From: a virus | Taxonomy: Duplodnaviria > Caudoviricetes | IMG/VR virus record: IMGVR_UViG_3300037508_000928 | Coordinates: 1-50,261 of that record | Strand: one strand, 5' to 3' | Length of the DNA stretch: 50,261 nucleotides | In this document: positions 1-50,261 of the stretch, one piece after another | How the letters are laid out: each line of letters begins with the position of its first letter | Position numbering within the stretch: the stretch's first letter is position 1 | The notes under the pieces: model-generated | The model's database searches: none | Seen by the model: the letters and a program-made list of their open reading frames with translations, nothing else | Told to the model about the DNA's origin: nothing | Program-made: the position numbers and the translations under genes

Positions 1-785
1 CCATTATCGACCCTGACATTGTGGACATCCGGCGATTCAAGGACATGACCGCCCAGGGTGGCCCATTCATTATCCCGCTCCAGAAAGACCGCCCTCTCGA
101 AAAAAGCATCAAAGACGCCTATATGCCGATTGTCACGCCCGACACCACGCAGAACGTGTGGGGGGACGTGGCACAGATGTTGGCTCTCACCCGCGAGAAT
201 GACGGTGTGCAAGACCCCGGCAGCCTCCCCGAGCGTCCCACGGCGGCGGGTATTCATGCCCTAGAGCAGACGCCCCTTGGCCTGCTGCTGCTTACGGCGA
301 TGCGGATTGACGAGCAATCCTTCCAGCGCCAGGGCTACCACATGCTCTGCAACACCACGCAGTTCATGCAGGGCGAGGTAATGATCGACATCCTTGGTGA
401 GCAGGAAGCGATTATCCGCGAGCAGTACGGCCTCCTGCCCCACGAGCAGACGTTGAGCGTCACAAGCTGGGACATCGACCCTAATCTCGACGTGCAAGCG
501 GTGATGACCGGCGCGGACGGCGGTATCAACGTCCAATCCCTTGTCGAGTTTGGCAAGACCATCATGGCACAGGAAGGTGTCATGCCAGCATTCCTCCAGC
601 GCTACGACCTCGACGCCGTGCTTGACCGCATGTGGCGCGAGATGGGGTTGGGGGCACTCGATAACTACCGCATCCGGTTCATGGACGACGACATGGTAAA
701 CCAGATGGCCGCGTCTGGCCAGTTGGCAGGTATTGGCGTACAGAACCCCTCCGCCGCACCCGGCGCCGCAATGGTGGGCGCATGA
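1..785 (+). CDS. Portal protein, C-terminal part (continues from 49157..50261)
   Basis: Frame open from base 3 (IIDPDIVDIRRF...) to TGA 785. Lies between terL and scaffold, with an 'ERPTAA' portal-like motif. Confidence 0.8.
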   Translation, partial: IIDPDIVDIRRFKDMTAQGGPFIIPLQKDRPLEKSIKDAYMPIVTPDTTQNVWGDVAQMLALTRENDGVQDPGSLPERPTAAGIHALEQTPLGLLLLTAMRIDEQSFQRQGYHMLCNTTQFMQGEVMIDILGEQEAIIREQYGLLPHEQTLSVTSWDIDPNLDVQAVMTGADGGINVQSLVEFGKTIMAQEGVMPAFLQRYDLDAVLDRMWREMGLGALDNYRIRFMDDDMVNQMAASGQLAGIGVQNPSAAPGAAMVGA

Positions 786-1159
786 AGCGCCCGCAGCCAC
801 AAAGAGAAGCCACGACGGCGGTGAACCCCCTTCGCCTGCACATCCTGCTTGGGGGGATCAGCGGCGACGTGCTTGGCACCGAGGAAGAACTGCGCGAGTA
901 CATCCACAACCCGTTCTACCTGCAACAGATTGTGAATGTCCTTGCTCTGATGGACCGCTACTCGTCCGCCATGTTCGAGACAAACGACCCGATGGAAGTT
1001 GCCCGGCTAAAGGCGAAGCTCGAAGTCTTGACCCTTGTGGCCGACTTCCCCGCGCGTGCGCTGGTTTCCGATAAGTCCTACCCCCCACACGAACAGCGCG
1101 AAGAAGTGCTGAATTACATCAAGGAGAAGTTCTATGCCAGACCCGGCAGAGACGAATAG
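782..1159 (+). CDS. Small helical protein after portal (hypothetical)
   Basis: ATGA overlap with the portal stop; 125 aa; usual slot between portal and scaffold. Confidence 0.7.
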   Translation: MKRPQPQREATTAVNPLRLHILLGGISGDVLGTEEELREYIHNPFYLQQIVNVLALMDRYSSAMFETNDPMEVARLKAKLEVLTLVADFPARALVSDKSYPPHEQREEVLNYIKEKFYARPGRDE

Positions 1160-1946
1160 CGCGCCCGCCGAGGACTTTGCCACGGGCGTTGAATCCCCGG
1201 ACATTGAATCCCCGGATTTGGGGGACATTGAGCCGCTGATTCTTGGAGAGGAAAACTCTGCAGATGATGAACTGTTTTCCATTGAACCAGGCGAAGACGG
1301 CACCTACACCCGCGAGCAGGTTGAAGAGCTTCAGCGCCGTCTGGAAATGGCAGAAGGTCTTGTCGATTGGAACAAGATTGCTGAAGCTGAAAACGAAAAG
1401 GCGGTGGAAGCGCCGCCCCCCGATGGTGCCCAGATCATCGAGGACGCACTGACACCCCGCGATTTCTCCTACACGGATGACGAACTCGACGACATCCTGA
1501 CAGAGGGGAATGGCAAGACCTTGGTATCGCTGCTTCAGCGACAGGCCGAGGTGGAACGCCACAACAACAAAATCGAAACAGTAAACCTCGTGGCTCGAAT
1601 GCTTCAGGGGCGCTTGCCGGTGGCGGTTGCCACCAACAGTTTCTATGAGCGCTACCCCGAATTGGCAGGGCCGAAAGGCGAGGAACTGGTCGAGCGCGTG
1701 TTCGATACGGTATGGGCACAAAACCCCCGCCAGACGAGCACGCAACTCCTGCGCGCTGCGGAGAAGCAACTCTCCCATGTGATCTCCCGCGTGAAGCAGA
1801 TTGCTGCCAACGGCGGACAGAAGCACAACCTTGCCGCGCGAGATGCAGGAGGCAACGCAAACGGTACTGCACCGCAGTCGCGGCGACAGAGCCAAAACCA
1901 GAGAACCAACGCTCAGAGCCTTGCATCGCTTGGCTATGACGTTTAA
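1134..1946 (+). CDS. Putative capsid scaffolding protein
   Basis: AGGAG RBS; very acidic disordered N-terminus, helical middle and basic C-terminus; position before capsid genes. Confidence 0.65.
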   Translation: MPDPAETNSAPAEDFATGVESPDIESPDLGDIEPLILGEENSADDELFSIEPGEDGTYTREQVEELQRRLEMAEGLVDWNKIAEAENEKAVEAPPPDGAQIIEDALTPRDFSYTDDELDDILTEGNGKTLVSLLQRQAEVERHNNKIETVNLVARMLQGRLPVAVATNSFYERYPELAGPKGEELVERVFDTVWAQNPRQTSTQLLRAAEKQLSHVISRVKQIAANGGQKHNLAARDAGGNANGTAPQSRRQSQNQRTNAQSLASLGYDV

Positions 1947-1963
1947 CACAGAAGGAATACCCC

Positions 1964-2332
1964 ATGTCTGCATGGCTTGACTCCAAGAATCGCACGCTTG
2001 AGGCGATTGACTACACCCCGCAGCTTCAGAACGCTACGGCCTCGATCTCTTACGAGAATCGCGGCAAGCTGCTGCATCACCTTTCCATGGCATCCGGCGA
2101 AGCCCTGGTGCTGACTCTGCCCCGAATCGCTGAAGCGATCATCGGCATCCCGTACATGTTCGTCTGCACCGTCGATGGCGGCGGTGGCGCGACGTTCACT
2201 GTGCAGGACAACGACGACGCTGTGCATTCTGGGCAGGACATCGCGCTTGTGTTCAAGGACGTTGGCGACAACGCAACGATCCTTTGCAACGGCCAGTGCT
2301 GGTCGGTCCTCTCCAGCGACTTGACGGCGTAA
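1964..2332 (+). CDS. Putative virion structural/decoration protein
   Basis: AAGGA RBS; 122-aa beta-rich protein in the head operon. Confidence 0.55.
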   Translation: MSAWLDSKNRTLEAIDYTPQLQNATASISYENRGKLLHHLSMASGEALVLTLPRIAEAIIGIPYMFVCTVDGGGGATFTVQDNDDAVHSGQDIALVFKDVGDNATILCNGQCWSVLSSDLTA

Positions 2333-2344
2333 GGAGAATCAACC

Positions 2345-3016
2345 ATGAGTCTCCCCACCCCCGGCAAGATTGACAACAGCGAAGACCTCCTTCGTCTGTT
2401 CGGTATCGAGCCTGCTGGAACTGACGCAGCCCCTTTGCCGAAACTGACGACTGGCTTGGTTGTTGGTACTGCCAACTACACCAACGCCGAGTTGAATGCG
2501 GCACTTGGCGGTGGAACGGTTTCCTTCGCCATGAAGACGCCTAACGCGGCAACTTCGAGCGCGCGGACTGGCACAACTGAAGCGATATTCTCGACCGGGA
2601 GCCAGTCTCTCACAACCGAGGAACTCAATCGCGTCGGTGCCGTCATCGAGTTTGAAGCCCGCATCCTGGTTACTGGCAGCAACGGCGCTGACACGCAGAC
2701 CTTTGCCATTCGGCTGGGTGGCGTTGGCGGAACTGTGATTCATTCCACTGGTCCAGTAGGCTTTGCTGCCGATGATATTGTGTTCCTGAGTGGTCGGATC
2801 ACGGTTCGCACGACAGGAGCGACAGGAACCATCGTTGCAGGCGGCAGGTCAATGGCCGAAGTTTCTGCGACGGCAGCAGCGGTTCCGTGGCGGCTTGCTT
2901 CGACAACCGTTGACCTCACAGCCAACGCGGTGCTCTGCGTTACCGCCGACGCTTCCAGCGCGAACGCAGGTAACACGGCGGTACTGGAGGACTTCCACGT
3001 CCGCGTCATTAACTAA
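2345..3016 (+). CDS. Putative capsid decoration protein
   Basis: TAAGGAG RBS; Ala/Gly/Thr-rich beta protein in the head operon. Confidence 0.55.
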   Translation: MSLPTPGKIDNSEDLLRLFGIEPAGTDAAPLPKLTTGLVVGTANYTNAELNAALGGGTVSFAMKTPNAATSSARTGTTEAIFSTGSQSLTTEELNRVGAVIEFEARILVTGSNGADTQTFAIRLGGVGGTVIHSTGPVGFAADDIVFLSGRITVRTTGATGTIVAGGRSMAEVSATAAAVPWRLASTTVDLTANAVLCVTADASSANAGNTAVLEDFHVRVIN

Positions 3017-3080
3017 CCCCGACCAGGCGCTCTAAGTGGGGCGTCTGGTGATTCGATAAACCGAAGCTACATAGGAAAAG

Positions 3081-3141
3081 ACATAGCCCCCACGGAAAAC
3101 CGTCGCGGCCTACTCCTTACGGAGTGGGCCGCTTTCATTTT
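3081..3141 (+). promoter_or_regulatory. Leader RNA switch copy 1 (antiterminator overlapping an intrinsic terminator) upstream of the major capsid gene
   Basis: ACATAGCCCCCACGGAAA is identical to 47359-47376. Terminator stem GCGGCCTACTCC-TTAC-GGAGTGGGCCGC is followed by TTTCATTTT. Confidence 0.75.
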
Positions 3142-3171
3142 CTCGGGGCTTCCAAGAAAAGGAGGCTTATC

Positions 3172-4503
3172 ATGGCCGGACCCTCTCTGATTACGACCGC
3201 TGGGCCGCTGGTGACGACCGACCGCATTGACGGAATCCGCCAGCCGTCCCGCAACCCGAACGTAACGAAGTACACGCCTTTCTCCAAGGCGTACCCGACC
3301 CTGTGGCGCATGGACAAGATCGCCAAGGGGTCGAAGGAAACCGTTGACGCTAACGAGCGCATCTGGTATCAGGCTGCCTACAACGGCCTGAACGGAACGG
3401 TGGGCGACATCCTGACCGAAGTAAGCGGTGCCGCTTACGTGTCGGGTGGTGTGGCCAACACCGTGCTCATTCTGAAGTGCGCCACGGCATCCATCCCGGC
3501 GTTCCGCAATGTGCAGCAGAACGATGTCCTAGTGATTCAGGACAGCGTGACTGGCTTGGACGTGTTTGCTCGCGTGACCGGCGCTCCGGTGTTCGGTGGC
3601 GACAGCAACACCTACGTCTCGGTGACGTTGCTCACGGCAGACGCCAGCGCGATTCTGGCGAGCGCCAGCCTGACGTGGTGCATCACCCAGCGCGCCGAGA
3701 AGGAAATCTACGAGCTTGGAGACGCTGTTTCCGAGCACGAGACGCCCTTCATGAACTACGTGCAGGAGATGAGCGAGGCTCACGAAATCTCCGAGCGCGA
3801 ACTCATGGTCAAGAGCGAACTCAACGAGAACCGCAAGGCCGACCGCGCGCGGGAATCGTTGGTGCGCCTGATGCAGAAGCGTTTCCGCACGCTGCTCTAC
3901 GGCCAGCGTCTCTCTGCCGGAAGCGGGCGTTTCTACGCCGGTGGCCTCCGTTGGTTCCTTGAAACCTACGAGTCGGCCAACTTGGTCAACTGGGCCACGG
4001 ACACGACCTACTCGGCGGCAACTGACCGTGTATCGAGCGGAACCATCCCGTTCCTGCGCGAGATTGCGATTCAGGCGTCGAAGTACACCGACCCCACCGA
4101 CACGCTGACCATGCTCATGAGCCAGACGAAGAAGAACATCCTCTCTTCGTGCGTGCTCAACTCTGGCCACTACACGATCTCGAAGGAAACGAATTCCTTC
4201 GGGTTGGAAGTGGACATGCTGCTTGGTGTGGGCCCGAAGATCGAACTGATGGTCGAGGCTGAGTTCAACACCAACCCGGTGCTTGCTCAGGCCACGCCGC
4301 TGTTCCCGACCAAGTTCATCAAGGTTTGCCCGTTCAAGAACGGCGCCGTGACCCAGATTCCCTGGAGTTCGATGCCCGCACAGCGCGACGGCGACAACTT
4401 CAAGACCTCGATCAAGGGTGGCCATCGCGTCATTGAGACGTATGAGTTCCACCACATCGACTCGATGTTCTGGATTCGCAACCTCGGCGTTGACAAGGCC
4501 TAA
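3172..4503 (+). CDS. Major capsid protein (DUF5309/SU10-like HK97 fold)
   Basis: AAGGAGG RBS before ATG 3172; 443 aa; motifs NYVQEMSEAHEIS, RTLLYG and RFYAGGLRWF recall this capsid family; position after scaffold. Confidence 0.8.
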   Translation: MAGPSLITTAGPLVTTDRIDGIRQPSRNPNVTKYTPFSKAYPTLWRMDKIAKGSKETVDANERIWYQAAYNGLNGTVGDILTEVSGAAYVSGGVANTVLILKCATASIPAFRNVQQNDVLVIQDSVTGLDVFARVTGAPVFGGDSNTYVSVTLLTADASAILASASLTWCITQRAEKEIYELGDAVSEHETPFMNYVQEMSEAHEISERELMVKSELNENRKADRARESLVRLMQKRFRTLLYGQRLSAGSGRFYAGGLRWFLETYESANLVNWATDTTYSAATDRVSSGTIPFLREIAIQASKYTDPTDTLTMLMSQTKKNILSSCVLNSGHYTISKETNSFGLEVDMLLGVGPKIELMVEAEFNTNPVLAQATPLFPTKFIKVCPFKNGAVTQIPWSSMPAQRDGDNFKTSIKGGHRVIETYEFHHIDSMFWIRNLGVDKA

Positions 4504-4512
4504 CCTAACCTG

Positions 4513-4546
4513 ATCGGGGGGAGCGGCACGGGTCGCTCCCCCCGAT
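4513..4546 (+). terminator. Strong hairpin after the capsid gene (stabiliser or partial terminator)
   Basis: 13-bp inverted repeat ATCGGGGGGAGCG...CGCTCCCCCCGAT; no U-tract. Confidence 0.5.
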
Positions 4547-4557
4547 ACGAGGGAACA

Positions 4558-5664
4558 ATGAGCACAGCACTCGACATCGTAACGCAGGTACGCAGCCAGA
4601 CCGGCAAGAAGAATCTTCTGAACGCCGGGGCTACCGACCTGTCCACGGATGCTTACTGGCACCTAAATGCGTGCTTGAAGTGGCTATCCCGCCGTGGCCC
4701 TGCCCACTCGAAGGACGAGCGGTACGAGGTTGACCTTGCTGTTGGCGCGATAGGCATTACGCCGCCCCGCTTGCGCTACATCAACGAGGTGGCGATTTAT
4801 AACGAAACAGACGACGAAGAGACTTACTTAGAACGTCTTGATCTGCACCAACTGCGCCGCCGCTATCCCGAGCAAACAGTCGAGCAGGGGCAGCCTGCCT
4901 ACTGGGCTCGCAACAACGAGCGCACGCCGCGAATCATCGGTGACACGATTATCAACGGTAGCTTCGCCAACGGGCTGACTGGCTGGGACACGGTTAACGG
5001 CGCCCCCAGCGTGTCCGGTGGAACACTCACCTTGGCCTACGCGGGCGTGGGTGTAGATCAAGACGTTATTCGGCAAGTGCTTTCTTATACCTACCCCAGC
5101 ACGGTGACGGTGACGGTTGTGGTATCGACGATTACAGCGGGCGAAACTCTCCGGTTGATACTCGGGAACTGGGACGGAACCACTTATACCGACAGCGAAT
5201 ATCTTGCGATTACTGCGGCGGGGACGTACACCTTCGAGGCAACCACCCTGGATACCTTCAACGCGATCCAGTTGAGCCAACTGGGGGCTGCACTCCCGGC
5301 CACCGTGACGGTTGCATCGGTATCCATGAGTGCGACAGCAACCCCCCAGGGCGAGACTGACCCGTGGTATGGGTACGAGATTGTTTTCAATCCCCCGGCA
5401 GATGCTGTCTACAAGATGCGCGTCTATGGCGGGTACTACCCGATCAGCGTTACCGCCCACACCGACGAAACGTGGTGGATGGAGAAGGAGCCCGAGTGCG
5501 TCATTGATGCAATGCGACTTTCCCTCGAAGGGCGCCTGCACCGCAACGCTGAGGGTGAGGACCAAGAACTGCGCCGTCTTATGGCGGAAGTCACCCAGAT
5601 CAAATCAGCGCTTCACTGGGAGGAAGCGTTTGGCTCCAACCAAGACTTGAGGCTCGGACTATGA
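4558..5664 (+). CDS. Head-tail adaptor / tail tubular protein A-like, with inserted carbohydrate-binding-like domain
   Basis: N-terminal 'ALDIVTQVR' helix and GQPAYW...NPPADAVY adaptor-type motifs, interrupted by a ~130-aa NGSF...W beta insert. Confidence 0.6.
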   Translation: MSTALDIVTQVRSQTGKKNLLNAGATDLSTDAYWHLNACLKWLSRRGPAHSKDERYEVDLAVGAIGITPPRLRYINEVAIYNETDDEETYLERLDLHQLRRRYPEQTVEQGQPAYWARNNERTPRIIGDTIINGSFANGLTGWDTVNGAPSVSGGTLTLAYAGVGVDQDVIRQVLSYTYPSTVTVTVVVSTITAGETLRLILGNWDGTTYTDSEYLAITAAGTYTFEATTLDTFNAIQLSQLGAALPATVTVASVSMSATATPQGETDPWYGYEIVFNPPADAVYKMRVYGGYYPISVTAHTDETWWMEKEPECVIDAMRLSLEGRLHRNAEGEDQELRRLMAEVTQIKSALHWEEAFGSNQDLRLGL

Positions 5665-5876
5665 AGATGCACGGCAGCGTCCCCAAGCCCATAGAGCGTA
5701 TCTCGAAAGAGGAACTGCGGGCACGGCATATCGCGCGCGCGCAGCGCCGGAAAGACGCCGAGAAGCGCGAAGTGGACCTCCTGCGCGAGCAGGTCAAAGA
5801 ACTCGAAGAACAGGTAGCAGACAGCATTGGAACCATTGTCATTCAAGATAGCGTGCAGGACGGGGATAAGGCCTGA
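5661..5876 (+). CDS. Small coiled-coil hypothetical protein
   Basis: ATGA-coupled to the previous gene; 71 aa, charged. Confidence 0.55.
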   Translation: MKMHGSVPKPIERISKEELRARHIARAQRRKDAEKREVDLLREQVKELEEQVADSIGTIVIQDSVQDGDKA

Positions 5877-7422
5877 AGCGTTCAACGGACGCAACACCCA
5901 AGCCTTCGTCAATGCCAAGGGACACCGTGTTACGGAACACGGGTTTAAGGCGTTCCATGCCCTGACGGCGCTCCCTGATGATGCCACGATTGCTGGACTC
6001 GGTGAATCAAAGGCGTGGCCATTCCCTCAGACGTTCATTGGAAAAGCCATCTCACTTGTCTGCTTCTCGGATGCGATCTATGAATACAGCCTGGGTGGTG
6101 GCACGTATACCCAGTTGAACACGAAGGACGCTGCCGATACTACGGGGACCACCTCGAAGGCAATCACTGCCGGAAAGGACTGGCACTTCGTTGATCTCTA
6201 CGACTCGTGGATGCTGTTCAACACCGCCTGCGTCGTATTCAAGACCAAGTGGAGCGAGCATGTCTTTGTGCAGGACGCGGTGACGGTTACTACCGGCTGT
6301 GTCCACAAAGAAGGCAGGGTTCTACTCGGCGGCTTCAACCCGGCTGACTACCTCTCGTCGGTGAACTGGGCAACCTTCTGGGAAACCTATGCTGCCGACC
6401 GGCCTGACCAGGCTGCGCTGATGGAGTCTGCTGGCGCTGGGGTCAACTGGGTTTGGTGGTCGAGCTACTTCGCCCCGGACATGCTTCACCTGTTCTGGCA
6501 GGACATCATGATCCACCAGTCATTGAGCGCCAGCAACACAGGGTATGGCGCGAGCAACCCGTTCATGCTCGAACTGGAAGAACTCAACCAGTCGGGCCTG
6601 CGCCCAATGCCGTGGCAGGGGGCGGTGCAAGGAATGCTCCCGCTTGGCCGTGGGGTAGCTGTGTATGGCTCTCTTGGAACCTCCGTTCTGAATCCCTACG
6701 GCGACACCTATGGAGTTATTGCACCGAGGGATTTGCCTCCGAATTTCGCTCTTATGAACGGCAGTGACACGCGCACCAACTTTGCTGGGAATGAGCAAAT
6801 GCACGTTGTCGTAGATTCCAGTGGGGAACTCTGGACTATCGACGAGTCGTATCTGGCAAAACGGATAGGCCGCAAGGCAGAGATCGGGGCGCTAGACCCT
6901 GATACCCTGATGGTGGTTCACGAGCACTACCACAACGAATTCTATATTGGCGATGGCAGCGGGGACGCCTTCCTTTTTAACAAGCAAGGTTTCAGTCGCG
7001 CCCCTTGGATGCCGACACAGGTGACAACCCTGTCAGCATCTCAGATTTACTCTGTTTCCTTTGCTACAGACAATGCCGCTGCTTACACCACCGAGAAGTT
7101 TCGCGGGCGTAGCCAGGGCATTGAATGCCTTGAGCGCATTCTTATCGTGGGGCTCAACGAAGGAACCACGCACGGCTGGGAATGTTCCCTGAAGTACCGA
7201 CTTCGCCCGCAAGACGACTTCACCTCAACCGATTGGTTTGAACTCGATGCCGAGGGCGGCGTTGATTTCGGCCTCCCTTACCTTGAAGCAGAAATTGCCC
7301 TTCGCAGCGATGACCGAACCAAGGTCACGCTGGAAGACATCCTTGTCTATTCCGGCCCCATGAACAACCCGGCGATGGGGCATTGGATGCGTGCATCTAC
7401 CCCGGCAGCCGCAACGGAGTAA
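5827..7422 (+). CDS. Tail tubular B / nozzle-like protein, paralog 1
   Basis: 531-aa beta-rich protein sharing motifs with the next two ORFs; TTG start uncertain. Confidence 0.6.
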   Translation: MEPLSFKIACRTGIRPEAFNGRNTQAFVNAKGHRVTEHGFKAFHALTALPDDATIAGLGESKAWPFPQTFIGKAISLVCFSDAIYEYSLGGGTYTQLNTKDAADTTGTTSKAITAGKDWHFVDLYDSWMLFNTACVVFKTKWSEHVFVQDAVTVTTGCVHKEGRVLLGGFNPADYLSSVNWATFWETYAADRPDQAALMESAGAGVNWVWWSSYFAPDMLHLFWQDIMIHQSLSASNTGYGASNPFMLELEELNQSGLRPMPWQGAVQGMLPLGRGVAVYGSLGTSVLNPYGDTYGVIAPRDLPPNFALMNGSDTRTNFAGNEQMHVVVDSSGELWTIDESYLAKRIGRKAEIGALDPDTLMVVHEHYHNEFYIGDGSGDAFLFNKQGFSRAPWMPTQVTTLSASQIYSVSFATDNAAAYTTEKFRGRSQGIECLERILIVGLNEGTTHGWECSLKYRLRPQDDFTSTDWFELDAEGGVDFGLPYLEAEIALRSDDRTKVTLEDILVYSGPMNNPAMGHWMRASTPAAATE

Positions 7423-7427
7423 ATACC

Positions 7428-9368
7428 ATGCCTGAGCAATCTATGAACTTGGACCCACATTTGACGAATGGCCTGCGCCCCTACGCGGACCTGCCGAAAG
7501 ATGCCCTCTTCATGCAGAAGATGCGCAACATCATGGCCACGGAGCGGCGCGGCAAGCAATTGCCTACCTTCAGTTGGCCTGTGGGCTTTCAGACGCTTGG
7601 CTCCACCTTCCCCCACGCGGAGTTGTTCTACGACGACCGAGTGGCGCTGGCGGCGATTGACAGCGCCCTGTACACCGTGGACCCGTCTGCACTGACGACT
7701 ACGGCAATCACGACTTACGGCCCCGAGGGCAACGTCCTGACAAACGGAACCTTCACCGGCGCGCTCACCGGCTGGACCGAGGCCAGTCCCGACATCGCCT
7801 ATGGAACGAACAACGTAGCGTTCGTTAATGCCACGGCTACCCTGAAGCAGCTTCTGGCCAGCATGACAACGGCCTGGACGGCAGCGGCCACGTATCGCGT
7901 GGTGTTCACCATCTCGGGGTATTCGGGTGGCGGCAACATCACGGTCGGCACGAACACGAACGCGGCTCAGGGTGGCTCGGCTGTGACTGCGAACGGAACC
8001 TATACGCGCCTCGTGACGGCGGACGCGCACGCAGACGGCCTTGTGTTCACGGCAACGGGCTTTACAGGCAACCTCGACACCGTGACGGCCACGCGGGTAT
8101 TCACGAACACCACGGGCGACGCCTACCAGTTTGCCTCGTTCCTCGACATCTGGTTTGCCACGAACAACTCAGGCCTCGTCTGGCGTATCCCCGGCGCAAC
8201 GCAGGGGAACACGGTCGGCAGTTCCACCACCGTCTGCAAAGGCGTGGCCAACTGGAACAACCGCCTGGTGCTCATCGGGGTTTCCGGCGCGGCAGTCAGC
8301 AATGCCAGCTTCCTTGCCGCTGTGAACAAGTGGAAGAAGAAGCAGAAGGTCAATGTGGTGACTGCCGAGGATGACGCCTTCGACACAAGCTGGATCATCA
8401 TCGGCCCCCCGGTCCTTGGCGAAAGCGACGTACCAGCATCGGGCTTGATGGCGCTTCTGGGCTACCCGAGCGAGACGTTCTACTACGACAAGTACGAGCC
8501 CATCGTCTCGAAGTGGATTGAGCAGGGAATGCTCGACTTCCTTCCCATGCGCCACACGGGCGCGGGACTGGCGGGAAAGCAGCACGGCAACGACCTCATC
8601 ATCTACGGCACCGAGGGTGTCTCGAAGGTAACAGGCACCGAGGTTGGCCCGGTCGAGACGAAGCTGCTGGATGTCGGTATTCCGTTCAACGGCTGCTACG
8701 CTGGCGACGAGAAGGAGCATGTCTTTGTCTCCAAGCACAACGAGATGTTCTTCCTGGGCGAGCGCGGGCAGAGCTTCCCCGAGGCGAAGTCCATGGGGAA
8801 CGGCCTGTACCGGCTGGGCTATGCCGAATACCTGAGCACCCTGACGCTCACGGCAGCGCGGATGACCTTCGACCCGACCGAGCGCTACTTCTGGGTCTGT
8901 GACGCGGACGAGGCATTTGTGCTCTCGCGGACAGGCCTTTCCAACCCGAAAGGGCTCTTCCCTGTCAGCGTGATCCGCACCCCCGGCTACAACGGCCTTG
9001 TGGGCTCCAGCGTGAGCGCCCAAGCCGATGACGTTGAAATGCAGCCGCACCCGTTCGGTATGGGGCGCAGTGATGCGTTCGAGATTTTCTGGTGGGATAT
9101 GCGGACCAGCGACACGGCAGCGACCGCAGCAGATCGCTGGAAGGTGACGCCGATTGCGAAGCTGCACAAGCAGAACGCCTTCACCACCTTCACCAGCTAC
9201 GCGAAGCTGTTCGACGTGCGCGGGCGTGCGGAAGTGACCACGACGGGCATTGAGCACCAACCCTCGTTTACGGCGGCAGACCGAACCGCCGTTGACTGCG
9301 ACGGGCTGCAAGCGTTTATCAGCGCGCCCGGCGCGGCACCTTCAATGAGGATGTGGATGGATGCGTGA
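7428..9368 (+). CDS. Tail tubular B / nozzle-like protein, paralog 2, with CBM-like insert
   Basis: GGAG RBS before ATG 7428; shared motifs (NGLRP, YQFASFLDIWF, WNNRLVLIG). Confidence 0.6.
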   Translation: MPEQSMNLDPHLTNGLRPYADLPKDALFMQKMRNIMATERRGKQLPTFSWPVGFQTLGSTFPHAELFYDDRVALAAIDSALYTVDPSALTTTAITTYGPEGNVLTNGTFTGALTGWTEASPDIAYGTNNVAFVNATATLKQLLASMTTAWTAAATYRVVFTISGYSGGGNITVGTNTNAAQGGSAVTANGTYTRLVTADAHADGLVFTATGFTGNLDTVTATRVFTNTTGDAYQFASFLDIWFATNNSGLVWRIPGATQGNTVGSSTTVCKGVANWNNRLVLIGVSGAAVSNASFLAAVNKWKKKQKVNVVTAEDDAFDTSWIIIGPPVLGESDVPASGLMALLGYPSETFYYDKYEPIVSKWIEQGMLDFLPMRHTGAGLAGKQHGNDLIIYGTEGVSKVTGTEVGPVETKLLDVGIPFNGCYAGDEKEHVFVSKHNEMFFLGERGQSFPEAKSMGNGLYRLGYAEYLSTLTLTAARMTFDPTERYFWVCDADEAFVLSRTGLSNPKGLFPVSVIRTPGYNGLVGSSVSAQADDVEMQPHPFGMGRSDAFEIFWWDMRTSDTAATAADRWKVTPIAKLHKQNAFTTFTSYAKLFDVRGRAEVTTTGIEHQPSFTAADRTAVDCDGLQAFISAPGAAPSMRMWMDA

Positions 9369-10914
9369 GTACGCCTTCGAGATCGGGCAAGCCCTCGTCA
9401 ACGGGATAGTTCCGCACGAGCATGTCCCGGCAGGCGCTCCCTTTGCGGAGAGCATGGGTAATCTTGTCCCGCGCACGTTGGCTGGCTGTGCCACGAACCC
9501 CGAGCAGATTGTGCAGGGCGTATCGGCCACGCCAGTATGGCCGACTTCGCGCCTCTACTACGGCGACCAGACGATGTTGCTGCTGGAGGCGGCGGGTATC
9601 AGCACGGTTGACCCAGCCACGAACGCCAAAACGGCGATCACGCTTTACAACAGCGCCGACAACACCAGCGCGGCAACGCTTGCTGGGGGCGGTGGCTACT
9701 GGCAGGCGGTTTCGGCTGAAGACATCTGGTTCGCCTGCGACGGCGTGAACCTGGTGGGCAATCTCCCGCGCAACACGGACGGCCTGAAGAATACCCAGAT
9801 AATGACCCCCATCACCTGTAAAACGGTGGGGATGCACTTGGACCGGCTTGTCCTTGGTGGGCTCGGTGGCGCGTGGTTCAGCAGTTCGCGTTTCCTCTCC
9901 CTGTTCAGCGTATTCCGCAACAGGAAGCAGCACTTCACGCACGACCTTCAGACGTGGAGCACGCGCTGGATCGTTTACGGTGAGCCTATCGGTGGTGACA
10001 CGAGCGCGCCGTATCAGCTTCTCCTGACGGCGCTTGGCTGCTATGGGAATGCCGTCTTCGACAAGGTGGAAGGCGAGATTCGCCAGCAGATCGAGCGGGG
10101 GGCTATTGGCTTTGCCAGTATGCGGCGTGGCGGTGTCCCGCAAGTCATCATTCCGCAGGGCCAGCGTATCCTCGTCTTCGGGGAACGTGCCCTCTACGAA
10201 TTCAACCCCGAGCAGGGGGGCCCCGGCTACGTGGGGCGCATGGAACGCGAGACGCAGATTGCTGGCCGTGGTGCGGCTTTCGGTGTCGAGCGGGATACGG
10301 TTTGGCTGTCTCAGAATGGGAATCTATCCCGCTGGGTGCTCGGCCAGGGCATAGGGGAACCGCTTGGCTGGAAGCACAAACTGGCCAGCCTCTCGAACCC
10401 TGTCATCTCCTACGACACCGAGCTTGGCGAATATTGGATATCCGATGCCACGAGCGCCTATGTCTTGACGGCCAACGGTCGGCTGGGTGGTCCAATGACA
10501 GCGCGCCCGACAGGTGTTTTCCGGTATAATGGTGTCCTTCGAGGCACGGGCCTTGGATTGACAAGTCAAGACGCTTTGGACGTTGAATTCCAGCTTCATC
10601 AAACGGACATGAATTACCGTGGGACGAAGGCCACCACTGTTGTCGAGGTTCTGTATGAGAACTTGTCCGATTTGGAAGTCGAGATATACGCCCGCGATGG
10701 TGCGGGCGAGGATTATTCGTTATTCCCCGCTGCGGAATCCGTCAACTCTGAAGGGGTTGCCTTTCCTAAGCGTAGCTCGAACGACTTCCGACCAACCATT
10801 AAAGGAACGGGCGATGCAAGCACAGGCTACTCCTTCCAAGGTGCAACCGTTCGATACAACGGCGAAGACCGAAAATACCGCCGAGGCGCTACCGCCCCCG
10901 CCGAAGGTACTTGA
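9361..10914 (+). CDS. Tail tubular B / nozzle-like protein, paralog 3
   Basis: Overlaps the previous stop; shared motifs (NGIVP, WQAVSAEDIWF, HLDRLVLGG). Confidence 0.6.
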   Translation: MREYAFEIGQALVNGIVPHEHVPAGAPFAESMGNLVPRTLAGCATNPEQIVQGVSATPVWPTSRLYYGDQTMLLLEAAGISTVDPATNAKTAITLYNSADNTSAATLAGGGGYWQAVSAEDIWFACDGVNLVGNLPRNTDGLKNTQIMTPITCKTVGMHLDRLVLGGLGGAWFSSSRFLSLFSVFRNRKQHFTHDLQTWSTRWIVYGEPIGGDTSAPYQLLLTALGCYGNAVFDKVEGEIRQQIERGAIGFASMRRGGVPQVIIPQGQRILVFGERALYEFNPEQGGPGYVGRMERETQIAGRGAAFGVERDTVWLSQNGNLSRWVLGQGIGEPLGWKHKLASLSNPVISYDTELGEYWISDATSAYVLTANGRLGGPMTARPTGVFRYNGVLRGTGLGLTSQDALDVEFQLHQTDMNYRGTKATTVVEVLYENLSDLEVEIYARDGAGEDYSLFPAAESVNSEGVAFPKRSSNDFRPTIKGTGDASTGYSFQGATVRYNGEDRKYRRGATAPAEGT

Positions 10915-11356
10915 GCGCGTTGATGCGCGCCTGATCACGCCCGAGGAAGCTGGGCGCCCATTGACCCAGCGAATCCTGCTATCCATGATCACGCAGGTAC
11001 TCCCCGAGTCCCAGATGAATGGGGATGTCCTTGGCCACCTTGCAACGGCCATGCAGAACGGCACACTCCGCGCCTACTGGATACTCGCCCCCAATGGGCA
11101 GAAGGCGGGGATGTTCACGGGCACGCTTGCGCAGGCTGGGGCGGAGAAGCTGTTTTACATCAACGCAATGGTCATGGCGAACAACGTGCTGCCTGGAGCG
11201 TGGTGCGAAGCGTTTGATCGCTACCTGAAGCCTCACGCGAAGACGCTGGGCTGCACACACATCCAGTTCGACTCGATGCCCGGAAACAAAGCTATTGCCG
11301 CTATCGCTGAAAACCTCGGGGCAACACTCTCGCTCCGTTACACTGTGGAGTTATAA
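10814..11356 (+). CDS. GNAT-fold-like virion assembly protein
   Basis: AAGGA RBS before ATG 10814; 'AKTLGCTHIQFDS' C-terminal GNAT-like pattern; position between tail and ejection genes as in T7/P22-like podoviruses. Confidence 0.5.
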   Translation: MQAQATPSKVQPFDTTAKTENTAEALPPPPKVLERVDARLITPEEAGRPLTQRILLSMITQVLPESQMNGDVLGHLATAMQNGTLRAYWILAPNGQKAGMFTGTLAQAGAEKLFYINAMVMANNVLPGAWCEAFDRYLKPHAKTLGCTHIQFDSMPGNKAIAAIAENLGATLSLRYTVEL

Positions 11357-11359
11357 ACC

Positions 11360-12367
11360 ATGGGCGGAATCAAAGAATGGGCATCTCAGGCAGCAGGTGC
11401 TCCCCCGACAGGGTACGACAGACATGTCATGTATCCGTGGGCTTCGATTGCATTCAATATCGACCCTGGGGCTGCATCTTCGGTCCCCACTTGGGGAGAC
11501 TACGACAACTTCTTCGGCAACGATGAGGCTGGCACGGGCGATCTGACGGCGGGCAACTTCAACATGATGGACCTGTTGTACGCGGCAGCTTCTGAAGTGG
11601 GTGGTTCGCCCTACGAGAACATGGTGGCCTTTGACCCGGAAGAAATGCTTGCCGCTGTCACCGATGCCATCAATGAGTTCCAGGACGCTGTGCGCAACTA
11701 CGATGCGTCGGAAGTCGTTCGGACTGCCGTTAATGAGGCAACGGTCAATATCTCGAATCTCATTCCCGAGGATGCCATCAACGATGCCGTGGATGTCTAC
11801 GCTGAGAAGTCCAAGTCTGAGTACCAGCGGGCCGTTACGGATACGCTGACGGGGCTGTGGGAAGCGGGAGCAATCCTCTCGACACAGACCCTTGGCAAGA
11901 TTGCCATTCTCGGCAAGGGGCGGCTGCTGGCCAATCGGGAGTACGAGGCGCGTCTTCGATTCCAATGGCGAAGCGAGCAGCTTTCGGCGCAGGCCCAACT
12001 TGTCAGTGCGGCAGTTCAAGCCTCTGGCACGAAGCTCGATGCCAACCGCGCCTTTGTCCTGACAATGATGGACCGGGCGAAGCTGCACGTTACCTCGATG
12101 CAGGACCAGCGCGAGAAAGACCTCGAATACCTTGTCAAGCACATCACTTGGGACATGAACATCCTTCAGGAATACGGCTTCTCCAGCATCGGCGCACTCT
12201 ACGGGGCGCAGGTGGTGAATCGTTCACAGACCAAGGGCGAGCGCCTGATGGCACTGATTACCGGGTCAGCCTCTGCTGGCATTCAAGGTGGCATGGCCAT
12301 GGGTAGCCCGCAGGCGGGTGTCGGCATGGGAGCATTGCAAGCAGTCGGCGGCGCATTGCTGCTGTAA
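11360..12367 (+). CDS. Putative internal virion / ejection protein
   Basis: Helical, Ala-rich, with a Gly-rich hydrophobic C-terminus; position. Confidence 0.55.
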   Translation: MGGIKEWASQAAGAPPTGYDRHVMYPWASIAFNIDPGAASSVPTWGDYDNFFGNDEAGTGDLTAGNFNMMDLLYAAASEVGGSPYENMVAFDPEEMLAAVTDAINEFQDAVRNYDASEVVRTAVNEATVNISNLIPEDAINDAVDVYAEKSKSEYQRAVTDTLTGLWEAGAILSTQTLGKIAILGKGRLLANREYEARLRFQWRSEQLSAQAQLVSAAVQASGTKLDANRAFVLTMMDRAKLHVTSMQDQREKDLEYLVKHITWDMNILQEYGFSSIGALYGAQVVNRSQTKGERLMALITGSASAGIQGGMAMGSPQAGVGMGALQAVGGALLL

Positions 12368-12379
12368 AGGAAAAATTAC

Positions 12380-13417
12380 ATGGCAGACGCACTAAAGTTG
12401 TCTCAACTCTCGACGATACTGGCCCAGCAGGGCTTGCAGGGGACGGCGTACAACCCCGGAATGCAGGCCTACATGCAAAGCCTTGTCGGTTCTGGTCAAA
12501 GTGCCACGCAGGCCGAGGCGCAGAAGAAGGCGGAGAAGGATGCAAAGAAGAAGAACGGCGGGGCAAGTACGCTTCTGGGCGCGGCGGGGACTGTTGGCGG
12601 TGCAATGATCGGTGGTCCAGCAGGTGCAGCCATTGGCGGTTCGCTGGGTTCCGCAGCGGGGCAGGCTGTAAGTGGTGGCAGTGTTGACCCTGCCGCAATC
12701 GCTCAGGCGGGCGTGAGCGGCTACGCTGGCCAGATGGCTCCCGACATTGGGACGCTTTTCAAGACGGCACAGGCAAATGCTGGCCCTACAAGCCCGATAG
12801 CCCCCAAGGGTGGGATGCCCATGGAGACAAAAATGAATCCTGGTCCCACAAGTCCCATGGCGCCCAGTGGCGGTTCCTCCAACATGGCGGGCAACGCTGG
12901 CAGCGCCGGGATGTCGGGCGCTCCTGCTCCCACTCCTGGCGGCGGCGCCGGTAATGCTCTCCTGAGTGCAGCCCCTCTCATCGGCGCTGGGCTCGGTGCG
13001 ATGGCTGGCGGAAAGTCTGCCTATACCAGCCCGGTAAGCGCACCGAAGAACATGCAGCGCGTGGCAGACGGTGGTGGGACGGGTGCTGGCACGGCCAGAT
13101 ACGGCGGTGGCAACGTTGAGGGCATGAGCCCGCAGGAACTCCGCGAGTTCATGAAGAATGACCCGAACGCCAATGAAGCGATGATGAACTACCTTCAAGG
13201 CGGTGGCTCGCTCACCAACCAGCAAGCATCTATGATCCCGAGGAATATGCAGAAGGTGTACCGGAGTGCGGGTATGGTCGGGATGCCCACCAGCGGTGCT
13301 GTCGCTAAGGAGCGTGTCAAGAAGGCACTGATGGGCCTTGCCGTTGGCTATGGCGTGTCGGGGGGGATGGGCGGTGGCGGCGGAGCTGTCCCGTCTGGCA
13401 CCTACGATTACCAATAA
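12380..13417 (+). CDS. Putative ejection (DNA transfer) protein
   Basis: AAGGA RBS; Gly/Ala-rich glycine-zipper segments (GGAMIGGPAGAAIGGSLG). Confidence 0.6.
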   Translation: MADALKLSQLSTILAQQGLQGTAYNPGMQAYMQSLVGSGQSATQAEAQKKAEKDAKKKNGGASTLLGAAGTVGGAMIGGPAGAAIGGSLGSAAGQAVSGGSVDPAAIAQAGVSGYAGQMAPDIGTLFKTAQANAGPTSPIAPKGGMPMETKMNPGPTSPMAPSGGSSNMAGNAGSAGMSGAPAPTPGGGAGNALLSAAPLIGAGLGAMAGGKSAYTSPVSAPKNMQRVADGGGTGAGTARYGGGNVEGMSPQELREFMKNDPNANEAMMNYLQGGGSLTNQQASMIPRNMQKVYRSAGMVGMPTSGAVAKERVKKALMGLAVGYGVSGGMGGGGGAVPSGTYDYQ

Positions 13418-13429
13418 CGGAGACGCGCA

Positions 13430-14557
13430 ATGCCGATTACGGTCAACTTCAAGAGCCTGGGCGAGTCTGCCACGTATCCCGATGGCACGACCGAGGATGT
13501 GATCCACGACGATTACCAGCGCCGTCAATTCCGTGGTGGGTACAAGGCCAACCCGATTCAGTCGATCATGGGGCTGATGGAACACATCACCTCGCGCCCG
13601 ACTGCCCCTACGCCAGCGAGCGTAGACGGGGCCAGCGTTATCGGCCTAGCGCCTGACCAGACGACGGCGCTCCTGGACCGCGTGCAGCGCACCAACGAAG
13701 TTGAGCAGAACGCCTACCAGCAGGAGATTGCACGCGCGGCACAGGTCAAGGAGGCACAGGCCCAGCGCCAGTTCTCGATGCAGTCCCAGCAGCAGGACCA
13801 GCAGTTCCAGCTTGACCGAGACAAGGAGCAGGATGCCAAGACGACGAAGGAGAAGCTGGAAGGGACAGTGAAGCCAGACGGGCAAGGGGGCTACGACTGG
13901 GTACGCCCTGACCCTGTAACGGGTAAGCCACTCATCGACAAGCTCCAGAAAGGCTCGAACCAGTGGAAGTCGCTCAACATGCCCGATGGCGGCGTGTCAC
14001 AGGTGGAGATGGACCCCAGCGGCAGGATGCTCGGCACTCCCCAGACCGTTATTGCTGGCCAGAAGGACACAACGAACTGGCAGCAGGTAGGAAGCCCCTA
14101 TCAGACCGCTGATGGGCAATTTGTCCAGAACCTCATCAATCCCGAGACGCGGCAAATGGAAACCAAGGCTTTGCCCATGCCAGCAGCAAAGCCGCAGGCG
14201 CTCAAGATGGTAAAGGATACGGCTGGCAACCTGTTCGCCCAGTACACAGACCCGACGACCGGGGCAGTCACCCTCCGCAAAGCTGAGGTTCCCCCCGAGT
14301 GGGTGACTGAGCAAGCGAAGAAGGACGGGATTAACCTCGACGACTTCAACTCCGAGTGGGATGCCACGGTGATGGAAGAATTCGACGGTGTTATCGAGGC
14401 TGAAGATGTCCCCGCCGTCACGGAGCGGGTGCAGGCGAGGCTGTTGGCCAAGCAGACAGCAGTGAATTCCATGAACACGCCAGCGGAAGTAATCTTCGTG
14501 GGTAAGGACGGCAAACGGTATCTCGATCTCGGAGACGGTACAGCGGAGGAGCTTTAA
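13430..14557 (+). CDS. Putative internal virion protein
   Basis: GGAG RBS; Gln-rich coiled coil followed by 'DP.TG' beta repeats; TAATG-coupled to the giant gene. Confidence 0.55.
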   Translation: MPITVNFKSLGESATYPDGTTEDVIHDDYQRRQFRGGYKANPIQSIMGLMEHITSRPTAPTPASVDGASVIGLAPDQTTALLDRVQRTNEVEQNAYQQEIARAAQVKEAQAQRQFSMQSQQQDQQFQLDRDKEQDAKTTKEKLEGTVKPDGQGGYDWVRPDPVTGKPLIDKLQKGSNQWKSLNMPDGGVSQVEMDPSGRMLGTPQTVIAGQKDTTNWQQVGSPYQTADGQFVQNLINPETRQMETKALPMPAAKPQALKMVKDTAGNLFAQYTDPTTGAVTLRKAEVPPEWVTEQAKKDGINLDDFNSEWDATVMEEFDGVIEAEDVPAVTERVQARLLAKQTAVNSMNTPAEVIFVGKDGKRYLDLGDGTAEEL

Positions 14558-17500
14558 TGGCTAAGGGCGATATTGTCCCGATTGCGAGTGTCCAGCAAGG
14601 CGGAACCGCGACTGCACCAATGGAATCTCAGACTGCAAAGCGGCGAGTTCCAATTGAAAGCGTCGCAGACCCTGTTGTATCTAAAGTCTTGGCTGCCGCA
14701 AAGCGCTACAACGTAAACCCTACCTTGGCCACTGCCGTTGCCAAGGCGGAATCGAACTTCGTCCAGCAGTCTGTCTCCCCGGTAGGAGCCACGGGCGTGA
14801 TGCAGCTCATGCCGGGAACGGCCAAGGACTTGGGCGTTGACCCGTGGAACGAGGACCAGAACATTGACGGCGGCGTGCGCTATCTCGGGCAGATGCTCGA
14901 ACGGGCCGGTGGCGATGTGGACAAGGCGCTCGAATACTACAACTTTGGCATGGGCAACGTGGATGCCGGGAAGCCCTTACCCGCTGAGACGGTGCAGTAC
15001 AAGGCCCGCATCAAGAAGCTCATGGGGATCACCGACCCGCCCATCACGGCGGCGCAGGCTGAAGCGATAATCCCGAAGCAGCAGAGCAATTTCTCGAAGG
15101 CCATGGGCATGGGGGACGTTCAAGCCCCTGTAGGCTGGCAGCCAACCGGCGAGGATGTCGCTGCCCCGGTGGCGGCGGTGCAAGACGCGCTACATGCAAT
15201 CCCCAAGTTCCCCGGCGAACGAGCACTGGCCGCGCAGGGCGAGCGCTACATGGAGTTCCTCAACCCTACGACCCCAGCAGGCCCGTGGGAACGAGGATTC
15301 ACTCAAGGGGCGACAAACGCCGCTACCCAAGGCAATGCCGTCAAGCGCGTAGTGGTCGGCGGGCTTGCTGACGCTGGCAGCGGCTTACTGAGCAGCGTGG
15401 CCACTTTGGGTGCTGACCGTAAGACCGCCGACCAGATCGCGGCGGACAAGGCTATTCTCTCGGAAGCGTCGTTAGAAACCGACAAACAGAATCTCGGTGC
15501 AGTCGGGCGTGTGCTCCGACCTGCCACTCAGAATGCCGTGTCGAACATAGCCCAAGTGGGCGTAGCGTCGGCTGGTGGCTTCCCCGTCATCGCTACCCAG
15601 TTCATGACGACCTCCTACGATGACGGGCTCCGCCAAGCGCAGGCCGCTGGCTTGCAGGGCGAGGACATGCTGAACTACGCACGGCGCCAGTCTCTCTACG
15701 AGGGCGGTGTCATGGCGGCATTCCAGGCCGTTGGCCTGCCCGGCCTTGAGAAGCTGCCGTTTATGGCCATCGCCCCCGCCGTGGTCAACCAGGTGAAAAC
15801 CTCACTCGCTCCCGCCATGAAGCGCACGCTCATGACCTTTGGGCAGGAGTTGCCTGAAGAGACTATCACCTGGGCGCTCCAGACGGCAGATTCCCAGATG
15901 TCGAACGTCAGAAAGCCGATGACGACAGAGGAATACACGAAGGAGTGGTTGAACCTCGCACTTGAAACGGCGCTGAGTGTCGGGGCGTCCAGCACTCGCG
16001 ACCTTGCCCGTGGCGTGCGCGACTCTGTGGTCAGCGACTTCAGCGGGATTGTCCAGCCGGATACCTTCAACCCTGAAATGCAGCTTGGCGGGGTTCTTCC
16101 CCAGCCCGCAGCCGAGGTGCCGGTCGAGGCGGACATAGCTGCCAGCCAGCAGGCCACGACCCCCGAGTCTCCCATCGTGGATATTCCAGCCGGGGAGGCC
16201 AACCCCGAGGAGCCTGAGCAGCCGAAGAAGAAGGCCAAGCTGATCTACGCCGACATGCCCACCGAGCAGCTTCAGTCGTTGCTGGAGCAGGGCGGCATGG
16301 CCAACCCTGTCAAGGTGGCGATCCAGCGGGAGTTGGCGAATCGGATCGCGCCCGAGCAGCCAGTGGCTCCCAAGCAGCCGTGGGATATGACGCGGGAGGA
16401 GTATGACCAAAGCCGCGTTGACGAACTTAATGCCCTCAACCCGCAACTTGGGGGGCGGTTGAAGCTGGAAATACTTAGTGAAGAAGAGCAGGCGCAACGT
16501 CCAACTCTTGATTCTGCGCCCGGCGCAAAATCGGTAGGCGGGCATTACGGTTCAACGATAACACGAGCTCAAAATGCGCCAAGCGGGACAGCCTCGCATG
16601 AAATACGGCACATGATTGATTTACTTCTTGGTGGAAACCAAGTTACTGCCTATGTTAATGACCTAAAAACAAAGTTTAAGGATCGATTTTCATTACTGAC
16701 AGACTATCTTAAATCAGCAAGAAAAGACGGAAAGATAGGCGGCAGGACGACGGTAGATGAAGAAACAGCACAAATGGTTCTTCATGCCTTTTATAAGGAT
16801 CGTGAAGGGCTAAGATCAGCCTCTCCAGATATTGTGCAGTTCTTAGAAGAGATGGGTGCTGATAAATATTCACACCTTCAAGATTCTCACAAATCAAAAG
16901 TGGAACAAGCCCTCCGTGACGGCAAGCCCGTCCCGCCCGCCGTGCTCGCTGAGTACCCCGACCTCGCGGAGAAGTACGGGAAGCCGACTCCCGGCCAGCA
17001 AATGCTGCGCAGGCCGGTAGCCGAACGGCTTGTGCCTGAGTTACAGCGTCTCCATTTCCCCACCACGTTCACGGGCCAGCCGACTCCCGGCCAACAGATG
17101 CTGCGCAGGCCGCAAGGGGAGGCTCCACAGGACACACTTTCGCAGCCGGAGACTTCCGAGCAAGTCCAAGGGAATACCCCTGCACAGGCAGATACCCCGG
17201 AAAGTACCCCGATAGCGGCTCCGGTGAATCAACCGTTGGAACTGCAATCGCCCGATGCCGTTCGTAAGGCAGCAGCAGCCCCAAAGATTGAAGAACTAAA
17301 GAGGCAATATGAGGAGGCGCGGCTCGTAAACAATGTGCGCGATGGGCTACGCATTGAGGCGCAGTTGCAGGGAGGACCAGAGTTTACTGACCCAGCAGCG
17401 CAAGCCGCTGTCAAGCAGCAACTGGTAGCCGTGGACCAAGCGATCAGTGAACGCAGGCCAGTGAATGCCGAAGCCATGAGAGATTGGGCCAATGTCGCTA

Positions 17501-20500
17501 CATCTAATGGTTTTGACGAAAGCGGCAACATACCGCGCCGTGGCATTCCTTCGGGCTACGCGCAAGACGGGGATGTTTACACCTTTCAACTTGACTCCCC
17601 CACCCCCGGCTTCCTTCCCCAAGCACAGGAACTCGCCAACCCCAACTGGAACAAGCCAGCCGCTCCTGACGCCAAGCAGCAAGCCCTCAAGGATGCCGCT
17701 CAGAACCTTGCAGCCATCGAGGGCAAGGCCGAGCCAGTCATAAGCGCTGGGCAGAATACCGCGTTCGACAAGCTGACGGAGAAGCCGAAGGAGCGTAAGC
17801 CGTGGTTTGAAAGCTATGAAGAGCTTTCTGAGCACTTGGCTACCGCCCTTCCCGATCACAGCGTTTCCCACGTTGGTCAATCAGTTTCAGTTTACGGGAA
17901 GTACAACGACCAGCAGTTGGTGAAGGAGTGGGCCGAAGCCCTTCCAATGCGCAGCGACGTGGACGCACTGGTCAAGAAGTTGCGCCCGCAAGAGCAGCCT
18001 GTAACTGATTCTGCTCCTGCCCCCACCCGCGCTGAGAAGATAGCCCAGCGCCGCGCGCGCGCCAAGGCAGAGCTTACGTCCGTTCCTGATGTGGCGCCGC
18101 AGACGGCTGGCCCCCGTGGACAGTACGCAATCCCTGGGGAAGAGGAAACGGTTCGGGCTCAGGAACAGGAAGTCGTGGACCGTGCGGCGTTCCGGGACAG
18201 GGTGCTGAGTGAATTCGAGGATCAGGAACTGACTGACCGTATTGTCACGGACCTTTGGCCCGCCGCGCGCAAAGCACCGGAATACATCAAGAAGGGAATG
18301 AGTATCGAGGAGACGACGACGACGATTCGGAATAACACCGACGAAACCTACCTTCGAGACTATCCCGACCTAAACGAGAACGCCCTCCTGCGCGTGCTGG
18401 ATGGACACGCTGAAGACATTGGCGCCAAGGACACCGCAGGGTTCCGTAGGCAGGTGGACAACCTTCAGACCATGCACCCCGACCTGCCCCGCAAGTCCAT
18501 TGAGCGCATGGTCGAGGCTGTTGACGCCGGTGATGCGAGAGCCGTCAAGGCGATCCTTCACCCAGGCAACCCCGGCTCTCACGACATATTCCAGGCCATA
18601 ACTGGCTATGAGTTGCCTTCTAAGAGCAAACGCACCCAGAAGGCAGTCCACGCAATTGTTGACGAGTGGTGGGGGAAGCTGGCGCCTGAGTCGCGGGTGC
18701 CAGAACTGGAACTAGACACATCACTTCCTCGTGAAAAATACATCAAGCTGTTTGTGGACAGGGACCCTGCTGTCCAGGCGGCAGCGGACGATCAGGTTGA
18801 GGATGCACGCCATCACGCTGAACGTGTAGCAGAAGGCCGCTGGCTTGCTGCTAATCCGAAAGCCCCCGTCGATGACATGAATGGGTTCCTTGCTGGAAAG
18901 ATTCCGATGCAGGCCGGGAACATCAAGAAGCAGTTGGCCAAGACGTACAACTTCAACGGCACGGAGTTGCAAACCTACCAAAGCTTCATCGAGAAGCATT
19001 GGTCGGACGGCAGCCTGATTGCGCAAATATACGATGACGGTGAAACGCGGCAGCACATCGTCAATGGCTACAACCTGCCAAAGACTGCATTCGATTATGC
19101 CCAGCACCTTCTCGGTGACAGAGCAATTCAAGAAACTCCCTTGCAGGCCAAGCAGGCGGAACTGCGTGACCTGATGCAGAAGATCAGAAATGAGAGTCAA
19201 TTCAACCGTAAGATTGAGCTCAATCAGAAGATCAACAAGGTGCGGTCTGAGATAGGTGAACTCAAGCGCCCCGACTGGGTAAAAGACGCGATTGCTGATA
19301 CAATCAATACGGAGACACCGACCGATGGACGCGAAGATATTCAAGGACAGCCTGACGAACAGCCCGATGTGGTGGGAGGCACTGGCGCACCTCGAAGAGA
19401 TGCAGCCCCGTCTTCTGGAGACTCTTCTGGCGAAACCGGAGAAGCTGGTGGAACTGCTGGATCACAGGACACAGCAGGCGATAGACGCGATATACGACCT
19501 TCAACAGAAGGGGATGAGCTACGAGGAAGCGGCGGAGCGGGTAAGCCCGGACGTACTTCGCCCAGGGTGGGAAGCCCAAGGGGGACTGCCGGAGATTCCA
19601 CTGAACGGGATGGGGGAACGGAAGCTGGCGGCGTTCAGAAAGGCAGCAATGGAGTAAAGGCGGAGAAGGTTGACGACGGCAAGCGGAACCACCGCATTGG
19701 CGAAGATGACACCATCGCGCCCGATGGCCAGATTTCCAAGATTAAAGCCAACCTGCGCGCGCTGCGAATCCTCAAGGAACTCGACCAGCAGGAGCGGGAT
19801 GCCACTCCCGAAGAACAGAAGGCTCTTGCCCAGTACACGGGTTGGGGACATTCCCCACAGGTCTTCGATGAAAAGAAGGCGCAATGGTTTGAAAACGAGT
19901 ACCCCTACTCCGTCTCCCAGCGGGACACCAAATGGGGCGACAAGTTCTACCAGCACTACAAGGAGGCTAAGGAGCTTCTTTCCCGCTCCGAGTGGATGGC
20001 TGGGCTCAAGTCCACGCAGTACGCGCACTACACGGCGAAGAACGTCGTGCAGTCCATGTGGAAGATCGCGGAGCGGCTTGGCTTCTCGGGCGGGCGCGTG
20101 CTCGAACCCGGCGCCGGTGTGGGCAACTTCCTTGGCCTGATGCCGGACGGCTTCAAAGGCACCACCTTCGTTGCCGTCGAACTTGACGACACGAGCGGGC
20201 GTATCCTGCAAAAGCTGTATCCGAAGGCCAAGATATTCATTAAGGGCTTCCAGGACGCCAAGATTCCGCCTAACTCCGTTGACTTGGTGATAACGAATGT
20301 CCCGTTCTCTTCCAATGGGCCGAAGGATACGCCGTATCCCACGCTGAACCTGCACAACTACTTCTTCGCCCGGAGCCTTGATGTGCTCAAACCTGGCGGC
20401 ATAGTGGTGGCAATCTCTACCCATTACACGATGGACGCCAATCCGAAGCAGCGGGAGTTTCTGGCGAGCAAGGGCAATCTTGTCGGCGCGATTCGATTGC

Positions 20501-23500
20501 CCAACAATGCTTTCAAAAAGAACGCAGGCACCGATGTAACGACCGACATCATCATCATGCAGAAGCCTACACAGAATTTTACCAAGGGCGAGTCATGGGC
20601 TGCCTTGGCCAACGTCGGCACGGACGATGCACCGATCATGGTGAACGAGTATTTTGCCGCGCATCCTGAAATGGTGCTCGGCACTCATTCCATGGAAGGC
20701 AGTATGTACGGCGGTGACGGCAAGGAGTACACCGTACTGCCCACAGGCGACGACCTGACCGAGCAGATACGCGCGGCAATCGAGAAACTGCCCGAGGGCA
20801 TAGTTGGAGCCCACGTCGCTGACGACATTGATTTCGGCGCTATCGACGAAGCTGCTGGTGAGAAGGAGGGTTCCTTCCACGTCAAGGGCGGCAAGGTCGT
20901 GCGCGTTGAAAGTGGTAGCTTCGTCGATGCTGAATTATCTGCCGATTTGCAGGCGCGCGCCAAAGGCTTCATTGGACTGCGCGATCATTACATCAAGCAT
21001 CTGGCGCTGATGCGCAAGCCAGAAACCACCGACGAGCAATTTGCTGACTCGATGGCCGAACTGAATCGGCTCTATGATGCCTATGCAAAGAAGCACGGCG
21101 GCGTCAACGAGAAAAATACCAGACCCTTCCGCAGCGACCCAGGCTACTTCCTGCTGGCCGGTACGGAGAAAGTCACAACAACCATCAATCCTTTAACGAA
21201 GAGGAAACTCGAAACCACTTCAAAGGGTGACGTTTACTCGAAGCGCACCATTGACCCCAGCGTGCGCCCGACCAAGGCAGGTAATGCCGAAGACGCCCTT
21301 AGAATCTCGCTCACATATCGCGGGCAGATTGATTCGGATTACATGGCGCAACTCACAGGGGAGAGCGCAGAGGATACGCTCGCGGAGTTATCTTCCAGTG
21401 GGCTTATCTTCATCAACCCTGAGAATGGACTCGCAGAGCTTTCCGCGTTCTACCTGAGCGGCAACGTCAAAAAGAAGCTGGCCATAGCAAAGGATGCAGG
21501 CGAGGACTACAAGGCGAACGTCGAAGCGCTGGAGAAGGTGCAGCCGTCCCGCGTTCCGTATTCGAAGATCAAGCCTCAACTGGGGGCAACTTGGATACCC
21601 TCGACGCTGGTACAGGAGTTTGCCGATAAGGTGCTGGGACGCGGCTTTGGGGCAATCAAGGTTTCCTATCTTGGGAAGGCTGCTGACGCTTGGCTTATCG
21701 AAACCAAGGGTAGTGGCGCCAAGCGCGACTTTCTTGGTCCGCGTGGGCTCCAAGAATTTGCGGTAATCGAGAAGTCAAAGACCAACCCTGATGCTCCCGG
21801 CTACATGCGGCGACATGCACTGGACGTTCTTAATGGCGTGCTGAATCTGAAAGACCTCATCATCAAGGACGAGGTGGAAGATAAGAAGTACGTTACAAAC
21901 GAAGAAATGACGCGGGTGGCGCGCATCAAGGCCGAGCAACTTAAAGAAGCGTTCATAACCTGGATAAACAGCAACCCCGACCGTATGCTCGCCATCGAGG
22001 ATGCTTACAACGAGCTCTACAACTTCTACGTTCCTCCCGTTTATGACGGCTCGCATTTGGTCTTGCCGGGTAAGTCGAACACCGTCAAGTTATATGACCA
22101 CCAGTACAATGCCATCTGGCGCATGATCGTGGAACGCCGTGGGATGGTGGCCCATGCGGTAGGTGCTGGCAAGACCTTCGAGATTATCGGGGCATGTATG
22201 GAAATGCGCCGATTGGGCATCTCCAAGAAACCAATGATCGTGGTTCAGAATTCTACGATGGAGCAGTACGCGCGCTCCTTCACAAAACTCTATCCTTCTG
22301 CGAATGTCCTCGTGGCAGACGTGGAAAGTCTGAAGAAGAATAAGCGCAAGCAGTTCCTTGCACACATCGCCGCGAGCGACTACGACGCGGTGATCATCGC
22401 TCAAAGCCAGTTTGACCGTCTGCCCAGCGACCCCGTTACTGAGACGACCGTGACCCAGAAACTCATTGATGAACTGCGCATATCGCACAACGAATTGAAA
22501 GAGGCCGAGGGAGAGCGTAGTCAGTCGGTGAAACAACTGGCGAAGTCCATCGAAAAGCTGGAAGACAGACTTAGCAAGATCACGGCAAGCATGAAAGGGC
22601 GGCAGGACGACGTAATCTACTTCGAGAGCCTTGGCGTGGATACGCTGTTCATTGATGAGGCGCACAACTACAAGAAGCCGCCATTCGTCACGAAGATGCC
22701 CAGCCTCCTCGGGCTGAACAAAGACTCATCGGATATTGCCACGAACCTGATGTTGAAAGCGCATTACATCCGGCATATCAATGCTGGGAAGGGCGTCTTC
22801 CTTGCCACTGGCACGCCGGTAACCAACACGCTTGGTGAAGCGTGGCACATGCTGAACCTTACGAGCCCAGACGTACTCGCGGAATTCAACGCAGAGACAT
22901 TCGACCGCTTTGCTTCTACCTTTGCCAAACGCACAGTGGAGTGGAGCCAGAACGCGGGCGGTTCATGGGTGCCCAAATCGGCACTGACCAGATTCACCAA
23001 CGGGCAGGAATTGATAAAGCTCATACGTTCCCAGTGGGACGTGCTCATGAAAGACGACCTTGATGAGCAGATGATTGCAGCAGGCAAGGACATGCCCAAG
23101 CTGGAGGGGGGCGCGCCGAAGATTATTTCAGTAGAAGCCACGCCCAGAGTCAAGGAATTCTCCGATTGGGCTACGCGCGTCTATCAAGACTTCACGAAAC
23201 TGACCGGAGAGGCGAAGCAAGAGTTCGGCTATATCCCTGTAATGCTTTACGGCGCCATGAAAGCGGTAGCCACTGATTCACGCCTCGTGGACCCGACTGC
23301 CCCTGACGAGGCAGGTTCCAAAGTAAACGTGATGCTGAAAAATGTTATCGAGATTTACGATGACACCAAAAAAAACAAGTCCACGCAGATGATCTTCTGC
23401 GATATGTTCAACCCCTTCAAGATGGATAAGTTACACGCCTTCGCTGGGGGTATTAAGGACGATGATGCAGACGGAGACATCATCCTTAATGATGGTGAGG

Positions 23501-26500
23501 ATGTCGAGGAAACTGCCGCCGATAAGGAAAAAGAGCGCGAGTCCGAGGTCAACGGCTTTGTGGTGAACGACATCATAGCCAAGCTGGTAAAGGCGGGGGT
23601 GAAGCGGGAAGAGATTGGCGTAATGGCCACGGCGAACACCGACGCTAAGAAGCAGGCCATATTCGACGGCATGAATTCTGGGTCAATTCGCATCCTGATT
23701 GGTAGCTCGCAGCGCATGGGCGTCGGCGTGAACGCCCAGGACAAGATGATAGCCCTGCACCATCTGGATACTCCGTGGTATCCAGCGCTGCTTGAACAGC
23801 GCGAGGGTCGTATCCTCCGCCAAGGGAATGAGAACCCAGAGGTAAAAATCTTCTCCTATGGAATGAAGAAGACGCTCGACTCTGCCATCTACTCCAAAGT
23901 GCTCTACAAATCAAAGTTCATCCAGCAGATTCTCAGTGGCAAGATGAATGATGATGAATTTGAAGACCCGGCTGGGCAGATTGTCGTCTCTATGGAAGAG
24001 GCGATGGCCGCATTTGCTGACGACCCGAGACTCTTCCGAAAGCTGGACATACAGAACGAACTACGCGATCTGGAAATCCGCCGACGTTCCTACCTCGACA
24101 ACGTGGTGCGCGCCAAAGAAAAGATAGCCGAGCTTGCACGCGGTATCGAATACTGGAACGCCCGCATTAAAGACGCGGCAGAAGCTATTCCTGGCTCCAA
24201 GGTAAGCGGCAACCCCACCATAACGGTGGACGGCAAAGACTACACGGCGAAGACGTTCAAGGACATCTTCGAGAAGCAGGTAGAGACTGTACCGGCGAAA
24301 CTTGCCGCCGACAACATCGCGGCGGCAGACAGCTATACAATACAGCAATGGGCAGAGGGTAAAGCTGAAAAGCCAGCAAGCGTCTTCCTTTATGGCGAGA
24401 TTGGTGGGAGCGATATTAAATTTGCCGTGGTCGCTGGGAGGGCTCCAGGACAGATTACTGATGGCGATTCGATAAAGACCGATTACTCCATACGCATTTG
24501 GACCCCCAGTGTCGGTGTGCGGTCGGAAGCGAAGAAGATCGAATCGTTCATCAACGCCTTGCAGGCAGTTGAACGTGAAACGCAGAAGAAACTGCGCGAG
24601 GCCCAGGATACGCTTGCGGCTAGGAAGCAAGACCTTTCTGTCGCTGAGGAGATGGCGAAGGGTAGAACCTTCCCACAGGAAGATGAATACCAGTCCTTGA
24701 AGAAGGAACTGGACGAATTAAATGAATCGCTGGCCAAGGCACAGGAACTGGACTCGGACGGCCCAGCGCCAGCCACGGCCATGGACCCGATTGGTGATCT
24801 CGCTCGGCTGCTGGATGCAGGGAAGCCGTTCGCCCAGGCTACCTACGAGCGGGCCAAGCCATACCTGCGGGCACTGTACGACGCGGCCAAGGACGCCAAG
24901 GCCTTCATCGCCACGGTGGTGAAGCAGATTGGCGAGCACGCCCGCCGCTATGCCACCAAGGCCGCAATCGAGTTTCGCCGCGCTGGGAACCGGGGGGCGG
25001 CGCTGAATCCGTTCGGTGAGAAGCCCAAGCCAAAGGTTACGCCCTCGGGCGCACCGCCTGTTGGGGAATTCCGCCAGGATGGCGACGACCCCGACCAGCC
25101 AGCACGCCTGCCCCAGTCCGCCATGCTGCGCATGGTCAAGAACCTTCTGGGGAACACGCCCGACATTGTGAAGCGTTTCCCGAGGAAGCCTGAAAGACTG
25201 GGCGTGTTCAATCATGGCTTAGGCGATGCCACTATCCGCCTGCGGGCTGACCTTGCCATTGGCGAGCGCGTATCTGAGAGCGTCTCGAAGAAGCCTTTCG
25301 GTGAAGATGAGAAATCCGACTTCATTGAGGCAGTGGCCGAGCAGCTTGACGTTTCCACTGACGAGATTGTGGTGCGCACCGAGACTGAGCGCTCGGGCGG
25401 TCGCACGGTATACGTCATGCGGGCCTACCTGCGCGACGAGGATTACGCCGCGCGCGTGTTCGCCCACGAGTTGGGGCACGCGATTGACTACCTGCCAGAC
25501 GGAACACTCAAGCGCGGCAATCTCCTTGGGCGCATTGCCAAGCTGCAAATGTACCTGAAGACGTCCCTGGCGCCTGATCCTGAATCGCTGGAGGAACCCT
25601 TCACGAAGCAGGAGCGCGCGAAGTGGCGCCGGGAGGCTGCTGCTGATGCAAAGCGGGACTATGGCCCGTTCGACAAAGACCAGAGCGATGAACGGTCCTT
25701 CTACACGAGGGAGTATTACAGGTATCGTCTCATTCAGGAAGCCGAAGATCGTGGGATGCTGCTGGAGAACGAGATCAAGTCTGCGATTCCGGGCGCATGG
25801 AAAGTAAAGTATCCCGGCGTCCGCGACGAACTAAAGGCACTCACCCACTGGTGGAACCCCTTCGACGCAGACCGTGACCCGAAGTACACCAAGTATCGGT
25901 ACTCTGGCAAGGAACTCTATGCCGAGGCCATGAGCGTGCTTCTCAACAATCCGCGCATGTTCGAGGCGAAAGCCCCTGAGTTTGCGCGCGGCTTCTTCGC
26001 CTACCTTGAGCGCAACCCCAAGGTGCAGGAACTCTATGAGCAGATTCAGACCGAACTCCACGGTGGGACCTTCGAGGGCACCGTGCTCGATGACCTGTAC
26101 GCCATGCAGGAGCGAGGCGAGATCAAGCGCAAGGCAAAGCACAAGCGCGATAAGCAGCCACTAAGCAAGCAGGTCAACGACTTCTTCCACGATCTGAAGC
26201 TCACCCTGATTGACCGGCAGGCAGATGTTTGGCGGACGGGCGATTCCTGGCTTGACCCCTACGTGTGGTTGCGGGAGATGAAATATCTCCACTCGTCTCA
26301 TCATGGGTTTCAGCGCGATATTCAGAAGATGGTATTGAACCCGCTCCGTGTTGTCGGGTTGAGCGAGAAAGACTTTGGCGTCTTCCTGTTCTTGCGCCGT
26401 ACCTCAACCGAGCGCAAATACCTATTCAACCCTATGGGCGTTACCGAGTCCGAATCTAAGAATTTGCTAGAGGAACTAGAGGGGCGCGTGGGTAGTGATG

Positions 26501-28620
26501 GAATGGATGCTCTGCGGAAGGCTGCCAACGAGTACCACGATTTGCGCAAGGAGTATGTTTTCCCGCTGCTTCGCAAATCACGGATATTCTCCAAGGAGAT
26601 GCTGGAGCTCATTGAGAGCAACGAGAACTACGCCACGTTCAACGTGATTGAATATATCGAGGAATTCTATTCCACGAAGTCAAACGCAGACAATGCTCGT
26701 ATCTTCCATCAGTTGGGCACACTGAAGGATGTCGAGAACGTCTTCGAGGCCACGATCCTGAAGGACATGGCTCTGATGCGGCAGGCCACGAAGAACAAGG
26801 CCAAGATGACGGTGATTGATGTCGGCAAAGACATGGGCGAAATCGAAGATGCCCCGATGCGCCGCAAGGCGGGTGGGGAGGCATTCTACGAAGAGCCGAA
26901 AGACCCGAACCTGACGGTCATGAAATACTCGCTGGACGGCAAGGTGCAGGCCGTTATCATCAACAAGGACATCGCACAGAATTACGAGAGTAATCTGGTC
27001 GAGATGAACAATTTCACCAACATCGTCCAGTCACTCTACTTCTCTGGCTGGTTCCGCAAGTCGCTCACCACATGGAACCCCGGCTTTGGCCCGATTGCTT
27101 TCGGGAAGGATGTCTGGGGCAGTTACAAGAACCTTCCTGGAAAGAACCCGCTCCGTACTATCGAGAGCCTTATCATGACGGCACGGGATGCCTACATTGA
27201 TGTTGCCTTAAAACAGTCCACGATGCTGACGCATTTCGCTTACAAGAACAACTTGCTGATCCCCGACATCTCCTACGACGCTGGAAGTGAACTTGATTAT
27301 GAGACGGAACTTGAGCGACAGACTTGGGTCCATGGGCTGATTGCTGATAAACACCCAAACAGAAACATTTTCTTGCGCACGCTCAAAAAGACGGGCGATA
27401 CAGTAGAAGCGTGGAACCTGTTCTTCGAGCGCTGGTCGAAACTGGCTGGCACCTACCGCATGATCAACGAAGGTTACTTCGAGCGGGAGGGTATGCAGGC
27501 CAGCCAGCGCATCCGCACACAAGCAGGCACTCCTGATGCGCTTGCTGGGGGCAAGTGGCGGCGCCCCATGAACGGCATATTCCTGTTCTCGAATATCGGG
27601 ATACAAGGCCTGGAGGCTACGTACCGGGCTGCCAAGGAACAGAAGCTGTCCTATCTGTTCAAGGTGGCTGCGGTCGATGTCGCTCCCAAGCTGCTGATGC
27701 GCGGCTTCCAAATGGGGCTGGCAGGCTGGCTGTTTGGGCTGGACGAGGAAGATGACTGGCTGAAGCGATTCTACAACGCGGTTCCCGACAGGGACATGGC
27801 GAACTACACTATCATCCCTCTTGGTTTCAGGAAGGATGGCACGCCGGTCTATATCCCACTTCCTTCAGACCACGTTGGCATGTTCTTCGGTGGGCTGGCA
27901 TGGGGCGTAACGCGCCCATTGGTCGATGAAAATATCGACATGAGCGAAATTGGACGCACGTTCGTAAACCAGAGCCCAATCAAGCCTGACGGATTGACGC
28001 TTCCTCCTGCGCTGGCCCTTGACCTCATGCTGCTGGCCACGGGGGTATCTCCCTACGACACGTGGCGTGGGACCCCTGCGATTAGCCGTGGTGCGATGGA
28101 TGCGGGTGTCGTTGCTCCCGCCATGCGAGGAGAGATTCCTCCCGCCGTCAAGGAAATAGCCTTGTACGAAGCACAGAAATACTTCAGCACGGTATTCGTT
28201 TTCAACAGCGATGCTGCAAAGGACGATATGTTTAACGAGATAGGGCGTATGCCGGTTGTCGGCCCCATCCTGCGTCGGTACGTTCGAGCCTCAGACAAGG
28301 GTATCGAGCAGCGCATGAGGCGGGAGAAGTCGAGCATCCTGGCCGAGCAGGCAGCGACTTCCGAGCAGATTGGCGGCATCATCACGAAGCAGATCAAGGC
28401 GGCTGGCCGGGGCGGGGACCGCATCGACGCCTGGCGCGAAGTGAACCGGCAGGTCCGAGAGGGGAAGTTGCTGTATGATGGCCACAACTGGCGCACGATG
28501 ACGGGGCTGGTGCAGCGGCGATTCAATCACGCTTGGACCATGACCTACGGCACGCCAGAAGAGAAGCTGAAGGCGACCACGAGCAAGGCGGTTCGGCGGG
28601 AAATGACGACCGACAACTGA
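14557..28620 (+). CDS. Giant (4687 aa) polyvalent internal virion protein: SLT transglycosylase, HExxH domains, N6-DNA methylase + SNF2 helicase (DarB-like), LPD38-like C-terminus
   Basis: SLT motifs AESNF/GVMQLMP/YNFG; ASHEIRH (~16597); VLEPGAGVGNF (~20100) and NVPF (20296); AHAVGAGKT (~22150), DEAH (~22654), QREGRILRQGN (~23800); FAHELGH (25465) with downstream ELYAE. Confidence 0.9.
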   Translation: MAKGDIVPIASVQQGGTATAPMESQTAKRRVPIESVADPVVSKVLAAAKRYNVNPTLATAVAKAESNFVQQSVSPVGATGVMQLMPGTAKDLGVDPWNEDQNIDGGVRYLGQMLERAGGDVDKALEYYNFGMGNVDAGKPLPAETVQYKARIKKLMGITDPPITAAQAEAIIPKQQSNFSKAMGMGDVQAPVGWQPTGEDVAAPVAAVQDALHAIPKFPGERALAAQGERYMEFLNPTTPAGPWERGFTQGATNAATQGNAVKRVVVGGLADAGSGLLSSVATLGADRKTADQIAADKAILSEASLETDKQNLGAVGRVLRPATQNAVSNIAQVGVASAGGFPVIATQFMTTSYDDGLRQAQAAGLQGEDMLNYARRQSLYEGGVMAAFQAVGLPGLEKLPFMAIAPAVVNQVKTSLAPAMKRTLMTFGQELPEETITWALQTADSQMSNVRKPMTTEEYTKEWLNLALETALSVGASSTRDLARGVRDSVVSDFSGIVQPDTFNPEMQLGGVLPQPAAEVPVEADIAASQQATTPESPIVDIPAGEANPEEPEQPKKKAKLIYADMPTEQLQSLLEQGGMANPVKVAIQRELANRIAPEQPVAPKQPWDMTREEYDQSRVDELNALNPQLGGRLKLEILSEEEQAQRPTLDSAPGAKSVGGHYGSTITRAQNAPSGTASHEIRHMIDLLLGGNQVTAYVNDLKTKFKDRFSLLTDYLKSARKDGKIGGRTTVDEETAQMVLHAFYKDREGLRSASPDIVQFLEEMGADKYSHLQDSHKSKVEQALRDGKPVPPAVLAEYPDLAEKYGKPTPGQQMLRRPVAERLVPELQRLHFPTTFTGQPTPGQQMLRRPQGEAPQDTLSQPETSEQVQGNTPAQADTPESTPIAAPVNQPLELQSPDAVRKAAAAPKIEELKRQYEEARLVNNVRDGLRIEAQLQGGPEFTDPAAQAAVKQQLVAVDQAISERRPVNAEAMRDWANVATSNGFDESGNIPRRGIPSGYAQDGDVYTFQLDSPTPGFLPQAQELANPNWNKPAAPDAKQQALKDAAQNLAAIEGKAEPVISAGQNTAFDKLTEKPKERKPWFESYEELSEHLATALPDHSVSHVGQSVSVYGKYNDQQLVKEWAEALPMRSDVDALVKKLRPQEQPVTDSAPAPTRAEKIAQRRARAKAELTSVPDVAPQTAGPRGQYAIPGEEETVRAQEQEVVDRAAFRDRVLSEFEDQELTDRIVTDLWPAARKAPEYIKKGMSIEETTTTIRNNTDETYLRDYPDLNENALLRVLDGHAEDIGAKDTAGFRRQVDNLQTMHPDLPRKSIERMVEAVDAGDARAVKAILHPGNPGSHDIFQAITGYELPSKSKRTQKAVHAIVDEWWGKLAPESRVPELELDTSLPREKYIKLFVDRDPAVQAAADDQVEDARHHAERVAEGRWLAANPKAPVDDMNGFLAGKIPMQAGNIKKQLAKTYNFNGTELQTYQSFIEKHWSDGSLIAQIYDDGETRQHIVNGYNLPKTAFDYAQHLLGDRAIQETPLQAKQAELRDLMQKIRNESQFNRKIELNQKINKVRSEIGELKRPDWVKDAIADTINTETPTDGREDIQGQPDEQPDVVGGTGAPRRDAAPSSGDSSGETGEAGGTAGSQDTAGDRRDIRPSTEGDELRGSGGAGKPGRTSPRVGSPRGTAGDSTERDGGTEAGGVQKGSNGVKAEKVDDGKRNHRIGEDDTIAPDGQISKIKANLRALRILKELDQQERDATPEEQKALAQYTGWGHSPQVFDEKKAQWFENEYPYSVSQRDTKWGDKFYQHYKEAKELLSRSEWMAGLKSTQYAHYTAKNVVQSMWKIAERLGFSGGRVLEPGAGVGNFLGLMPDGFKGTTFVAVELDDTSGRILQKLYPKAKIFIKGFQDAKIPPNSVDLVITNVPFSSNGPKDTPYPTLNLHNYFFARSLDVLKPGGIVVAISTHYTMDANPKQREFLASKGNLVGAIRLPNNAFKKNAGTDVTTDIIIMQKPTQNFTKGESWAALANVGTDDAPIMVNEYFAAHPEMVLGTHSMEGSMYGGDGKEYTVLPTGDDLTEQIRAAIEKLPEGIVGAHVADDIDFGAIDEAAGEKEGSFHVKGGKVVRVESGSFVDAELSADLQARAKGFIGLRDHYIKHLALMRKPETTDEQFADSMAELNRLYDAYAKKHGGVNEKNTRPFRSDPGYFLLAGTEKVTTTINPLTKRKLETTSKGDVYSKRTIDPSVRPTKAGNAEDALRISLTYRGQIDSDYMAQLTGESAEDTLAELSSSGLIFINPENGLAELSAFYLSGNVKKKLAIAKDAGEDYKANVEALEKVQPSRVPYSKIKPQLGATWIPSTLVQEFADKVLGRGFGAIKVSYLGKAADAWLIETKGSGAKRDFLGPRGLQEFAVIEKSKTNPDAPGYMRRHALDVLNGVLNLKDLIIKDEVEDKKYVTNEEMTRVARIKAEQLKEAFITWINSNPDRMLAIEDAYNELYNFYVPPVYDGSHLVLPGKSNTVKLYDHQYNAIWRMIVERRGMVAHAVGAGKTFEIIGACMEMRRLGISKKPMIVVQNSTMEQYARSFTKLYPSANVLVADVESLKKNKRKQFLAHIAASDYDAVIIAQSQFDRLPSDPVTETTVTQKLIDELRISHNELKEAEGERSQSVKQLAKSIEKLEDRLSKITASMKGRQDDVIYFESLGVDTLFIDEAHNYKKPPFVTKMPSLLGLNKDSSDIATNLMLKAHYIRHINAGKGVFLATGTPVTNTLGEAWHMLNLTSPDVLAEFNAETFDRFASTFAKRTVEWSQNAGGSWVPKSALTRFTNGQELIKLIRSQWDVLMKDDLDEQMIAAGKDMPKLEGGAPKIISVEATPRVKEFSDWATRVYQDFTKLTGEAKQEFGYIPVMLYGAMKAVATDSRLVDPTAPDEAGSKVNVMLKNVIEIYDDTKKNKSTQMIFCDMFNPFKMDKLHAFAGGIKDDDADGDIILNDGEDVEETAADKEKERESEVNGFVVNDIIAKLVKAGVKREEIGVMATANTDAKKQAIFDGMNSGSIRILIGSSQRMGVGVNAQDKMIALHHLDTPWYPALLEQREGRILRQGNENPEVKIFSYGMKKTLDSAIYSKVLYKSKFIQQILSGKMNDDEFEDPAGQIVVSMEEAMAAFADDPRLFRKLDIQNELRDLEIRRRSYLDNVVRAKEKIAELARGIEYWNARIKDAAEAIPGSKVSGNPTITVDGKDYTAKTFKDIFEKQVETVPAKLAADNIAAADSYTIQQWAEGKAEKPASVFLYGEIGGSDIKFAVVAGRAPGQITDGDSIKTDYSIRIWTPSVGVRSEAKKIESFINALQAVERETQKKLREAQDTLAARKQDLSVAEEMAKGRTFPQEDEYQSLKKELDELNESLAKAQELDSDGPAPATAMDPIGDLARLLDAGKPFAQATYERAKPYLRALYDAAKDAKAFIATVVKQIGEHARRYATKAAIEFRRAGNRGAALNPFGEKPKPKVTPSGAPPVGEFRQDGDDPDQPARLPQSAMLRMVKNLLGNTPDIVKRFPRKPERLGVFNHGLGDATIRLRADLAIGERVSESVSKKPFGEDEKSDFIEAVAEQLDVSTDEIVVRTETERSGGRTVYVMRAYLRDEDYAARVFAHELGHAIDYLPDGTLKRGNLLGRIAKLQMYLKTSLAPDPESLEEPFTKQERAKWRREAAADAKRDYGPFDKDQSDERSFYTREYYRYRLIQEAEDRGMLLENEIKSAIPGAWKVKYPGVRDELKALTHWWNPFDADRDPKYTKYRYSGKELYAEAMSVLLNNPRMFEAKAPEFARGFFAYLERNPKVQELYEQIQTELHGGTFEGTVLDDLYAMQERGEIKRKAKHKRDKQPLSKQVNDFFHDLKLTLIDRQADVWRTGDSWLDPYVWLREMKYLHSSHHGFQRDIQKMVLNPLRVVGLSEKDFGVFLFLRRTSTERKYLFNPMGVTESESKNLLEELEGRVGSDGMDALRKAANEYHDLRKEYVFPLLRKSRIFSKEMLELIESNENYATFNVIEYIEEFYSTKSNADNARIFHQLGTLKDVENVFEATILKDMALMRQATKNKAKMTVIDVGKDMGEIEDAPMRRKAGGEAFYEEPKDPNLTVMKYSLDGKVQAVIINKDIAQNYESNLVEMNNFTNIVQSLYFSGWFRKSLTTWNPGFGPIAFGKDVWGSYKNLPGKNPLRTIESLIMTARDAYIDVALKQSTMLTHFAYKNNLLIPDISYDAGSELDYETELERQTWVHGLIADKHPNRNIFLRTLKKTGDTVEAWNLFFERWSKLAGTYRMINEGYFEREGMQASQRIRTQAGTPDALAGGKWRRPMNGIFLFSNIGIQGLEATYRAAKEQKLSYLFKVAAVDVAPKLLMRGFQMGLAGWLFGLDEEDDWLKRFYNAVPDRDMANYTIIPLGFRKDGTPVYIPLPSDHVGMFFGGLAWGVTRPLVDENIDMSEIGRTFVNQSPIKPDGLTLPPALALDLMLLATGVSPYDTWRGTPAISRGAMDAGVVAPAMRGEIPPAVKEIALYEAQKYFSTVFVFNSDAAKDDMFNEIGRMPVVGPILRRYVRASDKGIEQRMRREKSSILAEQAATSEQIGGIITKQIKAAGRGGDRIDAWREVNRQVREGKLLYDGHNWRTMTGLVQRRFNHAWTMTYGTPEEKLKATTSKAVRREMTTDN
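16982..17112 (+). repeat. ~35-bp imperfect direct repeat x2, encoding PTPGQQMLRRP twice
   Basis: agccgactcccggcca(g/a)ca(a/g)atgctgcgcaggccg at 16982 and 17078. Confidence 0.85.
19325..19657 (+). CDS. Nested overprinted gene (+1 frame) in the giant ORF; TnpV/DUF1896-like helical protein
   Basis: GGAG at 19311-19314 then ATG 19325. The 110-aa product looks globular and amphipathic, while the host frame here is low-complexity G/S/D/R/T linker. Confidence 0.7.
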   Translation: MDAKIFKDSLTNSPMWWEALAHLEEMQPRLLETLLAKPEKLVELLDHRTQQAIDAIYDLQQKGMSYEEAAERVSPDVLRPGWEAQGGLPEIPLNGMGERKLAAFRKAAME

Positions 28621-28797
28621 TACCTCAAAAGTACCAATTGACGGTAAAAAGGGCACGATTTGAAATGTAAATCCAGTGTTTCCGTAGGGTAAGCTATACT
28701 GCGTCAACATCATGTCAAGAGTCTCCTATACTGTAAGTGTTTGCAGCACAACACTTAAAGAATCGCCTTGACGTACCTGATACCATAACGATACCAT
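28619..28797. other. Putative attP region
   Basis: AT-richer intergenic region before the integrase. TACC-core repeat pairs at 11-bp spacing at both ends (28619/28630; 28779/28790). Palindrome TAAGTGTT-N8-AACACTTA (28734-28757) with IHF-like CAA-N4-TTA. Confidence 0.5.
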
Positions 28798-28832
28798 CCT
28801 GCCAGCTTAATCGCGTTGATTTTGGAGGCAAT

Positions 28833-29885
28833 ATGGCTATCAAGAAGGCAGTCGAATACCGGGGAGTCACGCTCTCCAAGCCGAAGGGGAGCAAGTTCTA
28901 CTCGATGCGCTGGCGCAATGCGGCAGGCCAGCAGGTGCGCCGCTCGACGGGGACATCTGACCCGGCGCTGGCCAAGCAGATTCGAGACTCCCTGGCGGAA
29001 CAGCTTCTCCGCTCGCGCTTCAACATCGAGCCCACGGCGAAGGACTTCACTCCTGACGACGCTTGGGACTTCTACATTGAGCACCAGTCCGAAGTGTCCG
29101 AGAGGACGCTCTATCACGCGCTTAGTGCCTGGAGGCGCTTCTGGAAGGTGACGGGCTCACCTACGCTGGCTTCCGTGCAGCCAGTTGACATCCTTCGCTT
29201 CCAGAAGCTAATGCAGGCCGAGGGGCGAAAGCCCAGCTACGTGAACAACATCATGCGGGTTGTCTCATCGGTCTACGTCAAGTTGGTGCGCTGGGGGGAA
29301 CTCACTTGCGCCAATCCCTTTGCCGCTGTGGACAGGGTAAAGGAAGGAGCGCCCGCCCCGAAGTATCGCCCGTGGCCAGAAGTCGAGGCGATGCTCACCG
29401 TGGCGAAGAAGCAGGGCGACGACATCTACCTGTTTTGCATCCTGTGTTCTCATGCCGGAGCCCGCCACGGGGAGGCTATCGCCAGTCGGTGGGAAGATGT
29501 TGGATGGGAAAACGGCAGCTTCCGCATCCGTGGAACAAAGACGCGGGGGAGTGCAGCCACAATCCCGCTCCACGACGCGCTACGGGCTGCGCTGTGGCCT
29601 TATCGCAAAGAGAGCGGGTACATCGTGGCAAATGGCACCGACGCCCATCCTGACCCACTACGCCCTCACGCGCGCTGGGGGTATCAGTCACGCTGGGAGA
29701 CATTGGTGAAGGCAACCGGATTCAAGGGGTCGCCGCACACCCTTCGCCACTCGTTTGCAACTCACTTGCTCGAACTGGGATATGACCCAGTGTTGCTTGT
29801 GAAGCTGATGCGGCATACGAATCTGGCGATGACTTCGCACTACGCAAACCTGCTGGCCGTCGTCCCCACGATGGACAGATTCTAA
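28833..29885 (+). CDS. int: Tyrosine integrase
   Basis: GGAGG RBS before ATG 28833; N-terminal arm-binding 'RRSTGT'; catalytic R (GARHGE), K (GTKT), HTLRH, RHT and HY. Confidence 0.95.
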   Translation: MAIKKAVEYRGVTLSKPKGSKFYSMRWRNAAGQQVRRSTGTSDPALAKQIRDSLAEQLLRSRFNIEPTAKDFTPDDAWDFYIEHQSEVSERTLYHALSAWRRFWKVTGSPTLASVQPVDILRFQKLMQAEGRKPSYVNNIMRVVSSVYVKLVRWGELTCANPFAAVDRVKEGAPAPKYRPWPEVEAMLTVAKKQGDDIYLFCILCSHAGARHGEAIASRWEDVGWENGSFRIRGTKTRGSAATIPLHDALRAALWPYRKESGYIVANGTDAHPDPLRPHARWGYQSRWETLVKATGFKGSPHTLRHSFATHLLELGYDPVLLVKLMRHTNLAMTSHYANLLAVVPTMDRF

Positions 29886-29903
29886 GGTGATGGTTTGCCA
29901 CTG

Positions 29904-29937
29904 AACATCTTGACGATGTTTTTATTCTCGTGATACT
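29904..29937 (+). promoter_or_regulatory. Putative promoter with palindromic operator
   Basis: TTGACG(29910)-N16-GATACT; AACATC-N5-GATGTT palindrome over the -35 box. Confidence 0.4.
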
Positions 29938-30017
29938 GTGAGCATTAGGCAGGTGCGAGTCGCGCGGGGAAGTTGCCTGCGCCAATGATCTCGCATATTC
30001 ATTAATTAGAGGTGTTC

Positions 30018-30179
30018 ATGATGGAAACCATTATTCTTAAATGGTTGGCAGAATCATGCCCAAACCCCCCCGCAGTAAACTACGAGCGGGCTGAAGAATC
30101 ATGCCCAAACCCGCCCGCAGTAGACTACGAGCGGGCTGAAGAGGCTGGGAAGCATTTGTTGGTGCTGGAGAAGGATTAG
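30018..30179 (+). CDS. 53-aa microprotein with a 15-aa tandem repeat (not in ORF track)
   Basis: GAGGTG RBS; MMETIILKWLAESCPNPPAVNYERAEESCPNPPAVDYERAEEAGKHLLVLEKD; stop overlaps the stop of the convergent peptide gene. Confidence 0.45.
   Translation: MMETIILKWLAESCPNPPAVNYERAEESCPNPPAVDYERAEEAGKHLLVLEKD
30050..30142. repeat. 45-bp tandem duplication, each unit containing a hairpin
   Basis: agaatcatgcccaaaccc(c/g)cccgcagta(a/g)actacgagcgggctga x2, 2 mismatches. Confidence 0.9.
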
Positions 30180-30316
30180 GAATCCTTGCCGGTGCCCTTC
30201 GACTGACAGATGTAGATGTACTCTCCATCATCGCCAGCGATCTTCCCGACAATGAGCGCCTGGACTGCGTTGCATTCAGCGATCTTCGGAATGGTGAGTG
30301 TCTTGACGTGCTTCAT
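30176..30316 (-). CDS. 46-aa peptide with leader-like N-terminus (not in ORF track)
   Basis: Strong RBS AAGGAG-N6-ATG; MKHVKTLTIPKIAECNAVQALIVGKIAGDDGEYIYICQSKGTGKDS; GC3-rich codons; 53 nt downstream of the repressor gene. Confidence 0.8.
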   Translation of the reverse strand: MKHVKTLTIPKIAECNAVQALIVGKIAGDDGEYIYICQSKGTGKDS

Positions 30317-30369
30317 TGAAGTCTCCTTGTTGTGACAAGTGTAGTACAGATACCACCCAGCCGCAAGGT

Positions 30370-30750
30370 TTATTCTGCCTGCTTGCGAATCTCAGCTTCG
30401 TAACCGCGCGCGTAGTTCGTGACAAAGCCAAGAAAGCGGTTGGCCACGAACTCGTCACTCATGTCGCTGAATATCAATTCCGTAAGCAGCCGCATCTCTT
30501 CACCCAGCATACGTCGGGGCTCCGATACTCGCTTCGTACTTACTTGAGGTAGGTCTACCCAGTAGTCGTGCTCGCGCAGCCACTCTTCAAGCGCTTCGCG
30601 GTATTCCACGCCGAGCGGCCCGCCAGACATGAACGTCGAAAATGTCTGGCGGCTGCATCCGATAGCCTCTGCGATTTCATATCGTCGATGCTTTCGGATG
30701 GCCACCTGCGCATATTTTCTGAGCGCCTGCTTGTAATCTTCTTCATCCAT
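30370..30750 (-). CDS. Putative immunity repressor (XRE-like HTH)
   Basis: HTH pattern RYEIAEAIGCSRQTFSTFMSG; divergent from the early promoter and HTH genes; near the integrase. Confidence 0.7.
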   Translation of the reverse strand: MDEEDYKQALRKYAQVAIRKHRRYEIAEAIGCSRQTFSTFMSGGPLGVEYREALEEWLREHDYWVDLPQVSTKRVSEPRRMLGEEMRLLTELIFSDMSDEFVANRFLGFVTNYARGYEAEIRKQAE

Positions 30751-30785
30751 TAAGTCAATACCTTTCAACAACTTACACCGTATAA

Positions 30786-30868
30786 GCACGTACTCACACG
30801 TACAAACGCGAAAATGTGCTTGACAATACACGTACAAACGATTACTATTCGGCCATTGGAGGCCGTAC
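30786..30868 (+). promoter_or_regulatory. Rightward early promoter with repeated operators
   Basis: TTGACA(30820)-N17-TACTAT(30843). ACACGTACAAACG at 30796 and 30828 (the latter in the spacer). Further CGTAC cores near 30789 and 30864. Confidence 0.75.
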
Positions 30869-30869
30869 A

Positions 30870-31166
30870 TTGATTATACACCAAGAATCACCGACTTATC
30901 CGGCGAATGAGAAAATATTTAACGTAAAGTCACTGGCGCAACACCTTGACATCTCGCGCGATGCCGTTCGGCGCCTTGTTGCCGAGGGTATGCCGCACCT
31001 TCGTATCGGCTATCGCACTGTGCGCTTTGATCTGCCTACCGTCATGGCGTGGCTGGACAAGCGCAAGCAAATCTCCCTCTCTGAGTGTGCCAAGGGTGCC
31101 TCCCCTTGCACACGCTCTCTCCCGGCTGGCACCGAAGGCGCCCCCTCCCTCGGTGCCAGCTCATGA
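30870..31166 (+). CDS. Excisionase/Cro-like HTH (HTH_17/AlpA-like)
   Basis: GGAGG RBS then TTG 30870; 'VKSLAQHLDISRDAVRRLV.EGMPHLRIG..VRFD...V.AWL'. Confidence 0.75.
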   Translation: MIIHQESPTYPANEKIFNVKSLAQHLDISRDAVRRLVAEGMPHLRIGYRTVRFDLPTVMAWLDKRKQISLSECAKGASPCTRSLPAGTEGAPSLGASS

Positions 31167-31438
31167 TTACCAAGTACCTCTCTGTCCGTGATGTGGCAAC
31201 CGCGCTTTCGATGACGAGCGCTGGCGTCATAGCCATGATTCACGAAGGGGTGTTCGATAGCGCCTTCCGCACCGGCGACCACAAGCGTTGCCCGTGGAAG
31301 ATTGCCCGCGACGAAGTTGACTCCTTCATTGCCAATCGCCAGGAAGCTGCTCGCCGGGAGATCAACCTGCGGCGCACGGGGCAGGCGATGGCCAGCCAGA
31401 TACTCCGCGAACTCGAACGACCTCGCCGGTCGGCTTAA
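31163..31438 (+). CDS. Second excisionase-like HTH protein
   Basis: ATGA-coupled; 'YLSVRDVATALSMT...V..MIHEG...WKIARDEVDSFI'. Confidence 0.75.
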   Translation: MITKYLSVRDVATALSMTSAGVIAMIHEGVFDSAFRTGDHKRCPWKIARDEVDSFIANRQEAARREINLRRTGQAMASQILRELERPRRSA

Positions 31439-31509
31439 TCCCCTCAACGTATCGAGGGGAGAACCCCTTTGATGACATCACTTTAGCGTGTTAATAGCTT
31501 AGGAGAAAC

Positions 31510-31608
31510 ATGAACATCATTCCAAACACGCCCCACGACTTCTACGTAATCTTCCTCTTCTTTGTCATAGCAACCGCTGGCTACGCCGTCGGGCGGTGGA
31601 GACGTTAA
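31510..31608 (+). CDS. 32-aa single-TM microprotein
   Basis: AGGAG RBS; MNIIPNTPHDFYVIFLFFVIATAGYAVGRWRR. Confidence 0.6.
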   Translation: MNIIPNTPHDFYVIFLFFVIATAGYAVGRWRR

Positions 31609-31612
31609 ACCT

Positions 31613-31702
31613 ATGTACATCGACACTCTGGTCGCACTTTGCACCCTAGCCTTCTTGGCATTGCTAACCGTATTTGCCGCGTGGATGGACTCGCGTCATT
31701 AA
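31613..31702 (+). CDS. 29-aa single-TM microprotein
   Basis: Starts 4 nt after the previous stop; MYIDTLVALCTLAFLALLTVFAAWMDSRH. Confidence 0.5.
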   Translation: MYIDTLVALCTLAFLALLTVFAAWMDSRH

Positions 31703-31719
31703 CCTGAAAGGATGGACGT

Positions 31720-33042
31720 ATGGCGGTAACAATCAACAGTCTCCAACTGGAGAACGTCAAGCGCGTTAAGGCCTTCGCGCTTGAACCGAACAAGACAGGC
31801 TTGACCATCATTGGTGGCAAGAACTGTGCGGGCAAGTCTACCGTGCTGCACATCGCTGCATGGCTGCTGGGCGGTGGCAAGTTTGCGCCGAGCAATCCCC
31901 AGCGAGACGGGGCAATGAACCCGCCAGCCATGAACATGACGTTGAGCAACGGCCTCGTGGTGGAGCGCAAGGGCAAGAACGCGACCTTGAGCGTGACTGA
32001 CCCGTCTGGCAAGCGCCACGGGCAGCAGTTGCTGGACTCGTTCGTGTCCACCTTCGCGCTGGACCTGACGAAGTTCATGAACGCCAATGACAAGGAGAAG
32101 GCGCAAATCCTTCTGCAAATCCTTGGCATCGGTGATGCACTGCGCAGCCTCGACGAAGTGGAACAGCGCCTGACTGCCGACCGGCGCGCCTTCTACCCTT
32201 TGAAGGAATCGAAGGTGAAGCACGCCGCTGAACTTCCCGAGTTTGCTGACGCGCCCCCCGAGCACATCAGCATGTCTGAACTCATCCAGCAGCAGCAGGC
32301 CATCTTCGCAAAGAACGGCGAGAACCAGCGCCTGCGCCAGAAGCGCGAGCGGCTTGAACTCGACCTTGGAATCGTGAACGAGCAAATCATGGAACTTGCC
32401 GCGAAGCTGCAAGAGCGGCGGGAGTTTGCAGCCCAGGTGGTTGCTGACCTCGAAACTGCGGCGAAGAGCACTGCCCAGCTTCAGGACGAGAGCACGGCAG
32501 AGATTGAATCCAGCTTGGCCAACATCGAGAACCTGAACGCCCAGGTGTCTGCCAACGAGGCGAAGGCCAAGGCCATCGAGGAAGCGGCAGAGTTTGAGCG
32601 GAAGTACGACGAGCTTGGTCGTGAAGTCGCGGACGTTCGGACGAAGCGCATGGAATTGCTAAACGGCGCGGAACTTCCGCTCCCCGGCCTGACCGTCGAG
32701 GAAGGCATCTTGCTTTACCAGAACAAGGCTTGGGACTGCATGAGTGGCGCGCAGCAACTTCAGGTGGCCGTGGCCATCGTGCGGAAGCTGAACCCCGAGT
32801 GCGGGTTTGTGCTCATCGACAAGCTGGAACAGTTCGACACGGACACGCTGGAAACATTTGGCAACTGGCTTGTCGAGCAGGAACTTCAAGCAATCGCCAC
32901 GCGCGTAAGCACGGGCGAGGAATGCACGATCATTATCGAGGACGGCTTGCCTGCGGGACAGACTTACATCGAGACGGTTGCGCCGATTCCTGCCGCTGCT
33001 GCCGTGGCTGACAACAAGTGGGGAGACGACAAATGGGACTGA
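31720..33042 (+). CDS. SMC/SbcC-like coiled-coil ATPase
   Basis: Walker A GKNCAGKS, long coiled coil, signature MSGAQ, Walker B VLIDKLE. Confidence 0.85.
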   Translation: MAVTINSLQLENVKRVKAFALEPNKTGLTIIGGKNCAGKSTVLHIAAWLLGGGKFAPSNPQRDGAMNPPAMNMTLSNGLVVERKGKNATLSVTDPSGKRHGQQLLDSFVSTFALDLTKFMNANDKEKAQILLQILGIGDALRSLDEVEQRLTADRRAFYPLKESKVKHAAELPEFADAPPEHISMSELIQQQQAIFAKNGENQRLRQKRERLELDLGIVNEQIMELAAKLQERREFAAQVVADLETAAKSTAQLQDESTAEIESSLANIENLNAQVSANEAKAKAIEEAAEFERKYDELGREVADVRTKRMELLNGAELPLPGLTVEEGILLYQNKAWDCMSGAQQLQVAVAIVRKLNPECGFVLIDKLEQFDTDTLETFGNWLVEQELQAIATRVSTGEECTIIIEDGLPAGQTYIETVAPIPAAAAVADNKWGDDKWD

Positions 33043-34067
33043 ATGTTACGAGCGGCGTAATGCACAAGCCGGGGAAGTTCGTGTTTCACGGGCCCGCTGG
33101 ATTGGGGAAGTCCACCTTGGCCGCGCAGTTTCCAAATCCGGTGTTCATCGACACCGAGGAAGGGACACAGCAAATGAACGTAAGCCGTCTGGACCGGCCA
33201 ACAAGCGTTCCCCACTTCATTGGCATGATTAACTCGCTCACGAAGGATCATCAAGGATTCAAGTCGCTCATCATCGACACGCTGGACTGGTTGCAAGACC
33301 TGTACATCAGCAGCGCCCTTGCCCAAACAGGCCTGAAGGTGATGGGCTGGACGAAGGACGACAACGCCTACACGCTGCTTTACCAAGAATGGAATCAGAT
33401 GCTGGATGCGCTCAGTGAATTGCGCAACAGCGGCATGATCATTGTCCTGGTGGCACATTCCGAAGTGAAGAAGCGCGAGGTGCCAGAGGAATTCGGCGCC
33501 TACGACCGATACCAGTTGAAGCTGCTCAAAGGTGCTGCGGCCAAAACTTGCGAGTGGGCCGAGTACCTTTGGTTCATCAACATGCGGATTGAGGTGGTGA
33601 AGAGCGGCGACGGCAAACATGCCCCCATGAAAGCCACTGGGGGAGAGCGCGTCATCTATACGGGACAGCATCCTTGCTGGGATGCAAAGAGCCGCCCAAC
33701 AGTTCCTCCAGTCCCTGCGGAAATCGTGTTTCGTGACGGCAAGATGCCTGACGTCATGCGCGATCTCATCAAGCAGCAGTTGGCTGGAGCGCAAGCCCCC
33801 GCCCCTGCTGCACCTGCCCCTACGCAGAAGCCAGTCATGCACGTGTCCGCTGGCAAGGAACCGAGCAAGGCGCTCTATCAGTTGCTGGACCTGATGGAGC
33901 AAGACGCCGTGACGGGCGATCAGCTTATCGCAGAAATCAGCAGCAAGGGTTATTTCCCTGCCGACACACCCGTTGATGGGCTGGGGGACGATTTCCTGAC
34001 CGAGAAGCTGATACCCAACTGGAAAAATGTCGTGAAGAAGATCAAGGGAGAACCTGCCAATGTCTGA
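33033..34067 (+). CDS. Sak4-like (AAA_24) ssDNA-annealing ATPase
   Basis: HGPAGLGKST, FIDTEEG, IIDTLDW, LVAHS and WDAKSR motifs. Confidence 0.85.
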   Translation: MGLNVTSGVMHKPGKFVFHGPAGLGKSTLAAQFPNPVFIDTEEGTQQMNVSRLDRPTSVPHFIGMINSLTKDHQGFKSLIIDTLDWLQDLYISSALAQTGLKVMGWTKDDNAYTLLYQEWNQMLDALSELRNSGMIIVLVAHSEVKKREVPEEFGAYDRYQLKLLKGAAAKTCEWAEYLWFINMRIEVVKSGDGKHAPMKATGGERVIYTGQHPCWDAKSRPTVPPVPAEIVFRDGKMPDVMRDLIKQQLAGAQAPAPAAPAPTQKPVMHVSAGKEPSKALYQLLDLMEQDAVTGDQLIAEISSKGYFPADTPVDGLGDDFLTEKLIPNWKNVVKKIKGEPANV

Positions 34068-34593
34068 CACGGGAAGAGCATACGACTGGGACGATACGGT
34101 TGAAAACCCAAACGAGGGTGGTGGCGACTTTGTGTTGCTGCCTCCTGGTGAATATCCATTCAAGGTGGTGAAGTTTGAACGGGGGCAGTATGCGCCGTCT
34201 GCGGATAGCAAGACCCCAGCCTGCAAGAAGGCAATTTTGACGCTTGAAATTGACGGTGGGGGACATGGGACCACGAGCTTGACCGTGGACATGATCCTTC
34301 ACTCCAACTTCGAGTGGAAGCTGTGCCAGTTCTTCAAGGCCATTGGGGACCGTAAGAGTGGTGAACCCCTGACCATGAACTGGAAGGCGGTGATCGGCAA
34401 GTCTGGCCGCTTCAAGCTGAAGCATCGCGTTGGCACAGGGCAGTACAAGGACAAGAAGTACAACGAAGTTGATAAGTACCTCGACCCTCTTGACCCACCA
34501 ACCACAACCGCTGCTGCGTTCCCGGCACAGGAGCCACCTGCTTGGAACCCCGAAGAATACATGGCTGCCCCGGCGAGCGATGGTTGGGACTGA
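34060..34593 (+). CDS. Phage ssDNA-binding protein (DUF669-like)
   Basis: 'LLPPGEYPFKV...WKLCQFFKAIG...YNEV'; follows Sak4; acidic tail. Confidence 0.8.
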   Translation: MSDTGRAYDWDDTVENPNEGGGDFVLLPPGEYPFKVVKFERGQYAPSADSKTPACKKAILTLEIDGGGHGTTSLTVDMILHSNFEWKLCQFFKAIGDRKSGEPLTMNWKAVIGKSGRFKLKHRVGTGQYKDKKYNEVDKYLDPLDPPTTTAAAFPAQEPPAWNPEEYMAAPASDGWD

Positions 34594-34886
34594 TGGATTG
34601 GATCAATCTCTGGGAGTGGGTGCAGGACATAGAGCCTGAGCAGCTTCCAGAAGTGCCGTGGGAGTACCTGCCGGGGCGAGTGATAACGGACAACAAGGCA
34701 TTCGCTGAGTATGCCAGTAACGTTTGCCGCCCCGGCGATGGAGCCGAGCGTTCAGGGAGAGCGCAAGAAATGATGCGCGCCTTACATCGTGTGATTCAGA
34801 AGAAAGAGTACACCTGCCCCGTATGGGGACGGGAATGGATGGAGCGACAGAATGCAAAGCGTAATGCAAAGTGTAATAAGCGCTGA
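34593..34886 (+). CDS. Hypothetical protein
   Basis: TGATG-coupled start (MDWINLWEW...). Confidence 0.55.
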   Translation: MDWINLWEWVQDIEPEQLPEVPWEYLPGRVITDNKAFAEYASNVCRPGDGAERSGRAQEMMRALHRVIQKKEYTCPVWGREWMERQNAKRNAKCNKR

Positions 34887-34896
34887 GAGCAAAGGC

Positions 34897-36498
34897 ATGA
34901 ACCTGCGCCCCTACCAGGTTGAGTCCGCTTTTGCCATTCGCAAAGAGTGGCGGAAGGGCAATAAGCGCACGTTACTGGTGCTCCCAACAGGCACAGGCAA
35001 GACCATCGTGTTCTCGGCGGTAATCCGCGACGAGGTACGCGAGGGCGCTCGCTGCCTAATCCTTGCACACCGAGGGGAACTGCTCGACCAAGCTGCAGAC
35101 AAGCTGAAGAAGTCCACAGGCTTGGGTTGCGCCGTTGAGAAGGCTGACGTTACTTGCAAGGGGGAATGGTTTCGTGTTGTCGTGGGCTCGGTTCAAACCA
35201 TGATGCGCCAGAAACGGCTCGACACGTTTCCCAATGATTACTTCGATGTCATCATTGTGGACGAGGCCCACCACGTCCTGGCCGACAGCTATCAGCGCAT
35301 TCTCAACTACTTTGAGAATGCGAAGGTGCTGGGTGTTACAGCGACCCCTGACCGGGGGGACATGCGGGAACTGGGGGAGTTCTTCGACAGCTTGGCCTAC
35401 GAATACACGCTGCCGAAGGCGATCAAGGAAGGATTCCTCTGCCCTATCAAGGCCTTGACAATCCCCATCAAGATTGACTTAGGCGCCGTTGCCGTGCGCG
35501 CTGGGGACTTTCGCGCCGAAGATGTCGGCTCCGCTCTGGACCCCTACCTGCACCAGATAGCCGACGAGATGACTACGCATTGCCGGGGACGCAAGACAGT
35601 GGTATTCCTGCCACTGATTGCCACAAGCCAGAAGTTTTGCAACATCCTGGCCGACAAGGGATTCCGCGTGGCCGAGGTCAATGGGCAGTCCTTTAACCGC
35701 AAGCAAATACTGGACGACTTTCAAGAGGGCAGCTTCGATGTGCTCTGCAACTCGATGTTGCTGACCGAGGGCTGGGATTGCCCTACAGTAGACTGCATCG
35801 TTTGCCTGCGGCCTACGAAGATTCGCTCACTCTACTGCCAGATCGTCGGACGCGGTACTCGTATCCTCCCCGGCAAGGACCATTTGCTTTTGCTCGACTT
35901 CCTCTGGCTCTCCGAGCGCCACGAGCTTTGCAGGCCTGCGCACCTGCTGGCGCCGGATAAGGACGTGGCGGACATGATGACAAAGAACATAGCCGCTGCC
36001 GGGACTCCGGTAGACCTCGAAGAAGCCGAGGAACAGGCTATCTCCGACTCGATTGCCGAGCGTGAAGAAGCACTAGCCAAGAAGCTGGCAGAGCAACGCG
36101 GCAAGAAACTGAAGCTGGTAGACCCACTTCAATTTGAGATGTCCATTCATTCCGAAGAGCTCGTGAATTATGTGCCCGCCTTTGGTTGGGAGAGCAAACC
36201 GCCCACTGAGAAGCAGCGCCGCGACCTTGAAACGGCTGGTATCTTCAGCGCGGAGATAGACCACGCTGGCAAGGCAGAGAAGCTGCTGGAGACGGTAGCA
36301 GCACGGCGCCGGGACGGACTGACCACGCCAAAGCAGATACGGTTCCTCGAAGGCAAGGGATTCCGTGATGTGGGGACATGGGAATTCGACGCGACTAAGA
36401 AGCTGATTGACCGGATTGCAAGCAACAACTGGAAAGTGCCCTACGAGATTAACCCCCGCGACTACCGCCCTGTTCCAACACGAGAGATGGCGTTCTGA
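34897..36498 (+). CDS. SF2 (DEAH, ResIII-like) helicase
   Basis: LRPYQ, PTGTGKT, DEAHH, TATP, TEGWD and QIVGRGTR motifs. Confidence 0.92.
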   Translation: MNLRPYQVESAFAIRKEWRKGNKRTLLVLPTGTGKTIVFSAVIRDEVREGARCLILAHRGELLDQAADKLKKSTGLGCAVEKADVTCKGEWFRVVVGSVQTMMRQKRLDTFPNDYFDVIIVDEAHHVLADSYQRILNYFENAKVLGVTATPDRGDMRELGEFFDSLAYEYTLPKAIKEGFLCPIKALTIPIKIDLGAVAVRAGDFRAEDVGSALDPYLHQIADEMTTHCRGRKTVVFLPLIATSQKFCNILADKGFRVAEVNGQSFNRKQILDDFQEGSFDVLCNSMLLTEGWDCPTVDCIVCLRPTKIRSLYCQIVGRGTRILPGKDHLLLLDFLWLSERHELCRPAHLLAPDKDVADMMTKNIAAAGTPVDLEEAEEQAISDSIAEREEALAKKLAEQRGKKLKLVDPLQFEMSIHSEELVNYVPAFGWESKPPTEKQRRDLETAGIFSAEIDHAGKAEKLLETVAARRRDGLTTPKQIRFLEGKGFRDVGTWEFDATKKLIDRIASNNWKVPYEINPRDYRPVPTREMAF

Positions 36499-36713
36499 TG
36501 GATTGGCACACAGGCTATGAGGTTGACATGCCCACGCCTGGGACGCCCATGCAGGATTACACGGTCAGACAATTACTACAAGCTCTAAGCGATGCGGAGG
36601 CGAAACAAAAGGTTGCAGTAAAAGGCAAGCGCTGGGATAGCTCTGTAAGAATAGCGCAACGACAAATCCGGCTGGCAATAGAACTAGAAATGAAAACAAG
36701 AGGCTCAGATTGA
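36498..36713 (+). CDS. Hypothetical protein
   Basis: Coupled at both ends; 71 aa; lower GC than neighbours. Confidence 0.55.
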   Translation: MDWHTGYEVDMPTPGTPMQDYTVRQLLQALSDAEAKQKVAVKGKRWDSSVRIAQRQIRLAIELEMKTRGSD

Positions 36714-39115
36714 ACGCACACGAACTGCTCGACTACATCGACCCCACGACACTGGACTACCAGGAGTGGGTAAACGTAGGCATGGCGCTCCAGCACGAAG
36801 GCGGTAGCGTGTCCGATTGGGATGCGTGGAGCCAGCGTGACACTCCCCGCTACCAAGCGGGCGTGTGCCAGAAGAAGTGGGCTGGCTTTCAAGGTTCCGC
36901 AAACCCGGTGACAGGCGGGACGCTGGTGGAACTGGCAAAGCGTGGTGGATGGCGCCCTGAGCGCAAGCAGAACGGGCCGGGACGGGAGTATGACTGGGAT
37001 GACGTTATTGGTGGCAGTGATTCCCTAAAGGTGGTGGACGCGGAGTGGGTCGAGGACACAGAAGTTTCCGCTGTCCATGCTGCTGACTGGCGCCAGTTGC
37101 AGATGTACCTAGAAACGCTGTTTGAGGCTAACGACCATGTTGCCTATGTCTGCCAAGCGCGACAGGTAGAAGATCGCTGGATTCCTGGTGGGAAGGGAGT
37201 GTTTCACCGGACTGCTGGTGATCTCATTGCAGACCTTTCCAAGTACAAAGACATAGGGGCTGCCCTGGGCGACTTCAACCCCGAGGTCGGCGCGTGGATT
37301 CGGTTTAATCCGCTGGACGGCAAAGACATCAAAGACGCCAATGTTTCGGCCTTCAGGTACGCGCTCATCGAGTCAGACACACTGGCCATTGAGAAGCAGG
37401 CTGCGATTTATGAAGAAATGGAACTGCCCATCGTGGCCTTGGTGCATTCGGGCAAGAAGTCGCTCCACGCCATTGTGCGCATCGAGGCGACTACTAAAGA
37501 GGAATACCGCGAGCGCGTCAACTTCCTCCACAAGGCCTGCGAATCAAATGGCCTGCAGATTGACAAGCAGAACAAGAACCCTTCGCGCCTCTCCAGAATG
37601 CCGGGTGTCATGCGCAATGGGATTCAGCAATCGCTGGTGGGCTTGAACAAAGGCAAAGCATCGTGGGAAGAGTGGAAGGAATGGATTGAGGAACTGAACG
37701 ACGACCTACCCGACATCGAACCCTTGGATGCTGTATGGGACGACCTCCCCCAGCTTGCAGCACCGCTAATCGACAAGATATTGCGAAAAGGCCACAAGCT
37801 GCTGCTCTCGGGCCCATCCAAAGCGGGGAAGTCGTACATCCTCCTACAACTGGCAATGGGTGTGGCAGAAGGTAAGGACTGGCTGGGTTGGCCGTGCGCC
37901 CGTGGCCGCGTGCTCTATGTGAACCTCGAATTAGACCGACCCTCGTGCCTGCATCGTCTGAAGTTGCTCTACCAGGCCAAGAAGTGGGCTCCGACAGGCT
38001 TGGGTAACATCGACATCTGGAACCTTCGTGGCAAAGCTGTACCTATGGACAGGCTGGCTCCCAAGCTAATCCGCCGCGCCATGAAGCGTGATTATGCCGC
38101 AGTCATCATAGACCCCATCTACAAGGTTATCACAGGCGACGAGAACGCCGCTGACAAGATGGCATTTTTTTGCAACCAGTTCGACCGGGTGTGCGCGGAG
38201 CTAGGCTCTGCCGTCATTTACTGCCACCACCACAGCAAAGGCGCCCAAGGGCAGAAGTCTTCCCGCGACCGTTCCTCTGGCTCGGGCGTGTTTGCGCGTG
38301 ACCCTGACGCAATACTCGATCTCATAGAGTTGAAGCTGGAGAAGTCCCACCGGGATGTGCTGGACAATCGTTATATCTGCCCGCTCATCGAGGCGTTCAT
38401 GAACCAACACGCGCCCGAGTGGCGGGTCAGTATTGGTCAAGACACAGCAATCGTCTCACAGAAGTTCATCGAGGCGGCACAACCGCTCCTGCATCCTGAT
38501 GCTTACGGTGACTTGATGGAAGCCATAGCAACACGGCGTAACAGCCTAGCGTATGTCAGTGGGTGGAGAATGGAAGGCACGCTCCGAGAGTTCCCACCAT
38601 TCCCCCCGCGTGAAATCCTGTTCACCTACCCCACGCACACCGAAGATGCAGAACATATTCTCAGGTCTGCCAAAGCAGACGGTGAAGAGGCGCCGTGGGC
38701 TGCTGCCCAGCGGGAGAAGCGTGATGGGGGGAAGGACAAGAAGCAGAGCCAGATAGAAACGCTCCTGGCCGCGTACAGCAGCCTTAGTTCGTTTGATGAT
38801 GAGCCCGTTATGGTTGGCGACCTAGCAGAGAGCATGGGCATTACCCCCGCTAGTTTGAAGCGCCAGCTAAAAGCCACACAAACACTTGTCCTCGGTGACG
38901 ACAACGTGATCCGCACCAAGGTGCAGGCTGACCAGCACACGCTAGACACCGCCATAGAGAAAGCCCGTGACGTGTTAGGCGTGGTGAAGCTGCTCGACGT
39001 GGCAGCGGCACTCGGGCTGTCAACGGGAAACGACTTCGGCACCCGCAAGAAGATTCAACGCGATGGGCGATACCGCATAGAGAACGGCTTAGTAAAACTG
39101 AAGGAGGAACAGTGA
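36710..39115 (+). CDS. Primase-helicase (PriCT-2 + primase + AAA_25/RepA helicase)
   Basis: YQEWVNVGMAL..W..WS (PriCT-2); ESD, HSGKKSLH and SRLSRMPG; GPSKAGKS, IIDP and HHHSKG. Confidence 0.9.
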   Translation: MNAHELLDYIDPTTLDYQEWVNVGMALQHEGGSVSDWDAWSQRDTPRYQAGVCQKKWAGFQGSANPVTGGTLVELAKRGGWRPERKQNGPGREYDWDDVIGGSDSLKVVDAEWVEDTEVSAVHAADWRQLQMYLETLFEANDHVAYVCQARQVEDRWIPGGKGVFHRTAGDLIADLSKYKDIGAALGDFNPEVGAWIRFNPLDGKDIKDANVSAFRYALIESDTLAIEKQAAIYEEMELPIVALVHSGKKSLHAIVRIEATTKEEYRERVNFLHKACESNGLQIDKQNKNPSRLSRMPGVMRNGIQQSLVGLNKGKASWEEWKEWIEELNDDLPDIEPLDAVWDDLPQLAAPLIDKILRKGHKLLLSGPSKAGKSYILLQLAMGVAEGKDWLGWPCARGRVLYVNLELDRPSCLHRLKLLYQAKKWAPTGLGNIDIWNLRGKAVPMDRLAPKLIRRAMKRDYAAVIIDPIYKVITGDENAADKMAFFCNQFDRVCAELGSAVIYCHHHSKGAQGQKSSRDRSSGSGVFARDPDAILDLIELKLEKSHRDVLDNRYICPLIEAFMNQHAPEWRVSIGQDTAIVSQKFIEAAQPLLHPDAYGDLMEAIATRRNSLAYVSGWRMEGTLREFPPFPPREILFTYPTHTEDAEHILRSAKADGEEAPWAAAQREKRDGGKDKKQSQIETLLAAYSSLSSFDDEPVMVGDLAESMGITPASLKRQLKATQTLVLGDDNVIRTKVQADQHTLDTAIEKARDVLGVVKLLDVAAALGLSTGNDFGTRKKIQRDGRYRIENGLVKLKEEQ

Positions 39116-39166
39116 TGAAGGCAGAATGGTTTGAGGAAGTCGACCGCATCATGGAGGGGCACACCA

Positions 39167-39661
39167 ATGCCTAACCCATCCACCCCCGCCCAGCTTGCCG
39201 CGCTGGCGGAACTGCTGGCGATAACCCCGGATACGCATCCTCATTGTTTCCAGTCGTGGTGGAAGTGTTCCGAGTGTCAGCGCACAGACGAATACTTCAA
39301 ACCTGCCGGTGGCGCGAAACATCCGGGCTATGGCTACTGGCACTACCACTCTCACGCAGTAGGCGTTGATTGCGGCCCGATGTTTATAGACCATCAACCT
39401 GATATGCCCTGCCCGTTCTCCGGCACGCTCGATGCTGATGACGTGTGGCTGGCTCCGCTGATGAGGTGGCTAGCCAAGAACGAGAATGAACCTATGGTGT
39501 CTGGCTCGCATGTGAACAGCCCATGCTGGGGATGTGTGACTTCAAGAAAAGGCGACTCGGACTGCGATGGAAAAGCATATGTATATTCCCTCCTCCACGC
39601 CGCGCTATCCGCCCGCGTGTCTGAACTGATCGCTATCTACCCAGAAGGAATCCCCCAATGA
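39167..39661 (+). CDS. Hypothetical Cys/His-rich protein
   Basis: GGAGG RBS before ATG 39167; CSEC and other Cys/His; preceded by a 19-codon coupled mini-ORF (39115-39174). Confidence 0.55.
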   Translation: MPNPSTPAQLAALAELLAITPDTHPHCFQSWWKCSECQRTDEYFKPAGGAKHPGYGYWHYHSHAVGVDCGPMFIDHQPDMPCPFSGTLDADDVWLAPLMRWLAKNENEPMVSGSHVNSPCWGCVTSRKGDSDCDGKAYVYSLLHAALSARVSELIAIYPEGIPQ

Positions 39662-39822
39662 CCAATGACCAACTAGCCGTGATTCGTGCGCGCACTTGGC
39701 TGGCAGGGCTGGCGATGCAGGGGTTGTGCAGCCGCAAGGACTATGAGGGCGATGCTCCTATCCGAGTAGCGATGGAAGCTATTGAACACGCAGACGCGCT
39801 GATAGAGGAGTTGAACCAATGA
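39658..39822 (+). CDS. 54-aa conserved phage hypothetical protein (AG.AMQG...ADAL..L type)
   Basis: ATGA-coupled; MTNDQLAVIRARTWLAGLAMQGL...HADALIEELNQ. Confidence 0.65.
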   Translation: MTNDQLAVIRARTWLAGLAMQGLCSRKDYEGDAPIRVAMEAIEHADALIEELNQ

Positions 39823-39870
39823 CCCACAACCCCTGCCACGCGCTCGCCAAGGCCATCGCGGAGGTGATGA

Positions 39871-40023
39871 ATGTCAGCCTCTAAGTACACAACAGCAGGC
39901 ACCGCCGTATGGCTAGGCACTTCGCGGATCATCTGCGAGGCAGACACTGACACGATGGCAAAGTTCATTGCTGCTGCACTCAACAATCAAAACGAGAAAG
40001 CCCCCACTCGCGGGAGCAAGTGA
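39871..40023 (+). CDS. 50-aa hypothetical protein
   Basis: GGAGGTG RBS; MSASKYTTAGTAVW...AKFIAAALN. Confidence 0.5.
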   Translation: MSASKYTTAGTAVWLGTSRIICEADTDTMAKFIAAALNNQNEKAPTRGSK

Positions 40024-40027
40024 GGGC
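39989..40027 (-). terminator. Intrinsic terminator of the leftward cassette
   Basis: Minus strand GCCCTCACTTGC-TCCC-GCGAGTGGGGGC followed by TTTCTCGTTTT. Confidence 0.7.
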
Positions 40028-40048
40028 GGAGAGAGTTCCTGGTCGGTG

Positions 40049-40264
40049 CTAACGAGGGTTCAACAGGCCGTCGAGCTTCGCTCGCTTGGCCTTCATGTCA
40101 CGCATTTCCTTAGCAGAGGGTTTCCAATACCCTTTGTTGGCATCGTCGATAGCTGCATCGACAGCACGCCATTCCCGGTAGAGGCTATCTCGCACCGATG
40201 CAGGGGCTGGGGTTGGGCAATACATGCGCGGACCACCAATTCCTTGGTTCTTGTAGCCGCTCAT
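40049..40264 (-). CDS. Hypothetical early protein
   Basis: GGTGG RBS-like site, coupled to the upstream gene; 71 aa. Confidence 0.6.
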   Translation of the reverse strand: MSGYKNQGIGGPRMYCPTPAPASVRDSLYREWRAVDAAIDDANKGYWKPSAKEMRDMKAKRAKLDGLLNPR

Positions 40265-40560
40265 ACTTCCACCTTTGACCAGCCTGCAGGCACGTTGCCT
40301 TCTCCACAGACAGCCCCCTCATACTCCGGCGCCTCCGCCTCGATGATGTCCCCAATGGTGGTCAGGAGCCCGTAGGAATCCTTGCAGGGACAGTCGAGGC
40401 GCGTATAGAACGCATGAAGCGGTTCCGTGAGTGAGATGCACTCCGCATTGTTGCGGTATCCGCAACGTTCGACGCGCACAAGGCCATTGCCTTGCGGGCC
40501 TGTCACCCTGTACAGGTTCTCGCCCACCAGTGATTCAAAGTCCCAATCGAGTGTGTTCAT
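40261..40560 (-). CDS. Hypothetical early protein
   Basis: AGGAG RBS before ATG 40560 (MNTLDWDFE...). Confidence 0.6.
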   Translation of the reverse strand: MNTLDWDFESLVGENLYRVTGPQGNGLVRVERCGYRNNAECISLTEPLHAFYTRLDCPCKDSYGLLTTIGDIIEAEAPEYEGAVCGEGNVPAGWSKVEV

Positions 40561-40570
40561 GATGTCGCTC

Positions 40571-40705
40571 CTAGTTGATTGTGAGGCCGTTGGCACGAAG
40601 GGTATCAACCAAGGACTGCGCCCACGAGGACGCATCCTTCAATTTGCCGCACCGGGCGTATGCGATTGCTTTGGCCCACTTGCGGGCGAGGTCTGCGTAG
40701 TCCAT
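40571..40705 (-). CDS. 44-aa hypothetical early protein (not in ORF track)
   Basis: AAGGAG RBS; MDYADLARKWAKAIAYARCGKLKDASSWAQSLVDTLRANGLTIN. Confidence 0.65.
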   Translation of the reverse strand: MDYADLARKWAKAIAYARCGKLKDASSWAQSLVDTLRANGLTIN

Positions 40706-40814
40706 GTCGTTCTCCTTGTCGTTGGTTCAATCTCGTTAGAGGGGCTGCAGGCCAGCGGATACAACCTGCAGCCCCAAGACACCGCTGGACAACAGGCCCA
40801 GCGGTGGGAGGGAG

Positions 40815-41069
40815 CTACTCGCCGAGGGCAATCACTTGCTCAATGTGCTGGAATGTTGCGACTTCGCCATCGGTATGCGCTGCCGTGCGCAAGAGGTTGC
40901 GGTATGCTTTGGCAATCTCCAGCAATTCAGGAGCCGCCGCGATAAGCCGGGCCTCTTCTTCATCGAACACCGTTGCAATGCGCTTGCCGTCTGTGCCGTA
41001 CACCGTGATCTGTGTGACCCCATCCGGGACAGCATCGCGGGACGTTTCCCAATGTTTCGATTCGCTCAT
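40815..41069 (-). CDS. Conserved phage hypothetical protein (ARLIAAAPELL type)
   Basis: Common phage motif 'ARLIAAAPELLE'; purine-rich RBS. Confidence 0.75.
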   Translation of the reverse strand: MSESKHWETSRDAVPDGVTQITVYGTDGKRIATVFDEEEARLIAAAPELLEIAKAYRNLLRTAAHTDGEVATFQHIEQVIALGE

Positions 41070-41152
41070 GTTCTCTACCCTCTCTCGTTTCGCCCAGCGG
41101 CCAATCCGCTGATCGCCTAGCCCCCAGTGAAGAGGGCTAGGCCATCAGAGGA

Positions 41153-41584
41153 CTACTCGCCGTTGTAGTCCGCGATTGTGTCGCGCACATCTTCAAGCGC
41201 GCTTGTCCACAATTCCGGCGTGCTGCGGTGTCCAAGCTCTAGGTCAAGTAAGCGCACTACGGCAGCACGGAGTGAGTCGTAGTGGTCGCTCAGGTAGTCA
41301 TAGCCCTCGGCCTTGATGCGCTGCTCTTCCGCGTCGATTCTTGCCGAGTCATCCTCACAGGCCACGAATGCAAGGTCGTTGCTGTCATCGAAGGTGGAGT
41401 AAATCTCGATGATTCCCGCTTTGATGAGGTCGTTCAGGTGCGTGTGAATGCTCGCAACGTAATAGATGGTCGGGCCCGATTCGGGGTAGGCGGTGTCCTG
41501 CTCCTTCAAGTGCTCGAGTATCTCCCCGAAACCGATAGGGCCGACAAGGTTAATGTGCCCGATGATGTGATCCTTGGTGTCCAT
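41153..41584 (-). CDS. Acidic hypothetical early protein, possible winged helix
   Basis: GGAG RBS; 'IHTHLNDLIKAGIIE' winged-helix-like pattern; strongly acidic. Confidence 0.6.
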   Translation of the reverse strand: MDTKDHIIGHINLVGPIGFGEILEHLKEQDTAYPESGPTIYYVASIHTHLNDLIKAGIIEIYSTFDDSNDLAFVACEDDSARIDAEEQRIKAEGYDYLSDHYDSLRAAVVRLLDLELGHRSTPELWTSALEDVRDTIADYNGE

Positions 41585-41586
41585 GG

Positions 41587-41772
41587 TTATGCTCCCGCTT
41601 TGATGTAGGCGTTCAGGCCTATCGTCAGTGGCTTTCCGTTGACCACGCAGGTCGTGGTGACATTCCCATGGCTGGACGCAACCACGAGTGTCTTGCCGGA
41701 CGCGCTAGGCGCCGGGGTCTGTGTGTCGATGATGATGTGGAGCTTGTTGCCTTCAATCTTTGCCTCTAACAT
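41587..41772 (-). CDS. Small conserved protein (SASGKTLVVAS motif)
   Basis: AAGGAG RBS; MLEAKIEGNKLHIII...PSASGKTLVVASSHGN...GLNAY. Confidence 0.7.
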   Translation of the reverse strand: MLEAKIEGNKLHIIIDTQTPAPSASGKTLVVASSHGNVTTTCVVNGKPLTIGLNAYIKAGA

Positions 41773-41829
41773 TCTCTCTCTCCTTGCCCTCTCGGGCGTT
41801 ACCAGCCAGACCATCTGACTGACAAGGGG

Positions 41830-41904
41830 AGATTATCACAGCGTCAACACCCTGTCAACACATTTCTTTACAAGGTTGACACAGCGTTAATACTGGCGTA
41901 AACT
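41830..41904. promoter_or_regulatory. Divergent sigma70-type promoters with repeated operators
   Basis: Leftward TTGACA(41858)-N17-TAATCT; rightward TTGACA(41876)-N17-TAAACT(41899); repeat CACAGCGTYAAYAC at 41837 and 41880. Confidence 0.75.
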
Positions 41905-41910
41905 CCCCTC

Positions 41911-42090
41911 ATGGCACCGAAGAACACAAGCAATCTCAACATCCGAGTGGCGCCGGACGAGCTGGAACGCTGGAACGCAGCAGCCCAAGCAGACGGGCGG
42001 ACGCTCTCCCAATGGGTGCGCTGGCATCTGAATCGAGCCCCCGGCGTCGAGCATCCTGCCGACCAGGAAGAGCGGCCAGAGCGGCCCTGA
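41911..42090 (+). CDS. Ribbon-helix-helix regulator, probably leaderless (not in ORF track)
   Basis: MAPKNTSNLNIRVAPDELERWNAAAQADGRTLSQWVRWHL; ATG 6 nt after the -10 box. Confidence 0.8.
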   Translation: MAPKNTSNLNIRVAPDELERWNAAAQADGRTLSQWVRWHLNRAPGVEHPADQEERPERP

Positions 42091-42479
42091 TGCAGTTCTT
42101 CCTACCGATGAACCCACCGCGCACCACCAAGCAGACCCAGCGCATGGGCAAGGCAGGTGGCAAGCTCATCTTCTACGACACACCAGAACTCCGAGCAGCC
42201 GAGCAGAAGCTCATAGCCGCATTCGCCCAGCACAGCCCCCCTGAACCCCTCACCGGGCCAGTCCGGCTCGTGGTCAAGTGGATATGGCACTCCAAGGACA
42301 AGCACCGGCATGGGCAGTACAAACCGACAAGACCAGACACTGACAACTTACAGAAACTCCTGAAGGACGTCATGGGCAAGGTCGGTTTCTATCACGATGA
42401 CGCTCAGGTGGCATCCGAAATAGCCGAGAAGTTCTGGGGAGCCCAACCCGGTATCTTCGTGCAGGTGGAGCAACTTTAG
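42090..42479 (+). CDS. rusA: RusA-family Holliday junction resolvase
   Basis: TGATG-coupled start MQFFLPM; RPDTDNLQKLLKDVM...YHDDAQV...K motif. Confidence 0.9.
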   Translation: MQFFLPMNPPRTTKQTQRMGKAGGKLIFYDTPELRAAEQKLIAAFAQHSPPEPLTGPVRLVVKWIWHSKDKHRHGQYKPTRPDTDNLQKLLKDVMGKVGFYHDDAQVASEIAEKFWGAQPGIFVQVEQL

Positions 42480-42488
42480 GTGGTGTTT

Positions 42489-42689
42489 GTTGCCTCAGTT
42501 GCCTCACAGGCCAGAAAGGCAACAAGTCAACTTTTGCAGGACGTCACCCTAGTTGGTTGCTTCTGCCCGGTGGTAATTGAATTCATGGATTCTGTGTCGC
42601 AAGTCCTTTGTTCCCAACAAATCAACCGAGGCAACTTTTCAACTCGTGTTGACTACCCTAAAGGGTATACAAAGTTGCGAGTTGCCTCA
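42489..42689. repeat. Iteron-like GTTGCCTC repeats, putative replication origin
   Basis: GTTGCCTCA at 42489, 42498 and 42681; inverted (G)AGGCAAC at 42517 and 42628; variant at 42556; palindrome TACCCT-AA-AGGGTA. Confidence 0.5.
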
Positions 42690-42860
42690 CCCTCACCCAT
42701 TCGCGTGTGCTCCTGTAAGTCGTCGAGGGCCAAAGCCCCCTCGCCTCTATCGCTAGGCTATCGAGCAAGCGACTTCCAGACGCACACATCACCGAATTGC
42801 TCCCCGAACACCAAAACGGTAATGAGAAACCATTATCAGAAAGATAAGGATTCTTAGCGC

Positions 42861-43250
42861 ATGGCATGGCCGACCAAGAAACCACCCCAAGCCCCTGACA
42901 CTTCGACAGAAGGCCTAAAACGGCAGGCGGCGGATAACCGGCAAAGATTCCGCTCCCGGCCGGCTGCCGCTCGTCTGGACGCTCTGAGGGTCATTCCCTC
43001 CATCGAGGACTGTGAACCCACCACCCGGCGTGCAATCGAGATGTGGGCCGATGCCGTCCCCACCAAGGACATCCTTGAATCCACGGGCCTGCACTCCATC
43101 CAGTTCACCGCCCTGCTGGACAGCCCAGCAGCCCGAGCACACTATGCCAAGGTCCGGCGCCGGAAGGATACCGAGCGGGTGAACCTCGCTGCCGTGGTGC
43201 CATGGCTCGAAGTCTGGCAGGCAGTGAAGCGCAGCAGGTCACAGCCTTGA
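42861..43250 (+). CDS. Hypothetical HTH-like protein
   Basis: TAAGGA RBS; 'AIEMWADAVPTKDILESTGLHSIQF' HTH-like segment. Confidence 0.5.
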   Translation: MAWPTKKPPQAPDTSTEGLKRQAADNRQRFRSRPAAARLDALRVIPSIEDCEPTTRRAIEMWADAVPTKDILESTGLHSIQFTALLDSPAARAHYAKVRRRKDTERVNLAAVVPWLEVWQAVKRSRSQP

Positions 43251-43650
43251 AAATCGAGCTTGGGAGCCTCATTATCTCCAGTAGATAACACCAACCCCAT
43301 GTTTCATTGGGGTATTTGCCCAACTGATACCATTTCGAGCACGAATCACGGTATTCCGACCTCGTAGGATGACCAAGGAGACGCGCCGACCACCTCCAAG
43401 GTATCCCGGCAAGGCAGGTGCAGGGCGCCTCGGTCGAGTTCGATGGGATGTCCGCCTCGACCTCGATGGACCCCGAACCCCATGACCATCGACCCACCAC
43501 CGCCACCATCGACCGAGGATGAGCCGACCGAGCGACCGGGGCAGGGGGGGAGCGGCGACACTCACCTCAGTACATCCAACCCCCCCGAAATTTTTGTACC
43601 CTGCAAAAAATGTCTTGACAAAGCTGGTCGTTCTGCTTTACGTTTCCGTC

Positions 43651-44250
43651 ATGACTACGACAGCCGAGCAGGTCGATAGCGCGACCAGTATCGAAGACCT
43701 CCCGCCGCTCTGGGGTGAGGTAGCGAGTTTGGCTGGCACGGTTCCTCTTGTTGACGTGTCGATTCTGGCTGGCCACTTCAAGCGCCCGAAGAAGGAGATT
43801 GAGCGGATACTCGCTCATCCTGCGGTAGCGGAGCACGTCGAGTACCTGAAGGCTGAGATAGCCTTGCGGGTCGGCAAGGAAGCTGGGACGTTGACCGAGG
43901 CGCGCAGTTCTGCGATTCAGAAGATTGCGGAGCGTCTCCAGGACGACGACATTCCGTTGCCGGTGTTGATTAAGACAGCGCAGTTCCTGTGCGACTACAA
44001 CCCTGACCGGAAGTTCGTGAAGATTGAGAAGCGCGAGGAGCACCGGACGGTGGAGCACACTATCCGCGAGCACACGCTGCTGGACATCAAGGCTCGTGCG
44101 CTGGAGAATTTCCGCCGCGTCCCTGTTGAGCTTATCCCGGCTGCTTCGGTGGAGTACACCGAGGCTGACCCTGACGAGCGAGACGACTTTTCCGAGGCTG
44201 GGATTTGCGCGATTGAGAAGCAGCTTGAGGAAGAGGGGGTACTCAGCTAA
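43651..44250 (+). CDS. Putative terminase small subunit
   Basis: First late gene after TTGACA (43615); N-terminal HTH-like segment, helical core and acidic tail. Confidence 0.5.
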   Translation: MTTTAEQVDSATSIEDLPPLWGEVASLAGTVPLVDVSILAGHFKRPKKEIERILAHPAVAEHVEYLKAEIALRVGKEAGTLTEARSSAIQKIAERLQDDDIPLPVLIKTAQFLCDYNPDRKFVKIEKREEHRTVEHTIREHTLLDIKARALENFRRVPVELIPAASVEYTEADPDERDDFSEAGICAIEKQLEEEGVLS

Positions 44251-44504
44251 TGGAACCCTCCCTGAATCCCTTGAACCTGTCGCACCTCTCTTTCGAGGAG
44301 AAGGTCCGCCGCTTCAATCCGTCTCACGTTGTTGAGCAGTGGAAGAAAACCTTAGGTGATCAGCTGATGATTCCTAATCCCTTACTAGATCGCCTATCGC
44401 GTTTTGCTACTAAAAATGAACTTCCTTTCCCTTACTATTCGAGCACTATGGCGGAGTGGAACAAAATACTCTTGGCCGAACTCTTGAAAAGAGCCGCCCA
44501 ATGA
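44250..44504 (+). CDS. Hypothetical protein
   Basis: Coupled at both ends; 84 aa; AT-richer. Confidence 0.55.
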   Translation: MEPSLNPLNLSHLSFEEKVRRFNPSHVVEQWKKTLGDQLMIPNPLLDRLSRFATKNELPFPYYSSTMAEWNKILLAELLKRAAQ

Positions 44505-45058
44505 GTGCCACCACCTACCGCCGCTTCATCTACGAGCTGTGCGCGAGCTGTGCCGAGGGCGTTTACAGCACGAAGGCCCCGAGCAAGGCTTACGCCGAGC
44601 GTGTGACGAGCCTGATGTTCATGACGATGGCACATGAGAGCGCGCAGTTCACGGCGACGCGGCAGTTCGGTATTCCCTGGGAGATTGACCTTGGCGCGTG
44701 GGGGCTTTGCCAGGTAGAGCGCGGGAGCGTAATTGACTCGCTGAAGCTGCTTGAGCGGACGCCCCTGCTTGCGGATAACGCTGCGAAGTGGGTGGCAATG
44801 AGCAATCGTGCCGAGATAGAGCCGTTGCTTGCGATGACACCGGGGCAGGTGCTTCGGATGCTCCCTATGAGCGAGCGCCTGAGTGTGTTGTTCTGCCGGT
44901 TGCACTACCTCCGCGTGCTGGCTCCTGTGCCGACCGGGATAGAGGCTTGTGCTGAGTATGCCAAGCGGTACTACAACACCTATGCCGGGAAGGCTACTCC
45001 TGAAGACTACTCCAACGCATACCGGACGGCTATGTCTGGGATAAAGGAAGCGGCATGA
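44501..45058 (+). CDS. Putative endolysin (lysozyme-like fold)
   Basis: AHES, GLCQVE, RLHY and YAKRYYNT..GKAT motifs typical of a phage lysozyme-like family; followed by TM genes. Confidence 0.7.
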   Translation: MSATTYRRFIYELCASCAEGVYSTKAPSKAYAERVTSLMFMTMAHESAQFTATRQFGIPWEIDLGAWGLCQVERGSVIDSLKLLERTPLLADNAAKWVAMSNRAEIEPLLAMTPGQVLRMLPMSERLSVLFCRLHYLRVLAPVPTGIEACAEYAKRYYNTYAGKATPEDYSNAYRTAMSGIKEAA

Positions 45059-45168
45059 ACCTCGACATCCTGACTGCCCTTTTTGAGTGGGGCTTTGCCC
45101 TTGGCGCGAGCAGCTTGTTCCAGGCGTTCCTGTCGCTGCTGCTTCAACTGCTGGGGCTGGGCGCATGA
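45055..45168 (+). CDS. 37-aa hydrophobic lysis-cassette protein (not in ORF track)
   Basis: AAGGA RBS, ATGA-coupled at both ends; MNLDILTALFEWGFALGASSLFQAFLSLLLQLLGLGA. Confidence 0.6.
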   Translation: MNLDILTALFEWGFALGASSLFQAFLSLLLQLLGLGA

Positions 45169-45584
45169 GCGAGGAATACATCGAGATTACCGTTGCCGTG
45201 GTGCTTGCCGTGCTGGGTGCTGTCACCGGCACCGGATGGTATGCTCGCCAGCGTTGGCTTGTCCGCAAGAGCATCGACATCATCGGCTCCGTGGTTGAGC
45301 ACATGGCCCGCACGCGGGTTGCCAACATGAAGCAGGCGAACAAGGATGCTGGCGGTGAGTACGACCTGAACCTGAATCAAGGCTATCAGGTCATGCAGAT
45401 TGCCAAGGAGAAGATCATCGACGGTGCCAAGTTCATTGACGCGAACACGGCTTGGCACTTCCCGAGCGTGGCGAAGGCGGTTATGAACGACCCCAAGCTG
45501 ACCGAGAAAATTGAAAAGGCAGTGCAGAAGCGCAAGGAAACGAGGTTGAATCTCCACCCACGAACCGGCGCAAAGCCTTTCTAA
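45165..45584 (+). CDS. Holin-like protein (single N-terminal TM)
   Basis: TM segment ITVAVVLAVLGAVTGTGWY, then a helical region ending in 'IEKAV', resembling LL-H-type holins. Confidence 0.5.
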   Translation: MSEEYIEITVAVVLAVLGAVTGTGWYARQRWLVRKSIDIIGSVVEHMARTRVANMKQANKDAGGEYDLNLNQGYQVMQIAKEKIIDGAKFIDANTAWHFPSVAKAVMNDPKLTEKIEKAVQKRKETRLNLHPRTGAKPF

Positions 45585-45585
45585 C

Positions 45586-45849
45586 ATGCCAGCAAACGAC
45601 CCTGGCACCTTCGACTTCATGCACGTAATGGCGGCTTATGCTGTGACAGCAGGCACGGCGGCACTTGGCTGGATTTGGAGGACCGACCGTAAGGTGGCAC
45701 TCATGGACAACGACCACGACCACCATCACAAGGCTTTCTTGGATTTGAAAGAGTCCTACATACGGCTGGACTCAAAGATCGACCACCTCAGCGACACGCT
45801 GAAGGAAATCCAGCACGACATGCCCAAGCGTAAGACGGAGCAGAAATAA
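45586..45849 (+). CDS. Holin/XhlA-like TM + coiled-coil protein
   Basis: N-terminal TM followed by coiled coil RLDSKIDHL. Confidence 0.5.
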   Translation: MPANDPGTFDFMHVMAAYAVTAGTAALGWIWRTDRKVALMDNDHDHHHKAFLDLKESYIRLDSKIDHLSDTLKEIQHDMPKRKTEQK

Positions 45850-46835
45850 TGGCCAACACGCGCCTGACAACGCCCGGTGAACTGGGGGATTCTCTGAAGA
45901 ATCTCTCCCGGTCCATTGAGTCTATCGCGCGCAAGATGGAGGCCGAGGAACGCTACTGGCAGTCCGAGCTTGCCCGAGGCGAGCACGCCCTGACACTCAA
46001 AACCCGCATGGACAATATGTTCGAGGGTACGAATGCCGAGCTTCGTCGGCTTGGTCAGGAGCTTGGCAACGAGTCCACGGCGCCATTGCTTTCGACGGTG
46101 TTCAAGACCCAGTGGCGCGCCGGGGTGAACAACTCCCTTCGCTACTTCACGACAGGGGCGAGCAACGGGCTGGTATTCACTTCGTCTGGCGCTGCCCAGG
46201 GGCTGGTGCTGATTGACTACCTCGACGTTGGCCCCAACTACGACATCTTCCTTGGGCTTGCCTTGAATGACGTGATCCGGGTTTCCGGCTGCTCTGAAGT
46301 TACCCATAACGGGTTGCGTTCCGTGCGCTGGGATGCGAAGGCAAAGGGCAACGGCGGCTCCGATTACGGGCTGACCCAGGGTGATTTCTCTGGTTCTGGC
46401 TCTGACTGGACTGGCGGTACGGATTGGACGGTGAACACGGGCGCGGGCATTTACACCTACGCTGCGGCTTCGCCCTCTACGCTGACCCAAGCGCTTGCCA
46501 GCATGACTACGACAGGCGCCTACGTGGTCCAGTTCACGGTGACGAAGATGAGTTCTGGAGTGGGGACGCTCCGCGCTTCCATCGGTGGGGACTACTACTG
46601 GGAAAAGACGTACACCGCTGATACTGCGGCAGCGAGGACATACAGCTTTGTGACCAACTCCCCGAGCACGACGCCGACGCTCACCTTTACGGCCACGCGC
46701 AGTTCTGGGGTGTTCTCGGTGACTATCGACAACGTGTACGTCTACGGCTATCAGGGGCTCGTGGTTTCTGAGGCTTTCCCGAGCGAAGAGACAGGGCTGA
46801 AGACCATCATCACACTGGAGCAGACGGCTGCATAG
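45849..46835 (+). CDS. Putative virion protein with C-terminal CBM-like domain
   Basis: Helical N-terminus; QGDFS..W...YVVQFTV...IDNV beta domain resembling the inserts at ~4950 and ~7730. Confidence 0.5.
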   Translation: MANTRLTTPGELGDSLKNLSRSIESIARKMEAEERYWQSELARGEHALTLKTRMDNMFEGTNAELRRLGQELGNESTAPLLSTVFKTQWRAGVNNSLRYFTTGASNGLVFTSSGAAQGLVLIDYLDVGPNYDIFLGLALNDVIRVSGCSEVTHNGLRSVRWDAKAKGNGGSDYGLTQGDFSGSGSDWTGGTDWTVNTGAGIYTYAAASPSTLTQALASMTTTGAYVVQFTVTKMSSGVGTLRASIGGDYYWEKTYTADTAAARTYSFVTNSPSTTPTLTFTATRSSGVFSVTIDNVYVYGYQGLVVSEAFPSEETGLKTIITLEQTAA

Positions 46836-46847
46836 AGGAACGATTCA

Positions 46848-47249
46848 ATGGACGTGACAGGATTTGCCATGCTGGCTCAGGCCCAGGACATCAACATGAC
46901 GGGCACGGTCGTCACGACCGACACCGACATTGGCTCCGCGCGGCTCGATAAGGGCGTTGAGATTGGTGTCTTCGAGGTGCTCAACAACAGTGCCACGAAG
47001 GCGCTCAACAACTTCGAGGTGTGGGTGAAGGCCCATGCTTCTGGTTCTTGGCGCTTGCTGGTGAGCGACTTCACGACCGAGGACAGCGTGATGCTCTGCT
47101 GCCCGGTTGCGGTTGATACGCTGGCGGCGGGAGCGGCTTCCATACTCATGCTTCGGACGGGCCCGATTGACGCGATCAAGTTTGTGGCTTCGACTTCCAG
47201 CGGCGGTGCTGCTGCGGCTTCGGTGACGGTACGAGGACGGATGCAGTAA
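46848..47249 (+). CDS. Putative small beta-sandwich virion protein
   Basis: GAGG RBS; 133-aa beta-rich protein. Confidence 0.5.
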   Translation: MDVTGFAMLAQAQDINMTGTVVTTDTDIGSARLDKGVEIGVFEVLNNSATKALNNFEVWVKAHASGSWRLLVSDFTTEDSVMLCCPVAVDTLAAGAASILMLRTGPIDAIKFVASTSSGGAAAASVTVRGRMQ

Positions 47250-47350
47250 TGACTGACCGCGTGTTCTGGATAGCAATTCGGCGCGCGTTGAAGATGGCCA
47301 TTTCGGCCATTGAGGTTCGATGGGGAATTATCCCCACCAAAGAAGGTTGA
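47249..47350 (+). CDS. 33-aa microprotein directly upstream of the RNA switch (not in ORF track)
   Basis: TAATG-coupled; MTDRVFWIAIRRALKMAISAIEVRWGIIPTKEG; stop 8 nt before the conserved motif. Confidence 0.7.
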   Translation: MTDRVFWIAIRRALKMAISAIEVRWGIIPTKEG

Positions 47351-47358
47351 CGAGAAAC

Positions 47359-47421
47359 ACATAGCCCCCACGGAAACGTCGCGGCGTACCACTCCCCGGA
47401 GTTGGTGCGCCGTTTTTGTTT
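47359..47421 (+). promoter_or_regulatory. Leader RNA switch copy 2 upstream of the large terminase gene
   Basis: ACATAGCCCCCACGGAAACGTCGCGGC, then terminator CGGCGTACCACTCC-CC-GGAGTTGGTGCGCCG-TTTTTGTTT. Confidence 0.75.
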
Positions 47422-47432
47422 GGAGTCTAACA

Positions 47433-49160
47433 GTGCCGAGAAAGAAGCGAGATGCCAAAGTACATGCGTGGGACTACGCCCAAGTAGCCCGCGAGCATGG
47501 CGTCACGCTCACGAACGACGCCGTGATGCAGGAGACGATTGTTCGTTGCCTGGAGCCCACGGGAGCGCGCGGCGATCTCGAATCCACTGGGACCGAGTTT
47601 TTCTCCCGCACCTTCTTCCCCGGCATGTTCAAGAAGCCCAACACCCATCAGCAGTACGAGTACCTTAGGCTGATTGACGATGACACGATCCCCTTCCTTG
47701 CCGTCCTCGCACGCCGCCGCTTTGCCAAGACCACGATTGGGCTTGGCTTCCTGACGCGGAGGCTTGCGCTCAGGTCGGAAAAGTTCATCCTGTACCACAG
47801 CGGCATTTACGACATTGCTGCCCAGCGCACAGAAGCCCTGAAGGGGATGCTGCTATCGCCACAGATTTCCGCCTATTTCGGGGACATGAACCCCGAGCGG
47901 TATCAGGGTCGGAGCCCAGCCTTCAGCAAAGACGCCTGGTTCCTCGTGAACCCGGCAACGAATACCCCTTTTGCCTGTGTGATGCCCAAGGGCGCACTTC
48001 AGGCCTGCAACGGGGCGCTGGCTCCCTTGGACGATGGTATGTCGCGCGTCACCCTCATCTGGGCGGACGACTCCCAGCCCCGCGCGAACATCGACAACGA
48101 AGCTGTGCGCCAGCGCTACGAAGACTGGGTATACGGCGAGCTCCTTCAGACGGTGGACAACGACGAGCAGCCGACCGGCAAAGACAGCCGCTGGGATGCC
48201 CCGGAGACTGGGGCTTGGACGGCGCCTTGGCGCGTCATTCTCAGCGACACCTGCAAGCACACAGACGCTTGGATGATGAATGCGCTGGCCGATGCTGAAT
48301 GGCATAGCCGGACGTATCCCCTGGCCATCGAGACTTCTCCTGGTGTGTATTCCAGCCTTGACGCCAATGTGTCGAACAAGAATGTTCAGGCGCTTGCCGC
48401 CCGCTTCAGGGCCCGCCCGGACGTTTTCGCCCGCGAGTACCTGTGCAAGCCCCGCTCCTCTGCCGAGAAGGGCTTCGACGAGAACTGGCTGAAGCACTAC
48501 AACGACCGGCGCGCTTCTCCCAATTGGGGTGAAGAACACAAGCGATTCCTTGTGGTTGACCCTGCCTGCACGAAGGATAAGAAGTCGGCCTGCACGTCGA
48601 TCCTTGGCTGTGCCGTCAATCCATACGGGCGCAAGATTCGTTTCCGCGACAACCTCGTTCGGAAGATGTACCCCGAGGAAATGTTCCGCAATCTCTTCGA
48701 CATGGCCCTCGCGCTCAAGACGCGCACGATTGCCGTTGAGGAAACAGGCGGCAGCAAGATGCTGCGCTACACCTTCGAGCAGGCCGCCAAGGCGCGCGGG
48801 CTTGGTGGCGAGATTCGCTGGATTTGGCTCAAGTCCAACCGTAGCGAGTACGACGGCGACGAGAGCATCAAGCAGCTTCGCGGCGAAATGCTGCTTCCTT
48901 ACTACGAAGACGGGCTGATTGAGCATGACGAATCCCTGCGCCATGGCCCGCTCGAACGTGCCCTGAAGCCTTTCCCCTTCTGCAAACAGTGGGACGCTGT
49001 GGATACCGCAGCGCACTCCCTGGCCGTGATGAAGGAAATGGGAATCCTCCTGCACCCGGACCCGAAGAAGGTGCTCTCTTTCGAGCTTGACGACTCGGAC
49101 GCCCGCAAAGACAAAGACCTTCAGGACTTCCTGAACAACCTCGAATGGTGTATGCCATGA
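47433..49160 (+). CDS. terL: Terminase large subunit
   Basis: GGAG RBS then GTG 47433; Walker A variant RRRFAKTT, Walker B IWADD, FAREY, nuclease VVDPA, AVEETG and WDAVD. Confidence 0.88.
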   Translation: MPRKKRDAKVHAWDYAQVAREHGVTLTNDAVMQETIVRCLEPTGARGDLESTGTEFFSRTFFPGMFKKPNTHQQYEYLRLIDDDTIPFLAVLARRRFAKTTIGLGFLTRRLALRSEKFILYHSGIYDIAAQRTEALKGMLLSPQISAYFGDMNPERYQGRSPAFSKDAWFLVNPATNTPFACVMPKGALQACNGALAPLDDGMSRVTLIWADDSQPRANIDNEAVRQRYEDWVYGELLQTVDNDEQPTGKDSRWDAPETGAWTAPWRVILSDTCKHTDAWMMNALADAEWHSRTYPLAIETSPGVYSSLDANVSNKNVQALAARFRARPDVFAREYLCKPRSSAEKGFDENWLKHYNDRRASPNWGEEHKRFLVVDPACTKDKKSACTSILGCAVNPYGRKIRFRDNLVRKMYPEEMFRNLFDMALALKTRTIAVEETGGSKMLRYTFEQAAKARGLGGEIRWIWLKSNRSEYDGDESIKQLRGEMLLPYYEDGLIEHDESLRHGPLERALKPFPFCKQWDAVDTAAHSLAVMKEMGILLHPDPKKVLSFELDDSDARKDKDLQDFLNNLEWCMP

Positions 49161-50261
49161 TCGCTGAGAAGACCAACATTTCAGCGGAATTGACCCGCAA
49201 AATGCGGGATAAGGCCAGCGGGCATTACCCGAAGGATGTTGACCTGCGCGTTGGCAGCAAGACGCACGACAAGCTGCTGAAGATGCTGGAGCGCTGCGCC
49301 GAACGAGGCTACAACGCCAACACCGAGATCATCCCGGAACTCCGGCAGGTAGACCGCCAGATTGACGGCTACATGGAGACGGATTGGTTCGACAAGCAGA
49401 TGTTAGGGCGCGACCCCCGGCGCCCGATGACGATTGTGTTCCCCATGGCCGCTGCCGGTAACAACCGCTGGCTCACGGCCATGCACAGGACTTTCAACAA
49501 GCAGGCGACTCTGCACCGCTACGAAGGACCGGGTGGGCGCCGCCGTGCTGCTGCTGCCGATGTCGCTGCCAAGGTCATTGGCTACCAGTCCTCGAAATTC
49601 CACGAGCGCCGCGCGAACGACATCCACTGGGGACAAGCCCACGACCATGGCCGCGCCTATATGTGGGGTAAGTGGTCCAAGAAAACCGCTCCTTCCTACA
49701 CGATAACGAAGGTGGACGACATCATGGCGCTCGTCATGGAGCAGCAAGGCCTTGATGGCTACGCTTCTGGCGACCTTGTGCGGCACCTGAGCGACGAGAC
49801 GGAAGTGATCTGCGAGGGGACGGAATGGAAGCCCCTCGACAATTACCAGGTGCTCACCGACCAGAGCCGCGCGCCCGACGAATTCCATCTGTCTGGCTTC
49901 TTCGGCTGGGTGGCGACCACTGACAGCCAGTTGCTTCTGAGCGAAGAGAGTGACCCTGAAGAGAACCTGTTCAACTGCGAGGCGCTTCATGCCTTCGTAA
50001 GCGAAGAGGGTGGCAAGAGCCGCTGGTGGCGCAGCCAAGTAGACAGGGAAGAGCGTGCAGGCGTTGACCCTGACGCGGCGATGAACCACGGCGGCGAGAG
50101 CACCGAGGTTCACGTCGTCTACCTCATCGTGCGGCTGATTCCCCGTGACTTCAATCTCAGCGACTCGAAGAAACCCCAGCTTTGGATGTTTGCCTTCGCC
50201 GCTGACAACGTGATCATCATGGCCCACCAGTTACGCCATCGCCATGGGGAGTTCCCCGTGG
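49157..50261 (+). CDS. Portal protein, N-terminal part (runs off the window end)
   Basis: ATGA-coupled to terL; 368 codons with no stop (translated by hand); continues in frame into base 1. Confidence 0.8.
   Translation, partial: MIAEKTNISAELTRKMRDKASGHYPKDVDLRVGSKTHDKLLKMLERCAERGYNANTEIIPELRQVDRQIDGYMETDWFDKQMLGRDPRRPMTIVFPMAAAGNNRWLTAMHRTFNKQATLHRYEGPGGRRRAAAADVAAKVIGYQSSKFHERRANDIHWGQAHDHGRAYMWGKWSKKTAPSYTITKVDDIMALVMEQQGLDGYASGDLVRHLSDETEVICEGTEWKPLDNYQVLTDQSRAPDEFHLSGFFGWVATTDSQLLLSEESDPEENLFNCEALHAFVSEEGGKSRWWRSQVDREERAGVDPDAAMNHGGESTEVHVVYLIVRLIPRDFNLSDSKKPQLWMFAFAADNVIIMAHQLRHRHGEFPV

Follow-up and report, generated by a model that had tools for sequence, protein, structure and literature searches.

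Gene order around the two sites

The window analysed here is a whole IMG/VR virus record of 50,261 nt, which is rated 100% complete. A portal-like ORF (49145-50260) is open at its 3′ end and resumes in frame at 3-785 when the window ends are joined. Thus, the record is a circularly permuted complete genome, though it is classed as linear. The N-terminal part of this ORF has a weak match to solved portal proteins (8zkk, E 8.4e-6). An integrase gene at 28737-29885 marks the phage as temperate, and the replication block consists of AAA_24, helicase, and primase (PriCT_2 + AAA_25) genes. No RNA polymerase gene was found among the phage ORFs scanned, and the phage genome has no tRNA gene as a hint of its host. 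Near-identical DNA occurs in lake-water metagenome runs; 20 were listed, and six of them have at least half of the sampled words; the record may derive from one of the runs. No RNA run containing phage sequence was among the runs listed. Four lake-water DNA runs compared with window positions 1-10000 gave only short fragments with patchy cover, either >=99% or <90% alike, and no differences that would amount to extra variation were listed over these positions.

All the genes from about 41.9 kb through the circular junction to about 28.6 kb, at the gene of a 4687-aa protein, are rightward. The genes of this array to which the text refers are as follows.

42012-42479, RusA gene
42861-43250, gene of a 129-aa protein with a basic N-terminus, an HTH, and a long helix (AF2 model pLDDT 81)
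43651-44250, gene of a 199-aa protein with an HTH and a helix (model pLDDT 63, weak HTH rows only)
47249-47350, + strand, 33-codon ORF with a start codon that overlaps the stop codon upstream (TAATG here, TGATG in a related phage)
47433-49160, + strand, terL, the terminase large subunit gene, with a GTG start (phrog_38, E 3.9e-33)
3172-4503, + strand, major capsid protein gene of the SU10 type, with an ATG start (Pfam SU10_MCP and Atlas)
14557-28620, ORF of 4687 aa with N-terminal SLT lytic transglycosylase and SNF2/ResIII helicase domains, 28% of the genome

The rightward genes run from a promoter-like site at 41876 (TTGACA-17-TAAACT). The order upstream of terL, and of the terminator T1 that precedes it, is an Arc-like RHH gene, the RusA gene, the 129-aa protein gene, a 400-nt gap, and the 199-aa protein gene. 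Then come the genes of lysozyme-like and membrane proteins, two genes of beta-rich proteins, and the 33-codon ORF. The lysis-like genes (lysozyme-like and membrane) were assigned by reading the translations. The capsid gene matches Pfam SU10_MCP with E 3.7e-4, which is under the family cut-off, and 29 of its 30 nearest clusters in the Atlas are SU10_MCP (score 0.98, structural TM 0.78). The sequence AAGGAGG lies 7 nt upstream of the capsid ATG. The C-terminal 1300 residues of the 4687-aa ORF are 64% identical in the related phage.

The 400-nt gap at 43250-43651, between the small-terminase-like gene of the 129-aa protein and the gene of the 199-aa protein, includes a block conserved with the related phage. 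The block contains TATTATC-N7-GATAACA, in which an inverted repeat TTATC/GATAA lies over a -10-like TATTAT, followed by TTCATTGGG...CCAAC. A TTGAAA lies 17 nt upstream in the window, while the relative has no -35-like box. It may represent an operator and a regulated promoter, the latter possibly late.

The repeated element and its two terminators

It was found that the 18-mer ACATAGCCCCCACGGAAA occurs exactly and on the + strand at 3081 and 47359, as a sequence-only reading of this DNA had reported. There is no further match in the window at up to three mismatches, and two matches were obtained in 0 of 100 shuffles. The parts of the two copies are as follows.

3081-3098, + strand, 18-mer copy 1, exact match to ACATAGCCCCCACGGAAA, before the capsid gene
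3086-3109, + strand, conserved motif and predicted antiterminator hairpin, copy 1 (fold of the 5′ half, -9.4 kcal/mol)
3092-3103, + strand, small hairpin P1, copy 1 (ACGG-AAAA-CCGT)
3105-3141, + strand, intrinsic terminator T2 of copy 1 (stem-loop 3105-3132, T-run 3133-3141)
47359-47376, + strand, 18-mer copy 2, exact match to ACATAGCCCCCACGGAAA, before terL
47364-47385, + strand, conserved motif and predicted antiterminator hairpin, copy 2 (fold of the 5′ half, -7.9 kcal/mol)
47370-47379, + strand, small hairpin P1, copy 2 (ACG-GAAA-CGT; AGG-GAAA-CCT in the relative)
47381-47421, + strand, intrinsic terminator T1 of copy 2 (stem 47381-47413, T-run 47413-47421)

The motif was defined as AGCCCCCA plus the small hairpin plus CGCGGC, 23-25 nt in all. 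In both copies, P1 is followed by one unpaired C and then by the terminator hairpin; the P1 loop is a GNRA-type GAAA in three of the four copies known from the window and the relative. The predicted antiterminator hairpin overlaps the 5′ arm of the terminator at 3105-3109 in copy 1 and at 47381-47385 in copy 2. GCCCCCA alone is not enriched in the window (15 matches vs 10.4 expected). A possible antisense partner at position 44696 of the + strand is complementary to the motif at 12 of 14 positions; it is absent from the relative and was discarded as a chance match.

The small hairpin and the following terminator with its U-tract, which the same reading had described for each copy, were recovered in the sequence, by folding, and in a census of terminators. 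T2 has a 12-bp stem with nine G-C pairs and a 4-nt loop, followed by TTTCATTTT (-29.6 kcal/mol; z -5.95). T1 has a 14-pair stem with one bulge, followed by TTTTTGTTT (-25.1 kcal/mol), and its T-run directly adjoins a GGAG ribosome-binding site at 47422-47425. T1 was missed by a simple consensus scan because of the bulge. In the census of the whole window, T2 and T1 are the two most stable clean sites of a hairpin plus a T-run on the + strand. The next + strand candidates are at -18.8 kcal/mol or weaker and are not simple hairpins, and the sole comparable terminator elsewhere in the genome, at 40000-40027 on the - strand, closes a leftward cassette. Thus, the genome has only two canonical rightward terminators, and both carry the motif. 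By stem-loop and U-run, T1 and T2 have the form of canonical intrinsic terminators. The ACTCC/GGAGT core to which attention had been drawn is present in both window copies but is not general; the capsid copy of the relative has GCTC/GAGC instead.

T1 divides the recombination, lysis, and accessory segment from terL, the portal gene, and the genes that follow. T2 divides the terL/portal block from the genes of the capsid, the tail, and the 4687-aa virion protein. Since lysis-like and small-terminase-like genes lie upstream of T1, it is not the start of the late region. Thus, the earlier claim that the two key morphogenesis operons are both gated is supported in so far as an element stands before terL and before the capsid gene, but the two copies are two gates within one co-directional gene array and do not head operons of their own. 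In the 300 nt upstream of each copy, no sigma-70-like site was found. The distance from the T-run to the start codon is only 30 nt at T2 (capsid) and 11 nt at T1 (terL). With no promoter-like site and such short gaps, about 31 kb of morphogenesis genes would depend on read-through. In three of the four copies of the window and the relative, the upstream gene stops 12-16 nt before the motif.

The 33-codon ORF ends 12-13 nt before the AGCCCCC of the terL gate, and its product has a net charge of about +2 to +3. A homologue is found at the same place in the relative (59% identity over 27 aa, E 2.5e-7). The ORF is a real small gene.

Relatives and distribution of the element

Is the element found in other phages? 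A related phage is represented by several contigs, and its TerL and capsid proteins are 77% and 86% identical to those of the window. Both syntenic sites of this phage carry the element, one ahead of its capsid gene and the other between its terL and its counterpart of the 33-codon ORF; compensatory changes are seen. Thus, homologues stand before late genes in a related phage, as would be expected if the element gates them. A covariance model (R1) was built from the four distinct copies, two from the window and two from this phage. R1 finds exactly two copies in the window, with 89.1 and 79 bits; the next window match has 16.7 bits and lies on the reverse strand of copy 1. In the related phage, it finds two copies in each of two records. 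The record of a distant relative (TerL 29%), which is 77% complete, gave no copy with R1, and no repeated module of such a kind lies before the terL or capsid gene of this relative.

TerL homologues were also found at 80, 79, 49, and 42% identity. A search of viral contigs with the single TerL protein gave two loci. A TerL alignment (A1) gave three loci on viral contigs and three on metagenome contigs, with no relatives on genome contigs. All the element-bearing loci found via TerL belong to one lineage and have an identical element sequence. On viral contigs, an exact 14-mer scan gave 114 stretches, none of which continues like the element, so that these are chance matches. No further true copy was found with a gapped pattern among the at least 123 matches listed on viral contigs. 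A tighter pattern gave a complete set of 14 stretches on viral contigs, with true copies only in the records of the relative; on genome contigs, all of the at least 120 matches listed for it are chance matches. In summary, the element family is tiny, with four instances in two lineages.

The distant relatives (TerL about 29-30%) share another conserved hairpin, ACTTC-GGGCTT-GAAGT, immediately upstream of terL. No T-run follows it, and there is no second copy before the capsid gene. Its positions in two of the contigs are as follows.

L242, 5912-5927, ACTTC-GGGCTT-GAAGT hairpin before terL
L245, about 1013-1028, the same hairpin before terL

Conservation and covariation

The motif columns are nearly invariant. 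Between the window and the relative, 24 of 25 are identical in the capsid copy and 21 of 23 in the terL copy; between the two copies within a genome, 23/25 and 20/25 are identical. For the rest of the terminator, the two copies of a genome agree at only 14/28 and 11/28 positions. In the 45 nt upstream of the motif, 25 of 50 and 25 of 48 aligned positions are identical between the window and the relative, and the approximately four-fold-degenerate third positions are identical at fractions of 0.45 (terL) and 0.50 (capsid). Nothing in the sequence upstream of the motif is common to both copies. These comparisons indicate that the motif is under purifying selection. Since the motif is nearly invariant while the remainder of the terminator drifts, the conserved unit is not the terminator itself but the 23-25 nt that lie against it and extend into it.

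It had also been stated that the two terminator stems differ in sequence and yet both pair, and the alignment of four copies agrees: each of the 13 modelled pairs is formed in every one of the four sequences (52 of 52 cells). Four of the 13 pairs have changed on both sides, one in P1 and three in the terminator. The covariation score was reached by none of 500 shuffles, and slid controls are 27-60% paired. The terL-copy motif has only two substitutions between the phages, C-to-G and G-to-C, which keep P1 paired. By simple arithmetic, two random substitutions in 23 positions would form a compensating pair with a probability well under 1/100. Since the P1 compensation is a single event, it is suggestive but not decisive. 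The unpaired or mismatched bases A10 and the C.C positions are invariant in the four copies.

Alternative folds

The full-length element folds into the terminator in the four copies (-26 to -31 kcal/mol). When the 5′ half alone is folded, the same imperfect hairpin is predicted in all four (-6.7 to -10.8 kcal/mol). It consists of GCC/GGC, one C-G pair, and P1, and is broken by two C.C mismatches. It takes up G30 and G32-C34 of the 5′ arm of the terminator, and when it is enforced, the terminator is reduced to a stump of 7-9 bp that lies 5 nt from the U-run. Such a stump away from the U-run should not terminate, given how intrinsic terminators work. In these models, the terminator and the upstream hairpin are mutually exclusive folds. 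The pairing of an upstream GCC with the GGC of the terminator arm, from which exclusive folds had been suggested, thus turned out to be part of a longer imperfect hairpin predicted in 4/4 copies.

The stability of the 5′ hairpin is unexceptional, with z from -0.86 to -1.83; equal or better folds were obtained for 8, 37, 10, and 32 of 200 shuffles. Because its lower stem is invariant, covariation lends it no support, and P1 alone covaries.

Known RNA families and candidate factors

The element matches no family of Rfam 15, which agrees with the first impression: there was no match at the gathering score in the whole window. With E <=5 in the 6 kb around both copies, the sole overlapping row is Xoo2, at 22.2 bits vs a cut-off of 45. 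No published description of such an element was found in the main texts of the literature searched.

The statement that no Q/N-like activator is visible was likewise upheld. The Q, N, CAT, ANTAR, and NusG families are absent from a Pfam scan of 41 phage ORFs, from PHROGs with 30 queries, and from NCBIfam with eight ORFs. No CAT (PF03123) RNA-binding protein was found by Pfam among the 41 ORFs; it is possible that a CAT protein is encoded by the host. The Phage_AlpA family passed the threshold in no ORF scanned. The phage encodes several small HTH proteins with no assigned role.

The conserved upstream proteins of 129 and 199 aa look, from their models, like small-terminase or DNA-binding folds and not like RNA binders. 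The model of the 129-aa protein is most like small terminases (VIA), with middling scores (2ao9, Z 7.3; TerS of Pseudomonas phage E217, Z 6.6; SF6 G1P, Z 4.9), and Foldseek gave nothing for its model at E <=0.001. This protein was considered as an N-like factor and rejected, because its basic N-terminus belongs to the small-terminase-like fold. If it is a TerS, its gene is 4 kb from terL with lysis-like genes between them; the database gene calls include only its last 69 residues. The product of the 33-codon ORF may be regarded as a candidate factor.

Two overlapping early ORFs at 30816-31438 match HTH_17 with 20.6 and 23.3 bits, below the Pfam cut-off of 27, and also match phrog_66 ('excisionase and transcriptional regulator'). 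They adjoin a near-consensus promoter at 30820 (TTGACA-17-TACTAT). The excisionase/AlpA-like HTH fold includes the antiterminator AlpA.

A possible attenuator at two gates

What is the role of the element? I favour the reading that it may be a factor-dependent terminator/antiterminator attenuator resembling the BglG/LicT RAT sites, to which I give a probability of about 0.45. In such an attenuator, the 5′ arm of the terminator (GCGGC) would alternatively be captured by the conserved imperfect hairpin of 22-24 nt that is made just before it. By default, the terminator, which is about three times more stable, would displace the upstream hairpin and transcription would stop. A trans-acting factor would hold the hairpin shut, in the way of the CAT-domain proteins of RAT systems, so that the lower terminator stem could not form next to the U-run and the polymerase would read on. 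The factor would most likely recognise the invariant AGCCCCCA, the two C.C mismatches, and the GAAA-type loop, and one factor would open both gates. Termination at these sites, its antagonism by the upstream hairpin, and the need for a factor are all inferred; purely by inference, a protein might bind the element.

Two observations bear on this mechanism. Each terminator has its own motif, only 1 nt away, and this speaks for local action and against a promoter-near loader. The invariance of A10 and the C.C bases goes beyond what pairing explains and favours a hairpin held by a factor.

The likeness to the BglG/SacY/LicT RAT sites, on which the sequence-only reading had drawn, stands for the architecture but not for the protein. 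In both cases, a short mismatched hairpin lies immediately 5′ of a terminator, overlaps its 5′ arm (by 5 nt here), and is predicted to exclude it, and the same site is repeated before each regulated terminator. Since the hairpin of the element is weaker than the terminator, it would need a stabilising partner, as at RAT. On the other hand, there is no CAT-domain protein among the 41 ORFs, the genes are phage morphogenesis genes and not sugar operons, and the hairpin of the element is 22-24 nt with two C.C mismatches and a GAAA-type loop. The element is not known to have any sequence likeness to the RAT consensus.

Regulated terminators of the ANTAR type have two tandem small hexaloop hairpins, the second of which overlaps the terminator, and work with an ANTAR protein. 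In contrast, the element has a single hairpin with a 4-nt loop, and the Pfam scans showed no ANTAR family. The HK022 RNAs putL/putR, which let the polymerase through terminators, are, like the element, a pair of conserved structured RNAs of a temperate phage. Since put RNA works with no protein factor, a cis-acting RNA would fit the absence of a recognised factor. However, put RNAs are about 70 nt with two stem-loops, lie near early promoters, and act processively, while the element is a single hairpin of about 24 nt that would physically compete with the terminator.

A weaker hairpin competing with a terminator is a classical design. What is new against Rfam and the literature searched is the motif and its duplication in a phage morphogenesis array. 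A more specific proposal, which I regard as doubtful, is that an RNA-binding factor of the phage or the host clamps this new C.C-mismatch hairpin at two identical gates and so times the packaging genes and then the capsid and tail genes by passive RAT-style antitermination, with the conserved, translationally coupled, and basic peptide of 33 residues encoded at the terL gate as the first candidate. If this were true, it would bring a new RNA family and a new protein family. No description of passive RAT-style late-gene control in phages was found in the literature searched, and to my knowledge none has been given.

Other explanations

Four other explanations were considered. In decreasing order of probability, they are ordinary terminators, a loading site of the nut or ops type, a DNA operator or promoter, and a duplication remnant.

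The first, which I consider unlikely but ahead of the other three, is that T1 and T2 are ordinary terminators within an operon that are leaky or are bypassed by a processive system loaded elsewhere (Q/AlpA-like). The motif would then have another role, such as stabilising or marking 3′ ends, enhancing termination, or serving as a processing site. As with lambda Q, 21 Q, and P. aeruginosa AlpA, late or lysis genes here lie behind intrinsic terminators that need to be bypassed. According to PMC7969949, the terminators of AlpA-type systems are 26-54 nt past the start site, and DNA-loaded antiterminators such as Q and AlpA need a promoter with an embedded binding element and bypass terminators whatever their sequence. 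Unlike at Q/AlpA sites, no promoter-like site exists at the element, and the conserved part is fused to the terminator. The conserved TTATC-N7-GATAA palindrome over TATTAT at 43250-43651 could serve as the late promoter in both phages, and the unexceptional energy of the upstream hairpin also fits ordinary terminators. The Q-dependent late operon of HK97 has four putative terminators annotated in its first 8 kb. Terminators within late operons are normal in such phages, and one before the gene of the most abundantly needed protein, the capsid, is also seen in ordinary Q-antiterminated late operons, which counts against an attenuator. However, by inspection, the four HK97 terminators have no common upstream motif, so that they serve as a control that favours the attenuator reading. 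Ordinary terminators would leave unexplained the near-invariance of 23-25 nt at the two sites of each lineage beside stems that drift. Moreover, no Q, AlpA, or other antiterminator family was found over threshold in the ORFs scanned; the HTH_17 matches at 30816-31438 are below the cut-off.

It is improbable that the element is a nut- or ops-like loading site, at which a factor would bind the GAAA-loop hairpin and the C-rich strand, either in the nascent RNA or in the non-template DNA of a paused complex, and then ride the polymerase for processive antitermination. The layout of a conserved linear sequence and a short hairpin with a GNRA-type loop would suit it; boxA and boxB share this general layout, and nutL and nutR are two copies per genome. 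Like the lambda N sites nutL/nutR, the element has two near-identical copies, each with a linear stretch and a small GNRA-like hairpin in the RNA upstream of a terminator. In contrast to nut, which is promoter-proximal and acts processively over kilobases, each copy of the element abuts its own terminator. The 1-nt spacer leaves only about 30-40 nt of transcription for loading, and one site upstream of T1 would suffice, yet each terminator has its own. Furthermore, P1 is a 3-4-bp stem with a 4-nt loop, and there is no boxA-like sequence, nearby promoter, or N family. Neither an N-like nor a NusG-like protein was recognised, and the basic N-terminus found in the 129-aa protein is part of a small-terminase-like fold.

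A role at the DNA level is more improbable still. The imperfect inverted repeat (GCCCCCACGG...CCGTCGCGGC) might be a site for a dimeric regulator, or the region might be a factor-dependent late promoter with an immediate terminator, on the model of lambda PR'-tR' or the AlpA-controlled PA0807 promoter. An inverted repeat would likewise keep its symmetry under the 'compensatory' change, and several small HTH proteins of unassigned role are encoded by the phage. At an AlpA target described in PMC7969949, one predicted terminator begins 26 bp past the start site. However, the element has no -10-like or -35-like site, nothing upstream of the motif is common to the copies, and the CATAG part varies, being GACAG in the terL copy of the relative. 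From the capsid copy to the terL copy, the spacing of the half-sites changes by 2 nt, a shift that is seldom tolerated by dimeric DNA binders. The upstream genes also end too close for this reading, 12-16 nt before the motif in three of the four copies.

The least probable is a remnant of duplication or gene conversion that adds no function to the terminators: only two lineages are at hand and conversion can homogenise paralogous copies, but it would homogenise the whole tract, whereas the identity drops sharply inside the stem (23/25 vs 14/28), the orthologous conservation is far above that of near-neutral sites, and the sole double change is compensatory.

Significance

The timing of late genes in temperate phages is textbook knowledge for lambda (Q, N), and little is known for most environmental phages. 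The two element copies are most likely identical gates that have to be opened before virus particles are made. If the attenuator reading is true, the gates would add local antitermination by hairpin competition to the control of phage morphogenesis, and would provide a compact (about 65 nt) and portable two-state terminator module together with a sequence handle to its cognate factor. If the sites are plain terminators, the transcription units of an uncultured lake phage lineage are still mapped.

A last observation concerns P1. At 3092-3100 and 47370-47376, it reads CACGGAA or CAGGGAA, which is like CANGGA and could be a chance resemblance. CANGGA is the core of CsrA/RsmA binding sites. Further GGA motifs lie at the terminator apex in three of the four copies and also in the ribosome-binding sites.

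What the first reader, a model, noticed from the sequence alone, without database searches (positions are those of the whole stretch)
30176..30316. Leader-bearing 46-aa peptide behind the repressor: candidate phage signalling or RiPP-mimic peptide
Seen: strong RBS, a basic N-terminus MKHVKTLTIPKIA, then a core with two Cys (ECNAVQ...YICQSK) able to form one disulfide, co-oriented just after the repressor. From memory, unverified: the MKH(I/V)KT start resembles SCIFF/ranthipeptide leaders and a family of short MKHV- peptides in Ca. Hydrogenedentes genomes, which may also point to the host. No modifying enzyme or exporter is encoded here. Inference: a lysogen-expressed peptide using host processing/export, conceptually like arbitrium AimP but without an RRNPP/TPR receptor; it could act in lysis-lysogeny communication or exclusion.
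Basis: partly seen in the sequence, partly recalled or inferred. Interest (0 to 1): 0.8.

Follow-up and report, generated by a model that had tools for sequence, protein, structure and literature searches.

The report
Orphan mini-protein gene behind phage repressor
A real 46-codon gene sits just after the repressor gene of an uncultured lake-water phage and belongs to a very rare family of tiny two-cysteine proteins, but nothing tested supports the idea that it is a secreted signal or a modified peptide, so it is most simply an accessory gene of the lysogeny operon whose role is still unknown.

Summary
The ORF is exactly as described: 30176-30316, minus strand, 46 aa, AAGGAG six bases before the ATG, Cys15 and Cys37, 53 nt after a 126-aa HTH repressor-like gene on the same strand. 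It is a real gene. Its codon-usage score of 22.6 was reached by 0 of 47 spurious ORFs. A full HMMER scan of 1.84 billion proteins found six small homologues and a profile search found one more.

All eight members are 42-52 aa, start MKH[IV] and keep A13, C15, G24, A27, Y33 and C37. Only the tail after C37 is variable.

The signalling/RiPP reading is not supported:
- No signal peptide or membrane segment.
- Two cysteines, not six, and no match to the SCIFF model or any NCBIfam, Pfam or PADLOC family.
- No radical-SAM enzyme, exporter or TPR receptor in the phage.

I could not fetch the gene neighbourhoods of the homologues, so linkage to repressors and the host taxon remain untested. A sequence look-up of earlier scan notes found nothing similar.

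Best reading: a cytoplasmic accessory protein of the immunity operon, in the slot where lambda keeps rexAB. Interest is modest.

The parts
30176..30316 (-). 46-aa mini-protein gene (stop included). Residues M1 K2 H3 A13 C15 G24 A27 Y33 C37 are invariant in the 8-member family.
   Evidence: ORF; codon usage; homologues and alignment A3
30323..30328 (-). Shine-Dalgarno AAGGAG, 6-nt spacer to the ATG
   Evidence: 8 of 1539 ATG triplets in the window have this hexamer in that position
30317..30369 (-). 53-nt spacer between the repressor stop and the mini-protein start. No terminator-like site. A weak 4-5-bp hairpin abuts the SD.
30370..30750 (-). 126-aa HTH repressor-like gene, first cistron of the leftward unit
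   Evidence: weak HTH and repressor matches; one homologue, 56% identity, HTH block invariant; low-confidence all-helical model
30796..30840 (.). Two exact 13-bp direct repeats ACACGTACAAACG (30796-30808, 30828-30840), probable operators
   Evidence: family D9
30820..30848 (+). Promoter-like site TTGACA-17-TACTAT for the rightward early operon, overlapped by the second repeat
30018..30179 (+). Convergent 53-aa ORF of uncertain reality. Its stop overlaps the mini-protein stop. It contains the in-frame 45-bp tandem repeat.
   Evidence: codon score 9.05 over 53 codons, ambiguous; no family
30050..30142 (.). 45-bp tandem repeat, 2.1 copies, 95% matches. Each copy holds an imperfect palindrome. Possibly a protein-binding or att-associated site.
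   Evidence: contigs of public runs break here
28737..29885 (+). Tyrosine integrase, convergent with the repressor/mini-protein unit
   Evidence: PF00589, E=1.1e-21; phrog_1, E=8.1e-54

Best explanation
The ORF is the second and last cistron of the phage's leftward immunity unit (repressor, then mini-protein).

Proposed mechanism:
1. It is transcribed together with the repressor, so it is made in lysogens.
2. It is translated efficiently from its own strong Shine-Dalgarno site into a soluble 46-residue cytoplasmic protein.
3. It acts inside the cell by binding a protein partner. It is not secreted, not inserted in the membrane and not enzymatically matured.
4. Its most likely job is that of genes found in the same slot in other temperate phages (lambda rexAB; sie and other accessory genes between int and the repressor): protecting or modifying the lysogen, for example by excluding other phages.

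Shown: the gene is real, the family is conserved, the placement is as described, and export signals, membrane segments and phage-borne maturation genes are absent.

Inferred: co-transcription with the repressor, expression in lysogeny, a protein partner, and the exclusion or host-modifying role.
For: Real gene:
- Codon score 22.6, reached by 0 of 47 spurious ORFs.
- AAGGAG with a 6-nt spacer, found before 8 of 1539 ATGs in the window.
- Seven small homologues at 47-59% identity, with nine invariant positions spread over residues 1-37.

Placement:
- Same strand as the HTH repressor-like gene, 53 nt downstream, with no terminator-like site between.
- Together with the short cluster at about 40-41.8 kb, the pair is one of only two leftward gene sets in a genome otherwise read rightward.
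- It lies between the integrase and the operator/early-promoter region.

Not exported: no hydrophobic stretch. The best 19-residue Kyte-Doolittle mean is 0.15-1.12 across the 8 members, and all are hydrophilic overall.

No maturation or receptor genes in the phage:
- The 36 ORF products scanned with Pfam gave only integrase, HTH, AAA, SLT, SNF2/ResIII, RusA and a weak capsid match.
- Radical_SAM PF04055 and TIGR03974 gave no match in six frames, while controls rang in 14 of 14 genomes.

The kind of gene is known:
- A prophage-encoded small protein, DicB, protects against phage infection (PMC6832061, title and abstract start seen in the listing).
- That lambda keeps rexAB downstream of cI is recalled knowledge.
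Against: - No expression data. Transcription with the repressor is inferred only from geometry, and the promoter scan found no leftward promoter at all in 29800-31200.
- No phenotype, partner or fold is known. The AlphaFold2 model is weak (mean pLDDT 64.6) and found no fold neighbour.
- Linkage to repressors in other genomes could not be tested.
- One weak hint speaks against tight linkage. The only homologue of this repressor is on record on a 49,884-bp contig. No listed homologous peptide is on record on a contig longer than 21,784 bp. So no listed family member was called on that contig, although an uncalled or more divergent copy is not excluded.
- An invariant His3 and two invariant Cys are not explained by a plain 'binding protein' reading.
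Confidence: 0.5

Rival explanations
1. Switch modulator. The mini-protein binds the repressor, or a host protease or regulator, and tunes the lysis-lysogeny decision. It would work in the manner of small phage proteins that stabilise or antagonise repressors, such as small antirepressors, or lambda CIII as recalled.
For: It is adjacent to and co-oriented with the repressor-like gene. Small antirepressor proteins as output of phage decision systems are described (bioRxiv 10.1101/2025.11.23.689978, abstract start seen in the listing). The weak model shows a short amphipathic helical hairpin, which would suit a binding module (low confidence).
Against: An antagonist of the repressor would not be expected in the same transcript as the repressor. 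There is no sequence relation to any known family. The hint from contig lengths that the one related repressor is not accompanied by a listed family member applies here too.
Confidence: 0.2
2. The product is a precursor peptide that host enzymes process or modify (RiPP-like) and/or that is released as a phage communication signal. The conserved first 37 residues would be the pro-region and the variable tail the specific part.
For: The N-terminus is the most conserved part and the tail the least: mean pairwise identity 0.60, 0.47 and 0.25. The two Cys are invariant.
Against: - No signal peptide or membrane segment.
- Two Cys, not six, and no match to TIGR03973 or to any NCBIfam model in 7 of 7 members scanned.
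- No radical-SAM gene, exporter or TPR receptor in the phage.
- The strict family pattern is absent from one genome each of 185,579 species. That does not fit a chromosomal RiPP family whose host maturase the phage could borrow.
- To my knowledge no phage precursor matured by host enzymes is known (recalled, not searched).
Confidence: 0.07
3. Metal- or redox-binding mini-protein. The retained N-terminus Met-Lys-His has the form of an amino-terminal Cu/Ni-binding (ATCUN, X-X-His) site. His3, Cys15 and Cys37 could hold a metal or form a redox switch, linking the lysogen's state to metal or oxidative stress.
For: H3, C15 and C37 are invariant in 8 of 8 members, while most other positions vary. 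Position 29 of the alignment is acidic in 7 of 8 members (alignment printed). That X-X-His with a free amino terminus defines ATCUN, and that Met is retained before Lys, is established knowledge (recalled).
Against: This is inference from three residues only. There is no metal-binding family match. The model gives the N-terminus pLDDT below 50.
Confidence: 0.08
4. Not a functional gene: a chance ORF in the spacer between the repressor gene and the att/integrase region.
For: It is short, has no known family and has no expression data.
Against: Codon usage is as good as in real genes, with 0 of 47 spurious ORFs as high. It has a strong SD. It has seven homologues of the same length with conserved start, Cys and Tyr positions.
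Confidence: 0.03

Closest known systems
Accessory genes of the immunity operon or int-repressor interval of temperate phages (lambda rexA-rexB downstream of cI; sie genes between int and the repressor in lactic-acid-bacteria phages). Recalled knowledge.
   Same: Position and orientation: directly after the repressor gene on the same strand, next to the integrase, with no terminator-like site between. Expected expression in lysogens.
   Different: It is a single 46-aa soluble protein. RexB and Sie proteins are membrane proteins, and RexA is about 280 aa. There is no sequence relation (PHROGs, PADLOC). No phenotype is known.
DicB, a 62-aa small protein of a cryptic E. coli prophage that protects against phage infection (PMC6832061; title and abstract start seen in the listing)
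   Same: A prophage-borne small soluble protein that acts by binding host proteins. It shows that proteins of this size can give exclusion.
   Different: No sequence similarity was found by any search. DicB is not part of a repressor operon of this type. The function here is untested.
Arbitrium AimP (PMC6458997 and PMC6536502; abstracts seen in the listing)
   Same: A short ORF placed just after a phage regulator gene. The C-terminal end differs between relatives.
   Different: AimP is secreted and processed to a hexapeptide, and it follows the receptor AimR, which I recall as a TPR protein of about 380 aa. Here there is no signal peptide. The upstream gene is a 126-aa HTH protein, and no TPR protein was found among 36 ORF products.
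SCIFF / ranthipeptide precursors (TIGR03973; PMC8326336, passages on SCIFF read)
   Different: SCIFF has six Cys in forty-five residues, is widespread in Clostridia and is matured by a radical SAM enzyme (CteA with CteB; PMC8326336). Here all 8 members have 2 Cys. There is no match to TIGR03973 and no radical SAM gene in the phage.

Membership tests
SCIFF / ranthipeptide precursor | Six cysteines in about 45 residues | tested here: not met
   All 8 family members have exactly 2 Cys.
SCIFF / ranthipeptide precursor | Match to the curated model TIGR03973 (six_Cys_in_45) | tested here: not met
   No match in six frames of the window at E<=10. NCBIfam scan: 0 families for 7 of 7 members at E<=10.
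SCIFF / ranthipeptide precursor | Cognate radical SAM/SPASM maturase next to the precursor | tested here: not met
   PF04055 and TIGR03974 gave no match in the window at E<=1. PF04055 scored over its cut-off in 14 of 14 control genomes; TIGR03974 gave only sub-threshold matches there. A host-encoded maturase cannot be tested because the host is unknown.
RiPP precursor in general | Conserved leader, variable core, and linkage to a modifying enzyme in relatives | tested here: inconclusive
   Identity falls from 0.60 (residues 1-16) to 0.47 (17-37) to 0.25 (tail), but both Cys and Y33 in the supposed 'core' are invariant. The neighbourhoods of relatives could not be fetched.
Arbitrium AimP | N-terminal secretion signal | tested here: not met
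   Best 19-residue Kyte-Doolittle mean is 1.03 for the window's protein. The longest run without charged residues or His is 10 residues.
Arbitrium AimP | Gene follows a TPR-type AimR receptor | tested here: not met
   The upstream gene encodes a 126-aa HTH protein. There was no TPR match among 36 ORF products scanned.
Arbitrium AimP | Mature C-terminal hexapeptide released and sensed | not testable with these tools
   This needs peptidomics. Only the variability of the tail is seen.
Lysogeny-operon accessory gene (rexAB-type slot) | Directly downstream of the repressor gene, same strand, no terminator between | tested here: met
   53-nt spacer, same strand, and no terminator-like site on that strand between the genes.
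Lysogeny-operon accessory gene (rexAB-type slot) | Expressed in the lysogen | not testable with these tools
   No RNA run was listed among the holders, and no host or lysogen is known.
Lysogeny-operon accessory gene (rexAB-type slot) | Gives exclusion, defence or another lysogen phenotype | not testable with these tools
   PADLOC gave 0 families for the gene, two homologues and its neighbours. A phenotype needs an experiment.

The most novel reading that the evidence does not exclude
The family is a phage-borne pro-peptide. A conserved 37-residue N-terminal part with invariant His3, Cys15 and Cys37 would be recognised by host machinery. A hypervariable hydrophilic tail would carry phage-specific information, in the way the variable mature ends of Phr/AimP pro-peptides do. 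It would be released without a Sec signal. This would be a peptide signal or host-matured RiPP made from the immunity operon of a phage, with no receptor or maturase of its own.
Probability: 0.06. Interest if true: 0.8.

Novelty: new member of a known kind. Interest (0 to 1): 0.3.

Why it matters
If the best reading holds, this adds one more unnamed small protein family to the accessory genes that temperate phages express from their immunity region. That slot has repeatedly yielded exclusion and defence functions. Its interest lies in three points:
- It is extremely rare: 8 distinct sequences among the billions searched.
- It has a sharp conservation pattern (Met-Lys-His start, two Cys, one Tyr).
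- It is small, which makes it cheap to test.

It does not open a long-standing question. The more exciting reading, phage communication or a host-matured peptide, has no positive support.

Tried and rejected
Neighbourhoods of the homologues (the key test) could not be obtained.
- A degenerate DNA pattern built from the invariant codons matched the window once, with 0 expected by chance. It matched nothing in viral contigs, metagenome contigs or genome contigs.
- The two-sequence alignment A2 found nothing in metagenome contigs (169 pattern hits, none confirmed) or viral contigs (10 hits, none confirmed).

Relatives of the neighbouring genes.
- Repressor: none in viral contigs or genome contigs (330 pattern hits, none confirmed).
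- Integrase: none in viral contigs.
- AAA protein: 5 loci, L002-L006, at 52-53% identity. These are low-GC phages with unrelated lysogeny modules (ORFs of 4 of the 5 listed), so they are uninformative.
- Terminase: two related phage fragments, G001 and G002, at 76% identity. G001 ends inside its integrase, so its immunity region is not covered. The family and repressor profiles found nothing in either. This is no evidence of absence.

Other searches for relatives.
- The word-index search with the single peptide found only itself.
- tblastn against phage records found nothing for P0001 and P0003. For P0008 and P0002 it gave only chance-level hits at E=2 and E=6.
- tblastn against plasmids gave a Vibrio hit at E=0.5. 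It lies inside a 160-aa ORF. Profile comparison gave 7.8% probability, so I rejected it as chance.
- P0004, a 671-aa repeat protein with 7 matched stretches, was dropped from the family as a spurious low-complexity match.

Structure.
- The peptide model has pLDDT 64.6. Foldseek found 0 matches in PDB. In BFVD it found 9 matches at E<=10 and 0 at E<=0.001.
- The pdb_via_wide library was not available.
- Profile searches of PDB sequences gave nothing significant: best E 0.71 for the peptide and 0.074 for the repressor.
- The repressor model has pLDDT 52 and was not searched further.

Complex of repressor and peptide: no verdict, score 0.02 against a mark of 0.32. This is no evidence either way.

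Expression: no RNA holder was listed among 18 runs.

Variation for a selection test: contigs of 4 lake-water runs, laid over 28600-31500, showed no differences, joints or host junctions. So no dN/dS and no att site could be derived.

Other negative results.
- The protein atlas gave no usable look-alike for the peptide or the 53-aa ORF.
- Rfam gave 0 matches and the tRNA scan found 0 genes in the window.
- A literature search with peptide prefixes returned only noise, so I make no claim about what is or is not in print.
- Paper supplements were not consulted.

Full report
**What is there.** The window is a complete IMG/VR virus record of 50,261 bp (CheckV 100%). Nearly all long ORFs read rightward.

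Reading from left to right around the finding:
- a 4,687-aa gene
- a tyrosine integrase at 28737-29885, plus strand (PF00589 E=1.1e-21, phrog_1 E=8.1e-54)
- a 53-aa plus-strand ORF with an in-frame 45-bp tandem repeat
- on the minus strand, the 46-aa ORF (30316-30176), preceded by a 126-aa HTH gene (30750-30370)

Across a 13-bp exact repeat (30796-30808 and 30828-30840) and a TTGACA-17-TACTAT site (30820-30848) the rightward early operon starts. It encodes two HTH_17 excisionase-like proteins, a phrog_1499 ATPase, a Sak4-like protein, a helicase and a primase. This is a classical divergent immunity region. The 126-aa protein matches only weak HTH and 'transcriptional repressor' profiles, so calling it the repressor rests mainly on this architecture.

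- AAGGAG lies at 30323-30328, six bases before the ATG. Only 8 of 1539 ATG triplets in the window have that hexamer so placed, and only 2 of 31 long ORFs have a six-base SD.
- A codon log-odds score trained on 16 long genes gives 22.6. Forty-six-codon windows of real genes average 17.7 (sd 8.5, n=247). None of 47 out-of-frame ATG ORFs of 40-60 aa reaches it. The other ORFs overlapping this stretch score negative.

**A family exists, and it is tiny.**
- The word-index search found only the protein itself.
- HMMER against all 1.84 billion representatives found 8 proteins at E<=0.001. They were the query, six proteins of 42-52 aa at 50-59% identity (E 5e-9 to 4e-4), and a 671-aa repeat protein that I dropped as spurious.
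- A profile search of the 5.8-billion set added one more, P0009.
- Each member is a singleton cluster seen on 1-4 contigs from metagenome sources. The longest contigs are 50,496 bp (ours), 21,784 and 7,975 bp. The rest are under 2.2 kb.

In the 8-row alignment M1, K2, H3, A13, C15, G24, A27, Y33 and C37 are invariant. Mean pairwise identity is 0.60 for residues 1-16, 0.47 for 17-37 and 0.25 for the tail after C37. So the protein is conserved over 37 of about 45 residues, with a variable hydrophilic Lys/Gly-rich tail.

**What it is not.**
- No member matches Pfam (0 of 8), NCBIfam (0 of 7 scanned) or PADLOC (0 of 3 family members scanned). PHROGs gives only chance-level hits, best E=0.024.
- The SCIFF model TIGR03973 finds nothing in six frames of the window at E<=10. 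[quoted passage not shown] Here every member has two Cys.
- The phage has no radical SAM gene: PF04055 and TIGR03974 found nothing, with controls positive in 14 of 14 genomes.
- None of 36 ORF products scanned with Pfam is a maturase, exporter or TPR protein.
- There is no signal peptide or membrane segment. The best 19-residue hydropathy mean is 1.03 and the longest uncharged run is 10 residues in the window's protein. The other members are similar.

AimP, by contrast, is secreted and follows its receptor AimR (abstracts of PMC6458997 and PMC6536502). The strict family pattern is absent from one genome each of 185,579 species and from 2.9 million viral contigs. That fits a rare mobile or viral gene rather than a chromosomal peptide-natural-product family.

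**Structure.** AlphaFold2 on the 8-row alignment gives a weak model (mean pLDDT 64.6): residues 1-16 without regular structure, then helices at 17-26 and 30-40. By eye the alternating pattern around Y33-C37 would also suit a beta-hairpin. The fold is therefore open. No fold or sequence neighbour was found in PDB or BFVD.

**What could not be tested.** The decisive evidence would be what lies next to the seven homologues, and it was out of reach. Pattern and alignment scans of the three collections found none of them.

The repressor has a single homologue (56% identity, longest contig 49,884 bp). It too is absent from the searchable collections. No listed peptide is on record on a contig that long, which hints weakly that that phage lacks a called family member.

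Two related phage fragments found through the terminase (76% identity) are collinear with the window. One of them ends inside the integrase, so its immunity region is missing.

The phage DNA is held by lake-water metagenome runs. Eighteen were listed, and six hold half or more of the sampled words. Contigs of four runs are identical to the window over 28600-31500. There is no variation to measure selection, no host junction and no RNA run. The host, and thus the Hydrogenedentes idea, stays unknown.

**Reading.** The simplest account that fits all of this is a soluble, cytoplasmic mini-protein made from the distal cistron of the immunity transcript. It lies in the slot between repressor and integrase, where temperate phages commonly keep genes that serve the lysogen. 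Lambda rexAB is recalled; accessory loci highly expressed in lysogeny and the small protective prophage protein DicB are from the listing. Earlier notes of this scan on other genomes describe similar 'rexAB-slot' cassettes. They are unchecked leads and share no sequence with this one.

I put 0.5 on this reading. The alternatives:
- 0.2 that the protein instead tunes the switch itself
- 0.08 that the His/Cys triad marks a metal or redox role
- 0.03 for a non-functional ORF

The remaining 0.12 is not assigned to any named reading. The complex prediction with the repressor gave no verdict and counts for nothing.

**Verdict.** The signalling, RiPP and SCIFF parts fail every feature that could be tested. 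It is a new, unnamed member of a known kind of gene, and interest is modest.

Noticed in passing
window 30050-30142: A 45-bp tandem repeat (2.1 copies, 95% matches) lies 165 bp after the integrase stop. Each copy contains an imperfect palindrome of about 22 bp (CCCGC...GCGGG arms around GTAnACTAC). It lies in frame inside a 53-aa ORF with its own GAGG site and an ambiguous codon score. It may be a protein-binding or att-associated DNA element rather than, or as well as, coding sequence. Assemblies of public runs break exactly here.
   Followed up: partly
window 30176-30179: The stop codons of the 46-aa gene (minus strand) and the 53-aa ORF (plus strand) overlap (TTAG), with no terminator-like site on either strand. 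A leftward immunity transcript would therefore run antisense into the 53-aa ORF and the integrase gene.
   Followed up: no
window 30786-30848: An exact 13-bp direct repeat ACACGTACAAACG occurs twice, 32 bp apart. One copy lies in the spacer of the rightward TTGACA-17-TACTAT promoter-like site and one just upstream of it. They are probable operators of the 126-aa HTH protein.
   Followed up: partly
window 1-785 and 49145-50260; G001 (L009/L010): In the related phage fragment G001 the genes at the window's two ends are adjacent and collinear. The window is therefore a complete, circularly closed or permuted genome. G001 and G002 share 76% terminase and 84% capsid-protein identity with it.
   Followed up: partly
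window 14557-28620: A single 4,687-aa ORF (28% of the genome) has an N-terminal SLT lytic transglycosylase domain and an SNF2/ResIII helicase region. G001 has a collinear but partly divergent counterpart: the best aligned segment is 64% identical over 1,304 aa.
   Followed up: no
window 30235-30307: Inside the 46-aa gene there is a 31-nt imperfect direct repeat (71%) spaced 42 nt apart. It corresponds to the two 'K-I-A' motifs at residues 11-13 and 25-27. This may be a trace of an internal 14-residue duplication, but it is seen only in this member.
   Followed up: no
window 31720-39115; L002-L006: The replication module (phrog_1499 ATPase, Sak4-like protein, helicase, phrog_2597 primase) has its nearest IMG/VR relatives, at 52-53% identity, in low-GC phages. 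Their lysogeny and structural genes are unrelated, which is a sign of module exchange across distant hosts.
   Followed up: no

What the first reader, a model, noticed from the sequence alone, without database searches (positions are those of the whole stretch)
47249..47421. 33-aa microprotein abutting the RNA switch: candidate cognate antiterminator
Seen: an unannotated, translationally coupled ORF (MTDRVFWIAIRRALKMAISAIEVRWGIIPTKEG, one amphipathic basic helix) stops 8 nt before switch copy 2. Copy 1 has no such ORF, so any role there must be in trans. The layout parallels Mu Com with its adjacent RNA target and lambda N with boxB. Inference: a microprotein made from the first late operon binds both leaders and licenses terminase, portal and capsid expression, forming a timing circuit. 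With the RNA motif this is the best candidate for an undescribed system in the window.
Basis: partly seen in the sequence, partly recalled or inferred. Interest (0 to 1): 0.85.

Follow-up and report, generated by a model that had tools for sequence, protein, structure and literature searches.

The report
Conserved phage microprotein beside late-gene terminator
The 33-residue reading frame is a real gene of a large, unnamed family of one-helix phage microproteins that nearly always sits just before a transcription stop signal guarding capsid or packaging genes, which makes it a candidate tiny regulator, although nothing yet shows that it binds the RNA.

Summary
A relative with 77% identical terminase keeps it, with the same overlapping start. 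A profile of the family finds 796 cluster representatives in metagenome proteins. Its codons carry a clear coding signature (pN/pS 0.36, against 1.2-1.4 in the shifted frames). AlphaFold2 predicts one helix, residues 3-24. Pfam, PHROGs and NCBIfam have no match, and three tBLASTn searches of 50,697 cultured phage genomes found nothing.

In 56 non-redundant IMG/VR loci:
- the gene overlaps the stop of a variable upstream gene in 30 of 45 loci;
- a strong intrinsic terminator follows within 160 nt in 39 of 56 (10 of 99 for comparable ORFs);
- a consensus -10 box follows in 23 of 56;
- scaffold, capsid, portal or terminase genes come next.

The window's 29-nt RNA box occurs only in its own clade, most peptide homologs lack it, and some leaders lack the peptide. 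The helix is mostly hydrophobic and not arginine-rich, and no binding evidence was obtained.

My best reading, at about 0.4, is a small trans-acting factor of a terminator-gated late-operon cassette. The function is unproven.

The parts
46848..47249 (+). Upstream 133-aa ORF of unknown function. Its TAA stop shares one base with the microprotein's ATG.
   Evidence: No Pfam or PHROG hit. A homolog is kept in relative L003 (60% identity by blastx).
47233..47237 (+). Shine-Dalgarno-like GAGGA, 11 nt before the microprotein's ATG.
   Evidence: Read directly from the sequence.
47249..47350 (+). Microprotein gene, 33 aa: one amphipathic helix (residues 3-24) and a short tail. It belongs to a large unnamed family with the N-terminal consensus MTDREFWLxIRRALLMxVxAIEKRY.
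47359..47385 (+). Conserved leader box, copy 2 (ACATAGCCCCCACGGAAACGTCGCGGC). It holds a small hairpin at 47364-47385 (GCC / 3x3 internal loop / ACG-GAAA-CGT / GGC). The hairpin's 3' strand overlaps the base of the terminator.
   Evidence: The inner stem covaries in the relative (ACG/CGT to AGG/CCT; ACGG/CCGT in copy 1). The hairpin alone is -7.2 kcal/mol.
47381..47421 (+). Intrinsic terminator: hairpin 47381-47413, then T-run TTTTTGTTT to 47421.
   Evidence: Script (-22.9 kcal/mol) and fold. The simple scanner missed it, probably because of a bulge in the stem (my inference, not tested).
47422..49160 (+). GGAG ribosome-binding site (47422-47425) and the terminase large subunit gene (GTG 47433 to 49160).
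   Evidence: phrog_38 at E 3.9e-33. The relative's TerL is 77% identical.
3081..3142 (+). Leader copy 1, with no microprotein gene: box 3081-3109, terminator hairpin 3105-3132, T-run to 3142.
   Evidence: Fold (-29.6 kcal/mol for the whole stretch). No family ORF nearby.
3160..4503 (+). AGGAGG (3160-3165) and the capsid-like gene (ATG 3172 to 4503) behind leader copy 1.
   Evidence: The Pfam SU10_MCP hit is weak and below its cutoff (E 4e-4).

Best explanation
Shown (confidence about 0.95). The ORF is a real protein-coding gene. It belongs to a large, undescribed family of phage microproteins of 27-92 aa. The family has a conserved 25-residue amphipathic helix and a variable tail.

Also shown: the gene is part of a recurring cassette. 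It is translationally coupled to whatever gene lies upstream. Next comes, in about 40% of loci, a consensus or extended -10 promoter box that starts at or just after its stop codon. After that comes a short structured leader ending in a strong intrinsic terminator. Immediately behind the terminator lie the ribosome-binding site and start of a scaffold, capsid, portal, protease or terminase gene.

Inferred (the confidence below applies to this part). The microprotein is a small trans-acting factor of this terminator gate. It is made from the preceding transcription unit. It acts on the transcription complex or on the leader so that RNA polymerase reads through the terminator into the head and packaging genes. 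In layout this resembles lambda Q with PR'-tR'. In the window's clade it also resembles RAT-type antitermination, because a small conserved hairpin shares bases with the terminator stem. In this clade there is no sigma70-type -10 box and the gate is duplicated, before TerL and before the capsid gene, so one factor would serve two gates.
For: Real gene:
- The relative with 77% identical TerL keeps a 30-aa homolog with the same one-base stop/start overlap.
- Over 56 non-redundant loci, entropy by codon position is 0.87/0.55/1.62. pN/pS is 0.36 in frame, against 1.20 and 1.42 in the shifted frames.
- A profile search of 1.84 billion representatives gives 796 hits at E<=1e-3 and 66 at E<=1e-10. 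The best 150 are 30-92 aa long.
- AlphaFold2 predicts a helix at residues 3-24, pLDDT 86.6.

Cassette:
- The start overlaps the upstream stop in 30 of 45 loci where an upstream ORF was found (20 with a 4-nt overlap, 5 with 1 nt, 4 with 8 nt, 1 with 25 nt). In 36 of 45 it overlaps or lies within 3 nt.
- A strong terminator (dG <= -15) ends within 160 nt of the stop in 39 of 56 loci. The figure is 15 of 304 for other ORF ends and 10 of 99 for ORF ends followed by a gap of 60 nt or more (odds ratio 20).
- TA[TC]AAT lies within -12..+45 of the stop in 23 of 56 loci, against 0.016 expected per window.
- PHROG tallies for the downstream genes of the 56: scaffold families 15/14/12, major head 10, portal 5, protease 4, TerL 3.
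- Upstream genes vary: MuF-like 7, Neck1-like 5, TerL 2, sigma factor 1 and regulator 1 of 45.

Pointer to a conserved target, host or nucleic acid:
- The helix stays 39-63% identical between phages whose neighbouring genes are not detectably related. Of 17 loci compared with the window's proteins by blastx, only the close relative matched. Downstream proteins are 9-23% identical in a forced alignment, apart from one close pair at 77%.

No rival regulator seen:
- None of the 25 PHROG families shown (of 37 matched) for 31 ORFs of the window's early and regulatory region (plus ORFs 44250-44504, 45849-46835 and the 133-aa ORF) is an antiterminator.

The leader box is under constraint:
- AGCCCCCA...TCGCGGC is invariant in all four copies (window and relative), while the inner stem covaries.
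Against: - There is no direct evidence of any molecular activity.
- The helix is 59% hydrophobic. It has 3-6 Arg+Lys and a mean net charge of +1.4. That is unlike known RNA-binding arginine-rich peptides, and it is too small for a known DNA-binding fold.
- The link is not obligatory. 17 of 56 loci have no strong terminator within 160 nt. In several of these another ORF sits in between, HNH-like as I read L047.
- Leader-like elements occur without the gene: window copy 1, and L164, L169 and L183 by eye.
- Leaders are heterogeneous. The GCCGCA-type box occurs in 11 of 39. No single RNA partner therefore matches the single conserved helix.
- In some loci the upstream genes are themselves head or packaging genes (MuF 7, TerL 2). 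A factor encoded there would not obviously be made before the genes that it licenses.
- The 56 clusters are not phylogenetically independent, and the terminator finder is my own script.
- All loci come from one collection (IMG/VR) plus one MAG contig.
Confidence: 0.4

Rival explanations
1. One reading: the peptide is a sequence-specific RNA-binding antiterminator, in the manner of lambda N with boxB or Mu Com with its target. It would bind the window's 29-nt box in both leaders and stabilise the small hairpin against the terminator.
For: - The small hairpin shares 3-5 bases with the base of the terminator stem, so stabilising it could impair termination.
- The box is invariant in four copies while its inner stem covaries.
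- The gene lies 8 nt upstream of one copy.
- A subfamily carries a basic tail, PRT[SA]ELRK-like, for example L051, L063, L068, L074, L105 and L116.
Against: - The box occurs only in the window's clade. Two pattern scans of viral contigs found it there, plus two chance matches inside coding sequence. The peptide occurs in at least 54 other non-redundant loci.
- The conserved core is not arginine-rich. Among the arginines only R11 is nearly invariant across 50 sequences, and R4 is often K.
- There is no Cys, so no Com-like zinc finger.
- Loop sequences of the 5' hairpins differ between family leaders (GNRA or UUCG types). A boxB-like loop read-out is therefore not conserved.
- The hairpin (-7.2 kcal/mol) is far weaker than the terminator (about -23).
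Confidence: 0.12
2. The peptide is a head-assembly or DNA-packaging accessory microprotein. Its gene is simply the last gene of the transcription unit that ends at the terminator, and the promoter and leader belong to the next operon.
For: - It always lies within or at the edge of the head and packaging module.
- It is often coupled to a MuF-like minor head protein gene (7 of 45).
- A hydrophobic amphipathic helix suits binding to a larger protein.
Against: - The helix is much better conserved than the head proteins around it, which are not detectably related between loci. A partner that co-evolves with rapidly diverging head proteins would not be expected to stay this constant.
- Upstream partners vary widely. 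They include a sigma factor and a regulator.
- The window's own context is different again: an unknown 133-aa ORF upstream and TerL downstream.
Confidence: 0.2
3. The peptide has some other host-directed function, such as host takeover, chaperone or membrane targeting, or counter-defence. Its position next to the gate is incidental.
For: High conservation across unrelated phages suggests a conserved host target. Many small phage proteins of this kind exist (general knowledge, recalled).
Against: The positional link to the terminator and the -10 box is very strong. That would be unexplained. Accessory genes of this sort are usually patchy, not fixed at one place.
Confidence: 0.15
4. The ORF acts in cis: it is an upstream ORF or arrest peptide. 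Its translation would modulate folding of the leader or transcription through it, as with TnaC or leader-peptide attenuation, and the peptide itself would have no function in trans.
For: - It is short and sits next to a terminator.
- A Trp and neighbouring residues are conserved.
- The tails are variable, which would fit a stall after the conserved part.
Against: - The distance from the conserved core and from the stop codon to the terminator varies widely. The terminator starts 24 to about 100 nt after the stop, and the tails are 2-30 aa. A ribosome-positioning mechanism does not tolerate that.
- In 23 of 56 loci a -10 box lies between the ORF and the leader, so transcripts that start there do not contain the ORF.
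- Other ORFs are inserted between the ORF and the leader in some loci.
- There is a confident amphipathic helix.
Confidence: 0.07
5. The ORF is a chance open frame, not a gene.
For: It is very short, the DNA is GC-rich and full of spurious ORFs, and no family library matches it.
Against: It shows a frame-specific coding signature. It has 796 profile hits. It is conserved with synonymous change in relatives.
Confidence: 0.01

Closest known systems
Lambdoid late control: Q gene, PR' promoter, short terminated transcript (6S RNA), tR', late genes (recalled knowledge)
   Same: The order of parts matches: a factor gene directly upstream, a promoter that looks activator-independent (extended -10 in many loci), a short structured leader ending in an intrinsic terminator, then late (head and packaging) genes. 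In about ten loci I read by eye a second -10-like GAATA(N) element about 10 nt after the -10 box. That is reminiscent of sigma-dependent pause elements. I did not test it.
   Different: Q proteins are much larger DNA-binding proteins (sizes recalled). This is a 25-residue helix with no Pfam, PHROG or NCBIfam match. The window's own clade has no sigma70-type -10 box after the ORF. No Q-binding element or pause was tested.
BglG/SacY/LicT antiterminators acting on RAT hairpins that overlap a terminator
   Same: In the window's clade a small conserved hairpin with an internal loop shares 3-5 bases with the 5' base of the terminator stem. A factor that stabilises it could block termination. By eye, the aligned GCCGCA-type leaders show a 3-bp CGC-loop-GCG hairpin in the same position.
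   Different: The RNA-binding CAT domain is a beta-stranded dimer of about 55 aa with regulatory PRD domains (recalled). This is one helix with no such domains and no family match.
Lambda N with boxB, and other arginine-rich-motif peptides (recalled knowledge)
   Same: A short helical N-terminal peptide, and a small hairpin capped by GAAA in the window's leader. One gene serves two sites in the genome, as with nutL and nutR.
   Different: The core is not arginine-rich: 3-6 Arg+Lys, 59% hydrophobic, mean net charge +1.4. Loop sequences are not conserved across the family. The hairpin abuts its terminator, whereas a nut site confers processive antitermination from a distance.
Mu Com with the mom mRNA (recalled knowledge)
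   Same: A small phage protein encoded just upstream of an RNA structure that controls the next gene.
   Different: Com is a zinc-finger protein of about 62 aa that activates translation (recalled). This family has no conserved Cys or His, and the RNA structure is a transcription terminator.
Small RNA-polymerase-binding phage antiterminators: P23-45 gp39 (PMC3351154; I saw only the title and the start of the abstract in the listing) and Xp10 p7 (recalled)
   Same: Small phage proteins that let the host polymerase read through intrinsic terminators without a specific RNA site. This would fit one conserved helix serving heterogeneous leaders.
   Different: Those proteins are several times larger (sizes recalled), are unrelated in sequence, and are not known to sit in a cassette with the terminator on which they act. 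No contact with polymerase was shown here; one search gave no answer.

Membership tests
The microprotein family defined here (consensus MTDREFWLxIRRALLMxVxAIEKRY) | An N-terminal 25-residue motif with invariant Trp7 and Ile21 and nearly invariant Phe6, Arg11, Ala13, Leu14, Ala20 and Glu22. | tested here: met
   The window's peptive scores E 6.4e-16 against the family profile; one search gives 1.7e-16. It carries all the listed residues.
The microprotein family defined here | Genomic setting: the start is coupled to the upstream gene, and a leader plus intrinsic terminator and then a head or packaging gene lie downstream. | tested here: met
   TAATG overlap, terminator 47381-47421, TerL at 47433. 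Family-wide: 39 of 56 loci have the terminator and 30 of 45 overlap the upstream stop.
Lambda N / arginine-rich-motif antiterminators | An arginine-rich motif, with about 5 or more Arg in about 20 residues (recalled definition). | tested here: not met
   The core has 3-6 Arg+Lys in 25 residues, a mean net charge of +1.4 and is 59% hydrophobic. Among the arginines only Arg11 is nearly invariant.
Lambda N / arginine-rich-motif antiterminators | A boxB-type hairpin with a conserved GNRA-like loop, plus boxA, far upstream of the terminators. | tested here: not met
   The window's hairpin has a GAAA loop, or AAAA in copy 1. It overlaps its terminator. Loops in family leaders vary between GNRA and UUCG types. 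I did not search for a boxA.
Mu Com | A Cys4 zinc finger (recalled definition). | tested here: not met
   The window's peptide has no Cys or His, and the family has none conserved.
Lambda Q-type late antitermination | The factor gene lies directly upstream of a constitutive promoter, followed by a promoter-proximal terminator and the late genes. | tested here: inconclusive
   The layout holds in many family loci: a -10 box in 23 of 56 and a terminator in 39 of 56. The window's clade has no -10 box at this place.
Lambda Q-type late antitermination | Membership of a Q protein family, DNA binding at the promoter, and a sigma-dependent pause. | tested here: not met
   For protein-family membership there is no Pfam, PHROG or NCBIfam match at E<=1. 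DNA binding and pausing cannot be tested with these tools.
BglG/LicT-RAT antitermination | An antiterminator hairpin that shares bases with the terminator stem. | tested here: met
   The hairpin 47364-47385 and the terminator 47381-47413 share 47381-47385. The same holds in copy 1.
BglG/LicT-RAT antitermination | A CAT RNA-binding domain and PRD domains in the factor. | tested here: not met
   No Pfam match. The model is a single helix.
Leader-peptide or arrest-peptide attenuation | Fixed spacing between the peptide's stop or stall site and the alternative RNA structures. | tested here: not met
   The terminator starts 24 to about 100 nt after the stop, the tails are 2-30 aa, and promoter boxes or whole ORFs lie in between in some loci.
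Rfam RNA families (for the adjoining leader) | A match at the family's gathering score. | tested here: not met
   There were 0 matches in the window. In 20 family loci the only match was int-alpA, elsewhere in L107.

The most novel reading that the evidence does not exclude
A helix of about 25 residues, encoded right beside the gate, is the trans-acting key that lets host RNA polymerase read through terminator-gated head and packaging operons in hundreds of lineages of uncultured phages. It would be the smallest transcription antiterminator known, and it would supply the missing factor for the late-operon terminator/antiterminator leaders that this scan has noted in other uncultured phages.
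Probability: 0.3. Interest if true: 0.9.

Novelty: new variant of a known kind. Interest (0 to 1): 0.7.

Why it matters
If the link is functional, this is an undescribed and very widespread way for phages to switch on their virion genes. The family has 796 cluster representatives at 50% identity. It has no name in any library searched, and three tBLASTn queries against 50,697 cultured phage genomes found nothing.

The candidate factor is small enough to be made by peptide synthesis. The hypothesis could therefore be tested directly by in vitro transcription with a peptide and one DNA template. The peptide would also be a compact tool for controlling terminators.

Even if the function is different, a helix conserved across phages whose capsid genes share no detectable similarity points to an important conserved target. 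In addition, routine gene calling and family libraries leave this gene unnamed.

Tried and rejected
- Relatives through TerL. Scans of viral, metagenome and genome contigs gave essentially one independent close relative (L003, L004, L010 and L011 are the same sequence here) and one distant relative. The distant one (L016, 29% TerL) has neither ORF nor motif.
- Motif scans of viral contigs found only the window's clade, plus two chance matches inside coding sequence (L007 and L009).
- The pattern for the GCCGCA-type leader was too loose. Only 14 of the 80 had a family ORF. Most of the rest were coding-sequence matches or plain terminators, as judged by eye. It therefore gives no usable rate for 'leader without peptide', only examples (L164, L169, L183).
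- The simple terminator scanner missed both window terminators, so I wrote my own finder. Its first version tried only even hairpin lengths and missed known cases. One search replaced it.
- ESM Atlas gave no usable hit.
- A complex prediction of the peptide with the E. coli beta-flap and sigma70 region 4 (domain limits recalled from memory) gave no answer. It counts neither way.
- Expression: no RNA holder was listed. Contigs of four runs labelled lake water metagenome were identical to the window wherever they covered it, so they add no variants.
- Literature. The terms 'bacteriophage' + 'antitermination' + 'microprotein' found 0 papers. A second search, requiring 4 of the 5 terms phage / small protein / late promoter / intrinsic terminator / scaffolding, listed 10 of 13 papers, none on this family judging by title and the start of the abstract. 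I read no paper beyond these listings.
- A tail-versus-leader co-variation argument was dropped. The basic-tail subfamily mostly has one leader type, but L112 breaks the rule, and shared descent would explain the rest.
- The resemblance of FW..IRRA to the SecM arrest motif was recalled and considered. I rejected it as superficial, because the spacing differs and there is no Pro.
Full report
One search lists the ORF 47249..47350 (+) with the stated 33-residue product. One search shows the following:
- Its ATG shares one base with the TAA stop of the 133-aa ORF 46848..47249.
- A GAGGA lies 11 nt upstream of the ATG.
- The stop codon ends 8 nt before the box ACATAGCCCCCACGGAAACGTCGCGGC (47359-47385).

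The box runs into a hairpin (47381-47413) and a T-run (to 47421). A GGAG and the GTG of the terminase large subunit follow (47433; phrog_38, E 3.9e-33). A second copy of the box lies at 3081-3109. It precedes its own, different terminator hairpin and a capsid-like gene (ATG 3172; weak SU10_MCP hit below the cutoff). The window is a whole virus record of 50,261 bases. The portal frame runs across its ends.

**The ORF is a gene.**
- The closest relative (L003 and duplicates, TerL 77% identical) has a 30-aa homolog with the same stop/start overlap (TGATG). It is 57% identical, and many of the nucleotide differences are silent.
- A search of IMG/VR with the two-sequence alignment returned 18 loci, 16 of them on contigs other than the relative's. 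Wider alignments returned 23 and 70 loci.
- I scanned 83 sources (82 loci and a sub-window) with a family profile. All 83 yielded a family ORF, 10 of them after I set the start by hand. They collapsed into 56 clusters at 90% nucleotide identity over at least 150 nt.
- Over 23 core codons, mean entropy by codon position is 0.87/0.55/1.62. Mean pN/pS is 0.36 in frame, against 1.20 and 1.42 in the shifted frames.
- A profile search of 1.84 billion cluster representatives found 796 proteins at E<=1e-3 and 66 at E<=1e-10. The best 150 are 30-92 aa long.
- Ten hits were looked up. All come from metagenome sources, and none has a name other than 'hypothetical protein'.

**The family is unnamed.**
- The 14 members of A6 have no PHROG match better than E 0.17. 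Ten longer members have no meaningful Pfam or NCBIfam match at E<=1. The window's own peptide has no Pfam or PHROG match.
- Three tBLASTn queries against 50,697 cultured phage genomes found nothing: one at E<=1 and two at E<=10. Short queries have limited power, so distant members may be missed.
- One hit came from 185,579 species genomes. It lies on a MAG contig labelled Micromonosporaceae, again in front of a gene that I judge capsid-like from its N-terminal sequence alone.

**What the protein looks like.** AlphaFold2 with 50 sequences gives one helix, residues 3-24, mean pLDDT 86.6. The conserved core reads M-[TSD]-[DE]-[RK]-x-F-W-[LI]-x-[IV]-R-[RQA]-A-L-L-M-x-[VC]-x-A-I-E-[KR]-[RK]-[YW]. 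It is 59% hydrophobic, has 3-6 Arg+Lys and a mean net charge of +1.4. Tails of 2-30 residues are variable. One subfamily has a basic PRT[SA]ELRK-like tail.

**The setting is the main clue.**
- Start coupling: the ORF overlaps the stop of the upstream ORF in 30 of the 45 loci where an upstream ORF was found. In 36 of 45 it overlaps or lies within 3 nt.
- Terminator: by my own finder, a strong hairpin plus T-run (dG <= -15 kcal/mol) ends within 160 nt of the ORF's stop in 39 of 56 loci. The figure is 15 of 304 for other plus-strand ORF ends in the same loci. It is 10 of 99 for those followed by at least 60 nt without a large ORF (odds ratio 20, Fisher p 2e-14). The clusters are not independent, so the p value overstates the case.
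- Exceptions: in several of the 17 exceptions another ORF, which I read as HNH-like in L047, sits between the microprotein gene and a leader of the usual kind.
- Promoter box: a TATAAT or TACAAT box lies within -12..+45 of the stop in 23 of 56 loci, against 0.016 expected per window. It often has the TG extension, which is sometimes supplied by the TGA stop codon itself.
- Downstream genes: the terminator is followed at once by the ribosome-binding site of the next gene. By PHROG tallies over the 56 these are scaffold (families with 15, 14 and 12 members), major head protein (10), portal (5), protease (4) or TerL (3) (examples).
- Upstream genes vary: MuF-like 7, Neck1-like 5, TerL 2, a sigma factor 1 and a regulator 1 of 45.
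- Neighbours are unrelated between loci: none of the 16 more distant loci first examined shares a detectable protein with the window (blastx).

The constant unit is therefore microprotein gene, then sometimes a promoter box, then leader and terminator, then a head or packaging gene.

**The RNA side.**
- The window's 29-nt box is confined to its clade.
- Within that clade AGCCCCCA and TCGCGGC are invariant in all four copies. The inner stem covaries: ACG/CGT, ACGG/CCGT and AGG/CCT.
- The small hairpin shares bases 47381-47385 with the terminator. It is weak on its own, at -7.2 against about -23 kcal/mol.
- Other family leaders are longer and heterogeneous. A subclass has a tetraloop-capped 5' hairpin, a conserved CCGCCGCA block and a GCGCCCG...CGGGCG terminator. 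A GCCGCA-type box precedes 11 of the 39 terminators, against 9 of 94 other terminators.
- Rfam has no family for any of them.
- Three complete genomes of other family members carry their leader once, so the two-gate arrangement is particular to the window's clade.
- Leaders of the usual look without a family ORF exist: L164, L169 and L183 by eye. L172 has a divergent ORF that the profile missed.
- Earlier notes of this scan describe the same kind of late-operon leader, a small hairpin competing with a terminator, in other uncultured phages with the trigger unknown. I did not check those windows.

**Interpretation.** The gene-level claims are secure. The function is inferred from association only.

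Arguments for a trans-acting role at the gate:
- The positional link is very strong.
- The helix is conserved across phages with unrelated head genes, which points to a conserved host or nucleic-acid target rather than a co-evolving structural partner.
- None of the 25 PHROG families shown (of 37 matched) for 31 window ORFs is an antiterminator.
- The layout resembles Q-PR'-tR' (recalled knowledge).

Arguments against:
- Nothing shows binding.
- The composition is unlike that of known RNA-binding peptides.
- The link is not obligatory in either direction.
- The leaders are too varied for one conserved helix to read them sequence-specifically, which favours an action on the polymerase if there is any action at all.
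- Some upstream genes are themselves late genes.

I put about 0.4 on a gate factor of any mechanism. About 0.2 goes to a head-assembly or packaging accessory, about 0.15 to another host-directed role, and about 0.07 to a cis-acting upstream ORF or arrest peptide.

**Limits.**
- All contexts come from IMG/VR loci of about 7 kb, plus one MAG contig.
- The terminator finder and the -10 counts are simple scripts of my own.
- Family tallies from alignments show only the top 25 families.
- Statements about lambda N, Q, Com, LicT, SecM, TnaC and Xp10 p7 are recalled knowledge, not results of any call.

Noticed in passing
window 49145-50261 and 1-785: The portal-like frame is open at both ends of the window. 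The two pieces add up to 1902 nt, a multiple of three. The record therefore looks like a circularly permuted complete genome with the portal gene split by the linearisation point.
   Followed up: partly
L047 3618-4100 and L049 478-823 (also held as L029 and L031): Between the microprotein gene and its usual leader-terminator lies an extra ORF. In L047 I read it as HNH-like from its translation (not run against a family library). It looks like an insertion into this intergenic spot.
   Followed up: partly
L164 about 2300-2680; L169 about 5900-6280; L183 about 3430-3810 (coordinates in the orientation of the match): These are leaders of the GCCGCA / GCGCCCG-terminator type, some with an extended -10 box, but with no family microprotein ORF upstream. 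In L164 a different 50-aa basic ORF takes that place.
   Followed up: partly
L172, about 150 nt upstream of the pattern at 5973 (orientation of the match): A divergent microprotein (MDKEFAEVLYRALMMICRWLEHKF...) lacks the family's invariant Trp, and the profile missed it at E<=1e-3. The family is therefore wider than the 796 hits.
   Followed up: no
P0008 (57 aa) and P0102 (92 aa): P0008 carries the helix motif twice in tandem. P0102 has the helix followed by a Cys-rich tail with a weak HNH/zinc-ribbon-like match (E 0.0045, below the cutoff).
   Followed up: no
L051, L063, L068, L074, L089, L105, L116, L061: A subfamily has a second, basic motif after the helix ([IL]xP[RT]T[SA]ELR[KR]). It mostly has a different leader of about 50 nt that begins GGCAGTCC. 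L112 has the tail but the other leader type.
   Followed up: partly
L107 5195-5262: An Rfam int-alpA RNA (RF02996, 49.2 bits, gathering score 35.8) lies about 1.6 kb downstream of the microprotein cassette.
   Followed up: no
About ten family loci, for example L107, L083, L094, L093, L063 (10-11 nt after the -10 box): A second -10-like element, GAATA(N), follows the consensus -10 box at a fairly constant distance. It recalls the sigma-dependent pause elements of lambdoid late promoters. I saw it by eye only and made no statistics.
   Followed up: no
window 3017-3080: A further inverted repeat (ACCAGGCGC...GCGTCTGGT) and a duplicated ACATAG lie between the end of ORF 2345-3016, which I take to be the scaffold gene from its position only, and leader copy 1.
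   Followed up: no
window 45800-48800: Contigs of runs labelled lake water metagenome hold this stretch. Eight runs, each listed under its own study, hold at least half of the sampled words, and two of those eight may be the source. The four runs that I laid were identical to the window wherever they covered it.
   Followed up: partly
window 28737-29885: An integrase gene (phrog_1, E 8e-54) marks the phage as temperate. Its replication genes include a primase, helicases, a Sak4-like annealing protein and RusA.
   Followed up: partly
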